DNA from: an uncultured Dehalococcoidales bacterium
GTDB lineage: Bacteria; Chloroflexota; Dehalococcoidia; GIF9; AB-539-J10
Assembly: GCA_964586515.1 (NCBI GenBank)
Contig: CAZPGJ010000001.1
Span: forward strand, 158,390 to 222,389
Direction of reading: 5' to 3'
DNA length: 64,000 bases
Shown here: positions 1 through 64,000 of the stretch, in pieces
Position numbering within the stretch: the stretch's first letter is position 1
Layout: the number at the start of each line of letters is the position of its first letter
Made by a program: the position numbers and the translations under genes
The notes under the pieces: model-generated
Databases searched by the model: none
Told to the model about the DNA's origin: nothing
The model's input: only the letters and a program-made list of their open reading frames with translations

Positions 1-2425
1 CCCCTACGGGATCGACATCTATAGTCCAGCCCCGCGGTAAAGTGAGCTGGGATAATATCCGAGTAGGGTCAGGGCCGCGGATGAAGAGTTGCCAGCGATA
101 CCTGCCCCTGGCTCTAAAGGCAAAAGCCGGCACAGGGCCAATCACACTGAAGTTAGTTATGCCCTCTCGCGCCTTTTCATCAAGAATTAGATGATACACC
201 CTCTCTACTTCATGGCGACATAGCTCTTCATTGGTATGGCTATAAACCAGCCGGACTAATTGGCTAAAAGGGGGATAATTGTATCGGCGGCGATAATCTA
301 TTTCTTTATAATAAAACCCAAGGTAATCATGCTTGGCAGCAGCTTCAATAATGTAGTTATCGGGAGAGTAAGTCTGGATGATAACCTTCCCGGCTTTAAC
401 CCCACGCCCAGCCCTGCCGGCTACCTGACACAGGAGCTGAAAAGTGCGCTCGCTACTTCGGAAATCAGGAAAATTAAGGCCGGTATCAGCATTGATTACC
501 CCGGCCAGGGTCACTTGAGGCAGGTCTAGTCCTTTGGCTATCATCTGGGTGCCAATAAGCACATCTGCCTTGTGGTCACGAAAATTCTTTAACAACTCCT
601 CATGAGCATATCTCCTGGTAATCACATCTCTGTCCCAGCGAAGCAACCTGGCTTCAGGGAAGAAATGCCTTATCTCTTCTTCTACCCTCTGCGTGCCAAT
701 GCCCAGAAGCCTGAGATTGCGCCGAGAACAGCGGGGACAGCTTGGAGATACGGGAATAGAATAGCGGCAGCGATGGCAAATTAGCCTTTTCTCCACTGAA
801 TGGTAAGTTAGCGCTATGGAACAGCGGGGGCAACGAAAGACAAAGCCACAGTTACGACATCGAACAAAGGTAGCTGTGCCCCGACGGTTAAGGAAAAGAA
901 TTATCTGCTCGCCCTGCGCCAGAGTCTCTTCCATGGCAGCTAATAAGGAACGACTAAACAAGCTTGTATTTCCAGCTTTAAGCTCTTCTCTCAAATCTAC
1001 TATGGTTACTTCGGGGAGAGAGGAATAACCACGAGGAGTAATTCTTTCCTTTAGCTCTATAAGTTGATATTCGCCTTGCTGTGCTTTATGGAAACTGCCA
1101 ATGTCAGGGGTTGCACTTCCCAGGATGACAACGGCATCACTGAGTTGAGCCAATTTAATGGCCACGTCGCGGGCATGATAGCGAGGCGATTTATCTTCTT
1201 GCTTGTATGTCCACTCATGCTCTTCATCAATAATGATAAGACCGAGGCTGGGCAAGGGCGCAAATAAGGCGCTCCTCGGCCCGATGACGACATCACAGTT
1301 TCCCTCCATTATCCACTGCCATTCGTCAAACTGCTCACCTGGAGAAAGGCCGCTATGCAGTACTGCCACACGCCCGGGGAAACGACTAGCAAATCTCTCT
1401 ACTGTTTGTTGGGTCAAAGCGATTTCCGGGATAAGGCAAATGCCTCGCTTACCTGCGGCAATAACCTGAGCCAAGGCTCGCAGGTAAATCTCAGTCTTGC
1501 CGCTGCCAGTGACGCCGAAAAGGAGGAAAACCGATGGCTTGCTAGGTTGCCTCGCTTCCTTCACAATGACATCTTGGATCGATTCCCAGGCAGCTTGTTG
1601 AGATGAAGTGAGAACCGGAGGTGGAGAAGTTGTGAGGCTGAGGTGAGATAAGGGGTCACGTCTTATCCTGAGTCTTTCCACTGAGACCAAATGGTGGCTC
1701 TCCAGGGCTTTGATAGTGGCAGGAGAGCAATTGAGACGTTTCCTCAGTTCGCTAATTGAAATAGGTTGAGTCTGCCCGGTCAGAAATTCTAAGAGCTTTG
1801 CCTGTTTATAGGCTCTGGACTTATGCAGGCGAGCCTTCATCACTTCGATTTCCTCTTTGCCAGCTGTTAGCTTAATATAAGGAAGCGTTTTGGGCTTTAC
1901 CTTTGCCTTTTCCAATTCCAGAGTTTGTGTAATTAGCTGATGAGCTAGCAACTGGTCGGTGATTTGCCTGGCTTTTCTTTTGCCAATCGCTTTCTCCAGC
2001 TCAGGCAAGCTTGTCTTCTTTTTCCCTCTCATAATATGAAGGACTTGCTTTTGTTCCGGTGTTAGGGGCAAATCTGCTTGGGAATCCGTTAGCTGAAAGA
2101 AAGTAATAGCCCGCCTCTCAAATCCCGGAGGCAGCATTAAAGCCAGGGCATCGAAAGGAGGGGCAAAATAGTGTTCGCTTATCCACTGGGCAAGCTTTAT
2201 TTGTATCGGGGAAAGCAAAGGAAAGTCAGCAACAATGCCAGCTATTTCCTTGGTTTCTTCAACCGCTGGCTCGTCTGCTAATCGGAGCACAATCCCCTGA
2301 ATGACCCGCGAGCCAAAGGGCACCCATACTGCTTGCCCGGCACTAATTTTGAGCCCCGGCGGTATGGCATAGCAAAAAGTTGACCGGCTCCCCGGTGAAT
2401 TGACTGCCACCTCGGCGTAGTTCAT
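1..2425 (-). CDS. priA: Primosomal protein N' (replication-restart helicase PriA). The 3' end is cut by the window edge; start is the ATG at 2423-2425, overlapping the rplS stop as ATGA.
   Basis: Minus-strand translation is open from 2425 to the window edge with no stop. It carries the PriA N-terminal 3'-DNA-binding region ([12 protein letters not shown]...), helicase motifs (GVTGSGKTEIYL, DEEHE) and the Cys-rich zinc region CRNCG...CPRCS...CHRC...CPRC. It is absent from the ORF track because it lacks an in-window stop. Confidence 0.8.
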   Translation of the reverse strand, partial: MNYAEVAVNSPGSRSTFCYAIPPGLKISAGQAVWVPFGSRVIQGIVLRLADEPAVEETKEIAGIVADFPLLSPIQIKLAQWISEHYFAPPFDALALMLPPGFERRAITFFQLTDSQADLPLTPEQKQVLHIMRGKKKTSLPELEKAIGKRKARQITDQLLAHQLITQTLELEKAKVKPKTLPYIKLTAGKEEIEVMKARLHKSRAYKQAKLLEFLTGQTQPISISELRKRLNCSPATIKALESHHLVSVERLRIRRDPLSHLSLTTSPPPVLTSSQQAAWESIQDVIVKEARQPSKPSVFLLFGVTGSGKTEIYLRALAQVIAAGKRGICLIPEIALTQQTVERFASRFPGRVAVLHSGLSPGEQFDEWQWIMEGNCDVVIGPRSALFAPLPSLGLIIIDEEHEWTYKQEDKSPRYHARDVAIKLAQLSDAVVILGSATPDIGSFHKAQQGEYQLIELKERITPRGYSSLPEVTIVDLREELKAGNTSLFSRSLLAAMEETLAQGEQIILFLNRRGTATFVRCRNCGFVFRCPRCSIALTYHSVEKRLICHRCRYSIPVSPSCPRCSRRNLRLLGIGTQRVEEEIRHFFPEARLLRWDRDVITRRYAHEELLKNFRDHKADVLIGTQMIAKGLDLPQVTLAGVINADTGLNFPDFRSSERTFQLLCQVAGRAGRGVKAGKVIIQTYSPDNYIIEAAAKHDYLGFYYKEIDYRRRYNYPPFSQLVRLVYSHTNEELCRHEVERVYHLILDEKAREGITNFSVIGPVPAFAFRARGRYRWQLFIRGPDPTRILSQLTLPRGWTIDVDPVG

Positions 2426-2826
2426 TCAGAGGACTGTTCTTCTTTGCGAGGTTCTTCCTCTTGAGGCATGGCTTGCTCCAGTGCCCTTTCTCGCCTTTCC
2501 TTAAGTCGGGCCTGTTTAACGCTGAGCCTGCGCATATAATAGAGTTTGGCTCGGTGCACCTGCCCATGCCTGAGCACCACCACATCTTGCACAGAAGGGG
2601 ATTGGAAGGGAAAAGTACGTTCCACTCCAATGCCGTAAGACACCCTCCTCACCGTAAAGCTTCCACCATCAACGCCCTTCCTCATTTTAATCACCACCCC
2701 TTGAAAGTGTTGCAGTCGCTCTTTATCCCCTTCCATAGCCTTCAAACTAACCTTGACCGTGTCGCCAGGGGAAATTTGAGGAATGTTGGGGTTCATTTTG
2801 GGTTTAACAAATTCTCTAACATCCAT
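2422..2826 (-). CDS. rplS: 50S ribosomal protein L19
   Basis: 134-aa ORF whose N-terminus ([26 protein letters not shown]...) matches the L19 pattern. Adjacent to trmD in the conserved order. Confidence 0.85.
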
Positions 2827-3533
2827 TTCCTTTCCTCATCGCAGATATTGCCCTTCTCCAAGAGGTCAGGGCGTCGTTTCGCCGTACGCAGGATAGCCTG
2901 ACGGCGTCGCCATTGAGCAATTTCGCCATGATTCCCTGAAAGCAAAACCGAGGGGACTGACCAACCTCGATATGACGGAGGTCTGGTATATTGGGGATAC
3001 TCTAAAAGCCCGTTGCTATGAGAATCACTACTGACAGAATCCTGTGAGCCAAGCACTCCCGGTATAAGCCTGACGACAGCATCCACCACAACCAAGGCAG
3101 CTAATTCCCCCCCACTAAGTACATAATCCCCGATACTGATTTCATCAGTAGCCAAGTACTCACACACTCTCTCGTCTAAACCTTCGTAATGGCCACAAAT
3201 CAACATCAGACGAGGGTGGAGGGCGAGTTCCTGAGCCACTGATTGAGAAAAAAGCCTGCCCTGAGGAGTGAGTAATATGATGGGCATCTCACTTACACCA
3301 AGCTGCTGTTTTATCGTCTCTGCTGCCTCAAAGATAGGCTCGGGCTTGAGCACCATACCAGGTCCACCGCCATAGGGATAATCATCCGCAGTATGATGTT
3401 TGTCATGGGTATAGTCGCGAATATCATGAATGACGATGTTCACCAATCCTTGCTCTTGAGCACGCTTAATGATGCTTTGGTTAAGTGGAGAGTCAAACAT
3501 TTCAGGGAAGAGACACAAAATATCAATACGCAT
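2793..3533 (-). CDS. trmD: tRNA (guanine37-N1)-methyltransferase TrmD
   Basis: ORF 2793..3575; conserved N-terminus [13 protein letters not shown] begins at the internal Met (start ~3533). SPOUT-class TrmD motifs present ([15 protein letters not shown]). 3' end overlaps rplS. Confidence 0.8.
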
Positions 3534-3722
3534 GGATTCCCCCAATAAAAACCTTCGAAATGCATATCTTACCATGCAGACGGCGATAAAAGAAAGTCTG
3601 GTGTTTCTCAGCGACTTTGGCTTTCAGAGAGCCGTGTATCCCTTAGACCACATTTAGCACTACTTTTTCTTAATCCCCAACACGAAATTTATTCAAAAAT
3701 TCAAAAAAAGGTGCAAAAAGTA

Positions 3723-3750
3723 TTGACAAAATAAAGACAGGGTTTATAAT
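3723..3750 (+). promoter_or_regulatory. Putative sigma-70-type promoter of the mraZ-rsmH-ftsA-ftsZ operon (-35 TTGACA 3723-3728, 16-nt spacer, -10 TATAAT 3745-3750)
   Basis: Exact consensus hexamers read directly from the sequence, about 100 nt upstream of the mraZ start. Confidence 0.5.
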
Positions 3751-3757
3751 TAGGATT

Positions 3758-3781
3758 GTGGGGAAAAGTGGGGAAAAGGGG
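3758..3781 (+). promoter_or_regulatory. Putative MraZ operator: direct repeats GTGGGGAAAA GTGGGGAAAA GGGG (10-bp period), with a further GTGGGGAAC at ~3829
   Basis: TGGGG direct repeats with one-helical-turn spacing just downstream of the -10 and upstream of mraZ. MraZ in other bacteria is known to bind arrays of GTGGG-type direct repeats in its own promoter. Confidence 0.4.
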
Positions 3782-3852
3782 TAAATAAGATATAATAGAC
3801 GAGATAAGCGTGGTAAGAGCGAGAGGTTTTGTGGGGAACTGAGGTAAGTAAG

Positions 3853-4278
3853 ATGTTTTTCGGTGAGTATCCATATAAGGTTGATGAAAAGGGAAGAGTC
3901 CCTCTGCCGCCAAAATTCCGGCGAGAGATGAAGGACGGCGTGATATTAGTCAAGGGAATGGGAGAGAAATGCATCGCCGTTTACCCAATATCAGAATTGA
4001 AGAGATTGTCCGACAAGCTTGCTGAGAAGGCAGTAACTCCAGCTAACCTGAGGAAATTGAACCGCGCCATCTTCGGCTCCGCCTTCAGTGCCTCCTTTGA
4101 TGGGCAAGGCCGGATAAAATTGCCAGACCCCTTGCGTGACTACGCTAAGATTGCTGACACAGCGATTGTTGTCGGCGCCAATACCCGTGTTGAACTCTGG
4201 AGCGACGAGGGATGGAAGGCTGAGCAAACAGCGGCCGAGGAGCAGGCATCACAGATAATTGAGAGTTTTGGAGCATAG
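3853..4278 (+). CDS. mraZ: Transcriptional regulator MraZ
   Basis: ORF 3829..4278. Likely start is the ATG at 3853 (MFFGEYPYKVDEKGRVPLP...) preceded by GAGGTAAG. Duplicated MraZ/SpoVT-AbrB-type halves and position upstream of rsmH support the call. Confidence 0.85.
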   Translation: MFFGEYPYKVDEKGRVPLPPKFRREMKDGVILVKGMGEKCIAVYPISELKRLSDKLAEKAVTPANLRKLNRAIFGSAFSASFDGQGRIKLPDPLRDYAKIADTAIVVGANTRVELWSDEGWKAEQTAAEEQASQIIESFGA

Positions 4279-4281
4279 TGA

Positions 4282-5220
4282 ATGAGCGTCGCCATGTCCG
4301 TGCCCGTCCACGTACCTGCTCTGCTTGATGAAGTTATAGCAGGGCTACAGCCTCGTCGAGGTGGTTACTTCATTGACTGTACCGTCGGTCTGGGGGGACA
4401 CGCAGCAGCCATACTGGAAAGAATCTTACCATCAGGAAGGCTTCTAGGCATTGATGCCGATCCTGAAGCCATCAAAATAAGTCAAGATAGACTTAGCAAC
4501 TATGGCGAAGCAGTTATTTTAGTTAATGACAACTTTGTTAACCTTGAGGCCATCTGCGAAAGATACCACTTTCATCCAGTTGATGGTATTCTTTTCGACC
4601 TTGGTGTTTCTTCTCTGCAACTGGATACAGCCGAACGTGGCTTCAGCTTCCAGCTCGATGCTCCCCTAAATATGAGGTTCGACTCAAGGCAAGAGTTAAC
4701 CGCAGCGGAGATCGTCAACAGCTTCTCCGAGCAAGAGTTGGCCAAGCTCATAGAAAGATACGGTGAAGAGCATCACAGCCGGCGGATAGCGCGGTACATC
4801 GTTCAAAATCGCCCTGTCGCTACCACTATGGAGCTTGCTCGCTTGATAGAGCAAGTTTCAGGCGGCAAGCGTACCAAAATTCACCCTGCCACAAGAACCT
4901 TCATGGCGCTTCGCATCGCGGTCAACAGTGAACTACAGAATCTGGAGCTGGCTCTCCAACAAACTCTCAACCTCCTTCGCCCCGGGGGGAGATTAACAGT
5001 CATTAGTTATCATTCTCTGGAAGACCGTATAGTTAAGCAATTCATGCGATACGCAGCCAGCAGTTGCCTGTGTCCCCCGGGAACAGTAATATGCCGCTGT
5101 GGGCATGTGCCTACCTTGAAGCTCATCTCACGGAAGGTTATCAAACCTACCTCGTTGGAGATAGAATCCAACCCACGCAGCCGCAGCGCCAGATTAAGGA
5201 TAGCTGAGCGACTCAACTAG
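4282..5220 (+). CDS. rsmH: 16S rRNA (cytosine1402-N4)-methyltransferase RsmH (MraW)
   Basis: 312 aa with HVPALLDEV...GGYFIDCTVGLGGHA SAM-binding motif; conserved position after mraZ. Confidence 0.9.
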   Translation: MSVAMSVPVHVPALLDEVIAGLQPRRGGYFIDCTVGLGGHAAAILERILPSGRLLGIDADPEAIKISQDRLSNYGEAVILVNDNFVNLEAICERYHFHPVDGILFDLGVSSLQLDTAERGFSFQLDAPLNMRFDSRQELTAAEIVNSFSEQELAKLIERYGEEHHSRRIARYIVQNRPVATTMELARLIEQVSGGKRTKIHPATRTFMALRIAVNSELQNLELALQQTLNLLRPGGRLTVISYHSLEDRIVKQFMRYAASSCLCPPGTVICRCGHVPTLKLISRKVIKPTSLEIESNPRSRSARLRIAERLN

Positions 5221-5249
5221 GCAGCATTCTCTCAAAAAAGGAGGTGAAA

Positions 5250-6467
5250 ATGGCAAAGAAAATCATTTCAGCTATTGATGTGGGCACAACTAAAATAGCC
5301 ACTCTCGTGGCTAATGTCAAAGCGGAAGATGACATTGAAATTTTAGGAGTGGGAGTCGTTCCCTCTCACGGCCTACATAAAGGCATCGTAGTTAATATGG
5401 ATGAAGCCAAACAATCCATTGCCACATCTATAAAGGAAGCTCAAAGAGTTAGTGGCATACGTATAGATTCTGCCTATGTTGGGGTTACCGGCAGACATAT
5501 AAGTAGTCTGAATAATCGGGGGGTAATATCTATCCCGCGAGATGATCGACTGGTGCGCACTCAGGACCTTAAGCGGGCGCTATCTGCGGCTCGTAATATC
5601 ACCGTCGCCGAAGGAAAGAAGGTGCTCCATGCTATTCCTCGATACTACGCCCTGGACGGACAGGAGGGAGTGAAACAGCCGGTAGGCATGCATGCGCACA
5701 GGTTAGATGTAGAAACCCATATCATCACTGCTTCAGTGACTTCGATACAAAACCTGGCTAAATGCGTCCGCAGTATCGGTGTTGACGTTGAAGACCTCAT
5801 CCTTGAGCCCCTGGCTAGCGGAGAGGCAGTATTGACTCCGGAGGAAAGAGACACGGGTGTTATTATGGCTGACATGGGGGGCGGGACCACGGATATAGCG
5901 GTATTTAAGAATGGCAGCATCTATCACACCGCTATCATTCCAGTAGCCGGTTACCAGGTAACCAGCGATATCTCTATAGGCTTGGGCCTGCCTTTTAATA
6001 TTGCGGAAAAGATGAAGAAGAGATATGGCAACGTCACCCCCACTTTAGAGCTTGACGAAACGGTCCAAGTGGGTATCGAAAATGGTCATAGCGCCTCTTA
6101 TAAAGACCTATGCAATATCATCCGGGCTCGCATGGAGGAGTTGCTCCAACTCATATTAATGGAGATGCCCACTAGCGATTATAATGCTTTGGCGCCTTGT
6201 GGTTTAGTGCTCACAGGTGGCACAGCTAACTTACCCGGGCTTGACGAGTTAGGACAGTCAATTTTGCGAATTCCGGTACGCAAAGGCCGACCTCTGAACA
6301 CGGGTATCTATGGCATTTCCGATATCCTTCACGACCCGTCTTACGCTACCACCGTGGGATTAGTCCTCTGGCCGGTACGGGGTAAAGAGGGCTCGGATTT
6401 ACAAGTAAAAAGCGCTGGTGTCTGGGGCAACTTTGTAAATCTATTTAGAAGGCTGTTCCGTGCCTGA
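5250..6467 (+). CDS. ftsA: Cell division protein FtsA (actin-like ATPase)
   Basis: ORF 5244..6467; start ATG 5250 after AAAGGAGGTG. N-terminal ISAIDVGTTKIATLVA phosphate-1 motif and actin/Hsp70 fold signatures. Confidence 0.85.
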   Translation: MAKKIISAIDVGTTKIATLVANVKAEDDIEILGVGVVPSHGLHKGIVVNMDEAKQSIATSIKEAQRVSGIRIDSAYVGVTGRHISSLNNRGVISIPRDDRLVRTQDLKRALSAARNITVAEGKKVLHAIPRYYALDGQEGVKQPVGMHAHRLDVETHIITASVTSIQNLAKCVRSIGVDVEDLILEPLASGEAVLTPEERDTGVIMADMGGGTTDIAVFKNGSIYHTAIIPVAGYQVTSDISIGLGLPFNIAEKMKKRYGNVTPTLELDETVQVGIENGHSASYKDLCNIIRARMEELLQLILMEMPTSDYNALAPCGLVLTGGTANLPGLDELGQSILRIPVRKGRPLNTGIYGISDILHDPSYATTVGLVLWPVRGKEGSDLQVKSAGVWGNFVNLFRRLFRA

Positions 6468-6486
6468 TTTGTGAAAGGAGGTTAGA

Positions 6487-7617
6487 ATGGCAAAACAAAT
6501 TTATACTCCAAGTCCAGCAAAAATCAAAGCTATAGGTATTGGGGGCGGCGGCTCCAATGCTATTACTCGTATGGTCCGCGAGGGTATAAAAGGCGTTGAC
6601 TTCGTAGCCATGAATACCGATGGTCAAGCACTAGCTTTGGCCGAGGCTCCTACCAGAATTCAACTGGGCGAGAAATTGACCAAGGGTCTGGGCGCTGGTG
6701 GTGACCATAAGGTTGGAGCCAAGGCAGCGGAAGAAAGCTGCGACATAATTGAAGACCTCGTGCAAGGTGCTGATATGGTGTTTATTGCCGCCGGTATGGG
6801 CGGTGGCACTGGCACAGGTGGCATCCCTGTAGTGGCTGAAGTAGCTAAAAAGAGTGGTGCTCTCACCATCGCAGTGGTGACCAAACCCTTTAATTTCGAG
6901 GGGACGCATAGAAAACAAGTAGCCGAGGAAGGACTGATTAACCTCTCGAACAAGGTTGATACACTTATCATCATACCTAATGACCGCCTTCTTCAGCTTT
7001 GCGATGCCAAGACGAGTATAGACAACGCCTTCAGGCTGGCTGACGATGCTCTTCGTTTGGGGGTCCAGGCTATCTCCGAAGTAGTTACCGTCCCGGGACT
7101 GATCAACCTGGACTTCGCTGATATTAAATCGGTAATGAAAGATGCTGGCCCAGCCTGGATGTCTGTGGGTAAAGCCGGTGGCCAAAGTCGCGCTGCTGAA
7201 GCGGCTAAGGCTGCTATGGCTAGCCCCTTGCTTGACGTATCCATAAGCGGAGCCACAGGGGTGCTATTCAATATTACTGGTGGCCCAAGTCTTACCCTGT
7301 TTGAGTGTAATGAGGCTGCTCAGGTAGTTGGTCAAGCAGTGGACCCCGACGCCAACATAATCTTCGGCGTGGTCTTTGACCCCAAGATGGATAGCGAGGT
7401 TCGAATTACCGTTATCGCCACTGGCTTCGCTAAGACACCCGGCGGAGGAGTACGCAGCGCCGAGGAACTGCGTCGTCTGATAAGAGGCGGCACCGATGCT
7501 CTTGATATGCCCTCGTTCCTGCGCCGCACTCCCCGTTTTCCAGTTTCCCGTCTGGAGAGCAAGTCCCAAACTAACACACCGGCTACTCCAGAGCCGACCC
7601 AATTCTCTCGACAGTAA
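6487..7617 (+). CDS. ftsZ: Cell division GTPase FtsZ
   Basis: Tubulin signature GGGTGTG, T7 loop NxDxAD, 376 aa. Confidence 0.95.
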   Translation: MAKQIYTPSPAKIKAIGIGGGGSNAITRMVREGIKGVDFVAMNTDGQALALAEAPTRIQLGEKLTKGLGAGGDHKVGAKAAEESCDIIEDLVQGADMVFIAAGMGGGTGTGGIPVVAEVAKKSGALTIAVVTKPFNFEGTHRKQVAEEGLINLSNKVDTLIIIPNDRLLQLCDAKTSIDNAFRLADDALRLGVQAISEVVTVPGLINLDFADIKSVMKDAGPAWMSVGKAGGQSRAAEAAKAAMASPLLDVSISGATGVLFNITGGPSLTLFECNEAAQVVGQAVDPDANIIFGVVFDPKMDSEVRITVIATGFAKTPGGGVRSAEELRRLIRGGTDALDMPSFLRRTPRFPVSRLESKSQTNTPATPEPTQFSRQ

Positions 7618-7631
7618 ACCTAAACCTCATT

Positions 7632-7665
7632 GGGGAAAAGGGTAGCTCACGCTACCCTTTTCCCC
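7632..7665 (+). terminator. Perfect 15-bp-stem hairpin GGGGAAAAGGGTAGC-tcac-GCTACCCTTTTCCCC directly after the ftsZ stop
   Basis: Inverted repeat read from the sequence. No T-tract follows, so this is a structured 3' element rather than a canonical intrinsic terminator. Confidence 0.4.
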
Positions 7666-7686
7666 AACAACGCTGTAACAAATCCC

Positions 7687-7728
7687 CCCAGCACTCAGAG
7701 CTCTGAGTGCTGGGTTGCATTATTTTTA
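7687..7728 (+). terminator. Intrinsic terminator downstream of ftsZ: palindrome CCCAGCACTCAG-agct-CTGAGTGCTGGG followed by a T-rich tract. This is copy 1 of the CCCAGCACTCA palindromic repeat family.
   Basis: 12-bp perfect stem with a 4-nt loop and a TTGCATTATTTTTAT tail, at the end of the dcw operon. Confidence 0.6.
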
Positions 7729-7743
7729 TAATTGTGTCATAAT
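7715..7743 (+). promoter_or_regulatory. Putative pyr operon promoter (-35 TTGCAT 7715-7720, 17-nt spacer, extended -10 TGtCATAAT 7735-7743)
   Basis: Hexamers with canonical spacing, upstream of the PyrR-binding leader. Confidence 0.4.
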
Positions 7744-7760
7744 TAATTAGACCTTTAAAT

Positions 7761-7858
7761 CAGTCCAGTGAGGCTGGTAAGGGGTGATATGCTTAAGCCC
7801 ACCGCAATAAAAGCATCAACTGAGACCTCTTGCCAGTTTGAAGGCAGGGGGTTTTTTT
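7761..7858 (+). promoter_or_regulatory. PyrR-responsive attenuator. Binding-loop motif CAGTCCAGTGAGGCTGG at 7761-7777. Terminator hairpin CCTCTTGCC-agtttgaa-GGCAGGGGG plus a T7 tract at 7826-7858, immediately before pyrR.
   Basis: The motif matches the conserved PyrR RNA-binding loop (ARUCCAGAGAGGCU-like) known from Bacillus pyr leaders. A stem plus U-run lies just upstream of the pyrR start. Confidence 0.55.
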
Positions 7859-7859
7859 G

Positions 7860-8405
7860 ATGCCTGAAAAGATTCTCCTGACCTCAAGGGAGATGGAGCG
7901 GGCGTTAGCTCGTATCGCCCACGAGATTGTAGAAAAAAATAAGGGTGCGGAAGGAGTTGTGCTCGTAGGCATGCGAACTCGGGGAGTGCCTTTAGCCAAG
8001 CGCATAGCTAAAATAATCGAAGGCTTCGAAGGAATCCCGATTCCCGTGGGTGCTCTGGACATTGGCCTTTATCGCGATGACATCTCACCCTCGGAATTAA
8101 AGTCGGCGAACCAGAGCCATACTGATATCCCTACTGGAATCACCAATAGGCAAGTAATCCTGGTTGACGATGTTCTCTATACTGGACGGAGCATTCGCGC
8201 CGCTATGGATGCCCTGATAGATTTGGGGCGTCCGAAGGCTATCCAATTAGCTGTGCTGATCGACCGTGGCCATCGAGAACTTCCCATTCGGGCCGATTAT
8301 GTCGGTAAAAATATACCAAGCTCTAAAGACGAAGAGATACAAGTTCAACTGGCGGAGGTTGATGGTGTAGACAAGGTGGTAATCGTTAATATGTCCAACG
8401 GGTAA
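7860..8405 (+). CDS. pyrR: Bifunctional pyr operon attenuation regulator / uracil phosphoribosyltransferase PyrR
   Basis: ORF 7857..8405 (TTG then ATG; ATG 7860 preferred). PRTase motif [17 protein letters not shown] and PyrR-family N-terminus. Confidence 0.85.
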
Positions 8406-8431
8406 CTAGAGGAAATTGAGGGGGAGACATC

Positions 8432-9835
8432 ATGAATCTGGCAAATAGAAATCTGGTGACCATAGACGATTTATCCAACGGGGAAATCGAAGCATTGTTT
8501 TCTCTGGCAGACGAGATGGCGAACTCCCCAAATGAGCAGGCCGGACTATGCCAGGGGAAGATCATGGCCAGCTTGTTTTTTGAGCCAAGCACCCGGACCA
8601 GGCTGTCTTTTGAAGCTGGGATGCTCAGACTCGGGGGGCGTGTCATAACTGCCGTGGACATAGGGGCAAGCTCTCTGGCCAAAGGCGAAAGCATTGCTGA
8701 TATGGCGAAGGTGGTCGGAAGCTATGCCGATATAATTGTTATCAGGCACCCTTGGGAAGGAGCTGCCAGGGTGGTTGCCGACTATGCTGGTGTCCCCGTG
8801 ATAAATGCTGGCGACGGGAGCCATGAACATCCCACCCAAACCTTATGCGACCTCTACACTATTAGAAAAGAAAGGCAGACCATTAAGGGCCTCAGAATTG
8901 CTCTGTGGGGAGACTTGAAACACGGGCGAACAGTACATTCCCTGATCTATGCCTTAGCTAGGTTTGGTGCCACTATCCTTTTCTGTCCTGGCCCAGGGTT
9001 TGAGATGCCGGAGCATGTCCTCAGGAGACTAAACACAGAGTATAAAGGTGAGTTGAAAAATTGTAGGCATCTGAATCAAGAACTTGGAAGGAAGCTCTTC
9101 CCTATCGATGCCATATACTTGACTCCAAGTAGCCCGCATCAACTTGCCATGTTGCCTGACATAAGTATCCGAGTGGAACTGAAGGCGGGGGTTGACGCCC
9201 TTTATGTCACCAGGCTTCAAAAGGAAAGGCAGGCGCCCACGGTGGAGGAACAAGGGTTGAAAAAAGGCTACCCTGTGGTAGATAAAAAACTCCTTAAAGG
9301 AAAGGAGTTTAAGAAAACACTTGTTATGCATCCGCTGCCCCGTGTTAATGAGTTGACCCATGATGTGGATGCTGACCCCAGGAGCATGTATTTCAAGCAG
9401 GCAGCCTATGGGGTGCCCGTCAGAATGGCGCTCCTGGCCCTTTTATTGGGCGCCAAGGAAGTCACAATGCCTGAAGAAGAAGATTCCTTTATCTGGAAGA
9501 TAGATTATCCCGTTTATAAGCGGGATTCCGGTATTAAGTGCCCCAATAGAAACTGCGTCTCAAACCAGGAAACAGAAGTAAGATATATAAAGCCTGAGTT
9601 CAAAATAGTGAGTCGCGAGCCTTTGACATTGCGGTGCGTCTATTGCGACCATGAGCTTCATCCTCAATATGTCGCCAGCTCAGATTGGCATGAAGGGAAG
9701 CTGGAAAATAAGAAATATCACAGCGCTGACAGCCACTTCAGCCGGAAGATTAAACCCGAGAATCTGATTATTTTTGCCTCGGAAAAAGAAGCTGAGTCTC
9801 AGGGGTTCAAGCCCAGCAGCTATGTCAGACAATGA
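8432..9835 (+). CDS. pyrB: Aspartate carbamoyltransferase catalytic chain fused to a C-terminal PyrI-like zinc-ribbon domain (467 aa)
   Basis: ATCase motifs (STRTR, HPxQ, HPLP) in residues 1-~330. C-terminal ~135 aa contains CPNRNC...RCVYCDHE, resembling the PyrI zinc domain. Confidence 0.8.
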   Translation: MNLANRNLVTIDDLSNGEIEALFSLADEMANSPNEQAGLCQGKIMASLFFEPSTRTRLSFEAGMLRLGGRVITAVDIGASSLAKGESIADMAKVVGSYADIIVIRHPWEGAARVVADYAGVPVINAGDGSHEHPTQTLCDLYTIRKERQTIKGLRIALWGDLKHGRTVHSLIYALARFGATILFCPGPGFEMPEHVLRRLNTEYKGELKNCRHLNQELGRKLFPIDAIYLTPSSPHQLAMLPDISIRVELKAGVDALYVTRLQKERQAPTVEEQGLKKGYPVVDKKLLKGKEFKKTLVMHPLPRVNELTHDVDADPRSMYFKQAAYGVPVRMALLALLLGAKEVTMPEEEDSFIWKIDYPVYKRDSGIKCPNRNCVSNQETEVRYIKPEFKIVSREPLTLRCVYCDHELHPQYVASSDWHEGKLENKKYHSADSHFSRKIKPENLIIFASEKEAESQGFKPSSYVRQ

Positions 9836-11265
9836 ATAATGAAGCTATCTTTCTGCTTATCCGTGGCGGCCATATAATTGACCCCAGCCAGGGCATAGAC
9901 CAGGTTGGTGACTTGCTTATTGCTGAGGGCAAGGTTGTGCACTTGGGAGGCGAAATACCAACTGTCATTGCGAGTGACCTGCCCGCCTGCTCGCCGCACG
10001 ACTTCGGCAGGCGAGCCAAGGCTTGGCAGGCGGGAGCGAAGCAATCTCAAGCAATTGATGCCACTGGATTGATTGTCTGCCCCGGATTCGTAGACCTCCA
10101 CTGTCACCTCCGGGAGCCAGGTTTTGAGGATAAGGAAACAATCGCCACAGGGACAAAGGCAGCCGCCATAGGCGGCTTTGCCACTGTCTGCTGTATGCCG
10201 AATACCAATCCTCCCCTCGATAGCTCCTCTGTTCTAGACCTGGTGAAGAGAAATACGAGCAGGGAAAGCTTCATCACGGTTCTTCCCATAGGCTGCATTA
10301 GCAAAGGTAGGAAAGGCAAGGAATTGACCGATATGGCCAGGCTGGCAGAGGCCGGGGTGGTTGCTTTCAGCGACGATGGCGACCCAGTGAAAAGCTCACA
10401 GCTCCTGCGTCGTGCTATGGAACATAGCCGCGACCTGGGCCTGCCAATCATTGACCATTGCGAGGATAGAGCGCTGAGCGACAATGGAATCGTAAACGAA
10501 GGCCAGATATCTGCTAAGTTAGGTCTAAAAGGAATTCCTGCAGCCGCAGAAGAGGTCATTGTGGCGCGTGACTTGATTCTGGCAAAGTTGACCAGGGCCA
10601 GACTTCACATAGCCCATGTCAGCACCAGGGGCTCTGTAGAGCTTATTCGCCATGCCAAGGAAGAAGGGGGTTCAGTAACCGCTGAGGTTACACCCCACCA
10701 CCTGACTCTGACCGAGGACGCAATCACAGGCAGGTCTCACAATGACTCGCTTAATACTAACGCCAAGGTGAACCCACCTCTACGCACCAGCGAGGATATC
10801 GAAGCCTTAATCAGGGGACTCAATAACGGTGTAATCGATGCTATTGCCACCGACCACGCACCTCATACTCTGGCCGATAAAAATTGTGGGCCAGAGCTAG
10901 CCGCTTTTGGCATCAGCGGCTTTGAAACCGCTTTTGGCTGCCTCATGAGCCTGGTGCATGAAGGGAAAATAGACTTGACCATGCTGCTCTCCAAGCTCAC
11001 CTGTGAGCCAGCGAAAGTCATCAGTAGAAATGGTGAACTAGGCACCTTAAAGGCCGGCGCCCCGGCTAATATCAGCATACTCGACCCTGACCGGGAATGG
11101 ATAGTGGATAGCCGCAATTTTGCCTCTAAGGGCAAGAATACTCCTTACGATGGCTATAAGTTTAAGGGCAAGGTGATGGCAACCATAGCAAGCGGCAGGA
11201 TAGTTTACACTGATAACTCCCTTGTCATTGCGAGGAACAAAGTGACAAAGCAATCTCATGGCTAG
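9832..11265 (+). CDS. pyrC: Dihydroorotase carrying an in-frame ~85-bp palindromic repeat insertion near the N-terminus
   Basis: Amidohydrolase motifs (PGFVDLHCHLREPG, DHAPH). Residues ...VIASDLPACSPHDFGRRAKAWQAGAKQSQ... are encoded by the repeat at 9964-10048. Confidence 0.85.
   Translation: MNNEAIFLLIRGGHIIDPSQGIDQVGDLLIAEGKVVHLGGEIPTVIASDLPACSPHDFGRRAKAWQAGAKQSQAIDATGLIVCPGFVDLHCHLREPGFEDKETIATGTKAAAIGGFATVCCMPNTNPPLDSSSVLDLVKRNTSRESFITVLPIGCISKGRKGKELTDMARLAEAGVVAFSDDGDPVKSSQLLRRAMEHSRDLGLPIIDHCEDRALSDNGIVNEGQISAKLGLKGIPAAAEEVIVARDLILAKLTRARLHIAHVSTRGSVELIRHAKEEGGSVTAEVTPHHLTLTEDAITGRSHNDSLNTNAKVNPPLRTSEDIEALIRGLNNGVIDAIATDHAPHTLADKNCGPELAAFGISGFETAFGCLMSLVHEGKIDLTMLLSKLTCEPAKVISRNGELGTLKAGAPANISILDPDREWIVDSRNFASKGKNTPYDGYKFKGKVMATIASGRIVYTDNSLVIARNKVTKQSHG
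9964..10048 (+). repeat. Copy of the ~85-bp GC-rich structured repeat (GTCATTGCGAG...GCGAAGCAATCTC), in frame inside pyrC
   Basis: Near-identical to copies at 16497, 17207 and 26456 and to the inverted copy at ~34843. Internal complementary arms CCCGCCTGC/GCAGGCGGG and CTCGCC/GGCGAG. Confidence 0.85.
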
Positions 11266-12445
11266 GAAAGCGATTTTAGTCCTCGAAGATGGCTCGGTTT
11301 ACGAAGGCGAGGCCTTTGGCGCCAAGGCTACTACCTATGGTGAGGTAGTATTCAGCACGAGCATGACCGGCTACCAGGAGATGCTCACAGACCCTTCTTA
11401 TGCTGGTCAAATTCTAGTCCCCACCTATCCTTTAATTGGCAACTATGGCATCAACGAGTCCGATTTTGAATCTAAGCAAATTCAGGTCAGGGGCTTTGTT
11501 GTTCGAGAATATTGTCCTCGGCCCAGTCACTGGCAAAGCACCCGTACTTTGCACGAGTTTCTGTTGGCTTACGGCATTCCTGGCATCAGCGGCATAGATA
11601 CCCGTGCCTTAACTCGCCGCCTGAGGTCAAGCGGGGTGATGATGGGCATTCTCAGTTCAGAGATGACCATTGAAGAGGCATCGGCGGAGCTAAAAAGCTT
11701 ACCCAGATATGACTCTGTTAATTTTGTCCATCAGGTTAGCACTGAAAAATCATATGAGTGGCAATCCGGTATGCCTGTCACTGCGACCCCATCTTCCCTG
11801 TCATTGCCAGGAGCGTCAGCGGTTGCGAGGCGAAGCCGAAGCAAACTCGGCGAGATTCCTCGCTCACGCTCGGAACAGGCTCCGCAATCCCGTATAGTAG
11901 TTATCGACTACGGTCTGAAATACAACATACTGCGCATTTTGAGCCAGCTTGGCTGTCAGGCAACTGCTATCCCGTGCACTGCTTCAGCAAAAGATGTCCT
12001 AGCCTTAAATCCCGATGGTATTGTTCTCTCCCCTGGCCCTGGCGACCCTGCCCTCCTTGGTGACATAGCGGAGACGGTAAGAAATCTTATAGGTAAGAAG
12101 CCGATAATGGGCATATGCCTGGGGCATCAGCTTATAGGCAAGGCTTTAGGAGCACAGACATTCAAATTGAAGTTTGGACATCGTGGTGGTAACCATCCTG
12201 TGCGGGATTTGACTACCAGCAGAGTTTATATCACCGCTCAGAATCATGGCTATGCCCTGGATGCTGATACCTTGAAGGAAGGACTTGAGGTCAGCCACAT
12301 AAACCTGAACGATGGCACGGTGGAGGGGCTCCGCCACCGGGACTTGCCCATCCTATCCATTCAGTACCACTCCGAAGCTTCCCCCGGTCCCTGGGATAAT
12401 AAGTATCTATTTGAGAGATTTCTGGAGATGGTGGGGAGAACATGA
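11258..12445 (+). CDS. carA: Carbamoyl-phosphate synthase small (glutaminase) subunit, with a ~35-aa repeat-derived insertion in the interdomain linker
   Basis: N-terminal CPSase small-chain domain and class-I GATase triad region (GICLGHQ, HGYA). The linker PSSLSLPGASAVARRSRSKLGEIPRSRSEQAPQSR is encoded by degenerate repeat sequence. Confidence 0.85.
   Translation: MARKAILVLEDGSVYEGEAFGAKATTYGEVVFSTSMTGYQEMLTDPSYAGQILVPTYPLIGNYGINESDFESKQIQVRGFVVREYCPRPSHWQSTRTLHEFLLAYGIPGISGIDTRALTRRLRSSGVMMGILSSEMTIEEASAELKSLPRYDSVNFVHQVSTEKSYEWQSGMPVTATPSSLSLPGASAVARRSRSKLGEIPRSRSEQAPQSRIVVIDYGLKYNILRILSQLGCQATAIPCTASAKDVLALNPDGIVLSPGPGDPALLGDIAETVRNLIGKKPIMGICLGHQLIGKALGAQTFKLKFGHRGGNHPVRDLTTSRVYITAQNHGYALDADTLKEGLEVSHINLNDGTVEGLRHRDLPILSIQYHSEASPGPWDNKYLFERFLEMVGRT
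11776..11870 (+). repeat. Degenerate/composite copy of the GTCATTGCGAG...GAAGCAATCTC repeat family (GTCACTGCGACC...GTCATTGCCAGG...CGAAGCAAACTC...GAGATTCCTCGCTC), in frame inside carA
   Basis: Terminal motifs of the family are recognisable with mismatches; the interior has diverged. Confidence 0.5.
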
Positions 12446-12735
12446 AAAATCCAGAGGTATTTATTAACATTTTAAAAGAGAATTGGCTTCACGCCCGGCA
12501 CATAGAGATTGTGAGGATGCTGTTTGCCAACATATATGCAGCAATTATTGCTGGGGTGTTAGCTTATCTAGGTAAATCGGGATTACATATTATGCCTCTC
12601 GCTGCTCTTCTTGTGATATCAATATTTTGGCTTTGTTTTACATTAAAACAAAATGCTGAATTTGCCAATCACATGAAATCAATCGAAAATATTTTTAACG
12701 ATGGGAAAATATCTCTGGGAGAGCAAAATGAGTGA
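12442..12735 (+). CDS. Hypothetical small membrane protein (97 aa, two predicted TM helices) between carA and carB
   Basis: ORF overlaps the carA stop (ATGA). Hydrophobic segments IYAAIIAGVLAYLG and LAALLVISIFWLCF. Low-GC segment. No recognisable family. Confidence 0.35.
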   Translation: MKNPEVFINILKENWLHARHIEIVRMLFANIYAAIIAGVLAYLGKSGLHIMPLAALLVISIFWLCFTLKQNAEFANHMKSIENIFNDGKISLGEQNE

Positions 12736-12913
12736 AGAAAATATGTTGGCATGCCTCTCTCAGCCAAAGGGGGAATATGGAGGATACTCAGAGTAAGCAC
12801 CATATTTGTCGTTTTTTATGTGGCGGTTATTATAACACTCGTTTCACTGATAATTTATGTTTTGGTGCGTTAGTTAAGTGAAGAAATACCCAGAATTCCC
12901 TATAAGAAACAAA

Positions 12914-15900
12914 ATGTCCAAAATATCTAAAGTCTTAGTCATTGGCTCGGGGCCGATAATCATCGGACAGGCGGCGGAGTTCGATTATTCCGGGACTCAG
13001 GCATGCCGAGCACTGAGAGAAGAGGGCGTGACCACGGTCCTGGTGAACTCGAACCCGGCCACCATCATGACGGACGAGGGCATTGCTGATATCGTTTATA
13101 TCGAGCCGCTCACGGTGGAAGTCCTGGCTCGCATAATTGAAAGAGAGCGTCCCGATGGCTTATTGCCTACACTGGGTGGGCAAACAGGGCTCAATTTGGC
13201 GGTGGAGTTAGCCGATGCCGGCGTACTCGACAAGTATCATGTGCGGTCTCTGGGCACACCTATAGAAACGATAAAGAAGGCTGAAGAAAGGTCTTTGTTC
13301 AAGCAGCTTCTTCTTGATATTGGCGAGCCTGTGCCTCCAAGCAAAACTGTAAAATCGGTGGAAGAAGCAAAAGAACTGGCAAGGTCCATAGGTTTGCCTC
13401 TCATTGTCCGCCCTTCCTATACTCTGGGAGGCACTGGCGGCGGCATCACTTACACTATGAAAGAGCTCGAACAGACCGTTGCTAATGGTCTGGATTCCAG
13501 CATGAGCCACGAGGTTCTGGTGGAGCAATGTGTTTTAGGTTGGAAGGAAATTGAATTTGAAGTCATGCGAGATGCTGCCGACAACTGCATCGCTGTCTGT
13601 ATCATGGAGAACATTGACCCCATGGGCGTTCATACCGGGGATAGTATCGTAGTAGCCCCCAGCCAAACTCTCACCGACAAAGAATACCAGATGCTCAGGT
13701 CGGCCAGTTTAAAAATCATAAGGGCGCTGAAAATCGAGGGTGGCTGCAATATACAGTTCGCCCTTACTCCACATCCCATAGTTGCGGAAAAATGGGCTCC
13801 GGACCAGAAGGGAGTCACAAGAAGCCAATATCACGTAATTGAAGTTAACCCTCGTGTCAGCCGTAGTTCGGCTTTAGCCAGTAAAGCCACGGGCTATCCT
13901 ATTGCCCGGGTCGCTGCCAAAATAGCCATAGGCAAGAGACTCGATGAAATCCCCAATAGGGTCACAGGCAAAACACTGGCGTCTTTCGAGCCAGCTCTGG
14001 ATTACTGCGTAGTCAAGATTCCCAGATGGCCCTTCGATAAATTTGCTTTGGGTGACCGAAAAATTGGCAGTCAGATGAAAGCCACTGGTGAGGTAATGGC
14101 CATTGACAGGTGTTTTGAGGCTGCTCTGCAAAAGGCAGTGCGCTCCCTGGAATTCGGCAAACGCACCCTGCTCTGGGAAGACCTCAGTTGGAGTAGAGGG
14201 GAGGGGCTTAATTCCTATCCGCTTTACCCTAACGACTTAAGACTATGGGCGATCATGGCAGCGCTGCGAAGGGAGGCCAGGCCCGAAGAGCTCTCACAGG
14301 TCACCGGCATAGACCCCTGGTTTATTTATAAGTTCCAGAATATTGTGGACATGGAGAGGAGGCTTCTTTCCGAACCGTTGACACCGGAGCTTTTATGGGA
14401 GGCGAAGAGGCTGGGCTTTTCCGATGAGCAAGTAAGCACTTTGGCCGATAGGTTGCCAGAGCAGGTAAGACAGGCTCGCCATCAATGGAAAATTTGTCCG
14501 GTGTACAAGATGGTGGATACCTGTGCCGCCGAATTTGATGCTGAGACCCCTTATTTCTACAGCACTTATGAAAGAGAAAACGAAGCTGATTCCCTGGCAG
14601 AGAAGAAAGCTGTGGTTATCGGCAGCGGGCCGATACGCATCGGGCAGGGAATTGAGTTCGACTATTGCTGCGTTCATTCAGCCTGGGCGCTTCAAGAGAT
14701 AGGCATAAAGAGCATCTTGGTCAATTCTAATCCCGAGACAGTTTCCACTGATTTTGACACCAGTACTCGCCTCTATTTCGAAGCATTGGACGAGGAAAGC
14801 ATCCGAAATATACTTCAGAATGAGAGTAACAACGGTTCTGCTCCACCATCCATCGTCCAGCTTGGTGGACAAACACCTATTAATTTGGTTGGAGTCTTAG
14901 CTCGCAACAATTTGCCGATACTTGGCTCGAGCGCCGAAGCTATAGACATAGCTGAAGACCGCCGTCGCTTTGAAGATTTCCTGGACAGACTAGGTATTCC
15001 TCAGCCGCCAGGGGCTGGAGTAACATCCATTGAAGCGGCATTAAATGTAGCCAAGTCCTTAGGTTATCCTGTGTTAGTGCGCCCTAGCTATGTCCTGGGG
15101 GGCCGGGCTATGGAAATCGTGTATAACGAGCCTGAGTTAATCCGCTACCTGACATTAGCTCTGGAGATGGATAGCCAGCATCCTGTGCTTATTGATAAAT
15201 ACTTCCAGGGTAAAGAAGTCGAGGTAGATGCCATTTGCGATGGCGAAAAGGTTCTTATTCCTGGCGTGATGGAGCATATTGAAAGAGCTGGCGTACATAG
15301 CGGTGATGCCTTGGCTATCTACCCGGGAATCAACCTGACTCCGGAAGAAGTAGATACTATGGTGGATTACACCATGAGGATTGGACCGGCCCTGGGAATT
15401 AAAGGGTTGATGAACGTTCAGATGGTAATAATGAGGGACCCAGCACTCAACTCGTTGAGTGCTGGGCGCTCAACGGTATATGTTTTTGAGGTAAATCCCC
15501 GCGCCAGCCGAACCGTACCTTTTATCTCCAAGGTAACTGGCGTGCCCATGGTAAGAATTGCCACTAAGGTCATGGCTGGGATTAGCCTCAAGGAGCAAGG
15601 CTATGAAGGCGGGTTATGGAAGAGACAAAAGTTGGTAGGTATAAAGGCTCCCGTTTTTTCTATGTCAAAATTGACTGGAGTAGATAGCTACCTCGGTCCT
15701 GAGATGAAATCCACAGGCGAGGTTATGGGGATTGATTACAGCTTTGAGGCGGCCCTGGTTAAGGCCCTTTTAGCTGCTGGATTGATGCTGCCTCAAGGAG
15801 GTAGTCTGCTACTTAGCATTGCCGACAAGGATAAAACTGAAGCCGAGCCTCTGATTAAGCAATTGCATTCCCTGCGCCACGAGCTCTACGCCACGGAGGG

Positions 15901-16213
15901 GACCGCAGCGATGATTGAATCTATGGGGTTCCCGGTAAAAATGGTGACCAAGAAGCTAAGCGAAGGACATCCTAACGTTGTTGATGTTATTCAAGATAAT
16001 TCTGTGAGCGGAGTGATTAATACTATCACTGGAGGGCGCATTCCGCTAAAAGACGGCTTAGATATCAGGCGCGCCGCGGCAGAAAAGAGGATACCATGCT
16101 TCACCTCATTAGATACTGCTCGGGTAGCTATAGGAGCATTAGTAAATAGTAGACAAATCTTTAACGTTCAACCACTCAGGGAGTACTTAAGAAAATCAAA
16201 AGGCAAAAGTTAA
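12914..16213 (+). CDS. carB: Carbamoyl-phosphate synthase large subunit, carrying an in-frame 30-nt palindrome insertion
   Basis: ORF 12878..16213; conserved start [20 protein letters not shown] at 12914. Two ATP-grasp halves and an MGS-like C-terminus. Residues [10 protein letters not shown] are encoded by the palindrome at 15439-15466. Confidence 0.9.
15439..15466 (+). repeat. Copy 2 of the CCCAGCACTCA palindrome family (CCCAGCACTCAA-ctcg-TTGAGTGCTGGG), in frame inside carB
   Basis: 28-bp near-perfect palindrome. The G>A change on the left arm is compensated by C>T on the right arm relative to copies 1 and 3. Confidence 0.7.
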
Positions 16214-16316
16214 AAATCAAAATTACAATTCAAAATGGAAAAATGCTTCGTTTTTGATTTTTGCTCTGTCATTTTGCTTTTTTATCTTTAAATTTTGATA
16301 TTGTTTAGGTTTTAGC
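16214..16316 (+). repeat. AT-rich intergenic repeat (family with ttttgatttttg / gtcattttg / caaaatg motifs) between carB and pyrK
   Basis: Shares motifs with the spacers at 32584, 45087, 45636, 47752 and 50380. Confidence 0.45.
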
Positions 16317-17195
16317 ATGAAACAAACCTTGTGCTCCGTAACCTCTAATGTGGAAGTCATGCCCGGCATACACCTCATGTGGATTGAGGCACCAGATATA
16401 GCAGTGACGGCTCAGCCGGGGCAATTCATCACAGTGCGGTGTGGAAGTTTTACATTGCGCCGCCCTTTCAGCGTCCACCAAGTTGGGAGTAATAATGTCA
16501 TTGCGAGCGACCTGCCCGCCTGCTCGCCGTACGACTTCGGCAGGCGAGCCAAGGCTTGGCAGGCGGGAGCGAAGCAATCTCAAGTTGCCCTTCTGTTCAA
16601 GGTAACAGGCAAAGGTACCCTCTGGCTGTCGCAGCGACAAATAGGTGAGAGGATAGACATTCTTGGCCCCTTGGGTAAGGGGTTTAGTATCGAACCAAAA
16701 TCTAAACATTTGCTGCTGGTGGCTGGGGGAATTGGCATTGCTCCGCTTGTTTTCTTGATGCAGCATGCTTCATCTCAGCACCAGATAACTTTAATTCACG
16801 GGGCGAGCACTGCTGCTCAACTCTATACCGAGCGCTGTCAGCTAACAGCCATCAGCTATCAGGGAGTTCAATTTATTCCTGTCACCGAAGATGGCACCAT
16901 GGGCCAAAAAGGCATGGCCACGGATATCCTGCCTGATTTCCTAGACTGGGCTGACCAGGTGTATGCCTGCGGGCCTGTAGACATGTACAAGGCAATGGCG
17001 GAGATGTCATTGCGAGCGGAGCGAAGCAATCTCAAACTGAAGAAATGTCAGGTTTCCCTTGAGGTGCGGATGGGGTGTGGTTTTGGAGCTTGCTACGGCT
17101 GCACTGTAAATACCAAGAAAGGCTTAGAACGCATATGCCGTGATGGACCTGTATTTGAGTTGGACGATATCATATGGCAGGAGATAAAGATATGA
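16317..17195 (+). CDS. pyrK: Dihydroorotate dehydrogenase electron-transfer subunit PyrK (FAD/NAD-binding, 2Fe-2S), with two in-frame repeat insertions
   Basis: Ferredoxin-reductase fold motifs (RRPFSV, GGIGIAP) and a C-terminal Cys cluster CGFGACYGC. Repeat copies at 16497-16581 and 17006-17033 are translated in frame. Confidence 0.8.
   Translation: MKQTLCSVTSNVEVMPGIHLMWIEAPDIAVTAQPGQFITVRCGSFTLRRPFSVHQVGSNNVIASDLPACSPYDFGRRAKAWQAGAKQSQVALLFKVTGKGTLWLSQRQIGERIDILGPLGKGFSIEPKSKHLLLVAGGIGIAPLVFLMQHASSQHQITLIHGASTAAQLYTERCQLTAISYQGVQFIPVTEDGTMGQKGMATDILPDFLDWADQVYACGPVDMYKAMAEMSLRAERSNLKLKKCQVSLEVRMGCGFGACYGCTVNTKKGLERICRDGPVFELDDIIWQEIKI
16497..16581 (+). repeat. Full-length copy of the ~85-bp structured repeat, in frame in pyrK
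   Basis: GTCATTGCGAGCGACCTGCCCGCCTGCTCGCCGTACGACTTCGGCAGGCGAGCCAAGGCTTGGCAGGCGGGAGCGAAGCAATCTC. Confidence 0.85.
17006..17033 (+). repeat. Minimal 28-bp copy holding only the two terminal motifs (GTCATTGCGAGCGGAGCGAAGCAATCTC), in frame in pyrK
   Basis: Termini of the family abut with the interior deleted. Confidence 0.6.
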
Positions 17196-17206
17196 CCACC
17201 CACTCC

Positions 17207-17291
17207 GTCATTGCGAGCGACCTGCGCGCCTGCTCGCCGTACGACTTCGGCAGGCGAGCCAAGGCTTGGCAGGCGGGAGCGAAGCAATCTC
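17207..17291 (+). repeat. Full-length copy of the ~85-bp structured repeat, intergenic (12 nt after the pyrK stop)
   Basis: One mismatch (CCTGCGCGCC) relative to the consensus. Confidence 0.85.
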
Positions 17292-17310
17292 TTTGGAAGG
17301 AGGTAAGAAT

Positions 17311-17730
17311 ATGACCGTGGTAACCAAGGATATCACCCTTCAATCAAGAGGTAATTGTGACATCATCGATATAACCTCTCAGGTGGCCAAGAATGTCGAG
17401 AAATCTGGGGTTAATAGTGGAATAGTCACCCTGCTTATAGTCGGTTCAACAGCGGGAATAACCACCATAGAGTATGAGCCAAATCTACTTTCCGATTTCA
17501 AGAATATGTGGGATAGGGTGATACCCCAGAATATTCCTTACGAGCATAATAAAACCTGGGGGGATGGGAATGGCCATTCCCACGTGCGTGCTTCCACGCT
17601 CGGAGCTTCACTAATAATACCTTTTGTGAATAAGAGGTTAACTCTGGGCACCTGGCAGCAGATAATTTTCGTAGATTTCGATAATCGTCCCAGGTCCAGA
17701 AAGATTGTTATTCAGATATTGGGCGAGTAA
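17311..17730 (+). CDS. YjbQ/UPF0047-family protein (secondary thiamine-phosphate synthase-like)
   Basis: ORF 17266..17730; likely start ATG 17311 after GGAAGGAGGT. Family pattern visible (ITLQSRGNCDIIDIT...GIVTLLIVGSTAGITT...HSHVRAS). Confidence 0.6.
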   Translation: MTVVTKDITLQSRGNCDIIDITSQVAKNVEKSGVNSGIVTLLIVGSTAGITTIEYEPNLLSDFKNMWDRVIPQNIPYEHNKTWGDGNGHSHVRASTLGASLIIPFVNKRLTLGTWQQIIFVDFDNRPRSRKIVIQILGE

Positions 17731-17913
17731 GCATATATCATGTGCATATACAGGCCTTTCTGCTATCTCTTGAACTAAAGCCCACTCTTTTCCGAATATA
17801 CTTTATTTCCTCCAGGGAACACGCCCTAAATTGTCGGTTAAGTTATGTCTCCTAATCGTCTCATTTCCCTGATGCTGAACAGCTACCCTGGTAGGCAGAT
17901 ACCTTGTAAGACC

Positions 17914-18540
17914 TCATTTTGCTTTGGTGAAAATCTTCACATCATAAGTCAGATATTTACACCTGATATCATGCCATTCTTTATATTCAGAATTCTGCGC
18001 TAACCGGCCAAGGTGTCTTAGTATCAAGTAATATATTCCCATGACAGGCCTCGTCTTAATATTAATTTGATTCGATGTGACAAAGATACCGTTATTTTTC
18101 ACAATTTGGGTTATAGATCTTAGATAATGTATCAAATTCAGTTGAGTGAACAATCTAGGGAACAAATAGTAGAGCAATTCACTTTGGATAATAACATCAA
18201 AGGTATTTTCTGGAAAATGGGCCTGCTTGAATAGCTCTATTATATCTGCTTCAATAATGTTTACATTCTGACAATACTCGCAATTTTGTTTCGCCCTCTC
18301 AACGGCATTTTCTGATATATCTATGCCTAATATGCTGGCCTCTGGAAATGCTCTTGCTAGCATCAGCGTATGAGCCCCCTCGGCGCATCCTATTTCGAGA
18401 ATATTCTGAGGGTGAACAGCATATTGTTTGATAGCCTCTATCTGCCTAACGTATTTTCCTTTTTCATATTCACATGAGAAATACCTCCAGGGATCTTCTT
18501 TCTTAAATCTTTCTTCAAAATATCCTTTCCCGAATATCAT
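17914..18540 (-). CDS. Class I SAM-dependent methyltransferase (low-GC gene)
   Basis: Motif I ILEIGCAEGAHT and post-I DISENAV. The surrounding ~800 bp is markedly AT-richer than the rest of the window. Confidence 0.7.
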   Translation of the reverse strand: MIFGKGYFEERFKKEDPWRYFSCEYEKGKYVRQIEAIKQYAVHPQNILEIGCAEGAHTLMLARAFPEASILGIDISENAVERAKQNCEYCQNVNIIEADIIELFKQAHFPENTFDVIIQSELLYYLFPRLFTQLNLIHYLRSITQIVKNNGIFVTSNQINIKTRPVMGIYYLILRHLGRLAQNSEYKEWHDIRCKYLTYDVKIFTKAK

Positions 18541-18573
18541 CTTGATATCTTCGCAATTTGAGAGTCATGCTGA

Positions 18574-19293
18574 CTAGCCTTGTGCCTCTCGATTCAAGGC
18601 GACTTCCTTCAATGTTATGAATCTTGTCCCTCGGGCATGCAGATAACTTATCGCCCTGTCTAGCATATTCAATGCTTTATCCCCAGTGGCAAATCTCATG
18701 TCGAATCTGACATTCGACATTTTGACCAGCTCCCAGGGATGGTAATCCAGGACGACCAAGGGCAAGAAGCAAAGACATAGACTTAACCCTCGCCGGGAAA
18801 GCCAGCTCGGCAAACGAAGAAAGCTAGATGGCAAAGTATTAGGAATTTCTACAAGGCTGGACCTGTTCTTTTTCGGAGCCCGTTTATAACTCACTTCCGA
18901 AGCATCATAGATATATCCAATTTGCTCTAAGATGGCAAGGGTTTGCACGGTCAATTTGAAATTAGGCGCCCTGAATCCCAGAGGCTTTGTCCCTGTTACT
19001 TCTTGCAAAATCTGTGTTGCCTTCTGAATCCGCTTCCGTTGCTCCTCCACAGCCAACATGTCAAACCTTTCGTGCTCATATCCATGACACGAAATTTCAT
19101 GCCTCTGCGAAATCTCAGCAATAAGTCCAGGAAATCTTTCTGCAGCCAGTCCCGTTATAAAGAAGGTAGCTGGCACATCGTGTTTGGCGAGAACTTCTAG
19201 CATTAACGGTAACCCTTTCTCTACACCCTGCCATGTGTTGAGAAAGGGTGGAGCGTCTTGCTCAACGTCAATAGTGAGGGCGACTTGAGTCAT
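18574..19293 (-). CDS. Polysaccharide deacetylase (NodB-homology / CE4 family)
   Basis: NodB motifs (TIDVE.D; HGYEH; RAPNF). Confidence 0.7.
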   Translation of the reverse strand: MTQVALTIDVEQDAPPFLNTWQGVEKGLPLMLEVLAKHDVPATFFITGLAAERFPGLIAEISQRHEISCHGYEHERFDMLAVEEQRKRIQKATQILQEVTGTKPLGFRAPNFKLTVQTLAILEQIGYIYDASEVSYKRAPKKNRSSLVEIPNTLPSSFLRLPSWLSRRGLSLCLCFLPLVVLDYHPWELVKMSNVRFDMRFATGDKALNMLDRAISYLHARGTRFITLKEVALNREAQG

Positions 19294-20422
19294 TTTCTTG
19301 TAACACTTCTTCGTAAACTCGAAACGTCCGTTCGGCAGCCAATTTCCACGTAAATCTGCCAGCGGTTTCCACGGCGTTTGCGCTAATCTTCTTTGCCAGC
19401 TCCCTATCTTGAATCAGACGAATTATTGCCTTTGCCATAGCATTATCATCTCCCGGAGGATACAGGAGCGCATTGAAACCGTCTTGGAAAACTTCGGGAA
19501 CCCCACCTGAGTTTGAGCATACTACTGGCACACCCGCGGCTGAAGCTTCCAGCAATGCTAGCCCAAAGGATTCCACTTCAGATGGTAAAGCAAAAATATC
19601 AGCCGCTGCCAGGAGCTGAGCGACTCTTTCCTTCGACAGTCCTCCCACCATGAATACTGAATTTGTAATGTTCAAACTTCTGATCTGGCGAGATAAATTA
19701 TCCTTTTCCCGGCCGGAGCCGGCGATAACCAGCTTGGCATCTGGAACGACTTTCAATACCTTGGCAAAGGCTGATATGAGCAGTTCCGGGTTTTTCCGCT
19801 TGATCAAACGCGACACCGTCACTACAAGAGGCTCGTCACCAATACCCAATTCCTCTCGCATCAGGGAAGCATCTAGCTTCCCATTGAAGCACGACAGGTC
19901 AACACCATTTGGGACAACTGTTATTCTCTTTTCGGGAAAGCCCAACAAATGGGAGAAGCGCGCCGCCGCCCGACTTACGGCTATCAGCCGGTCAGCCCTT
20001 CTGAGCGCCCAGTCTACTAAGGGGCGCTGCAGGAATATCGAAAAACCTGAGTTCATCACTGTGTGGCAGGTTATGACACAAGGGATTCGGTGTCTGTGTG
20101 CAAAAGCGATCACTATCAACGCCATAGAAGAATAAATATCCAGCCCATGGACCACATCGAATTTCCCGTCCAGGATGTATCTATGGCAGTGGCGAAAAAT
20201 AAGTGGCGAAGCGGCACGGTGGAGATTATTTAGCACCAAGCCTTTAACCCGCTTGATTTTAACCCCAGCAATTTCTTCTTCTTCAGGTTGCCCAGGATGT
20301 GCACGGGTGATCACCACAACTTCTATACCTAGCTTAACCAACTGAAGACTTAACTCAAAAGCATAATGAGGGGCACCACCTATATCAGGGTAGTACTCGT
20401 CACCAACTAATGCTGCGCGCAT
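19268..20422 (-). CDS. Glycosyltransferase family 4 (GT-B)
   Basis: C-terminal E-x7-E-like motif PSEVESFGLALLEASAAGVPVV and an N-terminal GT4 domain. Confidence 0.8.
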   Translation of the reverse strand: MRAALVGDEYYPDIGGAPHYAFELSLQLVKLGIEVVVITRAHPGQPEEEEIAGVKIKRVKGLVLNNLHRAASPLIFRHCHRYILDGKFDVVHGLDIYSSMALIVIAFAHRHRIPCVITCHTVMNSGFSIFLQRPLVDWALRRADRLIAVSRAAARFSHLLGFPEKRITVVPNGVDLSCFNGKLDASLMREELGIGDEPLVVTVSRLIKRKNPELLISAFAKVLKVVPDAKLVIAGSGREKDNLSRQIRSLNITNSVFMVGGLSKERVAQLLAAADIFALPSEVESFGLALLEASAAGVPVVCSNSGGVPEVFQDGFNALLYPPGDDNAMAKAIIRLIQDRELAKKISANAVETAGRFTWKLAAERTFRVYEEVLQENDSSRPHY

Positions 20423-20428
20423 CTATAC

Positions 20429-21613
20429 TCAACTCTGAACTTCAGGTTTTGCTGCCATCTTGACTCCCAGATAGGAGAAGACTACAGCCCCTACTATAGT
20501 GCTCAAAACAAACGAGATTCCTCGTTCAATCACTGTTGCTGCCATTGCCAGATCTAGAGGAACACCGAAAAGGGCAAAAACCGAGATTAACGACCCTTCA
20601 ATAAGAACTAAACCTCCGGGTAGAAATGGAATAAGACCAACGATAGTCGGAAGTGAGGAGGCAATTAACAACATGGAAATTGGGGGATGATAGCCCAAGG
20701 CTAGGAATATAGTGTAAAGTCGAAAAACGTCAAGCGCCCCAATTAATAATGCCAGACTCCCTATCACCAATACCTTCTTCCATTTGTCTATCGTTGCATA
20801 AGAACTTGAATAGAAAGCCTCAATTCCTTCTATTGTTTCTTGAACTTTCCCACGCTTTCCAAACCAACCGAGAACACGGCTTGTAATGCTGCTTATACCC
20901 TTCACTGCAACCCTTTTTCTGAAAAAGATGCGGGGAATAAAGACTGCTGCAAAAGCGGCTAAAGCCCATACTGCTATGAGAATCAAAGTTAACTGGAGTG
21001 ACCCTCTCCCAAATTGCAGAAGCAAGCCTGCCATAAAAAAAGAGATAACAATCAGAGGAGTCAGAGCGTGCTCACCAATGATAGAAGCCATGCCTGACGA
21101 ATAACTCGTATTCTCCAGTCTATGCATCATATAAACTCTTCCAAATGGGTCGCCACCAACACGTGCTCCAGGAGTAATATTATTAAGGAAAATGGTTGCG
21201 CACAGTATCAGGTAACGAACACCGAAGCTTATTCGACTGTTTATGAAAGAAAGTGCAACTTGCCAGCGGCTAGCCCAAAGCCCCACGCTGAGAAAATATA
21301 CGGCTATGGCTGCTACAATAAGTAAGCGGTTGGCACTCCTGATAGCTCCAAACATCTGATAAAAATTCTCACGCGATAGAAGCCATCCAGCTACTGCCAT
21401 GAGAACAATAGCGAGAACCGCCAAGAAAACCGCCCTGCGCAGGTTTATCTTTGGCTTATACTCATCCATGCTGACACCGAAGTTACCACCGGCACCGAAC
21501 TTTGGCAACAGTCTGTCAAAAATATGAATAATATGTATCCTAGTTGGAGCCCAAAACAGCGACCAACGTTTGAGAGCTAACTCACCATTGTGTTTGCCGG
21601 TTTTAGTCGCCAA
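20429..21613 (-). CDS. Integral membrane protein, UPF0104 / lysylphosphatidylglycerol-synthase-TM-like (flippase-like) family
   Basis: About 8 predicted TM helices; family-like topology; adjacent to the GT4 and CE4 genes. Confidence 0.55.
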   Translation of the reverse strand: MATKTGKHNGELALKRWSLFWAPTRIHIIHIFDRLLPKFGAGGNFGVSMDEYKPKINLRRAVFLAVLAIVLMAVAGWLLSRENFYQMFGAIRSANRLLIVAAIAVYFLSVGLWASRWQVALSFINSRISFGVRYLILCATIFLNNITPGARVGGDPFGRVYMMHRLENTSYSSGMASIIGEHALTPLIVISFFMAGLLLQFGRGSLQLTLILIAVWALAAFAAVFIPRIFFRKRVAVKGISSITSRVLGWFGKRGKVQETIEGIEAFYSSSYATIDKWKKVLVIGSLALLIGALDVFRLYTIFLALGYHPPISMLLIASSLPTIVGLIPFLPGGLVLIEGSLISVFALFGVPLDLAMAATVIERGISFVLSTIVGAVVFSYLGVKMAAKPEVQS

Positions 21614-21805
21614 AGCTATTGCCGCATATTATAGCCTGCTCCAGTAATTTGTGGAAGGGGTCAAATTAAATCGTCCACTCTAGTTCTTAAAGTCCTGCTT
21701 TTGCCCTCGTTCCCTCTGGACTATCAATTCTTCCCTTTGCAATTGCCTGAATGTCTCGCTTTCTCCTTGCCTGAGTTGTCAGTAGGGGTTAAAACTGCTA
21801 GATTT

Positions 21806-22924
21806 ATGTCAATGTCTTACCGTCGCATAGTGGCTAAATTCGGCACAAGCCTCCTTACCTCGGGCACTGACCACCTCGACTTGAAAGTTATGTCAAGTTT
21901 GGTGGAGCAGCTAGCCCGACTCCATGGCCAGGGGAAGGAGATAGTCATAATCTCTTCCGGAGCTATCGTCTCAGGAAGACAGAAGCTCAAGAAAGTTCCA
22001 GAACGCAAGAACACTCCTTTCAAACAGGTACTGGCTTCGGTGGGCCAAAGCCACCTCATGTATACCTATGAACAACTTTTCAGCCAGTATGATATAACCG
22101 TGGCCCAGGCATTGCTCACCAAGGGAGACCTCTCCGACCGGAGTGGCTATCTTAATGCCCGCAATACCCTGCTGGCCCTTATCGAGCTGGGCATAATCTG
22201 CATTGTCAATGAGAATGACGTTGTCGCCATTGATGAGATTGAAGAGCTCAAATTCGGGGATAATGATAACCTTTCCGCCATGGTGGCTAATCTGGTTGAC
22301 GCTGACATTTTAATCATGCTCACCGACATCGGCGGGTTATACACTGCCGACCCGCATTACAATCCCCAAGCTCAACTTATTCGCCGGGTGGACAAGATTG
22401 ACGCCAAAATTGAACGCATGGCTAGCGATACTGCCAGCCACCAGGGGATCGGCGGCATGGCGACTAAGGTTGAGGCAGCCAAGTTAGCTACTTGTTCAGG
22501 GGTAAACGTAGTCATCGTCAATGGACGAGAACCTGACATACTGGTGAGGATTAGCCAGGAAGAAGACATAGGCACTTTCTTTCCTGCGCCGGTAAATAAG
22601 ATGGAGAGCAAAAAGAGGTGGATGCTCAGCGGGCTGGCTTCCAAGGGCAAGGTCACGGTGGACAAAGGCGCTGTCTTAGCCCTCAAGGAGCACAATAAGA
22701 GCCTGCTCCCTGCGGGGATTATGAAAGCTGAGGGGAAGTTCCAGCGCGGCGATATTGTGGATATACTCGACGAGAAGGGCAAACACATCGGCTGTGGTAT
22801 TTCCAACTATAGCTCTTCTGATTTAGCTATCATCGGAGGGAAGCACTCTGATAAAATCCCCAGTCTCCTCGGCTACGATTATGGCGACGAAGTGGTTCAC
22901 AGGAACAATATGGTGATATTATGA
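21806..22924 (+). CDS. proB: Glutamate 5-kinase with C-terminal PUA domain
   Basis: ORF 21701..22924; conserved start MSMSYRRIVAKFGTSLLT at 21806. Amino-acid kinase fold plus PUA domain. Confidence 0.85.
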   Translation: MSMSYRRIVAKFGTSLLTSGTDHLDLKVMSSLVEQLARLHGQGKEIVIISSGAIVSGRQKLKKVPERKNTPFKQVLASVGQSHLMYTYEQLFSQYDITVAQALLTKGDLSDRSGYLNARNTLLALIELGIICIVNENDVVAIDEIEELKFGDNDNLSAMVANLVDADILIMLTDIGGLYTADPHYNPQAQLIRRVDKIDAKIERMASDTASHQGIGGMATKVEAAKLATCSGVNVVIVNGREPDILVRISQEEDIGTFFPAPVNKMESKKRWMLSGLASKGKVTVDKGAVLALKEHNKSLLPAGIMKAEGKFQRGDIVDILDEKGKHIGCGISNYSSSDLAIIGGKHSDKIPSLLGYDYGDEVVHRNNMVIL

Positions 22925-22957
22925 ATAGCTTTGTTGAGAGTTAGATAAGCAAAGGAA

Positions 22958-23218
22958 ATGCCAAGGTACACTCGAGCTCCTGCTTTAAGTGGCAAGCAAT
23001 TAATCAGACTATTACGGAAAGATGAGTGGATACTCAAAGGACGAACCAGGCATGGTGTGGCATTGGCAAAGCATTTTGGAGACCGCACCAAAGTTACAGT
23101 AATACCGGATACCAACGCATCACTCGATGATGGCACACTAGCCGCAATATTAGGTGTCAAACAGACAGGTATCGGCAAGAAGGGCTTACTCGATTTACTT
23201 AATAAGTTTGGATTATAG
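22958..23218 (+). CDS. hicA: HicA-family (YcfA-like) mRNA-interferase toxin
   Basis: 86 aa; the C-terminal pattern VTVIPDTNASLDDGTLAAILGVKQTGI matches HicA (..vP.H....l..GTl..Ilkqagl). Confidence 0.55.
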   Translation: MPRYTRAPALSGKQLIRLLRKDEWILKGRTRHGVALAKHFGDRTKVTVIPDTNASLDDGTLAAILGVKQTGIGKKGLLDLLNKFGL

Positions 23219-23220
23219 CA

Positions 23221-23553
23221 TCATGCAGCACTGGCTTTGGAGAGCCGCTGCACATGCGGTTCGACAAAAGTACTTGTTCTGGGTGATACGCAAACTGTAA
23301 TATTCTTCCTGGGTCTAGTACGATGAAATTCTATATTATTCTCCCTGAAAAACCGTTGCCGTTCTCCCACATCCTCAAGAGTGTTTAGATGAAGCAATAC
23401 AGCTTCCTTAATCCTTTTGTCTGCTTCTGGTAGAGAGCGACCGAAGGTTGCTGTACCAAGCTCTTTGCAATATGCAGTCCACCGCCTACCGACTCTGCGG
23501 AATTCGAGCGTCAAAACTACATATCCTGGAACCCCCACAATTCCCTCCTTCAT
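23221..23553 (-). CDS. hicB: HicB-family antitoxin (N-terminal RNase-H-like/UPF0150 domain); convergent with hicA
   Basis: GYVVLTLEFRRVGRRWTAYCKELGTATFGRSLPEADKRIKEAVLLHL matches the HicB N-domain pattern. Confidence 0.55.
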   Translation of the reverse strand: MKEGIVGVPGYVVLTLEFRRVGRRWTAYCKELGTATFGRSLPEADKRIKEAVLLHLNTLEDVGERQRFFRENNIEFHRTRPRKNITVCVSPRTSTFVEPHVQRLSKASAA

Positions 23554-24057
23554 TGTTTATTCAGGCAATTAAGACCCTTGCGTAGCAATCTGTACATCAA
23601 TATAATAGCATTTGTCAATATTTACGGCAAATTATTACTTGTCTTTAAGGGGTAGTTGCAGAATGATATATAAAAATAGCTCCCGGTGGTAGGACCCCAC
23701 GCCTGTACAGACGCTGCCATCTTCAGCAGATGACCAACCATTCCCCAGGAGCTTTTCTTACTACTATCAAAATTATAGTAAAATGTTATAGTATTGTCAA
23801 TATTTGATTGGCATTTGCAACGAGGTGGGGTTATGGATAAATTGAAAACCAATGTTTTGTATTATGGCTACAAGGTGATTCACGGGAACACCATGGTGTT
23901 TATCGTGAACAGTATGAAAACAAGTTTAAGGAGTATAAGTGAATAGTCATCTCATAGAAATCCTTGAGGACGAAGAACTCAAAGCTAGAATACAGAGGAA
24001 ATTGCCCTACTTATTTAACATTGCTGAGCTAGAAAGCTCCCGAGCAGGAAAAATTGG

Positions 24058-24570
24058 ATGCAGGTGGGCTCGCTTAGGGAAAACGTTATAATAGCTCTAC
24101 TTATATATAAATTCGGAGAACAAAACGTAGAAACCGAGATTCCCATTACCGAGCCAGAAGTTGATGTCAGATTATTTGGTCAACCCGTGTCTATCAAGAC
24201 AATTACAGGTAAAAGGTTTAGTGGAGTTAAGATTATATGGACAGTTGATGCTCAGAAAGCACGGCAATTTCGACAGAGCTACTATCCTCGATGTGATACT
24301 TTATTCGTGCAGGTTAATTGGGGTGGTAAGGGCGGACTTTACTACTTACCATTAGAGGTTCAAACAAAGGTATTTAATGCAATAGGCAGAGCAGCGTATA
24401 TTAAACTTCCTAAGCCAGGGACAAATCCGAGAGGCGTGGAAATCACTAACGAGGCGTTAGAGGCTGTAGTTACCGATAAAGAGTCCAAAGCTATTGAGAT
24501 ACGTTGGCAAAGAACAGAAATAGACTATGATCCATACCAGAGATGGGTTGACCACTGGAGGGAGGAATGA
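24058..24570 (+). CDS. Hypothetical protein, candidate small type II restriction endonuclease; possibly frame-disrupted at the 5' end
   Basis: 170-aa ORF overlapping the downstream methyltransferase start by 4 nt (ATGA). A further ~40-codon open frame (VNSHLIEILEDEELKARIQRKLPYLFNIAELESSRAGKIG) runs into its start in another frame. No confidently recognisable catalytic motif. Confidence 0.35.
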   Translation: MQVGSLRENVIIALLIYKFGEQNVETEIPITEPEVDVRLFGQPVSIKTITGKRFSGVKIIWTVDAQKARQFRQSYYPRCDTLFVQVNWGGKGGLYYLPLEVQTKVFNAIGRAAYIKLPKPGTNPRGVEITNEALEAVVTDKESKAIEIRWQRTEIDYDPYQRWVDHWREE

Positions 24571-25595
24571 AGATGAAAAGAGGGACTAAGACAAGTTCAT
24601 TTGGTTCGCCAGGGCGCATAAACCACGATTCCACTCGCTTCTACGCCAGCAGACTCTATGAAAGTCTGCCTAAAGAAGAAAAAGGCGCATATGTAGAAAA
24701 TCCTATTCCTCCCGAATTCCTTGATAAAGTATTCTGTAAATCAAGCGAAAAGATGGCGGAATTACCTGACAATAGTGTTCACATAATGGTAACTTCTCCA
24801 CCCTACAACGTAGGCAAACAGTATGATGAGGATTTGACGCTCGAAGGATACAAAGAGTTTCTAAAAAGGGTATGGCAAGAAGTCTACAGAGTGCTTGTGC
24901 CCGGTGGCAGAGCTTGTATAAATATCGCCAACCTCGGGAGAAAACCATATATTCCACTCCACGCTTTTGTCGTTGAAGATATGCTTGAGTTAGGCTTTCT
25001 TATGCGAGGAGAGATTATCTGGAACAAGGCTTCAAGCTCTAGCCCCTCCATGGCTTGGGGAAGCTGGCTTTCTGCGGCTAACCCAACACTGAGAGATATT
25101 CACGAATATATATTAGTTTTTTCTAAAGGAACTTTTGCTCGAAAGAAACAGCCGAATAGAAATAGCACTATATCTAGAGAAGAATTTCTTGAATTAACCA
25201 AGAGTGTGTGGACATTCCCTGCAGAGCAGGCAAAGAGTATCGGGCATCCCGCGCCTTTCCCCGTGGAGTTACCATATAGGCTCATCCAACTCTATACTTA
25301 CGAGGGAGATGTTGTCTTGGACCCCTTTATGGGAAGCGGGCAAGCAGCTATAGCCGCGATAAAAACGAGACGACACTATATAGGCTATGATATAAATGAG
25401 GAATATGTTAAGCTGGCAGAGAGACGAATTAGAAGATTTAGCTATGTCCAAGATGTTCCTGCAATGTTTGATTTCATAGTCAAAGAGAACAGAGCAGACA
25501 TAGCTATAGAGGAAGAGTCAGAAGGCGAAAAACAGGGGAAGGCGAACTATGAAATCAGCCGTAAAAGAGCTGGAAGAGAAGGGAAAGGCAGCTAA
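24567..25595 (+). CDS. DNA methyltransferase, beta-class N4-cytosine/N6-adenine family (TSPPY motif IV preceding DPFMGSGQAA motif I); likely m4C
   Basis: Motif order IV then I with SPPY and FxGxG, typical of the PF01555 N4/N6 methyltransferases. Confidence 0.8.
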   Translation: MKMKRGTKTSSFGSPGRINHDSTRFYASRLYESLPKEEKGAYVENPIPPEFLDKVFCKSSEKMAELPDNSVHIMVTSPPYNVGKQYDEDLTLEGYKEFLKRVWQEVYRVLVPGGRACINIANLGRKPYIPLHAFVVEDMLELGFLMRGEIIWNKASSSSPSMAWGSWLSAANPTLRDIHEYILVFSKGTFARKKQPNRNSTISREEFLELTKSVWTFPAEQAKSIGHPAPFPVELPYRLIQLYTYEGDVVLDPFMGSGQAAIAAIKTRRHYIGYDINEEYVKLAERRIRRFSYVQDVPAMFDFIVKENRADIAIEEESEGEKQGKANYEISRKRAGREGKGS

Positions 25596-26907
25596 GGCAG
25601 CTTCGAGAAAGCTGGCGTTCCTTTCTACGGAAGTTAAGAATAAGGCTTTGGTCAATATCGCTGAGGCTCTTATCGCTAGAAAGGACGAAATCTTAGCTGC
25701 CAACAAGATTGATTACGAGGAGGCGAAGGCTTCAGGGATGAATGAAGCCATGCTGGACAGGCTTATGCTGTCGCCATCTCGCCTGGAAGGCATAGCCCAG
25801 GATACAAGAACAGTGGCGGCGCTGCCTGACCCGGTAGGCGAGGTGTTCGAGATGCGGACCTTGCCCAATGGTTTACAGATAAGCAAGAGGCGAGTCCCCC
25901 TGGGAGTCATTGGTGCGATATATGAGAGCCGCCCCAATGTCACCATAGACATATCGAGCCTGTGCCTTAAATCAGGCAACGCCGTCATCCTCCGTGGTGG
26001 CAAGGAAACCATAAATTCGAACAAGGCCTTAGCCAGGGTAGCTCAAGAAGCCTGTGACCAGGCCGGCGTGCCCCAGGGAGCCATCCAGCTTATCGAGTCC
26101 ACAGAACGGACTTTAGTCAATCACATGCTCAAGATGAAGGGAATAATTGACTTGATGATTCCCCGCGGCGGCGCTGGTTTGATAAAGCTTGTCTCGGAGA
26201 ATGCCGCTATGCCGGTAATTACCGGCGGCATCGGTGTCTGCCATACCTATGTGGACAAGAGTGCCGACGTGAACAAAGCGGTTGCCATCGCCTATAATGC
26301 CAAAGTCCAGCGCCCTACCGTGTGCAATGCTCTCGATTGCATTCTGGTCCATAATCAGATTGCTCAAGCTTACCTGCCGGCTATCGCCAAAGAGTGGGCC
26401 AAGGCCGGCGTGGAAATGCACTGCGACAAGCGAGCCTTGGCTATACTTAAGCAATGTCATTGCGAGCGACCTGCCCGCCTGCTCGCCGTACAACTTCGGC
26501 AGGCGAGCCAAGGCTTGGCAGGCGGGAGCGAAGCAACCTCCCCACCCTTAAAGCTAGTCCCGGCCACAGATGAGGACTGGGGGAAGGAATATCTATCCTT
26601 GAAAGCGGCTATTAAAGTGCTTGACTCTCTGGACGAAGCTCTGGAGCACATTGAGAAATATGGCTCGGGGCACTCCGAAGCTATCGTTACCGAAGACCAT
26701 TCGGCAGCAATGCGCTTCCTCAACGAAGTGGATGCCGCCTGTGTTTATGCCAATGCCAGCACTCGGTTCACCGACGGGGGGCAGTTTGGATTAGGCGCTG
26801 AGATAGGCATAAGCACGCAGAAATTTCACGCCCGCGGTCCCATGGCATTGAAAGAGCTAACCAGTTACAAGTGGATTATCGTGGGCAGCGGGCAAGTTCG
26901 GCCTTAG
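25549..26907 (+). CDS. proA: Gamma-glutamyl phosphate reductase with an in-frame ~85-bp repeat insertion
   Basis: Aldehyde-dehydrogenase-fold ProA motifs throughout. Residues CERPARLLAVQLRQASQGLAGGSEATS are encoded by the repeat at 26456-26540. Confidence 0.85.
   Translation: MKSAVKELEEKGKAAKAASRKLAFLSTEVKNKALVNIAEALIARKDEILAANKIDYEEAKASGMNEAMLDRLMLSPSRLEGIAQDTRTVAALPDPVGEVFEMRTLPNGLQISKRRVPLGVIGAIYESRPNVTIDISSLCLKSGNAVILRGGKETINSNKALARVAQEACDQAGVPQGAIQLIESTERTLVNHMLKMKGIIDLMIPRGGAGLIKLVSENAAMPVITGGIGVCHTYVDKSADVNKAVAIAYNAKVQRPTVCNALDCILVHNQIAQAYLPAIAKEWAKAGVEMHCDKRALAILKQCHCERPARLLAVQLRQASQGLAGGSEATSPPLKLVPATDEDWGKEYLSLKAAIKVLDSLDEALEHIEKYGSGHSEAIVTEDHSAAMRFLNEVDAACVYANASTRFTDGGQFGLGAEIGISTQKFHARGPMALKELTSYKWIIVGSGQVRP
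26456..26540 (+). repeat. Full-length copy of the ~85-bp structured repeat, in frame in proA (a different reading frame from the pyrC/pyrK copies)
   Basis: Two substitutions (GTACAACTTCGG, GCAACCTC) relative to the consensus. Confidence 0.85.
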
Positions 26908-27093
26908 CCTTCGCATCCTTAAGACAGAAGCATCACGAGACCGAGCCGTACATTCTCAAGAGTTCGGCTCGGGAGGGCCAAACCGCCTTAACCTTCACGG
27001 TTTTACGAGAGGGAGTATGCCCCTCAAGTATTCATCGGCTCCAGGCGAGGAGAACTTCTGCCAAAAGCGGCAGGCTGAGAATACTGCCTGAAG

Positions 27094-27972
27094 CTAATCC
27101 TTTTTCTTAGGAAAATCCGGTAAAGGATTGCCAAAATACACTTTGGTATGGGGCCAAGGTATTTCTATACCCTCAGCATCAAAAGCTTTCTTGAGGCGAA
27201 GCCTCAACTCCCCCATCACATCCCACTGCCGTATAGGTTCAACATCCCCCAGAATCTTGATGTCTATTCCAGAGTCACCCAGATTATCAACTCTCAGCAC
27301 CTGGGGAGGACTTTTGATTATCTTACGCCAGTTGTCATCCTCAGCGAGTTCCTTGCCCACTCGGTTTATCACGCTTATGGCGTGGTCAAGGTCGGTGCCA
27401 TAGCCTACCGAGATATTGAGATTGACCCTGGAAAAGCCCCTGGTGAAGTTACTGGCTACTCTGATCTCGCCATTGGGTACATGGTGGACTATGCCATCCA
27501 GGTCACGGAGCACCGTCTTTCTCAAAGTTACTTCCTCCACCAGCCCGGCAATATCAGCCACCCTAGCTACATCACCCACCCTGTACTGGTTTTCCAAAAT
27601 GATGAAGATGCCAGCGATGAGGTCCCTTATCAAGTACTGAGCGCCGAAGCCAATGGCTATGCCAGCGACGCCGAAGCCAGCCAGGACTGGCGCGATGGGT
27701 ATTCCCACCTCATCCAGGACCATAATTATGGCAACTATGACAATGAATACCCGCCCCACCCCTTTGAAGACAGAAAGAAGGGTATTTGTCCTTTTCTCAA
27801 CCGCTGCTTTGCTTTCCTTATACCCCGTTCGGGACACAGTACGGCGTACAATAGGCGGGAGAAACTTATTTAAGGCAAACCACAGCACAGCCGCCACCAC
27901 TGCTATGACAAGGATGCGGATGCCATGGCTTGCTAACCAGGCGACTACAGTGGCCCAACTCAGTTCCGACAT
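27094..27972 (-). CDS. mscS: Small-conductance mechanosensitive channel (MscS family)
   Basis: Three N-terminal TM helices followed by an MscS beta-domain (NQYRVGDVARVADIAGLVEEVTLRKTVLRDLDG). Confidence 0.8.
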   Translation of the reverse strand: MSELSWATVVAWLASHGIRILVIAVVAAVLWFALNKFLPPIVRRTVSRTGYKESKAAVEKRTNTLLSVFKGVGRVFIVIVAIIMVLDEVGIPIAPVLAGFGVAGIAIGFGAQYLIRDLIAGIFIILENQYRVGDVARVADIAGLVEEVTLRKTVLRDLDGIVHHVPNGEIRVASNFTRGFSRVNLNISVGYGTDLDHAISVINRVGKELAEDDNWRKIIKSPPQVLRVDNLGDSGIDIKILGDVEPIRQWDVMGELRLRLKKAFDAEGIEIPWPHTKVYFGNPLPDFPKKKD

Positions 27973-28197
27973 TTCCTACCTCCGTTGCTCTACACTTTCT
28001 ACACAGACTAACCCTATATTATTTTAAACACAATAGAGCCCTCTGTATAGTTGCTGTGCTCGTTCAGAGCCTTGGAACTGAATCAGACGCCCTACTACCC
28101 CTCGATAAGTTACTCGATGTTGGAAACCTGGTCAACAACTTGTGCTGCGTAGGCAAAAACCCCTATCTTAACCTATTACGCAACTATATCATGGCCG

Positions 28198-28419
28198 CTA
28201 ACTTGCCGGAGTTTTGATATTTGCCAGTTTTACTTCAGACAGAGTCAAGATAGTAATAGGCTCGTCTGTTTCACCATAATGAACAGATACTGCTTCCTTA
28301 ATATTTTGGTACAAATCATCCAAAGTGTTGCCCTGAGTAAATATATCCTCTCCTATTCCACGGGCACACCAGAATTCACCGTCGAAGTAAGTTTCTATCT
28401 TTACCAGCATATTTACCAC
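28198..28419 (-). CDS. HicB-like antitoxin-domain protein (UPF0150/DUF1902-like, 73 aa)
   Basis: YFDGEFWCARGIGEDIFTQGNTLDDLYQNIKEAVSVH matches the HicB N-domain pattern (G.y.a.cpe..g...qG.T.eea..n.keA). Confidence 0.5.
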   Translation of the reverse strand: MVNMLVKIETYFDGEFWCARGIGEDIFTQGNTLDDLYQNIKEAVSVHYGETDEPITILTLSEVKLANIKTPAS

Positions 28420-28589
28420 TCTCGAATCTCAACATCAATTATAACAGAAAACTCAAGTGTTTTGCTAAACAATTTGCGATATACAGCATATCATAAAGCA
28501 GGACTAGCCAAATTTAGTTTGCCTTGTTCTGACAATGCGTGGGGGGCGATTTTGCATCCGGTTGGATTCGGAAAGCGCAAGACTGCTTC

Positions 28590-28625
28590 CCGGGCAGGGG
28601 AAATCCGAACTTTTGTGGATTTCTG
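28590..28625. repeat. Conserved ~30-nt motif copy A (CAGGGGAAATCCGAACTTTTGTGGA), lying 3' of the degraded hicA (read on the minus strand)
   Basis: One of three near-identical motifs (28590, 29205, 29912), each just downstream of a minus-strand gene. Confidence 0.6.
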
Positions 28626-28655
28626 CTCATCACGTGCCTACAAAAGGGAAAACCA

Positions 28656-28892
28656 CTATTTATTCTCAAGAATTTTTATGAAATCCTCTTTGCTAAGCTG
28701 TGCGTCCTTTAGAATGCTAGATAAGACTTTTGGGTGCAAAACTCTGCCCTTATGGTAAGGAACTGTGACGCGCTTGCCTGCAGGATTCTTGTAGATTCTG
28801 TGGCTACCACTCTACCGCGATAATTTGAAACCAGCTCTTTCTAATATGCGAATTACTTCATCGGCGGTGACCCTGGGTAGCTTCTCACTCAA
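28656..28892 (-). pseudogene. HicA-family toxin gene with an in-frame TAG stop (minus codon 27, plus coordinates 28812-28814) and a TTG start overlapping the upstream hicB stop
   Basis: Minus-strand translation LSEKLPRVTADEVIRILERAGFKLSR*SGSHRIYKNPAGKRVTVPYHKGRVLHPKVLSSILKDAQL is a clean HicA match; the GSH motif region is interrupted by the stop. Confidence 0.5.
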
Positions 28893-29113
28893 ACCATCAC
28901 CTCTAGAGTAGAAAGACTCACCACCTCTGAGGTTGGAATAGTTTCATTACTGGCTAGCCTGTCCTCGACATGGAGCCTTATAGCATCCTTGATATTTTCC
29001 ATGACCTTTTCAAATGTTTCCCCTTGGGTGTAGCACCCCTGTAATTCAGGGCAATAGGCAAAATAACCATGTTCGTCTTTCTCTACCACCACAACGAAAT
29101 GATACTCAGCCAT
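28889..29113 (-). CDS. HicB-like antitoxin-domain protein (74 aa)
   Basis: HGYFAYCPELQGCYTQGETFEKVMENIKDAIRLHVE matches the HicB N-domain pattern. Confidence 0.6.
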   Translation of the reverse strand: MAEYHFVVVVEKDEHGYFAYCPELQGCYTQGETFEKVMENIKDAIRLHVEDRLASNETIPTSEVVSLSTLEVMV

Positions 29114-29204
29114 TTTCTCAGCCTCCTAATTTGAGTCTTAAGCCCTTGTTCAAAAGGGGCGATTGTCCACTCGTCTATTATAACACACGCTAGTTAGAAG
29201 TATT

Positions 29205-29245
29205 AACCGGACAGGGGAAAATCCGAACTTTTGTGGAGACGCAGG
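29205..29245. repeat. Conserved ~30-nt motif copy B (CAGGGGAAAATCCGAACTTTTGTGGA)
   Basis: Immediately 3' of the HicA-like ORF at 29251-29484 (minus strand). Confidence 0.6.
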
Positions 29246-29250
29246 ACAGC

Positions 29251-29484
29251 TTATAGTAGTTCGGAAAACCCTTCGGGACTTATTGTTGCTTGCCTTAAGA
29301 TGGAACGCAATGTCTTCAAGGCAAGCTCCCGCCGATGGTAAGGGATTGTTACCCTCTGCTTTGTTTCCGGATTCTTAAGAATATAATGGCTTCCTCGGAT
29401 ACGATGTATCTGGAAACCCGCCCGCAAAAGTGCCTCTACACAGTTTGCTTCCCGCTTATCCGTGGAAGCCTCACACTGGAACCT
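29251..29484 (-). pseudogene. HicA-family toxin-like reading frame lacking a canonical start codon (possible pseudogene or non-canonical/coupled initiation)
   Basis: Translation ...ANCVEALLRAGFQIHRIRGSHYILKNPETKQRVTIPYHRRELALKTLRSILRQATISPEGFSELL matches HicA. The frame opens just inside the hicB 3' end; the only in-frame canonical start is a TTG about 20 codons downstream. Confidence 0.45.
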
Positions 29485-29695
29485 CTATAACAGTTTCTTC
29501 GATAGCTTCTTCACTGGGAATTGGTTCGCCGTCTGCCTGCAAGCTTTCTATATAAAGTTCTATAGCTTCCCTGATGTTAGCTAAGGCTTCGTCCCTGGTA
29601 TCGCCCTCACTGATGCATCCAGGCAACAAAGGGGCTGTCACGGTATATCCACCCAGCTCATTAGGCTCAAGAATCACCCGAAACTTTCTTAACAT
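29471..29695 (-). CDS. HicB-like antitoxin-domain protein (74 aa)
   Basis: GGYTVTAPLLPGCISEGDTRDEALANIREAIELYIE matches the HicB N-domain pattern. Confidence 0.6.
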   Translation of the reverse strand: MLRKFRVILEPNELGGYTVTAPLLPGCISEGDTRDEALANIREAIELYIESLQADGEPIPSEEAIEETVIEVPV

Positions 29696-29865
29696 AATTC
29701 CTCACCCCGCTCCCTACGATATTCAAGGCAAAGCTCAAGCACTTCCTTGATATTAGCCAGACACTCCTCATATGTTTCACCCTGAGCCCTTGCTTCTGGA
29801 ATCAAAGGACAACTGGCTATATAGAATCCGTCAGGTGCTTTTCTTATGATAACACTATATTCCAC
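29689..29865 (-). CDS. HicB-like antitoxin-domain protein (58 aa, GTG start); its stop overlaps the start of the next gene (ATGTTAA)
   Basis: Translation VEYSVIIRKAPDGFYIASCPLIPEARAQGETYEECLANIKEVLELCLEYRRERGEELC. Below the 60-aa ORF-track threshold. Confidence 0.4.
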   Translation of the reverse strand: MEYSVIIRKAPDGFYIASCPLIPEARAQGETYEECLANIKEVLELCLEYRRERGEELC

Positions 29866-29911
29866 CCTTGTTTTCCCTAGCTCCGATTATAGCACAATGG
29901 CGGAGGGAGCA

Positions 29912-29950
29912 CCTGTCCAGGGTAGGGGAAAATCCGAACCTGTGTTGACT
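29912..29950. repeat. Conserved ~30-nt motif copy C (TAGGGGAAAATCCGAACCTGTGT), 3' of the 238-aa hypothetical gene
   Basis: Third copy of the motif; more diverged in its 3' half. Confidence 0.5.
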
Positions 29951-29971
29951 TGCAATTTATCGTCACCACTT

Positions 29972-30688
29972 CTATCCGAAAGAATTCGTGCTGCCACTAC
30001 TTGGCGCTTGGCCAAAATCCTGCCATAGGGTATTAACGATTGCAGCAGCGAGTTGAAGCTCTCTATTTTGCACAAGTTGAAACACTCCACGCTCGACATC
30101 CACGGCGAGGTATCCTTGGCTTGAATAATAGGCGAACGCAGCCCTACGACAGATGATACACCAATCTCCATACCGTTGTTCATTCTCCAACGTGCACGGA
30201 ATGTAAGTTTGATATTCCTTGATACGATGAAATGGCTCAACCTTAGAACCGGCCAGCTTCATGAGACTGCGATCCAGAACCACCCAGTTCGTGGGATCAA
30301 GAAACATACGAACTTTGGACAGAAAAGACAAATTAGAGAATTCAGGCATATTTAGATTTTTAAGCGCCTGCAATCCAATACCAGCCAATTGAATCAATAC
30401 TTGAGAAGCTTCCCGGAGACGACCTTCTGTGACGCCATTGCGAAAGTTTGTCACTCTTTTCCAATAATAGGGCCTACTGCGGTGTCCCCAATACAGGATA
30501 TTTGACAACCCATTCTTTACCACAACAGGGTCACCGGATCTCAAATCACCTCTGACAGTTGCCTCTAGCTCGCGCATTGAAGGATAAGAAACCTCCTTAT
30601 TCACCTTGAAGTCATACAACAGCTTTGGGTAAGAGTAACAGCGCATAGCTTTATCTAATTCTCTGATTTGGTCGTTGTTAAGAAACAC
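29972..30688 (-). CDS. Hypothetical protein (238 aa), no recognisable domain
   Basis: Long ORF with ordinary coding composition. Located between hisB and the HicB array and followed by motif copy C. Confidence 0.5.
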   Translation of the reverse strand: MFLNNDQIRELDKAMRCYSYPKLLYDFKVNKEVSYPSMRELEATVRGDLRSGDPVVVKNGLSNILYWGHRSRPYYWKRVTNFRNGVTEGRLREASQVLIQLAGIGLQALKNLNMPEFSNLSFLSKVRMFLDPTNWVVLDRSLMKLAGSKVEPFHRIKEYQTYIPCTLENEQRYGDWCIICRRAAFAYYSSQGYLAVDVERGVFQLVQNRELQLAAAIVNTLWQDFGQAPSSGSTNSFG

Positions 30689-30804
30689 TCTAGTATAAAT
30701 CCTTAACCCATAAGCTCAGGTGATTCTGTATATATCTAGTTCTGAGATGCCATAATCGCTTCCCAAGCATGATTTGAGATTAGTTTCATATTCAATATCT
30801 TTCC

Positions 30805-31395
30805 CTATCCCTCGATAACCTCTTTGGTGCTGGGAATCCTGCCCAGGATGCGCTCGTCAATGCGGGTGGCTGAGTCCAGGGCTCGGGCCAGGGCTTTGAA
30901 TAAGGCTTCGGCTTTGTGGTGGTCGTTGATGCCGCTGAGCACTTTGGCATGGAGGTTGATTTTGGCTTCGGAGGCAAAGGAGACCAGAAAATGGCGGACT
31001 AAATCAGCATCCAGGTCACCTATGCCGGCTTCGTTAAAGTCTACCTCAACTACGCTGTAGACCCTGCCCCCAATATCCACTGCTACCTCTGCCAGAGCTT
31101 CATCCATAGGCACAACAGCATGGGCCATACGAACGATGCCCTGCTTTTTCCCTAATGCCTGGTTAAAAGCCTTGCCCAGCGAGATAGCCACATCCTCGAC
31201 TACGTGGTGCTGGTCGGGACCAGAGGCTGAGATTTTTATGTCAAATACTCCATGCTGAGCTAGCTGGCTAAGGAGGTGGTCGAACATCCTTATGCCGGTG
31301 GTGATTTGAAATTGTCCGCTGCCGTCAATGTTGAGCTCTACCCTGACATTTGTTTCGGCAGTCTCACGAGCTACTTTTGCTTTTCTTTCAGCCAT
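30805..31395 (-). CDS. hisB: Imidazoleglycerol-phosphate dehydratase
   Basis: IGPD metal-binding motifs (DxHHxxE...) present: GPDQHHVVEDVAISLG, HLLSQLAQHG. Confidence 0.85.
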   Translation of the reverse strand: MAERKAKVARETAETNVRVELNIDGSGQFQITTGIRMFDHLLSQLAQHGVFDIKISASGPDQHHVVEDVAISLGKAFNQALGKKQGIVRMAHAVVPMDEALAEVAVDIGGRVYSVVEVDFNEAGIGDLDADLVRHFLVSFASEAKINLHAKVLSGINDHHKAEALFKALARALDSATRIDERILGRIPSTKEVIEG

Positions 31396-31428
31396 ATTTA
31401 ACCCCCAATATTTTATTTCACCCTCACC

Positions 31429-32583
31429 TTAATCCTCTCCCTTCAAGGGAGAGGGGAATGCTTGGGATTGCTTCCTCTTCGTTTTACTCAGAGTCGCAGT
31501 GACAGGTAGGGTTTTAAGTGCCTCAATTAAGACATCGGTATCCTCAGGTCTGCCCACGCTGATTCGCAGGCAGTCTTTCAATCTAGAAGTATCAAAATAG
31601 CGAACAAAGATGCCTTTCTTCCGCAGTTGTTGCCAGATTTCTTTGGCCTTTCCTTCGGGCAGAGAACAGAGAATAAAATTAGCCTGGGAGGGGTGAGGCT
31701 TTAGCCAATCCAGTTCCTTCAGTTTGCCAAATAACCGCTCCCGTTCCGTAACTATCCTGGTAACATTAGCACGAAGATACTCTATATCTGCCAGGGAAGC
31801 TAACACCGCAGCCTGGGCTGCGGCATTGGCATTATAGGGCTGCTTAATCTTCATCAGATAACCAGCAATTTTTGCGGGGAAGAAGCCGTAGCCTATCCTT
31901 AAGCCGGCTAGCCCGGCCCATTTGCTGAAGGTGCGTAAAACTATCAAGTTGGGATAACTGGGTACCAAGTTGGCCACGGTCACATTGCTGAATTCAAAAT
32001 AGGCTTCGTCCACGACAACAACCTTCCCCGTATCAACAAGCTCCATAATCTCTTTCTCAGAGGCGGTGTCGCCGGTAGGATTATTGGGCGAGGCGATAAA
32101 GATAGCCTTTGTTCTCCTAGTCAAGGCCTTCTTCATACCAACAATATCAATGGTAAAATCTTTGGTCCGGGGCACATCAACCACCCTGCCCCCACAGATA
32201 TCGGTGCTAAACGGATACATGCCGAACGTCGGTGGACAATTGATGACCTCGTCCCCCGGCTTGAGGAAAAGCCTGAGGATAAGGTCAATAAGCTCATCGC
32301 TGCCCATGCCACAAACAATGTGCTGGCGTCCCAGGCCGGTATATTCTTCTAAAGCCTTCCGCAGCTCCCTTTGCTCGGGGTCGGGGTAATTATGATAATA
32401 GGGATAAGTGGCCAGAGCTTGATAGACCTTGGGGGAACAGCCATAGGGATTCTCGTTGCCATCAAGCTTTATTACCTTATTCGCAGGCAATTCAGCTTGT
32501 TGGCTCAAAACTTCCGTAGGCTCGATAGGGATGTAACCCTTCATGGTCACGAGCTCAGGCCTGATAAGTTTTTTTATGTCCAT
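31429..32583 (-). CDS. hisC: Histidinol-phosphate aminotransferase (PLP fold type I)
   Basis: Class-II aminotransferase pattern; TFSKWAGLAGLRIGY has the PLP-lysine context. Confidence 0.8.
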   Translation of the reverse strand: MDIKKLIRPELVTMKGYIPIEPTEVLSQQAELPANKVIKLDGNENPYGCSPKVYQALATYPYYHNYPDPEQRELRKALEEYTGLGRQHIVCGMGSDELIDLILRLFLKPGDEVINCPPTFGMYPFSTDICGGRVVDVPRTKDFTIDIVGMKKALTRRTKAIFIASPNNPTGDTASEKEIMELVDTGKVVVVDEAYFEFSNVTVANLVPSYPNLIVLRTFSKWAGLAGLRIGYGFFPAKIAGYLMKIKQPYNANAAAQAAVLASLADIEYLRANVTRIVTERERLFGKLKELDWLKPHPSQANFILCSLPEGKAKEIWQQLRKKGIFVRYFDTSRLKDCLRISVGRPEDTDVLIEALKTLPVTATLSKTKRKQSQAFPSPLKGED

Positions 32584-32667
32584 TTCAACCTAAACTAAAA
32601 GTCAAAAATTAAAAATCAAAATGACAAATTAAAATGTAAATATTTTTGCCTTTTGCATTTTAATCTT
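32584..32667 (+). repeat. AT-rich intergenic repeat (aaagtcaaaaat / aaaatcaaaatgacaaa / ttgcatttt) between hisC and hisD, inside the his operon
   Basis: Shares motifs with the other AT-rich spacers (16214, 45087, 45636, 47752, 50380). Confidence 0.45.
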
Positions 32668-34068
32668 TTATTTAGCCCTCATCCTTCTTTCTACTGCCTG
32701 GGCGTGGGCATCGAGCCCTTCAGCTTCAGCTATTACCACAGCAGCCCGACTCAGCTTTCGCATGGCAGCCTTGTCCAGGGCGATGATATTGGTAACCTTG
32801 AGAAAGTCGGCAACGCCCAGAGGAGAACCGAAACGAGCACTGCCTCCGGTGGGCAAGACATGGCTGGGACCGGCAACATAATCACCGAGAACGACAGGCG
32901 AGTTCTCGCCTATGAAAATACAGCCGGCATTGTGAATTTTGGGGACTAAAGACGAAGCGTTAGATGTCATAAGAGAGAGGTGTTCCGGAGCGAAGAGGTT
33001 GACCAATTCCACTGCCTGGGCTATGTCATCTACAAGCACAAGCATCCCCCTATCAATAGCTGCTCTGGCAGTAGAACGCCGCTTTAATTTCCCCAGTTGC
33101 ATCTCGATTGCCTTATTTACCTGGTCAGCCAGGTCAGCCGAAGTGGTGATTAAAATTACTGAAGCCAGGGGGTCATGTTCAGCCTGGGCCAGGAGGTCAG
33201 CGGCACAAAGTGCGGGGTTGGCTTTCTCGTCGGCGACAATTACTACCTCGCTGGGGCCCTCGAGACCATCGAGGTCCACTGTGCCATAAACCATTTTCTT
33301 AACCAGGGTCACGAAGATGTTCCCGGGGCCACAAATCTTATCCACTCTAGGTATTGACTCAGTACCATAAGCTAATGCCGCAATAGCCTGAGCGCCGCCA
33401 ATTTTAAAAATGCGGTTGACCTTAGCAATATCGGCGGCGACCAACGTGGGTGCAGGAATCCACCCACCCTTAGCAGGCGGCGAAACCATAATGATTTCCT
33501 TAACACCGGCCACTTTGGCTGGTATGGCCATCATCAGCACTGTGGATGGATAGGCAGCGGTGCCGCCGGGCACATACAGGCCAACCTTTTGTAAGGGCCG
33601 AACCTGTTGCTTAAGGTGCTTGGCGATAGGAATCAGGCCGGTTTTGTGTCCACAGGCAACATGGAAGTCCCGGATTCTTCTGGCTGCGAACTCGAGGGCC
33701 GAGATAAGTTTCTTGTCTGTTATATCGTAAGCGGCCACAACTTCCTGTCTATTTACTTCCAGGGAATCCAACCGCGCTCCATCCAGTTTTTCGGTGTAAT
33801 CAAAGAGGGCTTTATCGCCTTTATCCCGAACTTCGCCGATAATACGGTCGACCACTTCTTGAACTGAAAGCTCTCCGCCAAAGACTTGCTTTATTTGAGC
33901 TCGTAGTCTCGGTGAGGTGTTGAAAGACTCCCAGAAGTTTTCCCTGGCCAGTAATTGTTTCGCTTTGTTAAATCCTTCGACTCTTTTCACAATAATCCTA
34001 CCCGTGGCGGGGATTGCTTCGTCACTTTGTTCCTCGCAATGACGAGGGGAAAAGGCTCGCAATGACAA
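32668..34068 (-). CDS. hisD: Histidinol dehydrogenase. The annotated N-terminal ~20 codons are encoded by GTCATTGCGAG-family repeat sequence, so the true start may be downstream.
   Basis: HisD motifs throughout (zinc/NAD-binding regions, e.g. AEHDPLASVILITTS and HLSLMT). The first 60 nt (ATGTCATTGCGAGCC...GTCATTGCGAGGAACAAAGTGACGAAGCAATCC) are repeat sequence. Confidence 0.8.
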   Translation of the reverse strand: MSLRAFSPRHCEEQSDEAIPATGRIIVKRVEGFNKAKQLLARENFWESFNTSPRLRAQIKQVFGGELSVQEVVDRIIGEVRDKGDKALFDYTEKLDGARLDSLEVNRQEVVAAYDITDKKLISALEFAARRIRDFHVACGHKTGLIPIAKHLKQQVRPLQKVGLYVPGGTAAYPSTVLMMAIPAKVAGVKEIIMVSPPAKGGWIPAPTLVAADIAKVNRIFKIGGAQAIAALAYGTESIPRVDKICGPGNIFVTLVKKMVYGTVDLDGLEGPSEVVIVADEKANPALCAADLLAQAEHDPLASVILITTSADLADQVNKAIEMQLGKLKRRSTARAAIDRGMLVLVDDIAQAVELVNLFAPEHLSLMTSNASSLVPKIHNAGCIFIGENSPVVLGDYVAGPSHVLPTGGSARFGSPLGVADFLKVTNIIALDKAAMRKLSRAAVVIAEAEGLDAHAQAVERRMRAK

Positions 34069-34070
34069 AA
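34012..34070 (-). repeat. Cluster of GTCATTGCGAG / GAAGCAATC motifs (two tandem terminal motifs) at the hisD 5' end
   Basis: Plus strand reads GATTGCTTCGTCACTTTGTTCCTCGCAATGACGAGGGGAAAAGGCTCGCAATGAC. Confidence 0.6.
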
Positions 34071-34081
34071 AAGAAGACTTG

Positions 34082-35557
34082 TCATGATAGCCCCGCTCGC
34101 AATTTCTGTGTCAGAAACTTCATTTTCTCTTTTTTATCGGAAGATGCCAGACTATTTTTGCTGGCAATCAGACATGCCGAAGATTGGAAGAGCACATCAA
34201 TAATCTTCAATTTGTGCTGTTTGAGAGTCTTCCCTGTCTGGACATTGTCAATAAGCATGTCGGCATCCTCTGGTAAAAAAGCCTCGCTCGCCCCCCAGGT
34301 TGGGATTAGCTTGTAGGGGTTAATGTGATTGTCCCGAAGATACCTGTCGGCAATATTTATGTACTCCGAAGCTACTTTTAGAGGAGCAAACTTGCCGCTC
34401 TGAACAAGCGACCGCAATTCATCAACGTCGGCCGCAGGCATTTCCTGGCTCACGGCAGCGACAATTTTGACGGTGCCAAAGCCGAGAGCAAACAATTTCT
34501 TCACCGGGCTCGAGGGGAAGCGATAGAGGTGTTCCCGCAGCCAATCCTCACCGGTTATGGCTAAGTCGAAATTGCTATTAGCCACTTGCAGAGGCATATC
34601 CTGGGGCCTGATTACTTTAATGCCCAGCCAGTCTAAATCAGCGGAGGGCCGGCGGCTCACTACTTCTTCAGAATAGCCCTGAAGTGCCAGCCCGGCTTGC
34701 TTCAAAAACTGCGCAGCAGGTGCTTGCTGGTGCCCATCAGGCAAAGCCAGGTTGATTTCTTTGGCTGGCCACGAGGAGCGAGGAATCTTTAGTTTCTTAC
34801 AGATATCAAGCTCATGTTCTATTGGTGTCTGTGGCCCCGCCTGCCAAGCCTCGGCTCGCCTGCCGAAGTCGTACGGCGAGCAGGCGGGCAGGTCAGCGCT
34901 AAGCTGGGAGTCAAAACACACCAATATCTGGCTCAAATCCTTGTTCTCCAGGCTTTCTCGATTGGCTATTACAAAGGCCGTAACGGGGAGTATCTTTTCG
35001 AGGGGAATTAAACCTTGAGCTGCTATATGCGCTCCGCTCTTTCCCCAGAGCACCGCCAAATCGGCATTTTCCGGGGGATAAGCCTCAGTAGCTCCCCACA
35101 CCGGGAAAATCCTGAACCTTTTCATCCTGAGATTTAAGGCAAAAGCCTCAGCCAGATTAGGATACTCACTCACTATACGATAGCTTCTGCGGGCTGATAA
35201 CTCATTGAGACTGGTTATCCCAGCTTGAGCACTGGCAACCACGTGTATACCACCTTCGCCGTAATTTAGACTCGCTATTTTTACCAGGGCCCCAGCGGGA
35301 TATTTCACCAGAAATTCTTCAATCCAATCCAATCCACAAATTCCCAGGTCATAATTCCCGACAGCCACCTGGATGGGAATATCTTTTTCCTGAAGTATTT
35401 TGGCGGAAAGACTGGGAAACCTTGCCGAGCGCAGGCGATATTGCTTTGTTTTATCGCCATAACCATCAAATCCCACGTCTATCTGGGCAAGCAAGCTAGC
35501 TGTCGGCGATAGAAACCTGCCTTTAGGGAGAGCGAGTTTAATAGATTGATATTTCAT
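34082..35557 (-). CDS. hisG: ATP phosphoribosyltransferase, tandemly duplicated HisG-like protein (two HisG-type halves, 491 aa) with an in-frame repeat insertion between the halves
   Basis: The first half (LALPKGRFL...VAVGNYDLGICGLDW) and second half (INLALPDGHQQ...VANSNFDLAITGEDW) both match HisG. Residues ADLPACSPYDFGRRAEAWQAG come from the inverted repeat copy at ~34843-34904. Confidence 0.7.
   Translation of the reverse strand: MKYQSIKLALPKGRFLSPTASLLAQIDVGFDGYGDKTKQYRLRSARFPSLSAKILQEKDIPIQVAVGNYDLGICGLDWIEEFLVKYPAGALVKIASLNYGEGGIHVVASAQAGITSLNELSARRSYRIVSEYPNLAEAFALNLRMKRFRIFPVWGATEAYPPENADLAVLWGKSGAHIAAQGLIPLEKILPVTAFVIANRESLENKDLSQILVCFDSQLSADLPACSPYDFGRRAEAWQAGPQTPIEHELDICKKLKIPRSSWPAKEINLALPDGHQQAPAAQFLKQAGLALQGYSEEVVSRRPSADLDWLGIKVIRPQDMPLQVANSNFDLAITGEDWLREHLYRFPSSPVKKLFALGFGTVKIVAAVSQEMPAADVDELRSLVQSGKFAPLKVASEYINIADRYLRDNHINPYKLIPTWGASEAFLPEDADMLIDNVQTGKTLKQHKLKIIDVLFQSSACLIASKNSLASSDKKEKMKFLTQKLRAGLS
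34843..34904 (-). repeat. Core of the ~85-bp structured repeat in inverted orientation (termini degenerated), in frame in hisG
   Basis: Plus strand reads CCCGCCTGCCAAGCCTCGGCTCGCCTGCCGAAGTCGTACGGCGAGCAGGCGGGCAGGTC, the reverse complement of the repeat core. Confidence 0.75.
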
Positions 35558-35734
35558 AACGTCATTCTAAACATTATCAGCACCGAGTCACAACAGTGTG
35601 CCGATTACGGATGTCTTTGAAGCATTTTATCATCTACACCATCCATTGTATTACTTGCCATGTTGCCCAACATTTTGTATGTTTGTGAGGTGCTAAACGG
35701 ACTTGAGGTATCCAAGTGAACCGCAAACACCGTA

Positions 35735-36418
35735 TTATGTGCTGTACCCCTTGTTTTTCTCAATATCCACATTACTTATAGCAACATTAGGAAAGCAAAC
35801 TGCCATCATTCCCATCAGTACAATCAGGTAGCAATAAGACTGAAAGCAAATAAAGTCACATAGCTCAGGATCATTAATGATTTTTCCCACAGAGTAGCCC
35901 AATCTCGTATCATCAAGTTGAACTATGTTCCATTGTGAACCAACAGGGTCACCATGCACAATGTGACCAAAGGTTTCGCATATCTGCTTCGCTGTTGTGA
36001 TGTCGGCATTGTCGCTCATTGTTTCGAGCATTTTTGTGAGGCTTGGTCTCTCCCGCAATTGCCAACCATTTTGCCAAACTTCAACTTCATCAGGATAGGT
36101 GTTGAGATATGAAATGATGGCAGCACGTTCGATCAGCGGTCGCATAAGCACTAAGGCTCCAAAAAGGTAACCCTGCCGAATGAGTTCCCGGATTGTCAAA
36201 GCAAGGTTGATTCCCTGAGGGATGATCTGGCAAGCTGCTTTTTGAAGGTCCGATAACTCAGCTTGGTGGGTGTAAGCGGCAATATCTGCATTTGCCTCCA
36301 AGCAAGATATGATAACCTGATCGAATTGAAAAACCGACTCTCTGCCTAGATAAGGCTCATTTGATGGCAAATACACCGCTTCATGATTATTTTTTTTGTT
36401 TTCTAGGGGACTATTCAC
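35735..36418 (-). CDS. Hypothetical protein (227 aa), lower-GC gene between hisG and the hisZ-like gene
   Basis: Long ORF; no recognisable family. Confidence 0.4.
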   Translation of the reverse strand: MNSPLENKKNNHEAVYLPSNEPYLGRESVFQFDQVIISCLEANADIAAYTHQAELSDLQKAACQIIPQGINLALTIRELIRQGYLFGALVLMRPLIERAAIISYLNTYPDEVEVWQNGWQLRERPSLTKMLETMSDNADITTAKQICETFGHIVHGDPVGSQWNIVQLDDTRLGYSVGKIINDPELCDFICFQSYCYLIVLMGMMAVCFPNVAISNVDIEKNKGYST

Positions 36419-36488
36419 AAATTTACCTCGTTGCCGACATTTTGTCTAACTTGTGTGTAACTGCACTGCGGTTATGCACAACACTCTT

Positions 36489-37727
36489 TCATTTCGCGCC
36501 TATTATGTCAATAATATCTGCTGGGGAGGTTACGTTTCGCTGTCGTCCTTGCTTACAGTCCTTGAGCCTGAACGGCTTCTTGGCGGAAACCGAGACAACC
36601 CAGCGATAGGTACTCTCTTCCTGACCACCTAAGCCAAGCTCCGTGGCATATCCGGCGTCACGAAGCGATTCCGCCACAGCAAAGCACTTCTTTACTATTT
36701 CGGGAGTCGATTCCTTACCTTTAACTAAAATTCCACGTTCGCCCTTTTTCTCTTTCTCCAGCGGCAGCAATTTCATTATAGGGTCCACATATAGGGCAAA
36801 TCCGCAGGCAGGGACGTCCTTGCCATTCATAAGGGGCACAAGCTTATCATATCTTCCTCCGCCACCTATCTTTTCCCCAGCAGCCAGGAACTGAAAACAG
36901 ATTCCAGTATAATACTCAAAACCATGTATGGCCGCGATATCGATTTCATAGCTGCAACCCAGGTTATCCAGTAATGTGGTAATGCTGAGGAGGTCCTCCA
37001 GGCTGGACTTGAAGTCCTGCGACGCTTTGGGGAATGAAGCTCTGACATTGTGTAGAAAGCTGCTCGATTTCCCCTTGAGGCCCAATAACGCAGCCATGAG
37101 CCTGTCGATTTCGGGGCTAGTGGATTTCGCCCTGGTCAATGCTTGCCAATTTCCTTCTAAAATGCGGTTCGTCATCTTAGCTTCCTCAGCGGGGCTGAGC
37201 TTAAACTCCTTGAGCAGCGCCTTCACCAAGCCAGCATGGGACACTTGCAGCCCGACATTGCTGATGCCAAGGCTGCGGATAACCTCTTCAGCCAGCAGAA
37301 CTATCTCCACATCCGGGGCAGATTGGGCACCACCGAAAAACTCAGCACCACATTGCCAGCGCTCCCTGTTCTCTTTTCCCGTTCCCTCGAAAGCAAAGAT
37401 ATTAGTCACATAGAAAAGCCTGGCTAATTCTTGTCCGCTCAGATTGTCGATGTAGAGCCTGGCCACAGGAATAGTACCATCTGGCCTCAAGACGACTCGC
37501 TCACCGCTCCAGCCATCCCAATCGAGAAAGGAATATACCTTGCTTAACATGCTCGGCGTGAGTGTTCCCGTAGCTGTAAACAAATAGAGGTATTCTAAAG
37601 TTGGCGTCCTCACCTCCTGGTAGCCCCAGTTACGACAACAAGTCCGGAAGGTATCTTCAATACGACGAAAGCGCAACATGTCCTCGGGGAGCAAGTCCTG
37701 CATTCCCTTACACTTTTGGTTTTTCAT
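36489..37727 (-). CDS. hisZ: Histidyl-tRNA-synthetase-like protein with degenerate class-II motif 2; probable ATP-PRT regulatory subunit HisZ (or a HisS paralog)
   Basis: HisRS-like N-terminus (MQDLLPEDMLRF...GYQEVRTPTLE) and motif-3-like GGGRYDKLV. Motif 2 lacks the conserved FRYE/arginine (FAFEGTGKENRERWQ). Located next to the his operon. Confidence 0.5.
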   Translation of the reverse strand: MKNQKCKGMQDLLPEDMLRFRRIEDTFRTCCRNWGYQEVRTPTLEYLYLFTATGTLTPSMLSKVYSFLDWDGWSGERVVLRPDGTIPVARLYIDNLSGQELARLFYVTNIFAFEGTGKENRERWQCGAEFFGGAQSAPDVEIVLLAEEVIRSLGISNVGLQVSHAGLVKALLKEFKLSPAEEAKMTNRILEGNWQALTRAKSTSPEIDRLMAALLGLKGKSSSFLHNVRASFPKASQDFKSSLEDLLSITTLLDNLGCSYEIDIAAIHGFEYYTGICFQFLAAGEKIGGGGRYDKLVPLMNGKDVPACGFALYVDPIMKLLPLEKEKKGERGILVKGKESTPEIVKKCFAVAESLRDAGYATELGLGGQEESTYRWVVSVSAKKPFRLKDCKQGRQRNVTSPADIIDIIGAK

Positions 37728-37837
37728 CCTTAGCCTATTCTACACTAAGCTGTGTCCAGCTTCAATAATGATGAACCTGAGAGTTTTTTTGTTGCTTTTA
37801 GTCGCTTAGTTTATAATTAACTTGAGGATAATGCGAG

Positions 37838-39154
37838 ATGCTGAGAACCGGGCTTAAGGTTTTCTTCCTTGCCTGCCTTGTGATGCCAATAGTTGCGGGT
37901 TTAGGAGGCAGCCTGATTGCTGCCGCCAACCCTACTACTGTAGAAGTTCTTACCGTGGATGGCACCATTGTGCCCGTGATAGCTGATTATATTGATCGGG
38001 GTATCAGCCAGGCGGAGAAGGATGGCGCTACTGTCTGCATAATTGAGCTAAATACCCCCGGTGGGCTTCTTGACTCAACCGAGAAGATAGTCCAGAGGAT
38101 TATGAATGCCGACGTGCCCATCGTGGTTTACGTCTCACCCAAAGGCGCCTGGGCTGCCTCAGCGGGAACCTTCATTACTCTATCTGCTAATATAGCGGCG
38201 ATGACGCCGGGCACGACTATCGGCGCTGCCCATCCCGTAACTACTGGAGGAGCGAATATATCAGAAGACGAAATGAAAAAAATAGTCGAGTTCTCGGCTA
38301 AGTGGATGAGGACTATAGCTGAGGAGCGTGGCCGCAATATGGAAGAAGCCGAGCTAGCAGTTACGGAAAGCAAAGCATTTACCGATGTTGATGCCTTGGA
38401 ATGTAACCTTATCAACCTGCGAGCTGACAGTTTGGAAAGCCTTATTTCCCAAATCAATGGCTGGAACGTTACTTTAGCCAGTGGCAAGGAAGTCACCATT
38501 GATACTACGAACTATGGTTTAACTAGAAACGGAATGAATGACATTGAGAAATTTCTGCAAACCATCAGCGACCCCAACATTGCCTACATCCTCTTTACCC
38601 TGGCTACCATAGGGTTGATTGTTGAGATTTCCAGCCCGGGGCTGGTTTTTCCAGGGGTGGCTGGTGGCATCAGCTTATTCCTGGCGTTTTACTCCCTGGG
38701 TGTGCTTAATGCTTACTGGGGAGGCATAGCACTTATTTTACTTGCCGTGGGACTTTTTATCGCCGAGTACTTCACCCATAGTTTTGGGCTATTGACTGCC
38801 GGGGGGGCAGCCTCGTTGGTCATGGGCTCGTTGCTATTATTCAGCCACAGCCCGGGCATAGCGGTAGATAAGAGGCTAATTGCCGGGGTTACAGTAGGCT
38901 TTACCGCTTTCGCTGTCTTTGTCATCGGCGCCATTATCCGCGGGCAAAGGCGCCGCAAGGCTACCGGGGCTGAGGGGATGATTGGGACAATAGCCATCGC
39001 CAAAACACCCCTCGACCCTACGGGCACAGTTCTGGCCCAGGGAGAATTATGGACGGCGTCATCGGAAAGCGGCAGAATAGCACCGGGTGAAGAGGTGATA
39101 ATATCCAGAGTGGAAGGATTGAAATTATGGGTGGCAAAGAAATTAAAAGAATAG
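37838..39154 (+). CDS. NfeD-family membrane-bound serine protease (ClpP-like domain + TM segments + C-terminal OB-fold), the stomatin-operon partner protein
   Basis: ClpP-class region (IIELNTPGGLLDSTEKIV...AASAGTFI), multiple TM helices, and an NfeD-type C-terminal OB domain. Confidence 0.75.
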   Translation: MLRTGLKVFFLACLVMPIVAGLGGSLIAAANPTTVEVLTVDGTIVPVIADYIDRGISQAEKDGATVCIIELNTPGGLLDSTEKIVQRIMNADVPIVVYVSPKGAWAASAGTFITLSANIAAMTPGTTIGAAHPVTTGGANISEDEMKKIVEFSAKWMRTIAEERGRNMEEAELAVTESKAFTDVDALECNLINLRADSLESLISQINGWNVTLASGKEVTIDTTNYGLTRNGMNDIEKFLQTISDPNIAYILFTLATIGLIVEISSPGLVFPGVAGGISLFLAFYSLGVLNAYWGGIALILLAVGLFIAEYFTHSFGLLTAGGAASLVMGSLLLFSHSPGIAVDKRLIAGVTVGFTAFAVFVIGAIIRGQRRRKATGAEGMIGTIAIAKTPLDPTGTVLAQGELWTASSESGRIAPGEEVIISRVEGLKLWVAKKLKE

Positions 39155-39166
39155 GAAGCTAGTACC

Positions 39167-39472
39167 GTGGAAATACCAGGTCCAATTATCATAGCCATAG
39201 TTTTTGCCGTCGCTTTTATCATTTTCGTTATTTACGCCATCGTAAAAGGCCAGATGCGAAAACTCTCCGCTGGTGTAGAGGAAATGATAGGAAAGGAAGC
39301 TGTAGTGCAAACGACCCTCAACCCTAAGGGCACGGTTCTGGCTGAAGGAGAGCTATGGACAGCTATAGCCGAAGGTAGTAAAATAGAACCCGGAGAGGAG
39401 GTGATAATAACCAAAGTAGAAGGATTGAAATTGTGGGTGACCAAAAAATCTAAAGAAAAGGAGAAGGAATGA
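39167..39472 (+). CDS. Short NfeD-like protein (TM helix + OB-fold), a paralog of the C-terminus of the upstream gene
   Basis: GKEAVVQTTLNPKGTVLAEGELWTAIAEGSKIEPGEEVIITKVEGLKLWV parallels residues 370-430 of the preceding protein. Confidence 0.7.
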   Translation: MEIPGPIIIAIVFAVAFIIFVIYAIVKGQMRKLSAGVEEMIGKEAVVQTTLNPKGTVLAEGELWTAIAEGSKIEPGEEVIITKVEGLKLWVTKKSKEKEKE

Positions 39473-40236
39473 ACGTATTTATTTATGTTATTATCGCAAT
39501 AGTAGTAATAATACTTCTGTCAGCAGCTATCAAGATCGTTCGAGAGTATGAAAGAGGGGGTGTTTTCCGCCTGGGCAGGTGGGTTGGCCTCAGGGGGCCA
39601 GGTCTGGTCTTCATTATACCTTTCGTTGAGATTATGCGGAAACTTGACCTTCGGGTAATCACCATGGATGTTCCCCAGCAAGAGTGCATCACCGTGGACA
39701 ATGTTACTGTCAGGGTTGATGCCGTAATTTACTTTCGGGTGGTCGAGGCCTCAGATGCTATTCTCAAGGTACTCGATTATATCAAGGCAACTTCGCTGCT
39801 TGCCCAGACCACTTTGCGAAATGTTGTCGGACAATCTACGCTGGATGAGTTGTTAGGCCAGCGGGACAGGCTCAACGAAAAGATACAGACGGTGGTTGAT
39901 GAAGGCACTAATCCCTGGGGTATAAAGGTGAGCATGGTGGAGGTTAAGGATGTGCAACTGCCGCAAACAATGCAGCGGGCTATGGCAGCCCAAGCTGAGG
40001 CTGAGCGAGAGAGGAGAGCCAAGGTGGTTCATGCCGAGGGTGAAGCCCAGGCGGCAGAGAAATTGGCCGCGGCTGCCAAAATTATTTCCAGTCAGCCTTC
40101 AGCTCTACAGCTTCGCTATTTGCAGACATTGACTGCCATTGTTACAGAAAAGACTAATACCATACTGTTCCCCATACCCATAGATATAATAACTCCTCTT
40201 TTGGGCAAGGCTAGTGGGTCAGAGAAAAGTAAATAA
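39469..40236 (+). CDS. SPFH/band-7 (stomatin/prohibitin-like) protein
   Basis: SPFH domain pattern (IKIVREYERGGVFRLGRW...DVPQQECITVDNVTVRVDAVIYFRV) and a coiled-coil AEAERERRAK region. Confidence 0.85.
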   Translation: MNVFIYVIIAIVVIILLSAAIKIVREYERGGVFRLGRWVGLRGPGLVFIIPFVEIMRKLDLRVITMDVPQQECITVDNVTVRVDAVIYFRVVEASDAILKVLDYIKATSLLAQTTLRNVVGQSTLDELLGQRDRLNEKIQTVVDEGTNPWGIKVSMVEVKDVQLPQTMQRAMAAQAEAERERRAKVVHAEGEAQAAEKLAAAAKIISSQPSALQLRYLQTLTAIVTEKTNTILFPIPIDIITPLLGKASGSEKSK

Positions 40237-40283
40237 TGTGACATAACCCGTGCCAATAGCACTTAGCGAGGGCGCTTAGTAAT

Positions 40284-40455
40284 GTCATTCTGGGAGTCCA
40301 AATGAAGTTGGACGAAGAATCTCTGGACATTGTCGTGAGCTATGCGAAGGGCTCAGAATGACACATCATTCTGTCATTGCGAGGCATGAGACGGTGCCGA
40401 AGCAATCTCAGTGGGGCAGAGGATTGCCACGCACCTTTCAGGTGCTCGCAATGAC
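40284..40455 (+). repeat. Compound cluster of TIR-bounded short elements (GTCATTCTGGG...CTCAGAATGAC; GTCATTGCGAG...GAAGCAATCTCA...CTCGCAATGAC) in the SPFH-mcm spacer
   Basis: Several nested inverted terminal motifs of the GTCATT[GC/CT]GAG family read directly. Confidence 0.6.
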
Positions 40456-40517
40456 AAAAGTGATACCTGGATCCGAGAGACTCCATCGGGCAAATTTTCT
40501 TAACTCAGGGGGTAGCT

Positions 40518-42173
40518 ATGGCCAATAAAACTAAGCAGGAATGGCATGAAACTACACTGACTCCGGCTTTAAAGCGTGCCGCCGAGCGCCAGGAGAAGTT
40601 TGAAACCAGCTCCGGCGTGGAGATTGACGCTGTTTACACACCGGAGGACTTGGTAAATTTTGACTACGCTCGAGATTTAGGCTACCCCGGAGAGTATCCC
40701 TTCACTCGGGGTGTCCAGGCAAATATGTATCGGGGTAGAATATGGACAATACGCCAGTACGCTGGCTTTGGTACTGCTGAGGAAACTAACCAGAGGTACC
40801 GCTATCTCCTAGAGCAAGGGCAGACGGGCCTGAGCATAGCCTTCGACCTGCCCACACAAATTGGCTATGACTCTGACCATCCCTTAGCTAGAGGCGAGGT
40901 GGGCAAGGTCGGTGTTGCCATAGACAGCCTCCGGGATATGGAGATTCTTTTCCAGGATATACCTCTGGATAAGGTAAGCACCTCCATGACCATAAATGCC
41001 ACTGCCCCGATTCTTCTTGCCATGTATATTGCCCTGGGCAAGAAACAAGGAGTTGAGCTCGCTGAATTAAACGGCACTACTCAAAATGACATACTCAAGG
41101 AGTACATTGCCCGCGGCACTCACATCTTCCCACCCCGTCCTTCCATGCAGTTGACCACTGATATATTTGCCTATTGCGCCAAGCAAGTCCCTCGCTGGAA
41201 TACCATCAGCATCAGTGGTTACCATATACGAGAAGCTGGTTCCACCGCGGCCCAAGAAATTGGCTTCACCCTGGCTAACGGTATTGCTTATGTTCAGGCA
41301 GCTATTGATGCTGGACTTGATGTAGATACATTTGCTCCCAGGCTATCATTCTTCTTCAATAGCCATGTCAACTTTTTTGAAGAGATTGCCAAATTCAGGG
41401 CGGCACGCCGCCTCTGGGCGAAGATTATGAGAGAGAGGTTTGGGGCTAAAAATTCACGTTCCTGGATGCTTCGCTTCCACACTCAAACTGCCGGATGCAG
41501 TCTCACTGCGCCACAGCCACATAATAATATTATGCGGACAGCCATAGAAGCCCTGGCTGCAACCTTAGGAGGTACTCAATCACTGCACACTAACTCTTTT
41601 GACGAAGCTTATGCTCCGCCTTCTGAAGAAGCAGTAACCATAGCTGTGCGGACTCAGCAAATACTAGCTTATGAAAATGGCATTGCCGATGTTGTTGATC
41701 CCCTTGGTGGCTCTTATTATATAGAACATCTAACCGACAGCCTGGAAAAGGAAGCTGGGGAGTATATCACCAAAATTGATAACCTTGGTGGTGCCGTAGC
41801 TGCCATAGAGCAAGGATATCAACAGAGGGAAATTCAGGACTCCTCTTACCACTACCAGAAAGAAATTGAAAGCGAAAAACGTACCGTGGTAGGGGTAAAC
41901 AAATTCGTCTCTCCCTACCCTAAAATAGTGGGGCTGCTGCGAGTCAAGCCGGAAGTGGAAAAAAGACAGAGGGAGAGGACTGCCCAGGTTAGGAAAGACA
42001 GAAACAACGACAAAGTCAAGCAGGCGCTTAAGCGATTGGAAGATGTCGCCCGCAGCAAGGATAATACCATGCCCGCCTTTCTTGAATGTGTGGAGGCCTA
42101 CGCCACCGTGGGTGAGATATGTAATGTACTGCGCGGGATTTTTTCTACCCAAAAGGAATTCCTGGTTTTTTAG
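40518..42173 (+). CDS. Methylmalonyl-CoA mutase, large catalytic (N-terminal, TIM-barrel) subunit
   Basis: 551 aa with MCM substrate-binding barrel motifs. No B12-binding domain; that is encoded separately at 42860. Confidence 0.85.
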
Positions 42174-42341
42174 GAGGTAGTTTTACCATTTGAGGACGCA
42201 AAAAATGTAGTTGCCCAATTCATTGGGCAAAGAGCCTGATAAATCAGGCAACTACAGAAATCTGGAGGTGAAAGCCTTCAGAATGCCTAAACGTGAACGG
42301 GAAAACAAAATTAAACAGCCTATGGTTTTAAAGGAGGTGAA

Positions 42342-42740
42342 ATGGCCAAAAAAGTTGACCACATCGGTATTTTAGTCAGCAACCTCGATGAAGCGATAAA
42401 ACTTTACGAAGATTGTTTCGGTGCTGAGGTTGGCAAGATTGAAACCCTCTCGGAGCGAGGAGTAAAGGCAGCCATCCTTTCCCTAGCCCAGGGCGCCAAT
42501 CTGGAACTTTTGGAACCACTTCCCGGCAGTAATATGGCTAAAGTCCTGGAGAACAGAGGGGAGGGCCTTCATCATATAACGTTTGAAGTTGACGATGTAG
42601 ATAAGGAGCTTAGCCGCCTCTCTCAAAGGGGGATAGAATTAATTGATAAGAAGGCTCGCCCTGGTTTAGAGGGCATGGTAGCTTTCATTCACCCCAAATC
42701 GCTTAGAGGGGTGCTCGTTGAGCTTTGTCAGAAAACCTAA
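42342..42740 (+). CDS. Methylmalonyl-CoA epimerase (VOC/glyoxalase fold)
   Basis: MAKKVDHIGILVSNLDEAIKLYE...GLHHITFEVDD; VOC family, between the MCM subunits. Confidence 0.75.
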   Translation: MAKKVDHIGILVSNLDEAIKLYEDCFGAEVGKIETLSERGVKAAILSLAQGANLELLEPLPGSNMAKVLENRGEGLHHITFEVDDVDKELSRLSQRGIELIDKKARPGLEGMVAFIHPKSLRGVLVELCQKT

Positions 42741-42859
42741 ATCAACCCCCAAAAAGTCTTGCGACTCTTTGGGGATCTAGGGTAAATTTGATTCTAAATT
42801 AAAAGGGCCCTCGCGAAAATCGCAAGATTTTCGTGGGTGGTTTAGAGAGGGAGTAGACT

Positions 42860-43270
42860 ATGAACAAAGGTAGGATTCGTGTTCTGCTAGCCAAGCCTGG
42901 TTTAGATGGGCATGACCGAGGTGCTAAAGTGGTAGCGAGGGCTCTGCGGGATGCCGGCATGGAGGTAATCTATACTGGTATCCGACAAACTCCCGAGATG
43001 ATTGTCGAGGCAGCTATCCAGGAGGATGTAGATGTTATTGGGTTGAGCATCCTGTCGGGAGCTCATTTAGAGCTCTTTCCACCAATCGTAGAAGGATTAA
43101 GGAAGAAAGGAAGAGCAGATGCCCTGGTTATCGCTGGTGGCATAATACCTGAGGATGATATTCCCGCCTTACAACAAATGGGCGTAAAAGCTGTTTTTGG
43201 CCCGGGCACTTCCACAGAGGACATCATCCGCTTCATCCACAAGGAAATAACCCAGCACTCAGCGTGCTGA
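42860..43270 (+). CDS. Methylmalonyl-CoA mutase B12-binding subunit (cobalamin-binding Rossmann domain, DxHxxG)
   Basis: [16 protein letters not shown] motif. The last codons and the stop lie inside the CCCAGCACTCA palindrome. Confidence 0.85.
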
Positions 43271-43278
43271 GTGCTGGG
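43251..43278. repeat. Copy 3 of the CCCAGCACTCA palindrome family (CCCAGCACTCAGC-g-TGCTGAGTGCTGGG) between convergent mcm-B12 and pyrD; putative bidirectional terminator
   Basis: 13-bp stem. It supplies the C-terminal residues and stop of the plus gene and sits 8 nt from the stop of the minus gene. Confidence 0.65.
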
Positions 43279-44203
43279 CAACGCCAATAAGGTCAGTGAG
43301 ATTCTCCACCCCCCTGTCCAGCATAAAATGCTCTATTCCCTCCAGTATAGTAAGACAGATATCAGGACTGGTCAGGTTAGCTGTGCCAATCTGTATAGCC
43401 GTAGCTCCAGCCATAATAAACTCCAAGGCGTCCTCAGCACAAGCAATGCCGCCACATCCTATCACTGGAATACGAACCACCTTGGCTGCTTCGAACACCA
43501 TATAAAGAGCCACAGGCTTGATAGCGGGACCAGAAAGCCCGCCTGCAATATTCCCCAAGCGTGACTTCCGTTGGTCTATATCAATTGCCATGCCCTTCAG
43601 CGTGTTAATCAGAGATATGGCATCAGCTCCAGCTTCTTCCACGGCTAAAGCGATTTCCTTAATATCGGTCACATTGGGGCTCAACTTAACGATAACCGGT
43701 AAGCTGGTAGCAGCTTTAACCGCCGAAGTTACCTGTGCGGCAAGCTTGGGGGCGACACCAAATTCCATCCCACCTGTGGGAACATTGGGGCAGCTGATAT
43801 TTAGCTCAATGCCGCTGACCCCGGGCACGCCTTCTAACTTGCCTGTCACAGCCACATATTCGTCTATTGTCTCCCCGGCAACATTAACAATAACAGGAAC
43901 CCGCCACCCTGCCCACACAGGCGCTTTTTCTTCAATCAGCGCGTCGACACCGATATTTTCCAAGCCTACCGAATTAAGCAGACCACTAGCGGTTTCCACC
44001 AGTCGTGGTTGGGCATTACCCTTTTTGGGCATAAGGGTCGTCCCTTTACAGACAATAGCGCCCAACTTTTGTATATCAGCAATTTCAGCATACTCTGTGC
44101 CATAGCCAGCTATGCCAGCGGCTATCATCACAGGATTAGATAAGATTAGTCCCTCAGGGTGCCGGGGGGCTAACTGCACGCAGAGGTTGGGTAAGTTTCT
44201 CAT
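43259..44203 (-). CDS. pyrD: Dihydroorotate dehydrogenase catalytic subunit (class 1B, PyrD)
   Basis: Class-1 DHODH motifs (NxxGLxN, catalytic Cys region NISCPN, FMN-binding [28 protein letters not shown]). Confidence 0.85.
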
Positions 44204-44348
44204 TGCTTAAAACTTTATCACTGCTCAGGGCAAAAAAGAAAGGACTAAATTAACCCAAAAAGTCTGGCGACTTTTTGGGTACCCTAAGTAAAATTTGATT
44301 CCAAATTAACGGGCCCCCACGAAAATCACAAGATTTTCATGGAGTGGT

Positions 44349-45086
44349 TTAACCAAGGGGCACAATTCTCACCCTGCCCCAGACGCCCATCTTGTCGCCT
44401 ACAATAATAACTACACCACGTAGCCCCTGGATACTCTGGGCTTTTTCAATTGCTTTAGGAATATCATCAGCAGCCTTGACTATATTGCCCAGCGCTGTGG
44501 CTGCAGCGTCAGCTAAAGCTGCCGAGGATGAAAGGGCAATAACGGCATCAGCGCTGCCCAGACTTAAAGAATGTCCTACGGTTCCTGAGGACGTACATAT
44601 GCCCAATGGTGTTTCTCGTGGCATGATTTCCAGGGCAAATTTTTTGGTAAAAGCGGATTGCCCGGCATAGATGCCCACCAGCCGCTTCTTAGATATTTTC
44701 AGAAAAATATCGCCACCATTCTCCACAATCACCTCCGGCGAGAAAGCGAGCAAATCCCTGCCTACTGCTTCAGCAATGGCGCCAGCTACCGCTGCCATAG
44801 GACCAACACCTGTTAATTGAGATACCCTGGCCATCTCCTTGACGATGGCCGGGGCTTCAGCTTCAGCTTCATAACTGTCCAACGTCGTCAGGAAAAGAGG
44901 ATGCCGCCCAATATATGCCTCTAGAGAGCCACGGTGCTTTAGCACGGAATCACGAGCTTTATTCCTTAGATTACGCCGGGAGCGGATGTATAGGTCTGTT
45001 TGCTTTACCGCTACCTCAAAAGAAACCAAATCGCTGTCTTTAATCCAGTGGCGGTAGAAACGTGGCTCATGCATGGTCAGATACAA
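44349..45086 (-). CDS. Conserved protein of the UPF0280/COG2122-like (ApbE-superfamily) type, which is associated with sulfide-dependent homocysteine biosynthesis in methanogens
   Basis: 245 aa with a glycine-rich pattern. Located in an apparent operon with the NIL-ferredoxin and COG1900 genes; family assignment is from memory of the pattern. Confidence 0.4.
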   Translation of the reverse strand: MYLTMHEPRFYRHWIKDSDLVSFEVAVKQTDLYIRSRRNLRNKARDSVLKHRGSLEAYIGRHPLFLTTLDSYEAEAEAPAIVKEMARVSQLTGVGPMAAVAGAIAEAVGRDLLAFSPEVIVENGGDIFLKISKKRLVGIYAGQSAFTKKFALEIMPRETPLGICTSSGTVGHSLSLGSADAVIALSSSAALADAAATALGNIVKAADDIPKAIEKAQSIQGLRGVVIIVGDKMGVWGRVRIVPLG

Positions 45087-45224
45087 AATCCTAATTTCTA
45101 ATCTCTAAATCCTAAACAAATTCCTTCAGAATGCAAAATGCAAAGTGACAGAGCAAAAGTCAAAAATTGTTGTATTTGGATTTGTCATTTTTATTTTTGA
45201 CCTTTGATTTTTGAATTTCAGTGG
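45087..45224 (+). repeat. AT-rich intergenic repeat (aaatcctaaacaaattcc; caaaatgcaaagtgacagagcaaaagtcaaaaat; ttgtcatttttatttttgacctttgatttttgaattt)
   Basis: An ~80-bp core homologous to 50385-50460; the aaatcctaaacaaattcc motif is identical to that at 47760. Confidence 0.6.
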
Positions 45225-45635
45225 TCAGAAATACAATATCATCGCCCGAGGAGGGCAAGCCTTGACACACAGTCCGCAGACAACACACTTATTATGGTCA
45301 AAGAGCACTTTCCTGGTTCTTGGCTCCAGAGCAAAAGCCTCGGCGGGGCAAATGGTGATACAAGCTCCGCAATGAGTGCACTTGGATTCGTCACGGACAA
45401 CATCCTGGCTTAAGGACTGGATTTCTACCCCACTCTCGGTGATGTATTTGATGCCCTCATCGTAGTTTTTCTGCTCACCGCTAAGCTCCATGACCAGCAA
45501 CCCTTCTTGTCCTGGTGATATTGAAGCTTTAATGATATTAAAGGTGAGGCCAAAATCCTTAACCAGGCGGCAAACGACTGGCTGCCCTGTCATATTGGGC
45601 GGGAAGTGAAGCACTATTCTTCGGGAGACATTCAT
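45225..45635 (-). CDS. NIL-domain / 4Fe-4S ferredoxin fusion protein (MA1822-type homocysteine-biosynthesis partner)
   Basis: N-terminal NIL domain (…FNIIKASI…) and two CxxCxxCxxxCP ferredoxin motifs (CTHCGACITICP, CVVCGLCVKACP). Confidence 0.7.
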   Translation of the reverse strand: MNVSRRIVLHFPPNMTGQPVVCRLVKDFGLTFNIIKASISPGQEGLLVMELSGEQKNYDEGIKYITESGVEIQSLSQDVVRDESKCTHCGACITICPAEAFALEPRTRKVLFDHNKCVVCGLCVKACPPRAMILYF

Positions 45636-45758
45636 CTCTATAAAATCCTAAACTATAAATAAATCCAAATATCAAAATCCAAATGACAAGTAAAGTCCAA
45701 ATGTCTAAATGCCAAAACCACTCCCCTTTATCATTTGAGCTTTGTCATTTGTCATTGT
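45636..45758 (+). repeat. AT-rich intergenic repeat (aaaatcctaaac; atcaaaatccaaatgacaag; tttgtcatttgtcattg)
   Basis: Shares motifs with the spacers at 45087 and 47752. Confidence 0.5.
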
Positions 45759-46964
45759 TCAAGATATTGGTCTTTCCTTAAGTGGCTTAAAGGTTATGCC
45801 TGATTCCACTCCAGGCAAGGCAGCCACGGGCTCGGTAAGCAAAAACTCACCCTTTTCTATCCACTTTTTCAAGATACTAGCAATTTCCACCGCTTTAGGA
45901 TAGCTAGACAAGGAAGCTGTGGGCACATCTTTGCCCTGAACCTTTATAAAACCGCTCTTGAGTTCAGCGTAGCTAACCTCTCCCAGGATATCTGGCTTCA
46001 TCTGGGGATAAGCCTCGGAATAGTCCACGATGGGAGCCAAGATGTCAGCATCGCCTACCATCGTATAGCGCAGAATCTCCTCGGAAAGTATGGGGATCGG
46101 GACACCTATGCCCACAGTTAATGTGCAGCCGTAACCGAGCATGCTTGTCCCGACCAGCCATTCCGGCTTCATCTGCTTTAAGTCCCCAATCACAGCCAGC
46201 GTCCCTGCTCCCCGCCGCGGCACACCATTGTCTCCCCTGAGAGCAGTGGGATTATGCTGCGTACCATGCCAGGCCACATAACCTACTCCGCCGCCCAAGA
46301 AAATCTTTGTCCCCACACCTATAGTCTTATAGTAGGGGTCGTTCAACAGCGGTGAGAGTTGCCCCGCTGTAGAGTAGTCAGCGTTCCCCAAATTCGGCTT
46401 AAGCACCCCCATATAGGTATAGATAACCTTATCGGAGAGGTTCACCGCCACATTATAGTTCTGGTAGGCATTTCTGAGATTAAATAGAATCGCCTCATTT
46501 ATGTCCTTAATGTTAATCAGGGTCTCCAGCTTTTTCCGGGGGTAGCAGTCCGTTCCAAAAGCGGTGGCGGTAAGTATTACGTCTTTCCCTGCTACCAGCT
46601 CCTCGATTACATGTCCCCCACCATAATTGAACTCCCCCGGATAGAACTTATTCCTGGGGTCATCATCGGGAAGAGCAGTGGCCCCGAGGAAAATATCCAC
46701 AGCAGCTATCCCGGTATAGACCGGAACATCATTAAGGTAAACCTTGCCGCCGCCAAGTTTTATCCTCGGCCTGGAGTGTCCAATATTGAAGAAGGCACCA
46801 GACCCGCACATGGGGCTGAAGGTGCCAGTGGTAACTACATCAATCTCCTCGGCCGCCTTGCTTACGCCTTTTTCCTTAGCGATGTTAATCACTTCCTCGG
46901 CAGTCACCACGACAGCCTTACCTTTTCTGATTTTCTCATTGATTTCAGTTATCGTCTTTGCCAT
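45759..46964 (-). CDS. DUF39/COG1900-family protein (MA1821-type sulfide-dependent homocysteine biosynthesis enzyme)
   Basis: 401 aa with DUF39-like conserved blocks (GTFSPMCGSGAFFN; GGGHVIEEL). Operon with the NIL-ferredoxin gene. Confidence 0.65.
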   Translation of the reverse strand: MAKTITEINEKIRKGKAVVVTAEEVINIAKEKGVSKAAEEIDVVTTGTFSPMCGSGAFFNIGHSRPRIKLGGGKVYLNDVPVYTGIAAVDIFLGATALPDDDPRNKFYPGEFNYGGGHVIEELVAGKDVILTATAFGTDCYPRKKLETLINIKDINEAILFNLRNAYQNYNVAVNLSDKVIYTYMGVLKPNLGNADYSTAGQLSPLLNDPYYKTIGVGTKIFLGGGVGYVAWHGTQHNPTALRGDNGVPRRGAGTLAVIGDLKQMKPEWLVGTSMLGYGCTLTVGIGVPIPILSEEILRYTMVGDADILAPIVDYSEAYPQMKPDILGEVSYAELKSGFIKVQGKDVPTASLSSYPKAVEIASILKKWIEKGEFLLTEPVAALPGVESGITFKPLKERPIS

Positions 46965-46977
46965 AGCAAATTTAACC

Positions 46978-47751
46978 TTATTTAAGCAACTCCATAGCTA
47001 CCCGGGCAGCCTTTTTACCGGATAAAAGCATGCCACCAAAAATGGCTCCCATCCTCGGGGAACCAAAAACGGCGTTCGCTGTCATACCAGCGACTACCAA
47101 CCCGGGATAGACTTCCCTGGTGTTTTTCAATATTTCTCTTTCCCCTCTTTCAGCCCACATGGACTTCTCTCCCATAACTTCCCCCGTCTTCGTCCTTAGC
47201 TTCGGCCCTATCTTCTTCACCACGATACGGCAGACTTCAGCGTCATGCCCGGTGGCATCTACAGCCACCTTGCACCTCACAGTTAGAGGGTCCACATGCA
47301 GCTTCGACCACGAAACAGCGCTCCAATTCAAAACAAGCCCGCTTATTCTGTCATCTTCCCGAACCATGACATCTTCAACGTTAATCAAATTGAAAATCTT
47401 CGCCCCTGCTTTTATAGCCCGTGAGCAGATAGTCGAAATGGCTTCCAGCGAATCAGCGACATAATACCCTTTTTCATATTCCTTAGCTGAAACTTCAAAT
47501 TCATCCAATACCCGCTTGCCTTTTTCCTGAAGGACGATGCGGTTAAACATCATCCCTCCCCCAGACATGCCGCCGCCCACACGAAGCTGCCTTTCGAATA
47601 CTATCACCTTTATTCCCTCTTTCGCCAGGTAGTATGCAGTAACAAGCCCAGCCGGCCCCGCCCCAGCTACAGCAACATCCACCTCCATCGCCCTCATGAG
47701 GTCCTTCATGTAGCTTTCAACAATGGCACGGGAAATAATAACTTCATCCAT
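46978..47751 (-). CDS. thi4: Thiazole synthase Thi4 (archaeal/eukaryotic type; FAD-binding)
   Basis: ORF 46978..47790. Dinucleotide-binding GAGPAGL and a Thi4 family pattern (VDATGHDAEV...PGLVVAGM). Start could be 47790 or the internal Met at 47751. Confidence 0.75.
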   Translation of the reverse strand: MDEVIISRAIVESYMKDLMRAMEVDVAVAGAGPAGLVTAYYLAKEGIKVIVFERQLRVGGGMSGGGMMFNRIVLQEKGKRVLDEFEVSAKEYEKGYYVADSLEAISTICSRAIKAGAKIFNLINVEDVMVREDDRISGLVLNWSAVSWSKLHVDPLTVRCKVAVDATGHDAEVCRIVVKKIGPKLRTKTGEVMGEKSMWAERGEREILKNTREVYPGLVVAGMTANAVFGSPRMGAIFGGMLLSGKKAARVAMELLK

Positions 47752-47890
47752 AATCCTAAATCCTAAACAAATTCCAAATCCTAATTCCAAAATTCAAAAT
47801 CTTCTTGTTTCGGGTATTTGAGTTTTGATGAGAGGAATTAAATTTTTCCTTTCTTTTGTTTAGTATTTCGTATTTAGTGCTTAGAATTTT
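47752..47890 (+). repeat. AT-rich intergenic repeat (taatcctaaatcctaaacaaattccaaatcctaattccaaaattcaaaat...)
   Basis: The aaatcctaaacaaattcc block is identical to that at 45100. Confidence 0.5.
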
Positions 47891-47994
47891 CTCCCTTAGT
47901 TGACCTCACTTTAGCTACTGAAGCGGCGGTTTGGAAGAGGTGCTAGCCAGTATACCTCTATTGGCCAGCAATGTCTAGTCATTTGGGGTTTTTG

Positions 47995-48116
47995 TCAATG
48001 CGAGCCCTTTCTCTTTCGTCATTGCGGGCCCCGACTTATCGGGGTGTGGCAATCTCTGGGATTGCGGAGCCTGTTCCGAAGCATAAGCGAGGAAGCTCGT
48101 CAGCCTCGCAATGACA
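47995..48116 (+). repeat. Compound TIR element: GTCAATGCGAG...GTCATTGCGGG...GGCAATCTC...CTCGCAATGAC
   Basis: Terminal inverted motifs of the GTCATTGCGAG family with an internal degenerate copy. Confidence 0.6.
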
Positions 48117-48207
48117 AGAGGCAGGTGGTTAAAAAATAGCGGTGCCCCAAGCTAACTCAGGAACACCCCGGGCCTATCAATAGGCTACGGCCATTGCCCT
48201 GGGTGCT

Positions 48208-49788
48208 TTAAGGCTTGTGGTGGTTGATTACGTTCTGCGGTATTACGAGGGGCTTCGTGCCGTTGTACGCAAAGTTCCAGCAGCCGTACTGGTCAGTCAA
48301 CGCCTTGTCGTATTCGTCTCCGAAATACATCGGCCAGACGCCGACTTTCTTCCACTGACCAGCCGTTGCATCCCACTGCCACTGCGCGCCAATGCCAGTC
48401 AAGCGGCCAGGACCATAAACCAGGTCATGAGTGGTGTGTGGTGGCATTGTCCAGTCCTTCGCGTCATACGTATAAGTAGTATTATAACTACCAAGGTCGT
48501 ACAGTGAGCCTACTTGAGCCTCTGTCAGTGCCGGTTTCCCGGCAGCCGTAGTTCCCGGCCTGGGATAATAGGTGGTCAAGCCAGTCGTGGTTACCTGAGC
48601 GTTTGCCGGGCCTTCCAGCCACTTAATAATGTCATCAGCCCGTGCATATGCAGTTCCGTTAACCGCGTTGTACCATGCCACTGCTTCGATGGCCGCTTTC
48701 AGACCAAAAAGCGCATCATAGGTAGCCGCGGTATCGAGTGGGTACTCTCCTCCAGAAGCGGTCATGAACGCAGAAAGGAAAGCTGCTGTCTTCGAGGTCT
48801 GGTTTAAGCCTTCCGCCCAGGTATCCAGTACAACCTCATAAGCACAAGCAGGGCCACCAGGGGGGGCTGCGGTAAGGTTGCCGGCACCCCAAGGGCTCTT
48901 AAGCTGGGCCATTACGTTAAAGCCTACCGACATAGCATTCGGTACATAAGATGCACGCAGTTTATCATAGAGAACGCCAGCATTCGCGGAGAATACAGGG
49001 ATGATAAACTCGGGATCTAAGCCTGCTATCGAGGTCAGCACACTCTGCATTTCCGCCGTGTTTCCCGTTGCATCCACCCAATATGGGTCGTGGACAAGAG
49101 TCACGTTTATACCCCCTAGCAGTCCCTCAATATCTACTACTTGCTCATAGGCCCAGGGCAAATTGTCAGCGACTATGGTGGCATTCAACGTACAATTAGC
49201 CGCTACTCCCATTTTCTCCCTGAGCTTTATTGCGACCGCTCCCAGTATCCTCACAAGGCTCTGGCTTGAAAAATACTCGTTGTACGGCGTGCCCTTGAAC
49301 CAGAACCGGTAGCCCGGGTAATCGTCGACTACGCTGTGCTGGAGCGCCTCGGCGGCAACACCACAGTCGATGAAAATCACCCCCTTCTCCATAGCCACAT
49401 TGCGGTAGACCTCAACGGCTTTTGTCTGTAAACCCCCGAGGATGAAGTCCACGTCATCGTCGTCTATCGCTGTCGTAAGAGCCGATACGCCAGTGAGACC
49501 AGCAGGGTCCACGGTCTCTTCACCGGTCTCTATGGGAACCAACTCCAAGATATAGGACACGCCGCCTATGTCTACCCCGCCATTGCGGTTGATTGCATCC
49601 TGTGCCAGCGTGGCACCTGTCCATTGCATCGCGCCAGCTGTGCAGTTCTGGTCGCCAGCTATACCGATATCAATTTTCCCACCTCGGAAGGCATAGAGTA
49701 CTGGCTCGAGTTTCTCTGCACTACAGCCCGGGAGTGCCAACCCTATCACCAAAAGACTGGCCATAATCAGGAAAACAATTTTTTTCAC
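48208..49788 (-). CDS. Solute-binding lipoprotein of an ABC transporter (type I periplasmic binding fold, LivJ-like); signal peptide with lipobox LPGCS
   Basis: N-terminal MKKIVFLIMASLLVIGLALPGCS, a large PBP1-like body, and no adjacent permease or ATPase genes. Confidence 0.6.
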   Translation of the reverse strand: MKKIVFLIMASLLVIGLALPGCSAEKLEPVLYAFRGGKIDIGIAGDQNCTAGAMQWTGATLAQDAINRNGGVDIGGVSYILELVPIETGEETVDPAGLTGVSALTTAIDDDDVDFILGGLQTKAVEVYRNVAMEKGVIFIDCGVAAEALQHSVVDDYPGYRFWFKGTPYNEYFSSQSLVRILGAVAIKLREKMGVAANCTLNATIVADNLPWAYEQVVDIEGLLGGINVTLVHDPYWVDATGNTAEMQSVLTSIAGLDPEFIIPVFSANAGVLYDKLRASYVPNAMSVGFNVMAQLKSPWGAGNLTAAPPGGPACAYEVVLDTWAEGLNQTSKTAAFLSAFMTASGGEYPLDTAATYDALFGLKAAIEAVAWYNAVNGTAYARADDIIKWLEGPANAQVTTTGLTTYYPRPGTTAAGKPALTEAQVGSLYDLGSYNTTYTYDAKDWTMPPHTTHDLVYGPGRLTGIGAQWQWDATAGQWKKVGVWPMYFGDEYDKALTDQYGCWNFAYNGTKPLVIPQNVINHHKP

Positions 49789-49989
49789 TGCACATCAATT
49801 TCCTTTTTAGCTTGTAGTTGCTTGATTCATTAAGCTAACCACTGGTGCTGGAAGAAACTGGTCAACAACCAGTTACTTCCAGCAACTTAATCCTTATACA
49901 CTATATCACAAAACTATCTCCTTCTTTACCTCTGGTCTCCAGATTCTTGTAGTTGCCTGATTTACCAGCCAGGCCCCGCCCGATTTTTT

Positions 49990-50066
49990 GTCATTGCGAG
50001 CGAAGCGTGGCACTTTCATTAACCCTTCCATGAGATTGCTTCGGCTGACTTCGTCAGCCTCGCAAC
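49990..50066 (+). repeat. TIR element copy (GTCATTGCGAGCGAAGCGTGGCA...GATTGCTTCGGCTGACTTCGTCAGCCTCGCAA)
   Basis: Carries the family termini plus an internal palindrome GGCTGAC-ttc-GTCAGCC. Confidence 0.65.
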
Positions 50067-50193
50067 AACAGAAGAGGTTATCAATGCAAAAACCAATTAA
50101 ATCATAACATTTAAATATTAAGATTCTATTAAATTTAGGGGGATGTGACATCTTTTTATAGCGGCTGGAGAGGAAAGAGAATCTCCACTCCCC

Positions 50194-50346
50194 CGTCATT
50201 GCGGGCCCTTTGCCTTTTGTCATTCTGAGCCGAAGGCGAAGAATCTCACTTCTTCTCAGGCATGTCCTGAGCGAAGTCGAAGGAGTAAACTCCGCGTGGC
50301 AATCCTCCGGAATTGCTTCGGCTGACTTCGTCAGCCCCGCAATGAC
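50194..50346 (+). repeat. Nested compound TIR element (outer GTCATTGCGGG...CCCGCAATGAC; inner GTCATTCTGAGCCGAAGGCGAAGAATCTCA and ...GGCAATCC...GATTGCTTCGGCTGACTTCGTCAGCC)
   Basis: Read directly. It is the second unit of a tandem pair with 49990-50066. Confidence 0.65.
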
Positions 50347-50379
50347 AGAAGGGGGGTTGTCAATGCAAAATGCAAAACT

Positions 50380-50470
50380 AAAGGTGCAAAACGACGGAGC
50401 AAAGGTTAAATGCTTTGCGTTTTGAGTTGTCATTTTGATTTTTGACCTCTAACTTTTGAATTGTAACATC
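50380..50470 (+). repeat. AT-rich repeat copy (caaaatgcaaaactaaaggtgcaaaacgacggagcaaaggt...gtcattttgatttttgacctctaacttttgaatt), homologous to 45120-45220
   Basis: About 80 bp alignable with the copy upstream of the NIL-ferredoxin gene. Confidence 0.6.
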
Positions 50471-50614
50471 TAAATGCTAAAATTCCGTTAAGATTTATGG
50501 AGATGTGGCAATTTTATAGTGGCTGAGGTAGTAGAGGGGGGAATACATCCTCGCCTGTCCTCTCCCTTTAAAAGAGAGGGATTCCCATGGAGATTTTTGG
50601 TCATACTGTAATAG

Positions 50615-51979
50615 TTATCTCTTATACTTCCATCTTGTTCCTTGAGGGGTATCTTCAAGGGTTACTCCTAAATCGGCCAATCCACTTCTAATTTTATCGG
50701 CTAGCTGCCACTGCTGGTTTTGACGCAAATCATCCCTGGTGGATGCCAGGAGACTGATAAATGCTTCAGCGTCGGGTGTGGGCTGTGTCTTTTCCTTTAA
50801 AGTAAGACCTAGGATGCCTGCTAGCTTCAGTAGGGTATACTGCGCTTCAGTTATATTTGCACCCTGTTCAGCGCCCCGGCTTATTTCCCTCGTCAATTCG
50901 AAGAGCACTGCTATTGCCTGCGCAGTATTGAAGTCATCGTCCATGGCTTCGACAAATTTCTGCTCAAAAGGTTCCGTGTTGAGTATAGCAACTCTCTCGT
51001 CTGCATTAGCTCGATTGGTCAATGCCCAACGTAGTTTTTCTGCGCCCCTCTCGTTTGCTTCCAGAGCCTCTTCACTATAGGTAAGTGGACTTCTATAATT
51101 CGAGCTAAGGATAAAAAGGCGAATAGCATCAGGGCTAAAGCGCTCTAATATGTCTCTGACATTTACTAAATTACCAGTGGACTTACTCATTTTTTGCTTA
51201 TCCTGCTGCATCAACCCACTATGTAGCCAATATCGAACAAAAGGAGTCTCCTGGGTAAAGCTCTCTGATTGAGCTATTTCATTCTCGTGATGAGGGAAGA
51301 TGAGGTCTTGCCCGCCACCATGGATATCAATAGTGGCGCCGAGGTATTTTAATGCCATGGCACTGCACTCTATGTGCCACCCTGGTCTGCCTTTGCCCCA
51401 AGGGCTATCCCAGAAGGGTTCCCCAGGCTTTGACGCCTTCCATAAGGCGAAATCTAGCGGGTATTCCTTGTTTGCTTCACAATAAGTAGCCTTCGGAATC
51501 ATCTCTGCCAGGTTTCGGTGACTCAGTTTGCCATAGTCGGGAAAATTCCTGACGCGGAAATAAACACTTCCCTCAAACTCGTAAGCGTAACCTTTAGCAA
51601 GCAGACTTTGTATAATTTCAATAACTTTTGGTATTTCTTCGGTTGCCCTGGGATAGACATCCGCTCGCTCTACGTTTAATGCATCCATATTAGCAAAGTA
51701 CTGGTCAATGTATTTATTGGCCAGTTCTGCTGGCAGCATCCCCAACTGGTTGGCATGCTCTATAATCTTATTGTCTATGTCGGTAAAGTTTTGTACGTGT
51801 TTAACTTTATAGCCTTTGAATCCTAGATAGCGTTTGATTACATCAAAGATTATATAAGTCATGGCGTGCCCGATATGGCTTTCGTCGTAAGCGGTAATCC
51901 CACAGACATACATGGTTACCACTTCGCTGCGGGGATGAAAATCTTCCTTTTGTCCGGTTAAAGTATTAAATACTTTCAT
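50615..51979 (-). CDS. cysS: Cysteine--tRNA ligase
   Basis: ORF 50615..52015. Class-I HIGH (HIGHAMT) and KMSKS motifs and a zinc-binding Cys set. The start is probably the internal Met (MKVFNTL...). Confidence 0.9.
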   Translation of the reverse strand: MKVFNTLTGQKEDFHPRSEVVTMYVCGITAYDESHIGHAMTYIIFDVIKRYLGFKGYKVKHVQNFTDIDNKIIEHANQLGMLPAELANKYIDQYFANMDALNVERADVYPRATEEIPKVIEIIQSLLAKGYAYEFEGSVYFRVRNFPDYGKLSHRNLAEMIPKATYCEANKEYPLDFALWKASKPGEPFWDSPWGKGRPGWHIECSAMALKYLGATIDIHGGGQDLIFPHHENEIAQSESFTQETPFVRYWLHSGLMQQDKQKMSKSTGNLVNVRDILERFSPDAIRLFILSSNYRSPLTYSEEALEANERGAEKLRWALTNRANADERVAILNTEPFEQKFVEAMDDDFNTAQAIAVLFELTREISRGAEQGANITEAQYTLLKLAGILGLTLKEKTQPTPDAEAFISLLASTRDDLRQNQQWQLADKIRSGLADLGVTLEDTPQGTRWKYKR

Positions 51980-52060
51980 CTCTTTTCCCCAGAGGGTGAC
52001 TGACAACCGTCTCACTCTTATTCAGCGAATCACATCTCAGGTCGGCTAAATTTTCAAAAC

Positions 52061-52089
52061 TTGACAAGCTTATCACCCCCTGATATTGT
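52061..52089 (+). promoter_or_regulatory. Putative promoter for the rrf2-cysK... sulfur cluster (-35 TTGACA 52061-52066, 17-nt spacer, extended -10 TGaTATTGT 52081-52089)
   Basis: Consensus -35 and a TG-extended -10 about 40 nt upstream of the rrf2 start. Confidence 0.4.
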
Positions 52090-52131
52090 ATACTAAGTTG
52101 ATTAATTTGGTCAACAATTGAGGAGGACTGA

Positions 52132-52575
52132 ATGAAGCTTTCTACTAAAGGCAGATATGGAGTGAGGGCACTTTTGGATTTGGCTCTTCATCAAGGTGAG
52201 GGGTTGGTTCTATTAAAGGATATCGCCCGGAGGCAAGAGGTTTCACTGCCGTATCTAGAGCATCTGATCACTCCTCTTATAGCTGCCGGCCTGGTGAAGA
52301 GCACACGGGGGGCTCGGGGTGGTGTCTTGCTACTTAAGCCGCCCTCGGAGATCAAGCTTAGTGAAGTAGTTCAACTTCTTGAGGGCTCCATTGCCCCGGT
52401 GGACTGTGTGAATGATCCTAAGGTATGCCACCGTTCTGCTTCTTGTGTTACCCGGGATATCTGGAGTGAGATGAAGAGGGCAATGAGCCAGGTTTTAGAT
52501 TCTAAGACCTTACAGGACCTGGTTGAGCGGCAAAGACAGAAGGGACAAACTGAAACAGGGATGTATTACATTTGA
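52132..52575 (+). CDS. Rrf2-family transcriptional regulator (IscR/CymR-like) with three clustered Cys (Fe-S ligands)
   Basis: wHTH N-terminus (MKLSTKGRYGVRALLDLA) and CVNDPKVCHRSASC. Confidence 0.8.
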   Translation: MKLSTKGRYGVRALLDLALHQGEGLVLLKDIARRQEVSLPYLEHLITPLIAAGLVKSTRGARGGVLLLKPPSEIKLSEVVQLLEGSIAPVDCVNDPKVCHRSASCVTRDIWSEMKRAMSQVLDSKTLQDLVERQRQKGQTETGMYYI

Positions 52576-52657
52576 GAGGCCTTTACCCGGGAAATATGTT
52601 TAAGAACGGGACAGGCATTTTGCTGATTATTGCGCTTATGATCAGGAGGAAAGCAGA

Positions 52658-53671
52658 ATGACAAAGATAAGTCAAAATGTGGAGAGGCTTCAATACAAGA
52701 CAGTTGAGATACCGAAACTAACTAGAGGAATAGCTAAGGACTCTAGCGAGTTAATCGGGAATACACCTTTGGTCAGGCTGAACCGGATAACCAAAGGGGT
52801 AAAGGCAGAGGTAGTAGCTAAGCTTGAATCCTTTAATCCCCTGGGAAGTGTAAAGGACAGAATCGGGGTATCAATGATTGTTGATGCTGAAGAGAAAGGG
52901 CTCATCAACGAAGATACGGTGATCGTCGAGCCCACCAGCGGCAACACTGGAATCGCCCTGGCTTTCGTCTGCGCCGCCAGAGGATACCGGCTCATCCTCA
53001 CCATGCCTGATACTATGTCCTTAGAGCGGAGGCAGCTTCTGTCTATTTTTGGGGCTGAGCTGGTCTTGACCCTTGGAGTGGAGGGGATGCCAGGGGCGGT
53101 GAGGAAGGCGGAACAATTGGTGGCAGAGAATACCAATTACTTTATGCCCCAACAGTTTAATAATCCGGCAAATCCGGAGATACATCGACTGACTACCGCA
53201 GAAGAAATCTGGAGGGATACCAACGGTGAAGTAGATATTCTGGTCTCTGGTGTGGGAACGGGAGGGACAATCACAGGATTAGCTGAGGTTATAAAGAAAA
53301 GGAAGCCTGAATTTGAGGCTATTGCTGTTGAGCCGACTGATTCCCCAGTTCTCTCCGGGGGCAAGCCTGGTTCTCATAAGATTCAGGGTATTGGCGCGGG
53401 ATTTATACCCAAAATTCTCAAGCTAGACTTGGTTGACGAGATTATCAGAGTTACCAATGAAGATGCCGGAATAATGGCCAGGAGATTAGCTAAGGAAGAA
53501 GGGATATTGGCTGGCATATCTTCAGGTGCAGCAACCTGGGCAGCATTGGAGGTGGCCAAAAGAACAGGAAATAAAGGCAAACTTATCGTGGTGGTTCTAC
53601 CTGACACGGGAGAGCGCTACCTGTCTACCTGGCTTTTCCAGGAACTTTACCAGGCCTCATCAGGTCCCTAA
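52658..53671 (+). CDS. cysK: Cysteine synthase (O-acetylserine sulfhydrylase) family PLP enzyme
   Basis: PLP-lysine context SVKDR, a glycine loop (GTGGT) and a ~30-aa N-terminal extension. Confidence 0.8.
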
Positions 53672-53744
53672 AAAGCGGAATGTATTACACACTGAGCTGG
53701 AGGAATTTCCCTCCAGCCCAGCCAAAAAACGAAAGGAGGAGTAA

Positions 53745-54548
53745 ATGGAGTTTTCAGAAATATCCGAAAAACAGGTTACGAAGGCGATCATATCAGAGTT
53801 CAGCAGGGAATTTGAGGATTACATCGAAACCGATGTAATCGTAGTAGGTGCTGGACCTAGCGGGCTTATTGCCTCAAAGGAACTCGCAGAGAAGGGCGTA
53901 AAAACGCTCCTTATCGAGAGCAACAACTATCTCGGTGGAGGCTTTTGGATCGGCGGCTATCTAATGAACAAGATAACACTGAGGGCTCCGGCTCAGGGGA
54001 TTCTGAATGAAATTGGAGTCCCATATAAAGAGGCGGAAGAGGGATTGTATGTGGCAAATGGACCACACGCATGCTCTAAATTAATTGCCGCAGCTTGTGA
54101 CGCCGGCGTTAAGGTATTAAGCATGACCAAGTTCGATGATGTGATGATAAGGGAGAAGCGCGTCTGTGGGGTAGTCATCAACTGGACACCTGTATCGGCA
54201 CTTCCAAGGGCGATCACCTGCGTCGACCCAATTGGTATGGAATCAAAACTCGTCATCGATGCCACGGGACATGATGCTGTGGTTGTTCATTCACTCGCGA
54301 AGCGAGGTCTGGTGAATATCAAAGGATTCAGTGGCATGTGGGTTGCAAAATCAGAGGACGTGGTCGTTGAGTATACAAAAGAGGTATACCCGGGCCTGAT
54401 TGTAGCAGGAATGGCAGTTGCCACCACATTTGGTCTTCCTAGGATGGGTCCAACTTTTGGCGCCATGCTCTTCTCAGGAAGGAGGGCTGCAAAAGCTGCC
54501 TTGGAGCTTTTATCAAAGGGACAGTCTTTAGTCGGCATTACCTCTTGA
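53745..54548 (+). CDS. Thi4-like protein (second paralog of thiazole synthase / ribose-1,5-bisphosphate-isomerase family)
   Basis: GAGPSGL dinucleotide motif and [10 protein letters not shown]...PGLIVAGM, parallel to the thi4 at 46978. Confidence 0.65.
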
Positions 54549-54599
54549 GAAGTATATCCCTACAAGAGCTGGTTAACAGGTAACAGGGAAAAACGCTTA

Positions 54600-55313
54600 A
54601 TGTTTAAGACGTTAAGAGAAGATATTCAAACGGTTTTTGCCAAAGACCCCGCGGCAAGGAGCACGTTGGAGGTCATTTTCTGCTATCCTGGCCTCCACGC
54701 CCTCTGGTTTCACCGTCTCGCCCATTTACTCTGGCGACATAAGCTCCGATTCCTAGCTCGTCTCCTGTCCCACCTCAATCGCTTCCTAACCGGCATCGAA
54801 ATTCACCCTGGAGCCAGGATCGGCAGGAGGTTCTTTATCGACCATGGGGCAGGGGTGGTCATTGGAGAGACGGCTGAGATTGGGGATGATGTCTTGCTGT
54901 ATCAGGGAGCTGTCCTGGGGGGAACAACTTTGAAGAAAGGGAAACGCCACCCTACCATTGGCAACAATGTGGTGATGGGAACCGGTGCGATAGCCCTAGG
55001 TGCTATCACGATAGGAGACAGGGCTCGGATTGGTGCTGGCTCAGTGGTAATAAAGTCAGTGCCGCCTGGGGCTACGGTGGTGGGAATTCCAGGAAGAATA
55101 GCAGAGGACCACCGAAAACCGTCCATGGATTTGGAACATGGTAACTTACCTGACCCGGTGGCGGAAGCTGTCAGGTTCGTCTTAAGAGAGCAGGACAAAC
55201 TAGAGGAACGTTTGAGAACTTTGGAGAGTGCCAGTGGAATAGCATCTCCCAAAGACGAATTACCGGAGAAGATAATGATAGAAGCGGTATTCAGCCAAGG
55301 AGGGGGAATATGA
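54600..55313 (+). CDS. cysE: Serine O-acetyltransferase (left-handed beta-helix hexapeptide acyltransferase)
   Basis: SAT N-terminal helical domain plus hexapeptide repeats ([15 protein letters not shown]...[31 protein letters not shown]). Confidence 0.8.
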
Positions 55314-56452
55314 GATTTGAAACGATAGCCATTCATGCCGGGGATAGGCCAGATGCAACAACCGGCGCTATTTCGGTACCCATCTACCAGACATCGACAT
55401 TCGTGTTTGAGGATGTGGGCAAGACAAGGGGGTGGGATTACTCCCGCACGGCAAATCCAACGAGGAAGGTTCTGGAAGATACTATCGCTCAGCTTGAGGG
55501 AGGGAAAGCTGGGTTTGCCTTCGCCACTGGGATGGCGGCTGAAACGACAGTTATGCACCTTTTGAAAACAGGCGACCACGTGATCTCGGGAGACGATGTC
55601 TACGGAGGAACCTATAGATTATTTCAGGATGTGATGCGTGCCCTTGGTCTGGAGTTCACTTTCCTGAAAATGGACAATGGAGAAAGGATCGAGGGGGCAA
55701 TAAAGCCCAATACCAGGATGTTGTGGTTAGAGACTCCCTCTAATCCACTACTCAACATCGTTGACATTGAGATGGTGGTTGATATTGCTAAGAAACACAA
55801 GTTGCTGACAGTAGCAGATAATACCTTTGCCACCCCATATTTCTTAAGACCGATTGAATACGGAGTTGACCTTGTTGTCCACTCTACCACCAAGTATCTC
55901 AACGGGCACTCTGATGTTGTAGGGGGCGCTGTGGTGACCACCACTGATGAACTAAGCCAGAAGGTGCAATTTCTACTCAACGCCATGGGAACCTGTGCCG
56001 CCCCCTTCGACTGCTGGCTGGTGCTCCGGGGGATGGAGACTCTCCCTGTGAGGATGAAGCAACATGAGGAGAATGCCATTGCCGTGGCAAATTATCTCAA
56101 GGAGCATCCCAAGGTAAAGGGGGTGCTCTATCCTGGGCTCGAGTCCCATAAGGGACACGAAATCGCCAAGAGACAGATGAAAGGATTCGGTGGGGTAGTG
56201 TCCTTTGAACTGGGAGGTGGTATTGAGGGTGTAAATACCTTTCTAAGAAAGCTCAAGGTCTTTCCTCTGGCGGAATCGCTGGGTGGTGTTGCTTCTCTTG
56301 CCGAGCATCCGGCTACCATGAGTCATGCCTCGATGCCAAAGGATTATAGAGAGAAGGTGGGGATTAGCGATGAATTGATCAGGTTATCGGTTGGTTTGGA
56401 GAATATTGACGATTTGACTGAGGATTTAGAGCAGGCGCTCGAGCGCCTGTGA
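55310..56452 (+). CDS. Cys/Met-metabolism PLP-dependent enzyme (cystathionine gamma-synthase / gamma-lyase / O-acetylhomoserine sulfhydrylase family)
   Basis: Family pattern with PLP-lysine context [11 protein letters not shown]. Confidence 0.75.
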
Positions 56453-56552
56453 GGGAGGATCTGATGAAACTGTACCAGATAGTTGTGAAAGACGTCACAC
56501 GAAGGAAAGGCATTGATCTCGTAGCTATGTATCAAGATACCCTTGAGCCTGG

Positions 56553-57791
56553 GTGGCCTTAAAGGAGGAAGATTTGTCCTATGCTATAGCCTTGCGCTGC
56601 CGGAAGTGTGGGCGAGAGTATCCGTTGGAGCCTCTCAATCTATGTGACTTTTGCTTCAGTCCGTTAGAGGTAAACTACGACTATAAGTCTATAGCTAAAG
56701 CGGTAAGTCGGGAAAAGATTCTCGAGGGGCTGCCAAGCATGTGGCGCTACAGAGACTTGCTGCCTGTAGATGGCGATGTAGTGGATATTGGCACGGGATT
56801 CACTCCTCTTGTTAAGGCTGATAACCTGGGGCAGGAACTGGGGTTGGAGAAGCTTTATATCAAAAATGACTGCCTTAACCCAACGTACTCCTTCAAGGAT
56901 CGGGTGGTCTCGGTAGCTATCACCAAGGCACGAGAATTTGGATTTGATACCGTGGCTTGTGCCTCAACAGGCAATCTGGCTGCTAGCGTGGCGGCTCATG
57001 CTGCCAAAGCAAATATAAAGTCCTATGTTTTCGTTCCCTCTGATGTGGAACCAGGTAAGCTGACAGGAATAGCAATCTATAACCCAGTTCTGGTGACAAT
57101 TAAGGGAAACTACGACGATGTCAACCGCCTCTGTAGCCAGATAGCGCAGAGATATAACTGGGGGTTCATCAACATTAATCTCCGACCCTACTATGCTGAG
57201 GGGAGCAAGACCCTGGGTTATGAAGTAGCTGAACAACTGGGGTGGCATGCCCCTGATTGTGTAGTGGCCCCCGCTGCCTCGGGGCTCCTCTTTACCAGGA
57301 TATGGAAAGGCCTGGACGAGCTTTCTATGCTGGGTTTAATTCAACCGATCAATACTCACATGTATCTTACCCAGGCTGCGGGTTGTTCTCCCATTGTCAA
57401 TGCTTTTGAGGCAGGTATTCACCATGTGCACCCAGTGAAACCAAATACCATCGCCAAGTCTATAGCTATTGGGAACCCGGCTGATGGCTATTATGCGTTG
57501 AGGGTTGCCCGGCAGTCAGGGGGCAGTGCCTGTGCTGTCACCGATGAAGAGGTGGTTGAGGGGATGAAGCTGCTGGCCGAGACTGAAGGCATTTTTGCCG
57601 AGACAGCTGGAGGTGTGGTAATAGCGGGGTTGCGGAAGCTAGTGACCTCGGGGATAATTAAGAGGAATGAGCTTACGGTGGTTTTCATTACCGGGGCAGG
57701 ACTGAAAACCCAGGAAGTGATAGCTGAGGGGGTTCATCCCCTCGTAATCCAGCCCACCTTGGAATCCTTCGAGGAAATTTTTGGTAAGTGA
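56553..57791 (+). CDS. thrC: Threonine-synthase-like PLP enzyme with N-terminal zinc-ribbon (CxxC...CxxC)
   Basis: CRKCGREY...CDFC followed by the fold-type-II PLP motif SFKDR. Specificity (Thr synthase versus a sulfhydrylase-type relative) cannot be resolved from sequence alone. Confidence 0.6.
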   Translation: MALKEEDLSYAIALRCRKCGREYPLEPLNLCDFCFSPLEVNYDYKSIAKAVSREKILEGLPSMWRYRDLLPVDGDVVDIGTGFTPLVKADNLGQELGLEKLYIKNDCLNPTYSFKDRVVSVAITKAREFGFDTVACASTGNLAASVAAHAAKANIKSYVFVPSDVEPGKLTGIAIYNPVLVTIKGNYDDVNRLCSQIAQRYNWGFININLRPYYAEGSKTLGYEVAEQLGWHAPDCVVAPAASGLLFTRIWKGLDELSMLGLIQPINTHMYLTQAAGCSPIVNAFEAGIHHVHPVKPNTIAKSIAIGNPADGYYALRVARQSGGSACAVTDEEVVEGMKLLAETEGIFAETAGGVVIAGLRKLVTSGIIKRNELTVVFITGAGLKTQEVIAEGVHPLVIQPTLESFEEIFGK

Positions 57792-57857
57792 GCTTGAGTC
57801 TTTAATGTTCCACTCGTGTTATAATTTTAACTTTAGAAAAAATATCAGGAGGACAAG

Positions 57858-58100
57858 ATGGTCAAGCGAGGAGTAAAGTTCACCTTTCCACCGGAATTGA
57901 TTAAGGAGCCCATCATTTACAATCTCGGTCAACAGTTTAAGGTAGTGACCAATATCCGACGCGCTGATGTAAATGGAGACAAGGGCTGGGTAGTTCTTGA
58001 ATTGGAGGGGGAAGGAGAAGATATCGAGCGTGGAATTGCTTGGGTGACTGGCAAAGGGGTAAGGGTTGATCCCGTTGTCGGAGATATTGTAGAGGGTTAG
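57858..58100 (+). CDS. Stand-alone NIL-domain protein (80 aa)
   Basis: …QFKVVTNIRRADVNGDKGWVVLELEGEGEDIERGIAWV… parallels the N-terminal domain of the NIL-ferredoxin at 45225. Confidence 0.5.
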   Translation: MVKRGVKFTFPPELIKEPIIYNLGQQFKVVTNIRRADVNGDKGWVVLELEGEGEDIERGIAWVTGKGVRVDPVVGDIVEG

Positions 58101-59261
58101 ATGCGAAGGATATATCTTGACCACGCTGCCACCACGCCAACACATCCCGAGGTAGTGAAGGCCATGCTGCCTTATTTTACCGATGCCTTTGGCAATCCTT
58201 CGAGCATCTATTCTTACGGGCAAGAAGCGAAGGGGGCCGTAGAAGAGGCCAGAACTAGGGTGGCGGAACTTATTGGCGCTCGGAGCGAGGAGATTATTTT
58301 TACCAGCGGGGGAACGGAGGCGGATAACTATGCCTTAGAGGGCGTTGCCTATGCTAATGAGCGTAAAGGGAATCACATCATCACCACCTCCATTGAGCAC
58401 CATGCGGTGATGGAGGTGTGCAAGTTTCTGGAGAGAAGGGGATTCAGGATAACCCGCCTGCCGGTGGATAAATATGGCCTGGTTGACCCTGATGATGTCA
58501 AGAGAGCTATTACCGATAAAACCATCCTTATCTCAGTCATGCATGCCAACAACCAGGTAGGCACGATAGAGCCTGTGGAAGAAATAGGTAAAATTGCCAG
58601 AGAGGCAGGGGTCTATTTTCACACCGATGCCGTGCAAACGGTGGGGCATATCCCGGTGAATGTGGATAAACTTAAGGTAGACTTGCTCTCCATTGCAGCG
58701 CATAAGTTCTACGGACCTAAAGGAGTGGGGGCGCTGTATGTCAGGAAAGGCACCAGGTTAGTTTCCCTTATGCATGGGGGAGAGCAGGAAAAGAGGCGCA
58801 GGGCTGGTACCGAAAATGTTCCTGCTATCGTGGGGCTTGGCAAGGCGGTGGAGCTTGCCGGGCAGGAGATGGGCAAAGAAGCAGAACGGCTGGCTTATCT
58901 TCGGGATAAGCTAATTAAAGGTCTCTTGGAGAAGATTGACCACATCCGCTTAAATGGTCATCCCACGAGAAGGCTGCCCAACAATGTCAATGTAAGCGTT
59001 GATTTTGTGGAAGGGGAATCCATGCTTTTAAATCTTGATTTAGAGGGCATCTGTGCTTCTACCGGCTCAGCCTGTAGCTCGGCAATCCTTGAACCGTCCC
59101 ATGTTCTTCTGGCGCTGGGGCTTCCCCCCGAGCAAGCTCATGGCTCGCTCAGGTTTACCTTGGGGCGAGAGAATACCGAGGAAGACGTAGAGCGAGTTTT
59201 GGATGTCCTGCCCAGAGTTGCCGCCAAGCTCAGAGCGATGTCGCCACTGTTGAGAGGATAG
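58101..59261 (+). CDS. iscS: Cysteine desulfurase (NifS/IscS family)
   Basis: PLP-lysine HKFYGPKG, active-site cysteine loop SSGSACSS. Confidence 0.85.
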   Translation: MRRIYLDHAATTPTHPEVVKAMLPYFTDAFGNPSSIYSYGQEAKGAVEEARTRVAELIGARSEEIIFTSGGTEADNYALEGVAYANERKGNHIITTSIEHHAVMEVCKFLERRGFRITRLPVDKYGLVDPDDVKRAITDKTILISVMHANNQVGTIEPVEEIGKIAREAGVYFHTDAVQTVGHIPVNVDKLKVDLLSIAAHKFYGPKGVGALYVRKGTRLVSLMHGGEQEKRRRAGTENVPAIVGLGKAVELAGQEMGKEAERLAYLRDKLIKGLLEKIDHIRLNGHPTRRLPNNVNVSVDFVEGESMLLNLDLEGICASTGSACSSAILEPSHVLLALGLPPEQAHGSLRFTLGRENTEEDVERVLDVLPRVAAKLRAMSPLLRG

Positions 59262-59322
59262 GTTAATAAGAAAAGAGAAATTTTTAGTATGAGACTTAGA
59301 CGTCCTTGAAAGGAGGCCTTCG

Positions 59323-59952
59323 ATGACATTAAAGAGGCGCGTCAGACTGGTGATTCTGCCAATTGTGGGGGTCTTAGTGATTTTGGGCATCGCGATGGTA
59401 CTGTTGAACCACTTCAACGGCCCTCCCCAACAGCAAGGACTTGATCCGACCCCGCAGATCTGGAGCGAAATTATCCCTGAAGAAGGGACAGTGACCGGTT
59501 ACGGCACCTCGCTGTCTCTTGAGAACACGCAACAGTTCATTGATTGGTACAATTCCATAGAGCTATCCACCAAGGAGCAAGCAATCCGGGATACGGCTCT
59601 GGGTTCACTGGTGGCTCCATGCTGTGATGAGTACCCGATGAGCACCTGCTGCTGTGAATGCAACCTCGCCCGCAGTGTATGGGGATTATCGGCTTATCTA
59701 ATCGCTGAGAAGGATTATGGAGTGAACCAAGTCCAGGAGGCCGCCTCTCAATGGCTCCATTTCATTCGCCCCGATTACTATGTGGGAAGGGCGCTTGAGC
59801 AGGAAGGAATTGACCCAGGACTGTGGGGATTCACTACAGAAAGCTCGTGCGCTGCAGGTCACTGTGACCGTCCTTTCTATACCGAGACGTCATCTGGTCA
59901 CCTTGGTGGTTGTGGGGGGATGGAGGAGCTCATCCAAGTTGAACTAAACTAG
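59323..59952 (+). CDS. Hypothetical membrane-anchored cysteine-rich protein (209 aa) between iscS and iscU
   Basis: N-terminal TM helix (LVILPIVGVLVILGIAMVLL); Cys cluster APCCDEYPMSTCCCECNLARS plus CAAGHCD and GGCGG. Confidence 0.5.
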   Translation: MTLKRRVRLVILPIVGVLVILGIAMVLLNHFNGPPQQQGLDPTPQIWSEIIPEEGTVTGYGTSLSLENTQQFIDWYNSIELSTKEQAIRDTALGSLVAPCCDEYPMSTCCCECNLARSVWGLSAYLIAEKDYGVNQVQEAASQWLHFIRPDYYVGRALEQEGIDPGLWGFTTESSCAAGHCDRPFYTETSSGHLGGCGGMEELIQVELN

Positions 59953-60045
59953 CGACAGGCCCCTAAGGGATAAGGAAGGCGAGGCATATATAAGTCAGAA
60001 GCACAACATTCCCGGGAGAGCCTTAGTAAGGAACAAGGGGGAAAC

Positions 60046-60447
60046 ATGCCTGATGTTTGGTCACAGTACAGTGAGAAGGTAATGGAGCACTTCAAGAATC
60101 CCCGGAATGTCGGGGAGATGGAGAACCCCGATGGTGTGGGGCATGTCGGGAATCCGGTCTGCGGCGATATTATGGAGCTTTACATTAAGGTCAACGACGG
60201 CATCATCGTTGACGCTAAATTCAAGACCTTCGGCTGTGGAGCGGCTATTGCCACCAGCTCCATGGTCACTGAAATGGTGAATGGAAAGAGCATAAAAGAG
60301 GCTCTGAAAATCTCCAACAAGGCAGTTGCTGAAGCTTTGGACGGGCTGCCGCCGGTCAAAATGCACTGCTCGGTCCTGGCTGAGGAGGCACTTAAAGCGG
60401 CCATTGAGGATTACTTGGAACACCAGAAACTGAAGAAGCAGACCTAG
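60046..60447 (+). CDS. iscU: Fe-S cluster assembly scaffold IscU/NifU
   Basis: The three scaffold cysteines (GNPVCGD, GCGAAIA, HCS) and an LPPVK motif. Confidence 0.85.
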   Translation: MPDVWSQYSEKVMEHFKNPRNVGEMENPDGVGHVGNPVCGDIMELYIKVNDGIIVDAKFKTFGCGAAIATSSMVTEMVNGKSIKEALKISNKAVAEALDGLPPVKMHCSVLAEEALKAAIEDYLEHQKLKKQT

Positions 60448-60563
60448 TACCAGAATTTCACGATAATCCCCAAGTATGTATCTCCCTTCGTTGTCCTGCC
60501 AATTTATGCATTTTGCTGGACATGTCAGCACCAACCTATTTAAGACTTTTGACTGCGGTTTAT

Positions 60564-60600
60564 ATATGAATTATAATTCATATAAATGGAGATTCATATG
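60564..60600 (+). promoter_or_regulatory. Putative ArsR operator: 20-bp perfect palindrome ATATGAATTA|TAATTCATAT (60564-60583) plus a third half-site ATTCATATG overlapping the arsR start
   Basis: Perfect inverted repeat read from the sequence, immediately upstream of and overlapping the arsR start codons (ATG 60586 and 60598). Confidence 0.5.
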
Positions 60601-60912
60601 CCAATAGAGGAAGGCCAGGCAAGGTTTCTGAGGTGCATCGGAGAGCCGACGAGACTCCAGATACTCAAGGTGCTGGCGGAGGGCGAGAGGTGCGTTGGCG
60701 AACTCGCCTATGTTTTGAGTAAGGAGCAATCTCTGATTTCACACCACCTGAGAGCCCTTAAGGAATGCAACATTGTGAAAGAGAGGCAGGAAGCTCAGAA
60801 AGTTTACTACAAGCTTACGGATGCTAGATTAGCCAGGTTAATTATTGATAGCGAAGCTCTAATGAAGGAGCTATCGCTATGCAAATGTCAGGAGGTGAAT
60901 TATGAAAGATAA
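60586..60912 (+). CDS. arsR: ArsR/SmtB-family metalloregulator
   Basis: wHTH with the metal-binding motif ERCVGELA and family helix LISHHLRALKE. Confidence 0.8.
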   Translation: MEIHMPIEEGQARFLRCIGEPTRLQILKVLAEGERCVGELAYVLSKEQSLISHHLRALKECNIVKERQEAQKVYYKLTDARLARLIIDSEALMKELSLCKCQEVNYER

Positions 60913-61660
60913 GGAAATCAAGGAAGTGGTGAAGGGGAGATATGCTCAGATAGCTAGGCAAGACCAAGAGAGCTGCTGCCCAAGTTGTTCTGGCGGGGCC
61001 AGCTCCTTGTTGCAAGCTAAGGGTACCGAGTACTTGAGAGAGGATTTGGAACATGTTCCGGAAGAGGCGATTATGGGGTTGGGATGTGGTAACCCCGCCG
61101 CCATAGCAGACCTCAAAGCGGGTGAGATAGTCCTGGATTTAGGGTCGGGAGCTGGTGTAGATGTGTTCCTGGCAGCTAATAAAGTTGGTCCGACTGGCAA
61201 GGTTATCGGGGTTGATATGACGGAGGAGATGGTAGATAAGGCAGAAGAAATCGCCAGGAATTATGGCTACCATAACGTGGAATTCCACCTAGGGGAAATT
61301 GAGAGCCTCCCAGTCGAGGATGAGTCTGTGGATGCGATTATCAGCAACTGCGTCATCAATCTCTCGCCGGATAAATCTAAGGTCTTCCAGGAAGCTTACC
61401 GAGCCTTGAAGCCCAGGGGCAGGCTCACAGTCTCTGATATTGTCTCCGAAAGAGCGCTCCCCAATGAGATAAAGACTGACTCGAACGCCTGGGCATGTTG
61501 TATCGGCGGGGCATTGGAGCAGCAGGAATACTTGGAAAAGATAAAGAAAGCTGGCTTTGAGGATGTAGAGATAGTATCAAGCCGGGAATTTTATATAGAG
61601 AACAAAGCAAACCAGACGCAAGAGAAGCTTCTGAGCATCACGGTAAAGACATATAAGTGA
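60902..61660 (+). CDS. arsM: Arsenite S-adenosylmethionine methyltransferase (ArsM/AS3MT-like)
   Basis: Conserved Cys (CCPSC, LGCG), SAM motif VLDLGSGAG, and a C-terminal WACCIGG. Confidence 0.7.
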   Translation: MKDKEIKEVVKGRYAQIARQDQESCCPSCSGGASSLLQAKGTEYLREDLEHVPEEAIMGLGCGNPAAIADLKAGEIVLDLGSGAGVDVFLAANKVGPTGKVIGVDMTEEMVDKAEEIARNYGYHNVEFHLGEIESLPVEDESVDAIISNCVINLSPDKSKVFQEAYRALKPRGRLTVSDIVSERALPNEIKTDSNAWACCIGGALEQQEYLEKIKKAGFEDVEIVSSREFYIENKANQTQEKLLSITVKTYK

Positions 61661-61714
61661 GAAACCAGGCGGCAATATAGCCAGCCACGGCTTCAATCTG
61701 TCGGAGGTGGATAG

Positions 61715-62713
61715 TTGGTAATCCAGTATCTCATAGTATTCAAGGATTATCTCATTGAGATATTGCCCTTCCTGGCAATAGGGTTCCTACTGAGTGGCTT
61801 AATTCACGAATTTGTCCCTTCAAACTGGGTGGAGAGACGCCTCGGTGGACGAGGTTTGAAGCCAATCCTTTACTCCACCCTTATCGGGACAATCCTTCCC
61901 ATCTGCTGTTTCGGCTCCCTCCCGGTGGCGGTGAGCCTGCACCAGAAAGGGGCAAGGTTAGGACCAGTTCTAGCTTTCCTGGTCGCAACGCCAGCTACCT
62001 CCATAACCGCCCTTCTCGTCACCTATGGTCTCCTGGGATTAAAGTTCACCATATTCATCTTCTTTGCCGTGATAGCCATGGGTTTAGTCATGGGGCTGGT
62101 AGGAAATCTCATCAAGGTCAGACCTAAGGTTTTTACTCTTCAAGAGCAACAGGCTCTCGACCCGGTTTGTGGGATGAGTGTCGAGGTAGGGAAAGCGGCT
62201 AAGGCAGAATGTGGCGGAGAGACGTATTACTTTTGCTGTTCCCACTGCCAGCAGGCCTTTGAGGATAATCCAAAGGAGTATATAGGAGCTTATTCTCGGA
62301 ATGTTGCTCACAGAGTAAAGCATGTGTTCAGATATGCCTTTGTGGATATGGTCAAGGATATCGGGCCGGAGTTGCTTCTGGGTCTGGCTCTGGCGGCTTT
62401 GGTAGCAGCGGTGGTTCCGGTGGGGAAGTTCGTTGGTGCTTATCTCAGTGGGGGACTGGGGTATCTTTTCAGCCTTGGCTTTGGCTTAATCATGTATATC
62501 TGCTCCACAGCCAGCGTTCCCCTGGTCCACGCCTTCGTGTCGCAGGGAATGAATATCGGCGCCGGAATGGTGCTCCTGTTGGTGGGCCCCATTACCAGTT
62601 GGGGCACTATCCTGGTCCTGAGAAAGGAATTCAGTGGCAGGACCCTGGCTATTTATCTGGCGGTCGTCAGCGTAATGTCTCTGGCTCTGGGCTACTGCTT
62701 CTCGCTGATATAG
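61715..62713 (+). CDS. Permease of the DUF318/ArsP-like family with an inserted YHS/TRASH-type metal-binding domain
   Basis: Multi-TM protein with LPICCFGS and a cytosolic loop CGMSVEVGKAAKAECGGETYYFCCSHCQQAFEDNP (the YHS pattern). Downstream of arsR-arsM. Confidence 0.55.
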   Translation: MVIQYLIVFKDYLIEILPFLAIGFLLSGLIHEFVPSNWVERRLGGRGLKPILYSTLIGTILPICCFGSLPVAVSLHQKGARLGPVLAFLVATPATSITALLVTYGLLGLKFTIFIFFAVIAMGLVMGLVGNLIKVRPKVFTLQEQQALDPVCGMSVEVGKAAKAECGGETYYFCCSHCQQAFEDNPKEYIGAYSRNVAHRVKHVFRYAFVDMVKDIGPELLLGLALAALVAAVVPVGKFVGAYLSGGLGYLFSLGFGLIMYICSTASVPLVHAFVSQGMNIGAGMVLLLVGPITSWGTILVLRKEFSGRTLAIYLAVVSVMSLALGYCFSLI

Positions 62714-62829
62714 TGGTGTGGGGTGGCAGGAAAGGAAGGCCATCTGGTAATTGTGTATAATAAGGACATGTAACTGAACTGCGGGTGGGGCTAACGAGAA
62801 CCTCATATGCCAGAGGATAACGTAAAGGG

Positions 62830-63591
62830 TTGAAAGATAAGGGCAGGCACATGTTAACGAAGGACGATTTAACCAGATACGAACGCCAGATTTTGTATAC
62901 AAGCTTTGGTGAGAACGGTCAAAAGAGACTTAAACAGTCCCACGTAGTGGTAGCCGGACTCGGTGGACTGGGATGCTCTGCTTCTCTATATCTGACGTGT
63001 GCCGGCGTAGGGCATATCACCTTAATAGACTGTGACCGTGTAGAACTCTCTAATTTAAACCGGCAGATTCTTCATTATGAGGAGGATATTGGAGAGGGAA
63101 AGCCCTTGTCCGCAGCACAGAAGCTGGCTAAATTAAATTCTTCAATAAAGGTTACTCCTGTTTTCAAGAAGATTACTGAACGTAATGCCAGAGAAATTAT
63201 CAAAGGAGCAAATCTGGTAATAGACGGGATGGATAATTTCAAGACCAGATTTATTCTTAACAAGGCGTGTGTTGCCGGAGGAATACCCTTCATCCACGGG
63301 GGTGTCCACGGCCTCTTTGGCGAGGTTACTACTATACTCCCGAGGAGGACGCCCTGCCTTGCCTGCATTTTTCCGGAAGTTCCCCAGAGAAGAATTACGT
63401 TTCCTGTTTTTGGTGTGACGCCGGCCTTGATTGCTATCTTACAAGTGACAGAAGCAATTAAGCTGCTGGCCGGCTTCGGGTCTTTGCTAACAGGGAAGAT
63501 GTTATATTTCAATGGTGACACAATGGATTTCACATTCCGTAACCTCGTAAGAAACCCAAATTGCAAGGTCTGCGGGACGAAGGAGTTTTAA
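62830..63591 (+). CDS. ThiF/MoeB/HesA-family E1-like adenylyltransferase
   Basis: Glycine-rich GLGGLGC nucleotide-binding motif, a CxxC pair (CLAC...CKVC) and the family LSNLNRQ motif. Confidence 0.8.
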   Translation: MKDKGRHMLTKDDLTRYERQILYTSFGENGQKRLKQSHVVVAGLGGLGCSASLYLTCAGVGHITLIDCDRVELSNLNRQILHYEEDIGEGKPLSAAQKLAKLNSSIKVTPVFKKITERNAREIIKGANLVIDGMDNFKTRFILNKACVAGGIPFIHGGVHGLFGEVTTILPRRTPCLACIFPEVPQRRITFPVFGVTPALIAILQVTEAIKLLAGFGSLLTGKMLYFNGDTMDFTFRNLVRNPNCKVCGTKEF

Positions 63592-63866
63592 AAATTAGCA
63601 TCACGGTAAGGCTTCATCCGATTTTACAACACCTTGCTGGAGGGCAAGAAGTGGTTGCAGTGACCGGTCATACCACTGGTGAATGCCTTGAGGATTTGGA
63701 AAGCCGTTTCCCCGGTATTAAACAACTGATTCGTGATAAACGAGGGCAGCTACGTCGCTATTGTGAAATTCTTGTTAACTCCAAGTCCACCTATCCTAAT
63801 GAACTAACTACCCCGGTGAAAGATGGAGACCACATTGACATTGAGGTTTTTGTCACTGGGGGATAA
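63561..63866 (+). CDS. ThiS/MoaD-like ubiquitin-fold sulfur-carrier protein ending in Gly-Gly
   Basis: About 90-100 aa with C-terminal ...VFVTGG. Start uncertain (the ATG at 63561 overlaps the thiF-like 3' end). Confidence 0.5.
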   Translation: MQGLRDEGVLKISITVRLHPILQHLAGGQEVVAVTGHTTGECLEDLESRFPGIKQLIRDKRGQLRRYCEILVNSKSTYPNELTTPVKDGDHIDIEVFVTGG

Positions 63867-63867
63867 T

Positions 63868-64000
63868 GACAAGGCAAGACAGTGACTCCATGGCTAAAAT
63901 AATTGCCGTTTGTAAGAGCGAAGAGAAGGGTACCAGAAAGAAGGCTGTAGCCGAAGGCATTCTTAAGGAAGATTATGGCCTGGTCGGCGATGCCCACGCC
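63868..64000 (+). CDS. Partial gene (5' end only): MOSC-domain-like protein
   Basis: Open frame to the window edge: KIIAVCKSEEKGTRKKAVAEGILKEDYGLVGDAHA resembles the MOSC/YiiM N-terminal pattern. Confidence 0.35.

Follow-up and report, generated by a model that had tools for sequence, protein, structure and literature searches.

The proBA operon of an uncultured Dehalococcoidia genome contains a true accessory insertion, located between proB and proA in the 64-kb stretch of DNA analyzed here (the window; Table 1). Our reading as a whole, which we hold to be probable, is that this junction is a recombination hotspot of the clade for small defense-type cassettes, and that the insert in the window is a mosaic of three modules. 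Every component of the insert is of a known kind. From the sequence-only reading of this DNA, which described a 2.6-kb defense/addiction island, we retain the accessory insert, the nuclease family, the methyltransferase, and HicA; the single island inserted once gives way to a three-module mosaic with a scar, and neither the intact nuclease nor the noncoding stretch was upheld.

The closest relative, a Dehalococcoidia metagenome-assembled genome (locus L004), encodes a ProB protein 94% identical to that of the window and has a proB-proA gap of 30 nt. In a blastn comparison with this locus, window positions 22801 to 22929 corresponded to positions 8996 to 9124 on the left and window positions 25549 to 25678 to positions 9150 to 9279 on the right, so that the insert stands in place of a 25-nt spacer. 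Spacers were 19 to 34 nt long in the closest relatives (L004, L006, L007, and L009 to L013). Among the loci of related genomes in which both gene ends were visible, 30 of 63 junctions were empty and 33 were filled with varied content. Base composition also set the insert apart: its G+C content (0.426) was the minimum among all segments of that size in the 64 kb (mean 0.484, SD 0.019), and GC3 was 0.37 to 0.41 in its genes versus 0.60 in proB and proA. As the sequence-only reading had held, the empty sites among the nearest relatives and the foreign composition identify the block as an accessory insertion into proBA. The coordinates given there for proB, proA, and the open reading frames (ORFs) of the insert were also correct, except for one start described below. 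The start of proA (ATGAAATCAGCC) lines up with those at empty sites and falls within the methyltransferase gene, which extends 47 nt into proA (about 45 nt had been estimated).

Table 1. Features of the proB-proA region (window coordinates)
Feature	Coordinates	Strand	Remarks
proB (glutamate 5-kinase), left flank	21806..22924	+	TIGR01027, 441 bits; AA_kinase and PUA domains
Accessory insert	22930..25548	.	2,619 nt; between proB and proA
HicA-like toxin gene, 86 aa	22958..23218	+	Assigned by family (PF07927) and fold
HicB-like gene, 105 aa	23221..23538	-	Convergent with hicA, 2 nt away; GTG 23538
Promoter region of HicB-like gene	23602..23630	-	TTGCCG-17-TATTAT with TG extension (promoter scan)
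DUF3800-VII small RNA gene (Rfam RF02967)	23670..23756	-	Orphan, without DUF3800 gene
Small RNA promoter	23772..23800	-	TTGACA-17-TATAAT, consensus match 12/12
MTase-2 relic	23833..23868	+	First 12 codons of methyltransferase-Mrr fusion gene; match to intact gene
proB relic	23863..23908	+	Degenerate second copy of last 45 nt of proB; 82% match to window 22878-22915
ThaI-family type II restriction endonuclease gene (R), disrupted	23939..24570	+	GTG start; 1-nt deletion at 24057/24058
Beta-class SPPY DNA methyltransferase gene (M), 342 aa, intact	24567..25595	+	PF01555, 167 bits
proA (glutamate-5-semialdehyde dehydrogenase), right flank	25549..26907	+	NF001221, 613 bits

The HicA/HicB-like pair and the small RNA gene

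In the first module, a HicA-like mRNA-interferase toxin gene and a HicB-like gene of 105 aa are arranged tail to tail. The 86-aa protein matched the full PF07927 profile at 25.8 bits, just short of the 27-bit cutoff, and among its 87 homologues the majority come with a precomputed PF07927 match and the JGI name "HicA-like mRNA interferase." Its AF2 model (pLDDT 87) had HicA3 (4p78_C) and HicA (6g26_E/F) as best PDB folds, and His32 is invariant. Family and fold therefore support a HicA-like protein, as had been proposed for this ORF. The partner had no Pfam match (HicB_lk_antitox, E = 0.26); its 540 homologues are mostly 105 aa long and bear the JGI name "HicB family." The top Foldseek matches of its AF2 model (pLDDT 81) were HicB N-domain and UPF0150 proteins (6g1c_V, probability 1.00, RMSD 1.4 Å over 54 columns; also 6g1n, 2yzt, 3kwr, and 3k6q), with E values that were weak for both small Hic proteins (0.1 to 0.5). 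The HicB-like gene most likely starts at GTG 23538, which yields the 105 aa of the homologues and has an AAGGAGG ribosome-binding site upstream; ATG 23553, the start given in the sequence-only reading (110 aa), is improbable, whereas the opposite strand and the 2-nt distance to hicA described there were correct.

As modeled, this partner is an N-terminal HicB fold only, without a DNA-binding domain, and the convergent orientation is conserved: the same pair occurs in L084/L085 in an unrelated genomic context. The two genes lie next to each other, and many contigs contain both. The window pair shares the HicA fold and family, the invariant His, the HicB N-terminal fold, and gene adjacency with known HicAB type II toxin-antitoxin systems (Burkholderia pseudomallei, 6g26; Yersinia pestis HicA3B3, 4p78). 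Unlike these, which are hicA-hicB operons whose HicB has a C-terminal RHH or HTH DNA-binding domain, the window genes are convergent, the HicB-like protein has no such domain, and both proteins fall below Pfam thresholds; the earlier name HicB thus fits the N-terminal fold but neither the domain content nor the gene order. Toxin-antitoxin activity of the pair is presumed. The two genes probably do not share a transcript: hicA would be cotranscribed with proB, and a minus-strand promoter of its own would serve the HicB-like gene.

Between this pair and the restriction-modification (R-M) genes, the sequence-only reading had placed a 500-bp AT-rich noncoding stretch with duplicated boxes. The boxes are real: the window has exactly two copies of TTGTCAATATTT (at 23612 and 23794), against a chance expectation of ∼0.34 matches even allowing one mismatch. 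However, the gap is ∼385 nt rather than 500, since the R gene begins earlier, at GTG 23939, and the stretch is occupied by a structured small RNA gene together with two promoters on the minus strand and a recombination scar. The left box (23612 to 23623; reverse complement AAATATTGACAA) falls in the promoter region of the HicB-like gene and is conserved, with its flanks, upstream of the HicB-like homologue of L084/L085, outside the proB-proA context. The right box (23794 to 23805) is the −35 element of the small RNA promoter.

The small RNA belongs to the DUF3800-VII motif (RF02967; Weinberg et al. 2017, PMC5737381), matching the whole model (positions 1 to 90) at 48.5 bits, above the gathering score of 36.2. 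Its structure is supported by covariation: in an alignment of 34 distinct homologues, 98.5% of the cells are paired, with compensatory changes at seven pairs, a level reached by 0 of 500 shuffles. The invariant U-G pairs are compatible with the minus strand only, and TTGACA and a TATAAT-like −10 element were kept in every context examined. This second module would be a minus-strand transcription unit with a consensus sigma-70 promoter of its own. Its usual partner is a DUF3800 (RNase H-like) gene, which in relatives lies tail to tail with the RNA, as the family name implies. In contrast, the window RNA lies upstream of the HicB-like gene, and no DUF3800 gene was found in the 64-kb window.

A ThaI-type restriction-modification operon with a frameshifted nuclease gene

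The third module is a ThaI-type R-M operon (R, then M) with predicted CGCG recognition and N4-cytosine protection. The 170-aa ORF at 24058 to 24570, described earlier as a small restriction endonuclease-like gene, does belong to a nuclease family (ThaI, PF15514), as the sequence-only reading had proposed. It is, however, not a complete gene but the 3′ part of a 210-aa nuclease gene, the 40 preceding codons of which sit in another frame, from GTG 23939. Where seven R homologues read TTGGAATGCAGG, the window reads TTGG-ATGCAGG. The repaired product covers positions 2 to 203 of the 203 in PF15514 (328 bits), has the length of its best homologues (all 210 aa), and is 59.8% identical, ungapped over 209 aa, to R.ThaI of Thermoplasma acidophilum (3NDH), retaining catalytic E48, D76, and K87 and intercalating M41. 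The ORF overlaps the methyltransferase ORF by ATGA, and the latter has the motifs TSPPY and DPFMGSGQAA, both as reported earlier; it matched PADLOC MTase_II (PDLC03350) at 465 bits, and its nearest solved structures were 2zie and the N4-cytosine methyltransferases 8s9m and 8s9n.

As in ThaI, the Glu, Asp, Lys, and intercalating Met residues are present and R is paired with an amino-methyltransferase, which for ThaI is of the N4-cytosine type (PMC3025569); crystallized R.ThaI cuts CG/CG. By this likeness, the window methyltransferase is predicted to make m4C at CGCG, both specificity and methylation type being predictions. Unlike ThaI, the window system has a bacterial host (Dehalococcoidia) and a frameshifted R gene, and it is wedged into proBA with M running over the proA start. 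The promoter scan yielded no passing plus-strand promoter for R-M-proA; proA is probably transcribed through the R-M genes, perhaps with translational coupling. The observed/expected ratio of CGCG was 0.56 in the window, 0.70 in relatives' empty-site loci, and 0.60 in R-M loci, a depletion no stronger than in relatives without the system, which says nothing about present activity.

Because the restriction gene is frameshifted, the type II R-M system recognized earlier is present in its genes, but as written it comprises a methyltransferase and a nuclease pseudogene. The 1-nt deletion would have inactivated R while leaving M intact, such that the locus would now behave as a solitary methyltransferase. 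Single-base errors are common in uncultured genomes, and we give some weight to the less likely alternative that the R-M system is fully functional, the deletion being a sequencing or assembly error or the truncated nuclease from ATG 24058 being active. Consistent with this, the frame 3′ of the frameshift is open to the normal stop with no other defect in R, all four of E48, D76, K87, and M41 persist, and the protein is 92 to 96% identical to its best intact homologues; moreover, ATG 24058, the codon of the DNA-intercalating Met and the start of the 170-aa ORF, lies 8 nt after an AGGA, so a truncated protein might be made. However, the deletion site is a 2-base AA run and not a long homopolymer, and the 40 missing residues lie within the Pfam profile, are 55% identical to ThaI, and are present in all best homologues. 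R has also decayed repeatedly at this locus: L022 has a frameshift, L018 keeps a remnant of 38 codons, and L038 has only M. We therefore favor true decay of R.

Mosaic structure and recombination scar

The three modules occur separately. The Hic pair was found elsewhere without the small RNA; the small RNA occurs alone in L015, L121, and L123, with the Hic pair, and with DUF3800 in at least 22 of 36 metagenome loci; and the R-M operon immediately follows proB in L003 and L033. The insert is thus a mosaic and not one island inserted once.

Between the small RNA gene and R lies a scar of two relics. The MTase-2 relic (MDKLKTNVLYYG) is the 5′ end of a 488-aa gene with N6_N4_Mtase and Mrr_cat domains, intact in L008, L014, L021, L026, L027, L034, and L044. 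The proB relic is fused to it in frame at an 11-nt microhomology, TATGGC(GAC). The window follows the L014-type block up to 23868 and is homologous from 23863 onward to the L033-type block (proB 3′ end, R, M, and proA). The second and third modules are joined through these 12 codons and the proB 3′-end relic. L001, L002, L097, and L110 carry this scar as well. Since L110 holds the same full mosaic at 87.5% identity, with R intact, the mosaic is not an assembly chimera.

Acquisition of cassettes at the proB-proA junction

In relatives, the junction contains ThaI R-M systems, the methyltransferase-Mrr fusion, two DUF3800 families, the HicA/HicB-like pair, and small ORFs; with other cassettes at the same site in many relatives, it qualifies as a hotspot. 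Defense hotspots flanked by core genes are known in Escherichia coli (PMC10121019) and Pseudomonas aeruginosa (PMC10250203), where, as here, a fixed site is empty or differently filled and has no obvious mobile-element backbone. Unlike those, the present site interrupts a biosynthetic operon of two genes in a Chloroflexota lineage with small genomes, its cassettes are very small (0.2 to 3 kb) and must allow proA expression, and its junctions carry duplicated proB 3′ ends of varying length (45 nt in the window, ∼62 nt in L027/L041, and ∼110 to 150 nt in L108/L122). Cassettes were more conserved than their flanks: DUF3800 proteins were 85 to 87% identical where ProB was 57 to 67% identical, and in L003 R was 91% identical versus 75% for ProB. 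Cassettes have therefore probably been gained and swapped by recombination with DNA of related genomes, the exchanges being anchored in the conserved proB/proA flanks and closed by illegitimate joins or, alternatively, by single-crossover integration of circles carrying a proB 3′ end.

We do not think that a dedicated integrase was involved. An integrative element or cassette array, with a recombinase acting in trans on an attachment site in the proB 3′ end and the duplication as an att repeat, would account for the second proB 3′ end flanking the insert in the window, L001, L002, L097, L110, L027, L041, L108, and L122, and for finding the same DUF3800-RNA cassette at the junction despite ProB identities of only 57 to 67%. 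Nevertheless, we consider it improbable: the duplications vary in proB starting position as well as in length, the window junction falls at a chance microhomology within the coding region of a different gene, none of the ORFs in the gaps examined proved to be a recombinase or transposase gene, and the DUF3800-RNA module lacks common terminal repeats, its homology stopping right after the RNA −35 element. An ancestral arrangement, with the empty sites of relatives arising by secondary deletion, is very improbable. In its favor, several relatives in which cassette and flanks have diverged to a similar degree also have R-M genes at the proB-proA junction (L039 to L041: R, 73 to 79%; ProB, 73 to 76%; ProA, 81% identical), and the presence of the scar in L001/L002, L097, and L110 as well as in the window shows that it is not very recent. 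However, empty sites prevail in close and distant relatives alike, the composition of the insert is sharply unlike that of both flanks, cassette identity is decoupled from host identity (L003 and the DUF3800 loci), and the scar records a later joining of two once-separate arrangements.

Against our own reading of the acquisition route, flank homology alone is a poor explanation for the presence of the DUF3800-RNA module at this same junction in hosts whose ProB proteins share only about 60% identity.

Variable content of the proB-proA junction

The sequence-only reading held that an accessory insert separates proB from proA, and all the ORFs that it named were recovered at the same positions in a six-frame ORF list. 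The insert itself is borne out by L004, the closest relative (ProB, 94%; ProA, 92%), in which the site is empty (spacer of 30 nt): homology between the window and this locus ends at 22929 and restarts at 25549, which sets the insert span to 22930 to 25548. Comparably short spacers were found in L006, L007, and L009 to L013, as well as in many distant relatives. The block also differs in composition from its surroundings, as expected of foreign DNA: its G+C content (0.426) is the minimum among equal-size windows in the 64 kb (mean, 0.484; SD, 0.019), and the GC3 of its four genes is 0.37 to 0.41 versus 0.60 for proB and proA.

The idea of one island inserted in one event did not hold. Relatives' loci were gathered with a ProB scan using one genome per species (80 loci, every one from an uncultured member of the Dehalococcoidia or Chloroflexota), and 63 loci had both gene ends visible. 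Thirty of these junctions were empty (spacer of ≤60 nt) and 33 were occupied, with spacers of 61 to 300 nt in 7, 301 to 1000 nt in 15, and more than 1 kb in 11. The occupants include the ThaI-type restriction-modification (R-M) operon, a second methyltransferase gene (MTase-2, a 488-aa methyltransferase-Mrr fusion), two DUF3800 gene families, the HicA/HicB-like pair, and several small ORFs without a family match. This variety across relatives indicates that the junction is a hotspot rather than the site of a single insertion.

Features of the proB-proA junction in the window and, where a locus is named, in relatives
Feature	Position	Strand	Evidence or comment
proB, glutamate 5-kinase	21806-22924	+	TIGR01027, 441 bits
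hicA (86 aa)	22958-23218	+	
HicB-like gene (105 aa)	23221-23538	-	
DUF3800-VII RNA (RF02967)	23670-23756	-	48.5 bits vs gathering score of 36.2, full model
RNA promoter, TTGACA-17-TATAAT, perfect	23800 to 23772	-	Promoter scan; about 15 nt upstream of RNA
MTase-2 relic, first 12 codons	23833-23868	+	Reads ATGGATAAATTGAAAACCAATGTTTTGTATTATGG
proB 3'-end relic, degenerate copy of last 45 nt	23863-23908	+	Fused in frame to MTase-2 relic
R, ThaI-family nuclease gene	23939-24570	+	
M, beta-class N4C/N6A DNA methyltransferase	24567-25595	+	PF01555, 167 bits; PADLOC type II methyltransferase model, 465 bits
proA, glutamate-5-semialdehyde dehydrogenase	25549-26907	+	NF001221, 613 bits
78-aa ORF	L008 2352-2588; L111 1996-2229; also L019, L026, L027, L029, L034		
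~90-100-aa ORF, proB-proA gap	L055, L062, L065, L066, L071, L075, L078-L082		

Other ORFs were also seen at this junction. A conserved 78-aa ORF without a Pfam match directly follows proB, ahead of hicA or other cassettes; only a remnant is left in L014 and L110, and it is wholly lost in the window. In the gap of more distant relatives (ProB 64 to 68% identical), a conserved ORF of about 90 to 100 aa, again without a Pfam match, is present once or twice; it is a different occupant and apparently a stable one. A second, divergent DUF3800 family (PF12686; E, 8e-13) lies in the gap of L040 (10859-11617) and L044 (9127-9879); a scan of L044 found no Rfam RNA family above threshold.

A ThaI-type operon with a frameshifted nuclease gene

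The 170-aa ORF that had been read as a small restriction endonuclease does belong to a nuclease family (ThaI, PF15514), but it is not a complete gene. It matches the profile at 275 bits over positions 34 to 203 only, and the missing N terminus lies in another frame just upstream, from the GTG at 23939. When one base is added near 24057, the repaired R product is 210 aa long and matches positions 2 to 203 of 203 at 328 bits. A search of 5.8 billion proteins returned 3,948 relatives of R, the best of which are all exactly 210 aa, with identity up to 96% at 100% coverage. At the DNA level, seven homologues read TTGGAATGCAGG where the window reads TTGG-ATGCAGG, so that one A is missing at 24057/58; within 24040 to 24070, TTGGATGCAGG corresponds to the pseudogene reading and GGAATG to the intact one. 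Both the GTG start and the AAGGAG ribosome-binding site in front of it are conserved, and the window gene lacks an uninterrupted frame. Thus, the proposed type II R-M system stands as regards the families of R and M, but the reading frame of R is broken by the loss of 1 nt.

Repaired R aligns without gaps to crystallized R.ThaI (3NDH; 59.8% identity). Its residues E48, D76, and K87 correspond in this alignment to catalytic Glu54, Asp82, and Lys93 of ThaI, and M41, encoded by the start ATG of the 170-aa ORF, corresponds to the DNA-intercalating Met47 (PMC3025569). ThaI cleaves CG/CG, and an N4-methyltransferase guards its host (PMC3025569). CG/CG cleavage by R is predicted solely from the 60% identity to ThaI.

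The overlaps described for M were recovered in the ORF coordinates, an ATGA with the upstream ORF and 47 nt with proA. The motif order of M fits the beta class (TSPPY, motif IV, at about residue 76; DPFMGSG, motif I, at about residue 253), and its nearest solved structures include N4-cytosine methyltransferases. Given these PDB matches, a predicted target without adenine, and the N4-methyltransferase partner of ThaI, we infer that M makes m4C at CGCG. Together with the likeness of R to ThaI, this leads us to predict a system of the CGCG/m4C type with a broken nuclease gene, in which M is probably still active and the nuclease probably inactive. Loss of R is recurrent at this junction: L022 carries a different frameshift, L018 retains 38 codons, and L038 has M alone, while R is intact in L110, which shares the mosaic of the window. 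The locus illustrates a stepwise decay from an R-M system to a solitary methyltransferase with predicted m4C specificity.

Avoidance of CGCG was considered as a sign of R-M activity. This tetramer is depleted in the window (observed/expected ratio [O/E], 0.56; third lowest of 256), and its O/E in relatives' loci is 0.60 with the system versus 0.70 without it; since the depletion is similar in relatives without the system and thus clade-wide, it carries no information on present activity. Separately, GATC is strongly avoided across window positions 1 to 64000 (53 observed versus 221 expected; O/E of 0.24, lowest of 256 tetramers), and GGCC (0.53) and TGCA (0.57) are also low. Such avoidance suggests that the lineage was long exposed to other restriction systems.

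A convergent HicA/HicB-like pair and a DUF3800-VII RNA gene

The identification of the 86-aa protein as HicA-like is upheld by the names of its homologues, its profile, and its fold, with a Pfam score just below threshold (PF07927, 25.8 bits over the whole profile; gathering score, 27 bits). Most of its 87 homologues have a precomputed PF07927 match and a HicA-like name, the family profile places HicA 4c26 and 6g26 at the top of PDB matches (E, 0.04 to 0.05), and the AlphaFold model (pLDDT, 87) best matches HicA3 4p78_C and HicA 6g26_E/F (probability, 0.94 to 0.95; TM, 0.73 on target). The dsRBD-like alpha-beta3-alpha fold of HicA with its conserved His fits the model, and invariant His32 is a candidate equivalent of the catalytic His. 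The HicB-like protein has no Pfam match (HicB_lk_antitox E, 0.26). Nearly all of its 540 homologues are 105 aa long, which points to a start at GTG 23538, behind AAGGAGG. For its model (pLDDT, 81), the best structural matches are the N-terminal domain of HicB (6g1c_V; probability, 1.00; rmsd, 1.4 Å over 54 columns) and other UPF0150 or antitoxin proteins, but the E values are weak (0.1 to 0.5) for 6g1c_V as for the others; the top three PDB matches in a profile search are HicB chains, again weakly (E, 0.05 to 0.2).

Two features set this pair apart from known systems. HicAB systems form a co-directional operon, whereas the two genes here converge, their stop codons separated by 2 nt, as the sequence-only reading had seen. 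Likewise, HicB antitoxins have a C-terminal RHH/HTH DNA-binding domain, whereas no C-terminal RHH or HTH domain was matched in the model of the HicB-like protein, residues 72 to 110 of which form one strand and coil. The convergent pair is conserved in L008, L014, L084, L085, L110, and L111; in L084 its surroundings are unrelated (a D-Tyr deacylase gene on one side and a Fur gene on the other) and contain no DUF3800-VII RNA. We take the two genes for a variant of HicAB in which each would be transcribed separately, in convergent orientation, and for a putative toxin-antitoxin system.

The AT-rich stretch next to this pair, previously taken as noncoding, holds a small RNA gene of the DUF3800-VII family, the sole Rfam family above its gathering score in the entire window. 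Applied to 34 distinct sequences, the Rfam structure gave 98.5% of cells paired and 7 compensatory pairs; 0 of 500 shuffles reached the observed values, and slid controls gave 41 to 61% pairing. Read on the other strand, three invariant U-G pairs would turn into A-C mismatches. Given the Rfam match, the promoter, the covariation, and the U-G pairs, we read 23670 to 23756 as a minus-strand gene for a structured RNA. The RNA is above threshold in the same orientation to proB in L001, L002, L008, L014, L015, and L016, and an exact-pattern metagenome scan added 36 loci.

The duplicated TTGTCAATATTT boxes exist in exactly two copies, at 23612 and 23794 (about 0.34 matches expected by chance even with one mismatch permitted). 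Two roles were considered for them, a repeated operator and cassette termini, and both were set aside: the right box corresponds, in reverse complement, to the RNA promoter −35 element plus the bases just upstream, and the left box belongs to the promoter region of the HicB-like gene and accompanies that gene to L084. A regulator common to both may exist, but nothing supports it. A role of the RNA as leader or partner of the HicB-like gene was likewise set aside, since the Hic pair occurs in L084 to L089 without a DUF3800-VII match and the RNA also occurs without the pair.

DUF3800 RNA motifs were defined previously (PMC5737381), and modeling has given DUF3800 proteins an RNase H-like fold (PMC7736814, PMC10910872). 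In L001, L002, and L016, and at 22 or more of the 36 metagenome loci, the RNA 3' end meets, tail to tail, the end of a 245-aa DUF3800 gene. The RNA stands alone in L015, L121, and L123, with a deletion remnant of the DUF3800 gene to its left, and no DUF3800 gene was found in the insert or elsewhere in the 64-kb window. It is conceivable, though we hold it improbable, that the RNase H-like DUF3800 protein and its convergent RNA form a self-contained two-part module of ~1 kb that spreads horizontally among Dehalococcoidia differing by 35 to 40% in ProB and yet lands at the same proB-proA junction, with the RNA, its promoter and pairing still intact, outlasting a protein partner that is lost by deletion or gives way to the HicA/HicB-like pair. 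If so, the RNA would have its own role, such as regulation of an antitoxin-like or antisense kind or joint action with a DUF3800 protein whose gene lies elsewhere; alternatively, the RNA-protein pair would take part in its own site-directed mobility.

The DUF3800-RNA module was also seen away from proB-proA, in L099 (2169-3100), L102 (5227-6150), and L113 (6691-7600), where its neighbors are PIN-domain-like genes and a methylthioadenosine-phosphorylase-like gene. Homology of the module between contexts stops right after the RNA −35 element.

A recombination scar, its proposed origin, and predicted expression of the operon

A scar between the RNA promoter and R joins two relics, the 5' end of MTase-2, which is intact at the corresponding position in L008, L014, L021, L026, L027, L034, and L044, and a second copy of the proB 3' end. 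To its left, 22930 to 23868 is homologous (94%) to the L014-type block (hicA, HicB-like gene, RNA, MTase-2); to its right, 23863 to 25694 is homologous (87%) to the L033-type block (proB, R, M, proA). The two blocks overlap in TATGGC only, and ATTATGGCGAC is common to MTase-2 (LYYGD) and proB (DYGDE) by chance. This scar is also present in L001, L002, L097, and L110, and it therefore predates the swap of DUF3800 for the Hic pair left of the RNA.

A duplicated proB 3' end might be the mark of a fixed att site. However, on its left side the junction consists of the MTase-2 5' end, joined at microhomology inside coding sequence, and other loci duplicate different lengths of proB: ~62 nt after a 99-aa membrane ORF in L027 and L041, and ~110 to 150 nt flanking a 2.3-kb insert in L108 and L122. 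Junction repeats vary in length and position, no recombinase gene was found among the gap ORFs examined, and together these findings argue against a fixed att site. Phage origin found no backing either, the exact RNA pattern having no match in a viral contig collection. Comparison of sequences instead favors exchange that would use the conserved flanks as anchors and be completed by illegitimate joining, or else single-crossover integration of circles carrying the proB end. This homology-anchored route is strained by the DUF3800-RNA module, which is 85 to 87% identical at the same junction in hosts with ProB only 57 to 67% identical to that of the window.

Statements on expression of this locus are drawn from gene layout. 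On the plus strand, proB and hicA would be read together, and a scan found no terminator-like site between 22850 and 24100. The HicB-like gene and the small RNA would each be transcribed from their own promoter on the minus strand, and R, M, and proA would follow on the plus strand. No plus-strand promoter for R-M-proA passed the scan; a weak extended −10 (TGTTATAGT) seen by eye near 23783 to 23791 is a candidate. Because the end of M overlaps the start of proA, proA is probably expressed only when transcription, and perhaps also translation, runs on across the cassette. Such dependence would penalize cassette loss by imprecise deletion. Since proA must be read through the insert, only compact, co-oriented cassettes would survive there, and the arrangement may also stabilize them.

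Every component is of a described kind (ThaI family, beta-class methyltransferases, HicA/HicB, an Rfam motif), as are core-flanked defense hotspots (PMC10121019, PMC10250203). Less ordinary are a hotspot inside a two-gene biosynthetic operon of Dehalococcoidia, a convergent HicB-like partner without a DNA-binding domain, an orphan DUF3800-VII RNA persisting with an intact promoter, and a DUF3800-RNA module recurring at one junction across divergent hosts. These small-genome bacteria appear to keep a variable defense/addiction locus inside an essential biosynthetic operon. The junctions form a natural variant series (empty, RNA only, DUF3800 plus RNA, and Hic pair plus RNA, each with or without either of two R-M types) that could be used to ask what DUF3800 RNA motifs, known since 2017, do. 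ORF calling alone would miss the frameshifted nuclease gene, the small RNA gene, and the recombination scar.

The proA side of the hotspot has a recombination scar as well, in L118 (3900-7097), where a second copy of the proA 5' end and a fragment of R (residues 144 to 209) lie between MTase-2 and full proA. Within proA itself, the window product (452 aa) carries a 28-aa insertion (CERPARLLAVQLRQASQGLAGGSEATS...) at about residues 303 to 330 (window 26455-26540) compared with the 424-aa form of L005, L013, L016, and L037; L004, L006, and L009 are intermediate, so the length of this segment varies within the clade.

Follow-up and report, generated by a model that had tools for sequence, protein, structure and literature searches.

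Gene content of the array downstream of hisB

A 2.6-kb minus-strand stretch downstream of hisB in the window, the 64-kb stretch of DNA that was analyzed, contains four HicB-like antitoxin genes, the remains of three HicA-like toxin genes, and three copies of a recurring motif. The array is bounded by hisB on one side and mscS on the other and consists of five small cassettes, one carrying an ORFan and four carrying hicBA modules. All of the array features described here are on the minus strand, and coordinates are those of the window. The first cassette, which separates the hisB-flank site from repeat copy C, carries the ORFan, a 238-amino-acid (aa) gene (positions 29972 to 30688) for which Pfam, NCBIfam, and PADLOC searches gave no matches. 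In relatives the slot of the ORFan is occupied by other genes, of 203, 227, 228, 255, and 367 aa. The G+C content of the array is 44.2%, compared with a window mean of 48.5%, and ranks sixth lowest among 307 segments of 2.6 kb each. The array is horizontally acquired, and its foreign origin is backed by this low G+C content.

All four antitoxin open reading frames are open, and all were found where the initial annotation had placed them, except that the start of hicB3 required correction. The 58-aa product of hicB0 (29689 to 29865) is truncated at the 3' end of the gene in alignments with 70-aa orthologues; its Pfam UPF0150 score of 24.8 bits is just under the 27.3 cut-off, which a full-length 70-aa orthologue passes. 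Genes hicB1 (29471 to 29695) and hicB2 (28889 to 29113) each encode an intact 74-aa antitoxin that scores above threshold for Pfam HicB_lk_antitox (E=1.8e-14 and E=2.3e-11, respectively), and both products align to positions 1 to 65 only of the 123-position PF15919 profile. HicB1 is about 95% identical to its orthologue in one of the related loci (L006; the set comprises 127 loci, designated by L numbers). The true start of hicB3 (28198 to 28410) is the ATG at 28410, from which gene callers predict an intact 70-aa product. HicB3 is weak in Pfam (E=0.057), and a profile of its orthologues matched the profile of HicB0, HicB1, and HicB2 with an hhalign probability of 92% (E=5.9e-7). Orthologues of hicB3 are present in 11 loci (72 to 96% identity), with an intact HicA gene directly after. 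The HicB paralogues of the array share just 33 to 37% identity.

The hicBA modules here each have their own TGnTATAAT promoter and a short HicB (58 to 74 aa) without a DNA-binding domain, and the start codon of hicA overlaps the stop codon of hicB both in the window and in the orthologues. The cassette 0 promoter has the extended -10 element TGTGCTATAAT (29886 to 29896), which is conserved in the orthologous cassettes of L004, L005, and L014. The cassette 2 promoter (29177 to 29206), a TTAATA-18-TATAAT arrangement with a TG extension, is the top promoter-like site of the region (10 of 12 matches) and is conserved in L049 and L008. A further extended -10 element, TCTGTTATAAT (28438 to 28448), was recognized upstream of hicB3. 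The order of hicB before hicA, initially described as reversed, is real but not unusual, because this order with a short HicB is the common and prevalent "Class 2 hicBA" arrangement of the Gerdes classification, in which HicB has 63 to 103 codons and only a partial RNase H-like domain, with no DNA-binding domain (bioRxiv 10.1101/2023.12.08.570793).

Lesions in the toxin genes

The lesions in the four toxin genes were each defined against intact orthologues from related Dehalococcoidia contigs. The whole of hicA0 is deleted, and hicB0 is thereby fused to hicB1. Three-way alignments with L004, L005, and L014 and with L006 and L063 placed the deletion junction at a GAGGAA microhomology (29698 to 29703); lost with the deletion were the 3' end of hicB0, the complete hicA0 gene, a repeat copy, and the cassette 1 promoter. 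The hicA0 orthologue scores E=2.8e-19 for the HicA toxin domain (PF07927).

The two crippled HicA frames that had been recognized initially both match PF07927, and a third remnant, hicA3, had been overlooked. The first of the two frames, hicA1 (29251 to 29474; E=1.8e-16 for its body), had been thought to begin at 29484 and to lack a canonical start. Instead, hicA1 begins normally, with a GTG at 29474 overlapping the stop codon of hicB1, and its defect is a 2-nt TG insertion (29439 to 29442) that leads to an in-frame TAG (29436 to 29438) and leaves the HicA body in another frame. The insertion is absent from intact L006, L068, and L069 in a DNA alignment, and hicA1 activity has presumably been wholly lost. 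A TTG at 29427, with GAGG 5 nt upstream, is a possible start for a 58-aa, N-terminally truncated HicA1. For hicA2 (28656 to 28892), the description of a TTG start overlapping the hicB2 stop and of an in-frame TAG was confirmed. The same start is found in all orthologues. The TAG is codon 27 (28812 to 28814), four codons ahead of the conserved His of the GSH motif, and reads CAG (Gln) in four orthologues (L008, L047, L060, and L049); once the Q is restored, hicA2 matches Pfam HicA_toxin with E=2.4e-20. The hicA3 remnant (28163 to 28220) was found by alignment with L011, L060, and L127. Its start is changed from ATG to ATA, and its interior, about 195 nt, is deleted, so that roughly 14 codons from the N terminus run directly into the last 5 or so; the intact orthologue of hicA3 matches Pfam HicA_toxin with E=1e-11. 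The GSH histidine motif, as RGSH or SGSH, was found in the HicA frames and orthologues. Among relatives, 26 of about 36 hicA matches are intact; this census was used for hicA only because it was too crude for hicB, scoring divergent C termini as disrupted.

Assemblies from three separate sequencing runs show 100% identity across 4.5 kb, and an assembly or sequencing error was rejected on this basis. Exact look-ups of HicB1, HicB2, and HicB3, for same-species strains with intact toxins, returned the same three runs only. A change in the genetic code was also rejected, because TAG is an ordinary stop in the window, where it terminates 12 of the 46 long open reading frames, including hisB, mscS, and proA. 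The same count speaks against stop codon read-through, which the initial annotation had proposed checking as a way in which the hicA frames might be functional.

A broader form of this idea is that recoding keeps hicA functional and the toxin level low, with read-through of the hicA2 TAG and programmed frameshifting in hicA1. The two frames are otherwise well kept (Pfam E=2e-16 and 2e-20), and the lesions are reproducible in the three assemblies. However, the orthologues have a plain CAG and no TG insertion, TAG ends long open reading frames throughout the window, and no X XXY YYZ slippery site was found at the hicA1 shift on inspection of the sequence. Furthermore, the array's two other toxins were removed by deletions, a loss that indicates selection against toxin activity rather than regulation. 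Recoding is considered very improbable.

As judged from the sequences, all four toxin genes have been inactivated by independent mutations, comprising four types of lesion, and every HicB reading frame has been kept open. The case for toxin loss with antitoxin retention is thus stronger than first claimed. Toxin genes would be expected to decay first because the loss of an antitoxin would be lethal as long as its toxin was active. The surviving HicB proteins may be recent relics, or they may be retained for neutralizing related HicA toxins. The array is a compact natural example of toxin-antitoxin decay, with four toxins killed in four ways and the antitoxins open. The intact orthologues could serve in repair experiments, and the array lends itself to a direct test of protection by orphan HicB proteins against incoming HicA toxins (anti-addiction).

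The repeat and its relation to tRNA-Asn

The motif occurs in three minus-strand copies (28590 to 28619, 29207 to 29237, and 29918 to 29948), one of them after the unrelated 238-aa ORFan, as had been noted initially. Three or more matches were obtained in none of 100 shuffles. A profile built without the window recovered all three copies. Copy A (28544 to 28627) is full length (nhmmer E=7.8e-20), with a left half, a tRNA-Asn-like core, and a downstream-flank-like extension, and it aligns with tRNA-Asn 3' ends and their flanks. Copy B (29207 to 29238; E=2e-6) and copy C (29913 to 29962; core GTTCGGATTTTCCCCT; E=1e-6) consist of the left half only. To these can be added a fourth, decayed copy just past the hisB stop, which is the first of the array (30709 to 30769; nhmmer E=3.1e-4, profile positions 41 to 102). 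This copy has the right half only, a core like the tRNA-Asn acceptor 3' strand and a downstream-flank-like segment, and aligns with hisB-flank sites elsewhere and with tRNA-Asn 3' ends. Within the 64 kb the repeat is confined to the array. A separate 82-nt dispersed repeat, unlike the motif, is also present in the window. A small opposite-strand open reading frame across the motif ("GKIRTF...") was rejected as a gene; it has no start codon, and differences among variants are not synonymous.

The full repeat corresponds to the 3' portion of tRNA-Asn(GTT), from the T-loop onward, together with about 60 nt of the native downstream flank. This correspondence is seen in an alignment (A3) that unites tRNA-Asn 3' ends and their flanks, hisB-flank sites, and full repeats, and the repeat profile matches tRNA-Asn 3' ends with nhmmer E values of 4e-12 to 3.5e-7. 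An intact tRNA-Asn stands at the start of the array in six loci (L024, L027, L028, L041, L074, and L109). For example, in L074 the tRNA-Asn is followed by three cassettes, with a repeat after each. In at least 12 loci the array starts after hisB. ARAGORN found no tRNAs in the window, where the local anchor is only the decayed tRNA-like fragment after hisB. The left half of the repeat (AAAAGTTCGGATTTTCCCC) resembles the T-loop region, and a functional tRNA could not be rebuilt from it. This half departs from a straightforward copy of the tRNA, and the putative att repeat therefore defines no crossover point.

Among species-representative genomes, seven motif matches were obtained, all in Dehalococcoidia or Chloroflexi metagenome-assembled genomes, compared with about two expected by our own calculation. 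The motif is also present in at least 120 metagenome contigs; these were gathered with an exact 19-nt pattern, so that conservation of the core is partly due to ascertainment whereas conservation of the flanks is independent of it. A viral origin was rejected after a search of IMG/VR, in which a stricter pattern gave no matches and a looser pattern gave one chance match in a phage coding sequence. All 209 profile matches in the related loci are co-oriented with the flanking genes, and 62 loci carry two to five copies. Nearby copies are 364 to 1500 bp apart, with accessory genes in between, and a same-strand open reading frame terminates just upstream of most copies. The genes flanking the repeat fall into 146 clusters, the largest of which are HicA (21 immediately upstream) and HicB (19 immediately downstream).

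Comparisons of individual cassettes revealed breaks in homology at the motif. When the hicB2A2 cassette was compared with L008, L049, L060, and L047, identity jumped from 30 to 45% to 85 to 98% exactly at the motif, and in L008 and L047 it dropped again at the next motif after hicB2A2. The hicB0A0 cassette type is found behind at least six different upstream genes. Of the functions proposed initially for the motif, a cassette-associated recombination site is the best explanation, since homology breaks at the motif and the motif is widespread and derived from tRNA-Asn.

Origin of the array

We interpret the locus, with a probability of roughly 0.7, as a serial accretion array in which mini-islands without an integrase are bounded by att repeats derived from a tRNA. 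The repeats would be att-type junctions that arose as successive units inserted site-specifically at an attachment site of the tRNA-Asn type, in this case the tRNA-Asn-like fragment right after hisB. The cassettes have attL/attR-type flanking repeats and no integration or transfer genes, as is the case for cis-mobilizable elements (CIMEs). Neither the 64-kb window nor the neighborhood of any array among the 127 related loci yielded a recombinase; tblastn searches with six queries (IntI1, XerC, lambda Int, gamma-delta resolvase, phiC31 integrase, and IS608 TnpA) gave remote or weak matches only, in L093, L054, and L105. With less certainty, cassettes lacking a recombinase may travel as separate units with the help of an integrase whose gene lies elsewhere, through CIME-like cis/trans mobilization. 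Neither excised circles nor empty sites were observed.

A more far-reaching possibility, which we regard as tentative, is that the arrays belong to an undescribed Dehalococcoidia cassette system, integron-like without being an integron, that captures, stacks, and exchanges cassettes at tRNA-Asn-derived sites with a recombinase acting in trans. Its units would be 0.4 to 1.5 kb, mostly Class 2 hicBA or other toxin-antitoxin modules and ORFans, often with their own promoter, and its attachment sites would lie both at tRNA-Asn and after hisB. If such a system exists, the 19-nt core (AAAAGTTCGGATTTYCCCC) would offer universal access to the lineage's pool of accessory cassettes in metagenomes, and a simple pattern search with the core already pulls out many such cassettes. 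The recovery of integron cassettes with attC-targeted methods is comparable. The genomes of Dehalococcoidia are small and streamlined, and tRNA and ssrA sites are the entry points for new genes, such as those for reductive dehalogenases. A finer-grained exchange of cassettes at tRNA-Asn-type sites would add a second layer to gene acquisition in this group.

It is unlikely that the repeat instead acts as RNA, as a tRNA-like punctuation or processing signal, or as a leader or stabilizer, that separates cassette transcripts. The repeat has a T-loop-like segment and an acceptor-stem-like CCCC/GGGG hairpin, and its distribution would then follow from the cassette as a transcription unit. The strict co-orientation with flanking genes fits this possibility, as does a promoter-like upstream variant, TTGCGT-N18-TATAAT, that reads into the repeat in about 30 copies and may lead to its transcription, and in the short hairpin, which resembles the acceptor stem of tRNA-Asn, the stems are conserved and the loop varies. 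However, folding the motif as RNA, a check proposed initially, gave essentially no covariation support: RNAalifold returned just -6.9 kcal/mol, the covariation term was +0.13, and a compensatory change was present in 1 of 10 pairs. A structured RNA was rejected for this reason. Rfam yielded no family at E<=5; three sub-threshold matches, all to eukaryotic families, were chance matches. Nor did the initial alternative of a terminator hold, because the region lacks a terminator-like site and no T-run follows the motif. Furthermore, an RNA role alone would leave the homology breaks at the repeat and the tRNA-Asn array starts unexplained.

The repeat is short, noncoding, and intergenic, with many metagenome copies, and the window holds another dispersed repeat, the 82-nt element. 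These are features of a REP- or MITE-like repeat that occupies its positions by chance and has no part in cassette movement. This explanation is nevertheless improbable: within the 64 kb the copies are inside the array only, the orientation is the same throughout, copies are 364 to 1500 bp apart with accessory genes between them, terminal inverted repeats are absent, and the arrays have two specific anchor points, at tRNA-Asn and at the 3' end of hisB.

An integrase-less integron array (CALIN), in which the motif would be part of attC sites and IntI would be encoded elsewhere, would account for co-oriented small cassettes with a conserved site after each and for a content of ORFans and toxin-antitoxin modules like that of chromosomal integrons, and integrons have been reported from Chloroflexi (PMC4889954). 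However, the region has no inverted repeats of 14 nt or more, and single-strand DNA folding of 138 copies was no better than that of shuffles (mean z of -0.2 to -0.7). The sole recurring complementary pair, 5'-GTTCGGA...TCCGAAC-3', has a polarity opposite to that of R''(RYYYAAC)...R'(GTTRRRY), and GTTCGGA does not fit GTTRRRY. An attC-like hairpin, for which arm pairings were checked by eye in several copies, was rejected when the 138 folded copies showed no excess structure. There is no IntI-like gene; tblastn with IntI1 gave no match in the window, and its sole match, in L093, resembles XerC more closely and lies about 6 kb from the repeat. In addition, the site aligns with a tRNA 3' end rather than being a cassette-specific palindrome. 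The initial view that an integron is not supported is upheld, as IntI, an attC-like hairpin, and R''/R' cores were all not found, and a CALIN is highly unlikely.

Recent local tandem duplication of one hicBA unit, with the motif as duplicated intergenic DNA or a shared operator, is scarcely tenable even though the motif is common to three intergenic regions and a second short block is common to regions A and B, because the HicB paralogues are only 33 to 37% identical, each cassette has orthologues of about 83 to 95% identity elsewhere in different contexts, the motif also lies behind an unrelated ORFan and in at least 120 further contigs next to 146 gene clusters, and these HicB proteins have no DNA-binding domain for operator binding. 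The initial caveat that local duplication alone might explain the motif is contradicted by the same contigs and gene clusters.

Comparison with known systems

The modules in the window are relics of the Class 2 hicBA family. They share with Class 2 hicBA the upstream position of a small hicB, a HicA of about 73 to 80 aa with the PF07927 domain and the GSH histidine motif, and the start/stop overlap. They differ in that none of the four toxin genes is intact and expressible, all being disrupted or deleted, in that a deletion has fused two antitoxin genes into one operon, and in that the modules are bounded cassettes in an array.

The arrays resemble integron arrays and CALINs (Cury et al. 2016, PMC4889954) in having co-oriented small cassettes, with single genes or toxin-antitoxin modules, mostly adjacent to a promoter, a recombination-type site after each cassette, many ORFans, and no integrase nearby. 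In contrast to CALINs, they have no attC hairpin, R/L boxes, or IntI, the site is conserved in sequence and derived from a tRNA, and many cassettes have their own promoter.

The features shared with CIMEs and site-specific accretion (Pavlovic 2004; Bellanger 2011; reviewed in PMC5704250) are retention of attL and attR, absence of integration and transfer genes, tandem arrangement at the 3' end of a target gene, and a dependence, here presumed, on the recombinase of another element. CIMEs themselves are decayed ICEs or IMEs of several kilobases, from Firmicutes, whose mobilization has been shown experimentally. In contrast, identical compact cassettes occur here in many contexts, which suggests movement as small units.

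As interpreted here, the array is a variation on a kind of island already known in Dehalococcoides, where islands arranged in tandem have repeated 3' pieces of a tRNA or ssrA gene at their borders (McMurdie et al. 2009, 2011; PMC2764846, PMC3146451). Both belong to the same class, with direct repeats that copy the 3' end of a small-RNA gene, serial insertion at one site, and low G+C content. The published islands are larger, are located at tRNA-Ala, Arg, Val, or Lys or at ssrA, and some of them, the bvcA and vcrA islands included, encode an integrase of their own. In the arrays described here the units measure 0.4 to 1.5 kb, hold one or two genes, and lack a recombinase, the source of the repeat is tRNA-Asn, the repeat runs about 60 nt past the tRNA and has a diverged left half, and there is a second hot spot after hisB.

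Organization of the array

The array is bounded by hisB (30805-31395, minus strand) and mscS (27094-27972) and reads on the minus strand, as do its genes. A 238-aa ORFan (29972-30688) is the first gene after hisB and is followed by the antitoxin gene hicB0 (29689-29865), hicB1 (29471-29695) with a HicA frame behind it, hicB2 (28889-29113) with a second HicA frame, and hicB3 (28198-28410), the last antitoxin gene before mscS. The G+C content is 44.2% in the array versus 48.5% in the window, and the array contains three putative TGnTATAAT promoters. HicB1 and HicB2 scored above the Pfam HicB_lk_antitox threshold across the N-terminal half of the profile only and are therefore short HicB proteins lacking a DNA-binding domain. 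HicB0 fell slightly under the UPF0150 threshold, which a full-length orthologue exceeded. HicB3 was weak in Pfam, and a profile of its orthologues aligned to a HicB0/1/2 profile with an hhalign probability of 92% (E=6e-7). Both HicA frames matched PF07927 strongly. Thus, the hicB/hicA array after hisB described in the initial annotation was confirmed, with the start of hicA1 corrected and a remnant of hicA3 added. The order of hicB before hicA, previously regarded as opposite to canonical hicAB, is ordinary because it is that of Class 2 (hicB upstream of hicA, HicB of 63-103 codons, no DNA-binding domain), which with Class 1 is the most prevalent among hicA contexts (Gerdes survey, bioRxiv 10.1101/2023.12.08.570793).

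Toxin lesions

Comparison with intact orthologues in related contigs recovered by motif-seeded searches (L numbers) revealed four separate toxin lesions in the window. hicA1, once thought to have no canonical start, has an ordinary GTG start (29474) overlapping the stop codon of hicB1. Its lesion is an extra TG at 29439-29442, where L006, L068, and L069 read ...AAGCAAAC-TGTAGAGGCA..., which introduces a stop (TAG) as codon 13 and puts the remaining gene out of frame. A 58-aa HicA1 fragment could initiate at TTG 29427, with GAGG 5 nt upstream, and would be without most of the first helix. hicA2 starts with a TTG that overlaps the hicB2 stop, as in four of four orthologues, and its codon 27, four codons upstream of the GSH histidine, is TAG (28812-28814) rather than the CAG of L008, L047, L060, and L049.

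In L004, L005, and L014, the hicB0 orthologue encodes 70 aa and precedes a 77-aa HicA of its own. Homology to these loci ends in the window at GAGGAA (29698-29703), past which the window resembles the cassette 1 ribosome-binding region of L006 and L063. This switch indicates a microhomology deletion, in which the 3' end of hicB0 was lost together with the entire hicA0 gene, a single repeat, and the promoter that followed. An 80-aa HicA lies behind the hicB3 orthologues in loci such as L011, L060, L108, L026, L058, and L117 (the L011 protein has a Pfam E value of 1e-11). Of this toxin gene, the window retains at 28163-28220 about 14 N-terminal codons fused to the last ~5 codons, with an internal deletion of ~195 nt and the ATG changed to ATA. 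Independent decay of hicA3 is seen in L127, L049, and L048, and hicA is intact in 26 of ~36 matches in relatives, among the matches listed. In L006 (~3520-3640, oriented) and L080 (~2537-2660, oriented), nearly all of the hicB3-hicA3 cassette beside mscS is deleted, so that the repeat is followed by no more than the final ~20 nt of hicA3, which is another decay route for the same cassette.

Assemblies from three separate runs (SRR14802572-74) agree exactly across 4.5 kb, and their gene caller predicted no toxin gene of the array. Recoding of TAG was rejected because TAG is an ordinary stop codon here, ending 12 of the 46 long ORFs in the window. Comparison with the orthologues thus bears out the earlier proposal of toxin loss with antitoxin retention and identifies four Class 2 hicBA relics whose toxins were inactivated independently. 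Toxins would be expected to decay before antitoxins because antitoxin loss would be lethal while the cognate toxin is active. This toxin decay is a clean but ordinary example.

Repeats at cassette borders

The motif reported to recur three times in the window does so, always on the minus strand and within the array region. None of 100 shuffles had three matches, and a profile built from other genomes recovered the three copies with E values of 8e-20, 2e-6, and 1e-6. Searches beyond the window found a degenerate 22-23-nt pattern at 7 loci in species-representative genomes, all Dehalococcoidia or Chloroflexi MAGs (by our own calculation, chance would give ~2 matches across all phyla), and a 19-nt pattern in at least 120 metagenome contigs. 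Among the loci listed, the repeat was co-oriented in 209 of 209 profile-search matches, 62 loci had 2-5 copies, and copies located by fuzzy matching were 364-1500 bp apart with a single exception of 3226 bp.

Most copies lie immediately downstream of the end of a same-strand gene. The genes adjoining repeats, among the loci listed, form 146 clusters, the largest being HicA, HicB, and ParE/RelE, with HicA mostly directly upstream of a repeat and HicB mostly directly downstream of one; the others are mostly singletons. When the hicB2A2 unit in the window is aligned with four other genomes, identity is at random level up to the motif and 85-98% beyond it, dropping again at the next motif in two of the four, and the hicB0A0 cassette type is found behind at least 6 different upstream genes. 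These alignments demonstrate that the cassette borders coincide with the repeat, in accord with the suggestion that the motif is a cassette-associated site.

Relationship of the repeat to tRNA-Asn

Roughly one in three copies is extended by ...CGGGGAGCAAATTTGCCTTTTCCGAACCTGA.AGATACAAAATTGCCCGAACTT, a sequence that in L041, L074, and L109 constitutes the tRNA-Asn(GTT) 3' end together with its native downstream flank. The same sequence follows the hisB stop codon in a dozen loci, preceded by TTTCGAATCC in place of the motif. Arrays begin after hisB in at least 12 loci and, in six of the loci listed, at an intact tRNA-Asn, the last gene of a Phe-Gly-Leu-Gln-Asn cluster; in L074, tRNA-Asn is followed by three cassettes with a repeat after each. 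In the window, the hisB-flank site survives as a decayed copy (30709-30769, E=3e-4), which makes the 238-aa ORFan a cassette as well. From these comparisons, the repeat is lineage-wide, co-oriented, and homologous to the 3' end of tRNA-Asn with its flank.

Within the repeat, the conserved CCCC and GGGG blocks (TTTTCCCC to GGGGAGC) are separated by 3-8 nt that are hypervariable among copies (GGCTC, CACGC, TGCTC, TATGC, and others) and, because these nucleotides lie at the junction of the cassette-side and tRNA-side halves, may mark a crossover or spacer region. A common upstream variant, CAAGACAAAACTGATGyCTAGCTTGCGT-N18-TATAATGAGCCAGACATCGCAAAAAG (~30 copies; L017, L019, L023, L024, L033, L035, L068, L091, and others), looks like a sigma-70 promoter directed into the motif, and the same block lies, without the motif, directly upstream of genes in L128 (mscS), L031, and L049. 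At ~3050-3215 of L007 (oriented), a fragment of the proA C terminus (…KELTSYKWIIFGSGQVRP) adjoins 31 codons from the 3' end of hisB and the hisB-flank site, with a full proA 1.5 kb beyond, suggesting that the array border was rearranged or duplicated. L023 has a tmRNA gene (tag GEPELVLAA; original coordinates 41-395, minus strand) ~2.5 kb downstream of its two-copy array and co-oriented with it.

Other features of the window

The 491-aa hisG product (34082-35557, minus strand) has two HisG-matching stretches and therefore looks like a tandem-domain ATP phosphoribosyltransferase. A fifth, weak cassette-repeat match within hisG (35085-35122, E=0.015) is probably due to chance. Wedged in the his operon between hisZ (36489-37727) and hisG is a 227-aa ORFan (35735-36418, minus strand) that had no match in NCBIfam or PADLOC and no flanking tRNA-Asn-type repeat.

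An unrelated repeat of ~82 nt (TCATTGCGAGCGACC...GGGAGCGAAGCAACC) is present in five copies of 96-99% identity (9963-10044, 16494-16577, 17207-17287, 26453-26536, and 34836-34894). One lies inside the proA ORF, which encodes 452 aa here versus 424-430 aa in relatives, and another inside hisG, within the linker. The element looks like a MITE or REP-like sequence tolerated in-frame in housekeeping genes.

Possible origin of the array

A viral origin of the repeat was rejected, as a pattern search of IMG/VR yielded one chance match inside a phage coding sequence. The suggestion that the motif might be a terminator was not upheld, because the region has no terminator-like sites. Folding the motif as RNA, a check that had been proposed, left a structured RNA unsupported: the RNAalifold covariation term was approximately zero and Rfam gave no match at E<=5. 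An integron, already considered unsupported in the initial annotation, was rejected because there are no inverted repeats, the core is unlike R'/R'', IntI is absent, and single-strand folding of 138 copies was no better than that of shuffles.

The reading that we favor, at a probability of roughly 70%, is that serial site-specific insertion left the repeats as att junctions. A more tentative proposal, which we consider somewhat doubtful, is that a recombinase supplied in trans might move the compact cassettes as units. Six recombinase/transposase queries of the window and related loci found no linked recombinase beside any array, and this negative result is the chief weakness of the recombination model.

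Integrase-less elements that retain att sites, known as CIMEs, and their tandem accretion have been documented in Firmicutes (PMC5704250). In Dehalococcoides, tandem islands have been documented whose borders are repeats of tRNA or ssrA 3' fragments (PMC2764846). The motif leads to a variant of the tRNA-fragment-bounded island arrays previously known in the same class, the Dehalococcoidia.

Follow-up and report, generated by a model that had tools for sequence, protein, structure and literature searches.

The histidine locus of this uncultured Dehalococcoidia bacterium raises the question of how ATP phosphoribosyltransferase (ATP-PRT) is built when a single gene, here termed hisG(N-C), encodes two HisG-type domains and lies close to a gene for a HisRS-like protein. 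The initial annotation took this for a tandemly duplicated short-form HisG, joined by a repeat-derived linker and accompanied, two genes away, by a HisZ-like protein. We analyzed the window, a 64-kb stretch of a 596-kb contig, together with 160 related loci, including 80 from species-representative genomes and 80 on metagenome contigs; the features discussed below are collected in Table 1.

The presence of two HisG-type halves in the 491-aa chain was borne out by profile searches, in which Pfam HisG (PF01634; E 5.5e-64) and TIGR00070 hisG (241.6 bits; cutoff, 75.75) each matched in two stretches, and by alignment of the halves to each other, which extended over 226 residues at 29% identity (E 7e-35), far beyond chance. 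The strings LALPKGRFL, NYDLGICGLDW, LALPDGHQQ, and NFDLAITGEDW were all found in the protein. The chain is not an ordinary long-form HisG, since a complete catalytic core makes up its second half and the long-form regulatory domain HisG_C (PF08029) was not found in the 491 residues by Pfam profile search. Superposition of each half on HisG cores of known structure gave TM-scores of up to 0.88 (normalized to the target), and in the AlphaFold model (pLDDT 82; pTM 0.77) the linker alone is disordered. Close relatives form more than 120 protein clusters, 473 to 498 aa long. Both halves are under purifying selection (dN/dS of 0.09 to 0.21 for the N half and 0.05 to 0.18 for the C half), while the linker (0.2 to 1.07) is not. 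Even relatives sharing more than 80% identity differ in linker length, and the linkers are in frame all the same. In this genome, a palindromic repeat of 60 nt supplies 20 of the roughly 50 linker residues; the window holds the linker copy and four others, with none expected by chance, and the hairpin form is predicted at -42.4 kcal/mol (z, -3.1). The repeat is absent from the 476-aa relatives and is a recent, polymorphic addition, so that the claim of a repeat-derived linker holds for those 20 residues and not for the origin of the linker.

The two halves represent two old paralog classes, each conserved in its own right, and did not arise by a recent tandem duplication: N-type and C-type sequences fall into distinct clades, which resemble each other in internal branching order. 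Motifs were counted over 155 N-type and 145 C-type sequences. Moreover, three metagenome loci (L083, L084, and L085) carry hisZ-like, hisG-N, and hisG-C as individual genes that overlap at their ends. Thus, the proposed duplicated short-form enzyme is correct as regards two catalytic-type halves, but these are long-diverged paralogs that elsewhere are also encoded by two genes. The C-type half groups with canonical HisG, and canonical HisG proteins score higher against it than against the N half; it contains more invariant columns, and its best sequence matches are to long-form enzyme cores (C. jejuni, Medicago, and M. thermautotrophicus). Its PRPP loop, T-G-x-T, is nearly invariant (T and G in 145/145, the second T in 144/145), the D176 position is acidic in all 145 sequences, and PDGH is invariant in fused and split forms alike. 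At the T, G, and T positions of the N-type loop, conservation is lost (S68/N30/D28, E52/G45/V12, and E50/D40/H13; n = 155), a hydrophobic residue occupies the acidic D176 position, and Q or H replaces R73. The N-type class retains [RK]-x-Y-R in the R56 loop, the E163 equivalent (139/155), and strongly conserved motifs of its own in the region of the former active site (EKDIPIQVAVGNYDLGICG, SEYPNLAE, and WGAAEAYPPE), and could still bind a ligand. Between them, the two classes show a complementary loss of catalytic motifs.

The 412-aa protein matches Pfam tRNA-synt_His (E 1.2e-58) and falls below the cutoffs of both TIGR00442 hisS (215.7 bits; cutoff, 286.75) and TIGR00443 hisZ (212.4 bits; cutoff, 271.65), being equally close to HisRS and HisZ. 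In agreement with the initial annotation, its motif 2 (FAFEGTGKENRERWQ) lacks the catalytic arginine, which is found in none of 125 orthologs (A, I, V, T, or S in 124 of the 125 listed), whereas motif 3 is kept (GGGGRYD, aa 288 to 294) and the histidine-pocket residues T85, Q125, E129, Y272, and Y273 are invariant. Compared with that of the true HisRS of L083, the motif-2 loop is shorter by 3 residues. The position of the HisRS-specific arginine (E. coli R259) is occupied by His here and varies across the family, and the domain search detected no HGTP_anticodon domain; the protein is extended at its C terminus by about 90 residues. These features support a HisZ-like, non-aminoacylating HisRS paralog. 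No genuine hisS was found within the 64-kb window, and in the split-gene locus L083 a true hisS adjoins the hisZ-like gene.

The hisZ-like gene immediately precedes the double HisG gene in 80/80 species-representative loci, and the order hisZ-like, hisG(N-C), hisD is identical in all 80 Dehalococcoidia/Chloroflexota species-representative loci examined, hisD being scored as the next gene wherever the contig reached far enough. In the relative L001, the hisZ-like stop and the hisG(N-C) start overlap by 4 nt, which supports a genetic coupling of the two genes and, in relatives, a translational one. The HisRS-like gene had been placed two genes away, and one ORF does lie between; the gap, however, is an insertion private to this genome, which replaces the last ~16 aa of the HisZ-like protein and the first 5 aa of HisG(N-C). 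Homology to the loci L003 and L021 ends at 36538/36574 and restarts at 35542, relatives having just 69 bp there. The ORF within the insertion is not matched anywhere among the 160 related loci, and its sole family match, to DUF5677, is weak (22.6 bits, below cutoff). At the other end of hisG(N-C), another dispersed repeat overlaps the first ~26 codons of the hisD ORF, the genuine start of which is probably downstream of the listed TTG.

Table 1. Features of the histidine locus (window positions)
Feature	Position	Strand	Description
hisZ-like gene	36489..37727	minus	412 aa; HisRS paralog, presumed regulatory subunit of ATP-PRT
Degenerate motif 2 of HisZ-like (FAFEGTGKENRERWQ, aa 111-125)	37353..37397	minus	Ortholog alignment
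Insertion of ~1 kb	35543..36537	minus	Private to this genome; separates hisZ-like from hisG(N-C)
227-aa ORF within insertion	35735..36418	–	Single ORF between hisZ-like and hisG(N-C)
hisG(N-C)	34082..35557	minus	491-aa ATP phosphoribosyltransferase, two HisG catalytic-core domains
N-type half (aa 1-215)	34913..35557	minus	HisG fold, degenerate PRPP loop; presumed pseudoenzyme partner
PKGR motif, N-type half	35516..35527	minus	K30/R32 in P. arcticus HisGS numbering; K 154/155, R 134/155
LWGKSGAHI, N-type half	35024..35050	minus	Degenerate remnant of PRPP 5-phosphate loop; aligns with D-V-V-D-T-G-N-T-L of PaHisGS
Interdomain linker (aa 216-264)	34766..34912	minus	AlphaFold pLDDT <50 for residues 220-264
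In-frame 60-nt palindromic dispersed repeat copy	34835..34894	minus	Encodes DLPACSPYDFGRRAEAWQAG; five window copies
C-type half (aa 265-491)	34082..34765	minus	HisG fold, intact PRPP loop; presumed catalytic half
PDGH motif, C-type half	34730..34741	minus	At canonical PKGR place; D 145/145, H 145/145
DNVQTGKTL, C-type half	34223..34249	minus	Intact PRPP 5-phosphate binding loop (motif counts)
hisD (histidinol dehydrogenase)	32668..34068	minus	Pfam Histidinol_dh, E 2.4e-156; operon's next gene after hisG(N-C)
hisC (aminotransferase)	31429..32583	minus	ORF list; L001 shows same order with Aminotran_1_2; same operon
hisB (imidazoleglycerol-phosphate dehydratase)	30805..31395	minus	ORF list; L001 shows same order with IGPD; same operon

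To our knowledge, all ATP-PRTs studied to date have a head-to-tail homodimer of HisG as their catalytic unit. We consider it fairly probable that the enzyme encoded here is a covalently linked enzyme/pseudoenzyme version of this dimeric core, with one active site per chain and a divergent form of HisZ regulation. The HisG dimer is the common core of ATP-PRTs, and its two active sites lie in the crevice that the subunits form between them (PMC10795190, which cites Mittelstadt et al. 2018 for the dimeric core as common unit). In P. arcticus HisGS, R56 works across the dimer interface, at least one of R32 and R56 is required, and the R32A variant is 25-fold impaired alone but only about 3.6-fold in the presence of HisZ (PMC9734150). 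The catalytic unit here would consist, in one polypeptide, of an N-type HisG paralog, a disordered linker of ~50 residues, and a C-type HisG paralog. Since the C-type half alone keeps the loop for the 5-phosphate of PRPP, we infer one working active site per chain. This half has lost the leaving-group arginine in cis, PKGR having become PDGH, and with His at a catalytically important arginine position its full activity is assumed. The N-type half, strongly conserved although it is not expected to bind PRPP normally, keeps the arginine loop which in the homodimer crosses the interface into the partner's active site, and it may act as an obligatory pseudoenzyme partner that completes and shapes the C-type site, and perhaps offers the regulator a surface on which to dock. 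Placement of the R56 loop in the alignment is, however, uncertain by two positions, and in one version the C-type half has R-R at R56/K57, so that the trans-arginine could come from either side. The HisZ-like protein, which has lost the aminoacylation residues and kept the histidine pocket, most likely acts as HisZ, activating the enzyme and relaying histidine feedback inhibition, as homology and gene coupling suggest.

Several likenesses connect this arrangement with the short-form ATP-PRT, a hetero-octamer of HisGS and HisZ known from Lactococcus lactis, Thermotoga maritima, Psychrobacter arcticus, and Acinetobacter baumannii (PDB 1Z7M, 1USY, 5M8H, and 8OY0): the catalytic core lacks a C-terminal regulatory domain, an adjacent co-transcribed or translationally coupled gene encodes a HisRS paralog without aminoacylation residues, and two HisG folds are expected to make up the catalytic unit, with TM-scores to HisGS chains of up to 0.88. 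In contrast to the two copies of one 200- to 230-aa protein in the short form, the folds here are different paralogs in one chain or in two adjacent genes, and the PRPP loop is kept in just one of them, which carries PDGH for PKGR; the stoichiometry is therefore expected to differ, the number of active sites per HisG fold being halved. The HisZ-like protein differs as well, in scoring below the NCBIfam HisZ cutoff and in its C-terminal extension; it shares with HisRS and HisZ the class II HisRS core, the histidine pocket, and motif 3 (GGRYD), and is distinguished from HisRS by its altered motif 2 and undetectable HGTP_anticodon domain. The homohexameric long-form HisGL (E. coli 1H3D, M. tuberculosis 1NH7, and C. 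jejuni 4YB5) has the same catalytic core, but its histidine-binding, ACT-like HisG_C domain is absent here, where the additional ~215 residues form an N-terminal second catalytic-type domain. Pairs of an enzyme and an inactive paralog are known in the trypanosomatid AdoMetDC/prozyme and in deoxyhypusine synthase; the present case would resemble them in that a motif-poor copy of a duplicated enzyme is conserved as an obligatory partner, and differs in fold and pathway, in the usual fusion of the copies, and in the third, unrelated regulatory paralog.

The conservation of the N-type half can also be explained by a ligand-sensing role, in which the cleft without a PRPP loop binds AMP/ADP, PR-ATP, pyrophosphate, or histidine and tunes the C-type site, either alone or together with the HisZ-like protein. 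The N-type motifs, the well-kept E163 equivalent, a dN/dS as low as 0.09 to 0.21, and the retention of K30 and R32 in most Dehalococcoidia members, where normal PRPP binding is impossible, agree with such a role, which we nevertheless consider unlikely: R32 is unconserved in distant fused and split-gene lineages (PAGQ, PTGD, PKGE, and PKGD), so that the pocket is not uniformly kept, and a dedicated histidine-binding regulator is always encoded next door. It is distinctly improbable that both halves are catalytic, the chain being a covalent dimer with two ATP-PRT sites and the N-type half binding PRPP through a remodeled loop. Both halves pass HisG family models and are under purifying selection, and S-G is still present in the N-half loop of the window (LWGKSGAHI); however, three loop positions invariant in C-type and canonical HisG are unconserved in 155 N-type sequences, the D176 and R73 positions are altered, and the drift of a catalytic loop is implausible while the remainder of the domain is conserved.

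A new function outside the histidine pathway, be it another phosphoribosyl transfer or a purely regulatory complex, with a canonical hisG elsewhere, would be in line with the invariant PDGH, unusual in a HisG active site, and the view of the genome is limited to 64 kb. We give this very little credence, given that the double HisG gene always heads hisD-hisC-hisB, that the TIGR00070 equivalog cutoff is passed by a wide margin, and that no other HisG was found in the window or in any of the 160 related loci. As two-gene versions occur in other lineages, the fused ORF might be suspected of joining adjacent genes through a sequencing or gene-calling error, but the chance of this is negligible: the frame is continuous in the more than 120 protein clusters, in 80/80 species-representative genomes, and in most of the 80 metagenome contigs, with linkers in frame despite their different lengths. 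The artefact reading was rejected on this recurrence in independent assemblies.

To conclude, the non-standard arrangement suspected in the initial annotation is supported, and in the literature searched we found no description of a two-halved HisG with a HisZ-like partner. An enzyme/pseudoenzyme chain under HisZ-like control would represent a third way of building ATP-PRT, which carries out the first step of histidine synthesis.

The 491-aa product of the HisG gene in the histidine operon matches both PF01634 (215.3 bits; cutoff, 25.5) and TIGR00070 (241.6 bits; cutoff, 75.75) in two stretches, PF01634 being the sole family found at E ≤ 0.01, whereas the histidine-binding HisG_C domain (PF08029), the C-terminal feature of long-form enzymes (HisGL), was not found at that threshold. 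The pairwise alignment of the halves for which the initial annotation had called spans 226 residues with 29% identity (E = 7e-35), and both can be aligned to solved HisG catalytic cores, the second over residues 267-487. The proposal of two HisG-type halves in one chain was thereby borne out, and the refuting case raised with it, in which the second half would be the regulatory domain of an ordinary long-form HisG, was rejected, since this half is a complete catalytic core without HisG_C. On the other hand, the view of a plain tandem duplication did not stand: the low identity, together with the placement of the halves in separate old clades that also occur as separate genes, speaks against a recent event of this kind. 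Short-form HisGS, for its part, is a single domain of about 200 to 230 aa acting as a homodimer, while the protein here joins two different HisG-type halves. The AlphaFold model of the double HisG, computed from an alignment of 14 fused proteins, has a pLDDT of 82, with residues 220-264 disordered, and its pTM of 0.77 suggests a defined arrangement of the two halves. Foldseek comparison of this model with the PDB returned HisG chains only (E down to 1.8e-19), with TM-scores of up to 0.88 when normalised to the target but never above 0.41 when normalised to the query; each match therefore spans a single half, the two-domain build being found in no solved chain. By these matches, the protein has the HisG fold, which is periplasmic-binding-protein-like with two domains.

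The two halves represent distinct paralogs. In a neighbour-joining tree with the short-form HisG of Psychrobacter arcticus (PaHisGS; reference sequence identical to PDB 5M8H chain E), the N-terminal halves formed one clade and the C-terminal halves another, with similar internal branching; the C-type clade was nearer to canonical HisG than the N-type clade, and canonical HisG proteins gave better scores with the C half than with the N half. Motif-column counts for 155 N-type and 145 C-type sequences, all distinct, revealed a complementary loss of motifs between the two. The PRPP 5-phosphate loop, [DE]-x-x-x-[ST]-G-x-T-[LMF], is present in the C-type half of the window (DNVQTGKTL, aa 437-445), while the equivalent N-type site (LWGKSGAHI, aa 170-178) does not fit the pattern, its positions being unconserved across the 155 N-type sequences. 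Conversely, PKGR is kept in the N-type and an invariant PDGH (H in 145/145) stands in its place in the C-type, and the leaving-group arginine (R32 of PaHisGS) is thus missing from the half that has the PRPP loop. The N-type counterpart of PKGR is variable in lineages that are more distant or have split genes (PAGQ, PTGD, PKGE and PKGD). The R56/K57 loop reads [RK]-x-Y-R in the N-type and x-x-R-R-P in the C-type, in a region whose alignment is uncertain by two positions, the N-type providing the arginine under either alignment and the C-type under one. The G-A-x-E motif (E163 equivalent) is kept in both. Pairwise dN/dS values against 16 relatives were 0.09 to 0.21 for the N half, 0.05 to 0.18 for the C half and 0.2 to 1.07 for the linker; the N half is therefore not decaying, and both halves appear, from these sequence data, to be functional.

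Residue counts at catalytic motif columns of N-type (155 distinct sequences) and C-type (145 distinct sequences) halves, in P. arcticus numbering
Position	N-type	C-type
K30	K154	D145
R32	R134	H145
R73	Q / H	R145
D176 (acidic)	L / I / V	D79 / E66
T180 (PRPP loop)	S68 / N30 / D28	T145
G181 (PRPP loop)	E52 / G45 / V12	G145
T183 (PRPP loop)	E50 / D40 / H13	T144

A stand-alone HisG of 221 aa (P0350) combines an intact PRPP loop with PLGH in place of PKGR and is basal to the C-type clade in the tree; it may represent an intermediate, or else act as catalytic partner in a different split system.

The double HisG is widespread. More than 120 protein clusters of 473 to 498 aa share 82 to 91% identity with it, the organism-named members coming from Dehalococcoidia metagenome-assembled genomes, and a HMMER search over cluster representatives yielded about 14 clusters of full-length two-domain proteins, with identities as low as 34%. 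When one genome per species was scanned, at least 544 relatives came up; among these, the best 80 all have the full two-domain gene or its remainder at a contig end. These 80 species representatives are without exception metagenome assembled and titled Dehalococcoidia, Dehalococcoidales or Chloroflexota, and the gene order hisZ-like, hisG(N-C), hisD holds in 80/80 loci as far as the contig reaches; the hisZ-like gene lies directly upstream of hisG(N-C), just as hisZ is encoded with hisG in short-form HisGS-HisZ systems. In the related locus L001, the end of the hisZ-like gene and the beginning of hisG share 4 nt. One locus carrying the double HisG (L055) is titled 'Dehalococcoides mccartyi' (isolate BE2012_46_32, a metagenome-assembled genome), a label that looks wrong; the relatives of its double HisG are all uncultured Dehalococcoidia, and a search seeded with this locus gave proteins from metagenomes only.

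The same pair also occurs unfused. Stand-alone N-type proteins used as seeds in a metagenome scan drew mostly fused genes, but three loci (L083, L084 and L085) encode the N-type (226 to 228 aa) and the C-type (238 to 244 aa) as two separate genes with overlapping ends. A hisZ-like gene precedes the pair in L083 and L084, L085 being a fragment of 1.1 kb that begins at the N-type gene. Since fused and split forms both exist, the N:C pair is the unit either way. In L083 (metagenome contig Ga0256839_1000413, 305-4425; bacterial), hisS, hisZ-like, hisG-N and hisG-C are consecutive, and the hisS immediately upstream of hisZ-like is a true one of the PRK12420 type, scoring 337 bits on TIGR00442 (above cutoff) and possessing an HGTP_anticodon domain. 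The HisZ-like family can therefore coexist with a real HisRS. No true hisS is located within the 64-kb window.

The initial annotation had also placed a HisS-like protein of the regulatory HisZ kind near HisG, and the 412-aa product indeed matches Pfam tRNA-synt_His (E = 1.2e-58). Its scores on the hisS model TIGR00442 (215.7 bits; cutoff, 286.75) and the hisZ model TIGR00443 (212.4 bits; cutoff, 271.65) are nearly equal and under both cutoffs, it falls far under all cutoffs of the PRK1229x models (PRK12292 included), and in PDB comparisons it is equally close to HisRS and HisZ; its AlphaFold model (pLDDT 51) is too poor to judge the fold. The protein was aligned with E. coli HisRS, and a set of 125 orthologs with the true L083 HisRS: the motif-2 arginine is missing in 125/125 orthologs (Ala in 81, Ile in 14, Val in 12, Thr in 11 and Ser in 6; A112 in the window), the motif-2 loop is shortened by a deletion of 3 residues, and the arginine characteristic of HisRS (R259 in E. 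coli) varies (Arg in 57, His in 43; H268 in the window). The histidine pocket is kept, T85, Q125, E129, Y272, Y273 and G290-G291-R292-Y293 being invariant or nearly so over the 125 sequences and GGRYD invariant, while the approximately 90 residues after the core gave no Pfam HGTP_anticodon match at E ≤ 1. Identity as a histidyl-tRNA synthetase was rejected on the TIGR00442 score, the alanine at the motif-2 arginine position and the lack of an HGTP_anticodon match. By every sequence and context criterion tested, the protein resembles HisZ, though it scores below the curated HisZ cutoffs and is a putative member of the classical HisZ group. A HisZ-like protein 84% identical to it (P0219) is labelled 'Candidatus Bathyarchaeota archaeon', which looks wrong.

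The histidine operon occupies 30.8 to 37.7 kb of the minus strand of the window. In the whole window, no second HisG or HisRS paralog was found, the extra matches being copies of a linker repeat only. An Rfam scan of 29000-39000 gave nothing at E ≤ 0.1 and thus no known leader or riboswitch.

Coordinates of the histidine operon, its neighbors and dispersed repeats in the window
Feature	Position	Strand	Remark
HisRS-like (HisZ-like) gene	36489-37727	-	412 aa; operon gene 1
ORF	35735-36418	-	227 aa; operon position 2
HisG gene, hisG(N-C)	34082-35557	-	491 aa; operon position 3
hisD	32668-34068	-	listed ORF of 466 aa; operon position 4
hisC	31429-32583	-	operon position 5
hisB	30805-31395	-	operon position 6
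ORF directly downstream of hisB	29972-30688	-	238 aa
NfeD, NfeD, Band_7/stomatin, methylmalonyl-CoA mutase	37838-42173	+	
Private insertion	36537-35543	-	~1 kb
60-nt repeat in HisG linker	34835-34894	-	in frame
60-nt repeat, other copies	9976-10035, 16509-16568, 17219-17278, 26468-26527	+	same element
Second dispersed repeat, hisG-hisD spacer	34001-34052	-	
Second dispersed repeat, other copy	near 11224-11250	+	

Two features are peculiar to this genome. The linker of HisG contains an in-frame copy of a 60-nt palindromic repeat, a GC-rich, nested, REP- or MITE-like dispersed element with a predicted hairpin of -42.4 kcal/mol, of which the 64 kb hold five copies against a chance expectation of none. 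Among relatives more than 80% identical, the linker lacks the repeat (52 aa), carries a short (+9 aa) or full (+19 aa) form or differs in its inner part, and it therefore tolerates insertions. At the copies beginning at 9976, 16509 and 26468, stop-free ORFs read through the element as ...DLPACSPYDFGRRAKAWQAG... In addition, a private insertion replaces 69 bp of the relatives, breaks the hisZ/hisG overlap and separates the two genes, rewriting the last ~16 residues of the HisZ-like protein and the first 5 of HisG(N-C). The 227-aa ORF within it occurs in none of the 160 related loci and has a sub-threshold match to DUF5677 as its sole family match; PADLOC matched neither this ORF nor the one after hisB, the latter also being without a Pfam match.

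A second dispersed repeat, GTCATTGCGAGGAACAAAGTGACGAAGCAATC... (translated as ...RHCEEQSDEAI...), is located in the hisG-hisD spacer, and the listed hisD ORF begins within it; the real start probably lies ~26 codons downstream, because HisD of relatives has 440 aa. The neighboring genes at 37838-42173 are arranged identically beside the his operon in L001 (78-4572), whose HisG is 85% identical to that of the window. Outside the his operon, the L001 genes without a counterpart in the window are just two, one for a glycosyltransferase and a 90-aa ORF, both adjoining the operon; where the window has the 238-aa ORF, L001 has a mechanosensitive-channel gene.

The mechanism that we propose draws on published work on the HisG dimer. 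This dimer is the common catalytic unit, whose two active sites are located in the crevice where the head-to-tail subunits meet; the short forms have a HisZ tetramer flanked by two such dimers (PMC10795190). In PaHisGS, R56 reaches the PRPP pyrophosphate in the other subunit, R32 and R56 cannot both be dispensed with, and the R32A variant is 25-fold impaired alone and only ~3.6-fold with HisZ (PMC9734150). Because of these results, and with the domains, the motif pattern, purifying selection, the gene order and a split form all observed, we propose that the fused protein would be a single-chain asymmetric version of the HisG dimer: (i) the C-type half would bind PRPP and hold the one active site, tolerating His in place of R32 because the arginine loop of the partner and the HisZ-like regulator would give electrostatic help; (ii) the N-type half would be an obligatory pseudoenzyme partner; and (iii) the HisZ-like protein would activate the enzyme and mediate histidine feedback. 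Here, we infer the single site, the role of the arginine in trans, the regulation and the stoichiometry.

Several other explanations have to be weighed. The main rival is that the cleft of the N-type half, under purifying selection and lacking the PRPP loop, has been turned into an effector site. A chain with two active sites is unlikely for a protein in which only the C-type half fits the PRPP-loop pattern, and a new function for the pair is likewise improbable, the genes standing ahead of hisD in the loci surveyed. That the two-domain ORF is an artefact is hardly credible, since its recurrence in independent assemblies excludes an artefactual fusion of two genes. Set beside the long-form homohexamers and the short-form octamers of 4 HisGS and 4 HisZ, in which activation and inhibition by histidine go through HisZ, the single-chain asymmetric dimer would extend to a third class of ATP-PRT, to which we give about an even chance: an obligate heteromeric core of two ancient HisG paralogs, neither with the full catalytic set (PRPP loop and PDGH in one, PKGR and the trans-arginine loop without PRPP loop in the other), able to work only in the N:C pairing, with a single composite active site, under the control of a deep-branching HisRS paralog, and fused in many Dehalococcoidia but split elsewhere.

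Two forms of ATP-PRT, long and short, have been described (PMC8305728 and PMC10795190), and their distribution has not been analysed in depth (PMC8305728). Our literature search (tandem, duplicated or fused HisG; HisG in Dehalococcoides; HisGS/HisGL phylogeny) found no tandem or heteromeric HisG, and the papers of the Fani group on the elongation and fusion of his genes do not mention a double HisG. Known elements are the chemistry and the partnership with a HisZ-type protein; an asymmetric N:C core in which the halves have lost complementary motifs is unfamiliar. Well supported at the level of sequence and widespread, the finding appears to be an architectural variant of a known system. Databases name the double HisG plain 'ATP phosphoribosyltransferase', and the HisZ-like protein is often 'histidyl-tRNA synthetase' in JGI annotation, a label that could lead to its being miscounted as the HisRS of the cell.

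To conclude, the double HisG bears directly on current mechanistic work on ATP-PRT, which serves as a model of allostery and is a target for antibiotics. A natural asymmetric single-chain core offers a ready test of the contribution of each HisG subunit to the active site of its partner, and of the trans-arginine and electrostatic-preorganisation ideas (PMC9734150). It also provides a clear example of a core biosynthetic enzyme that has undergone duplication, complementary loss and fusion, and a marker of histidine prototrophy in metabolic reconstructions of Dehalococcoidia.
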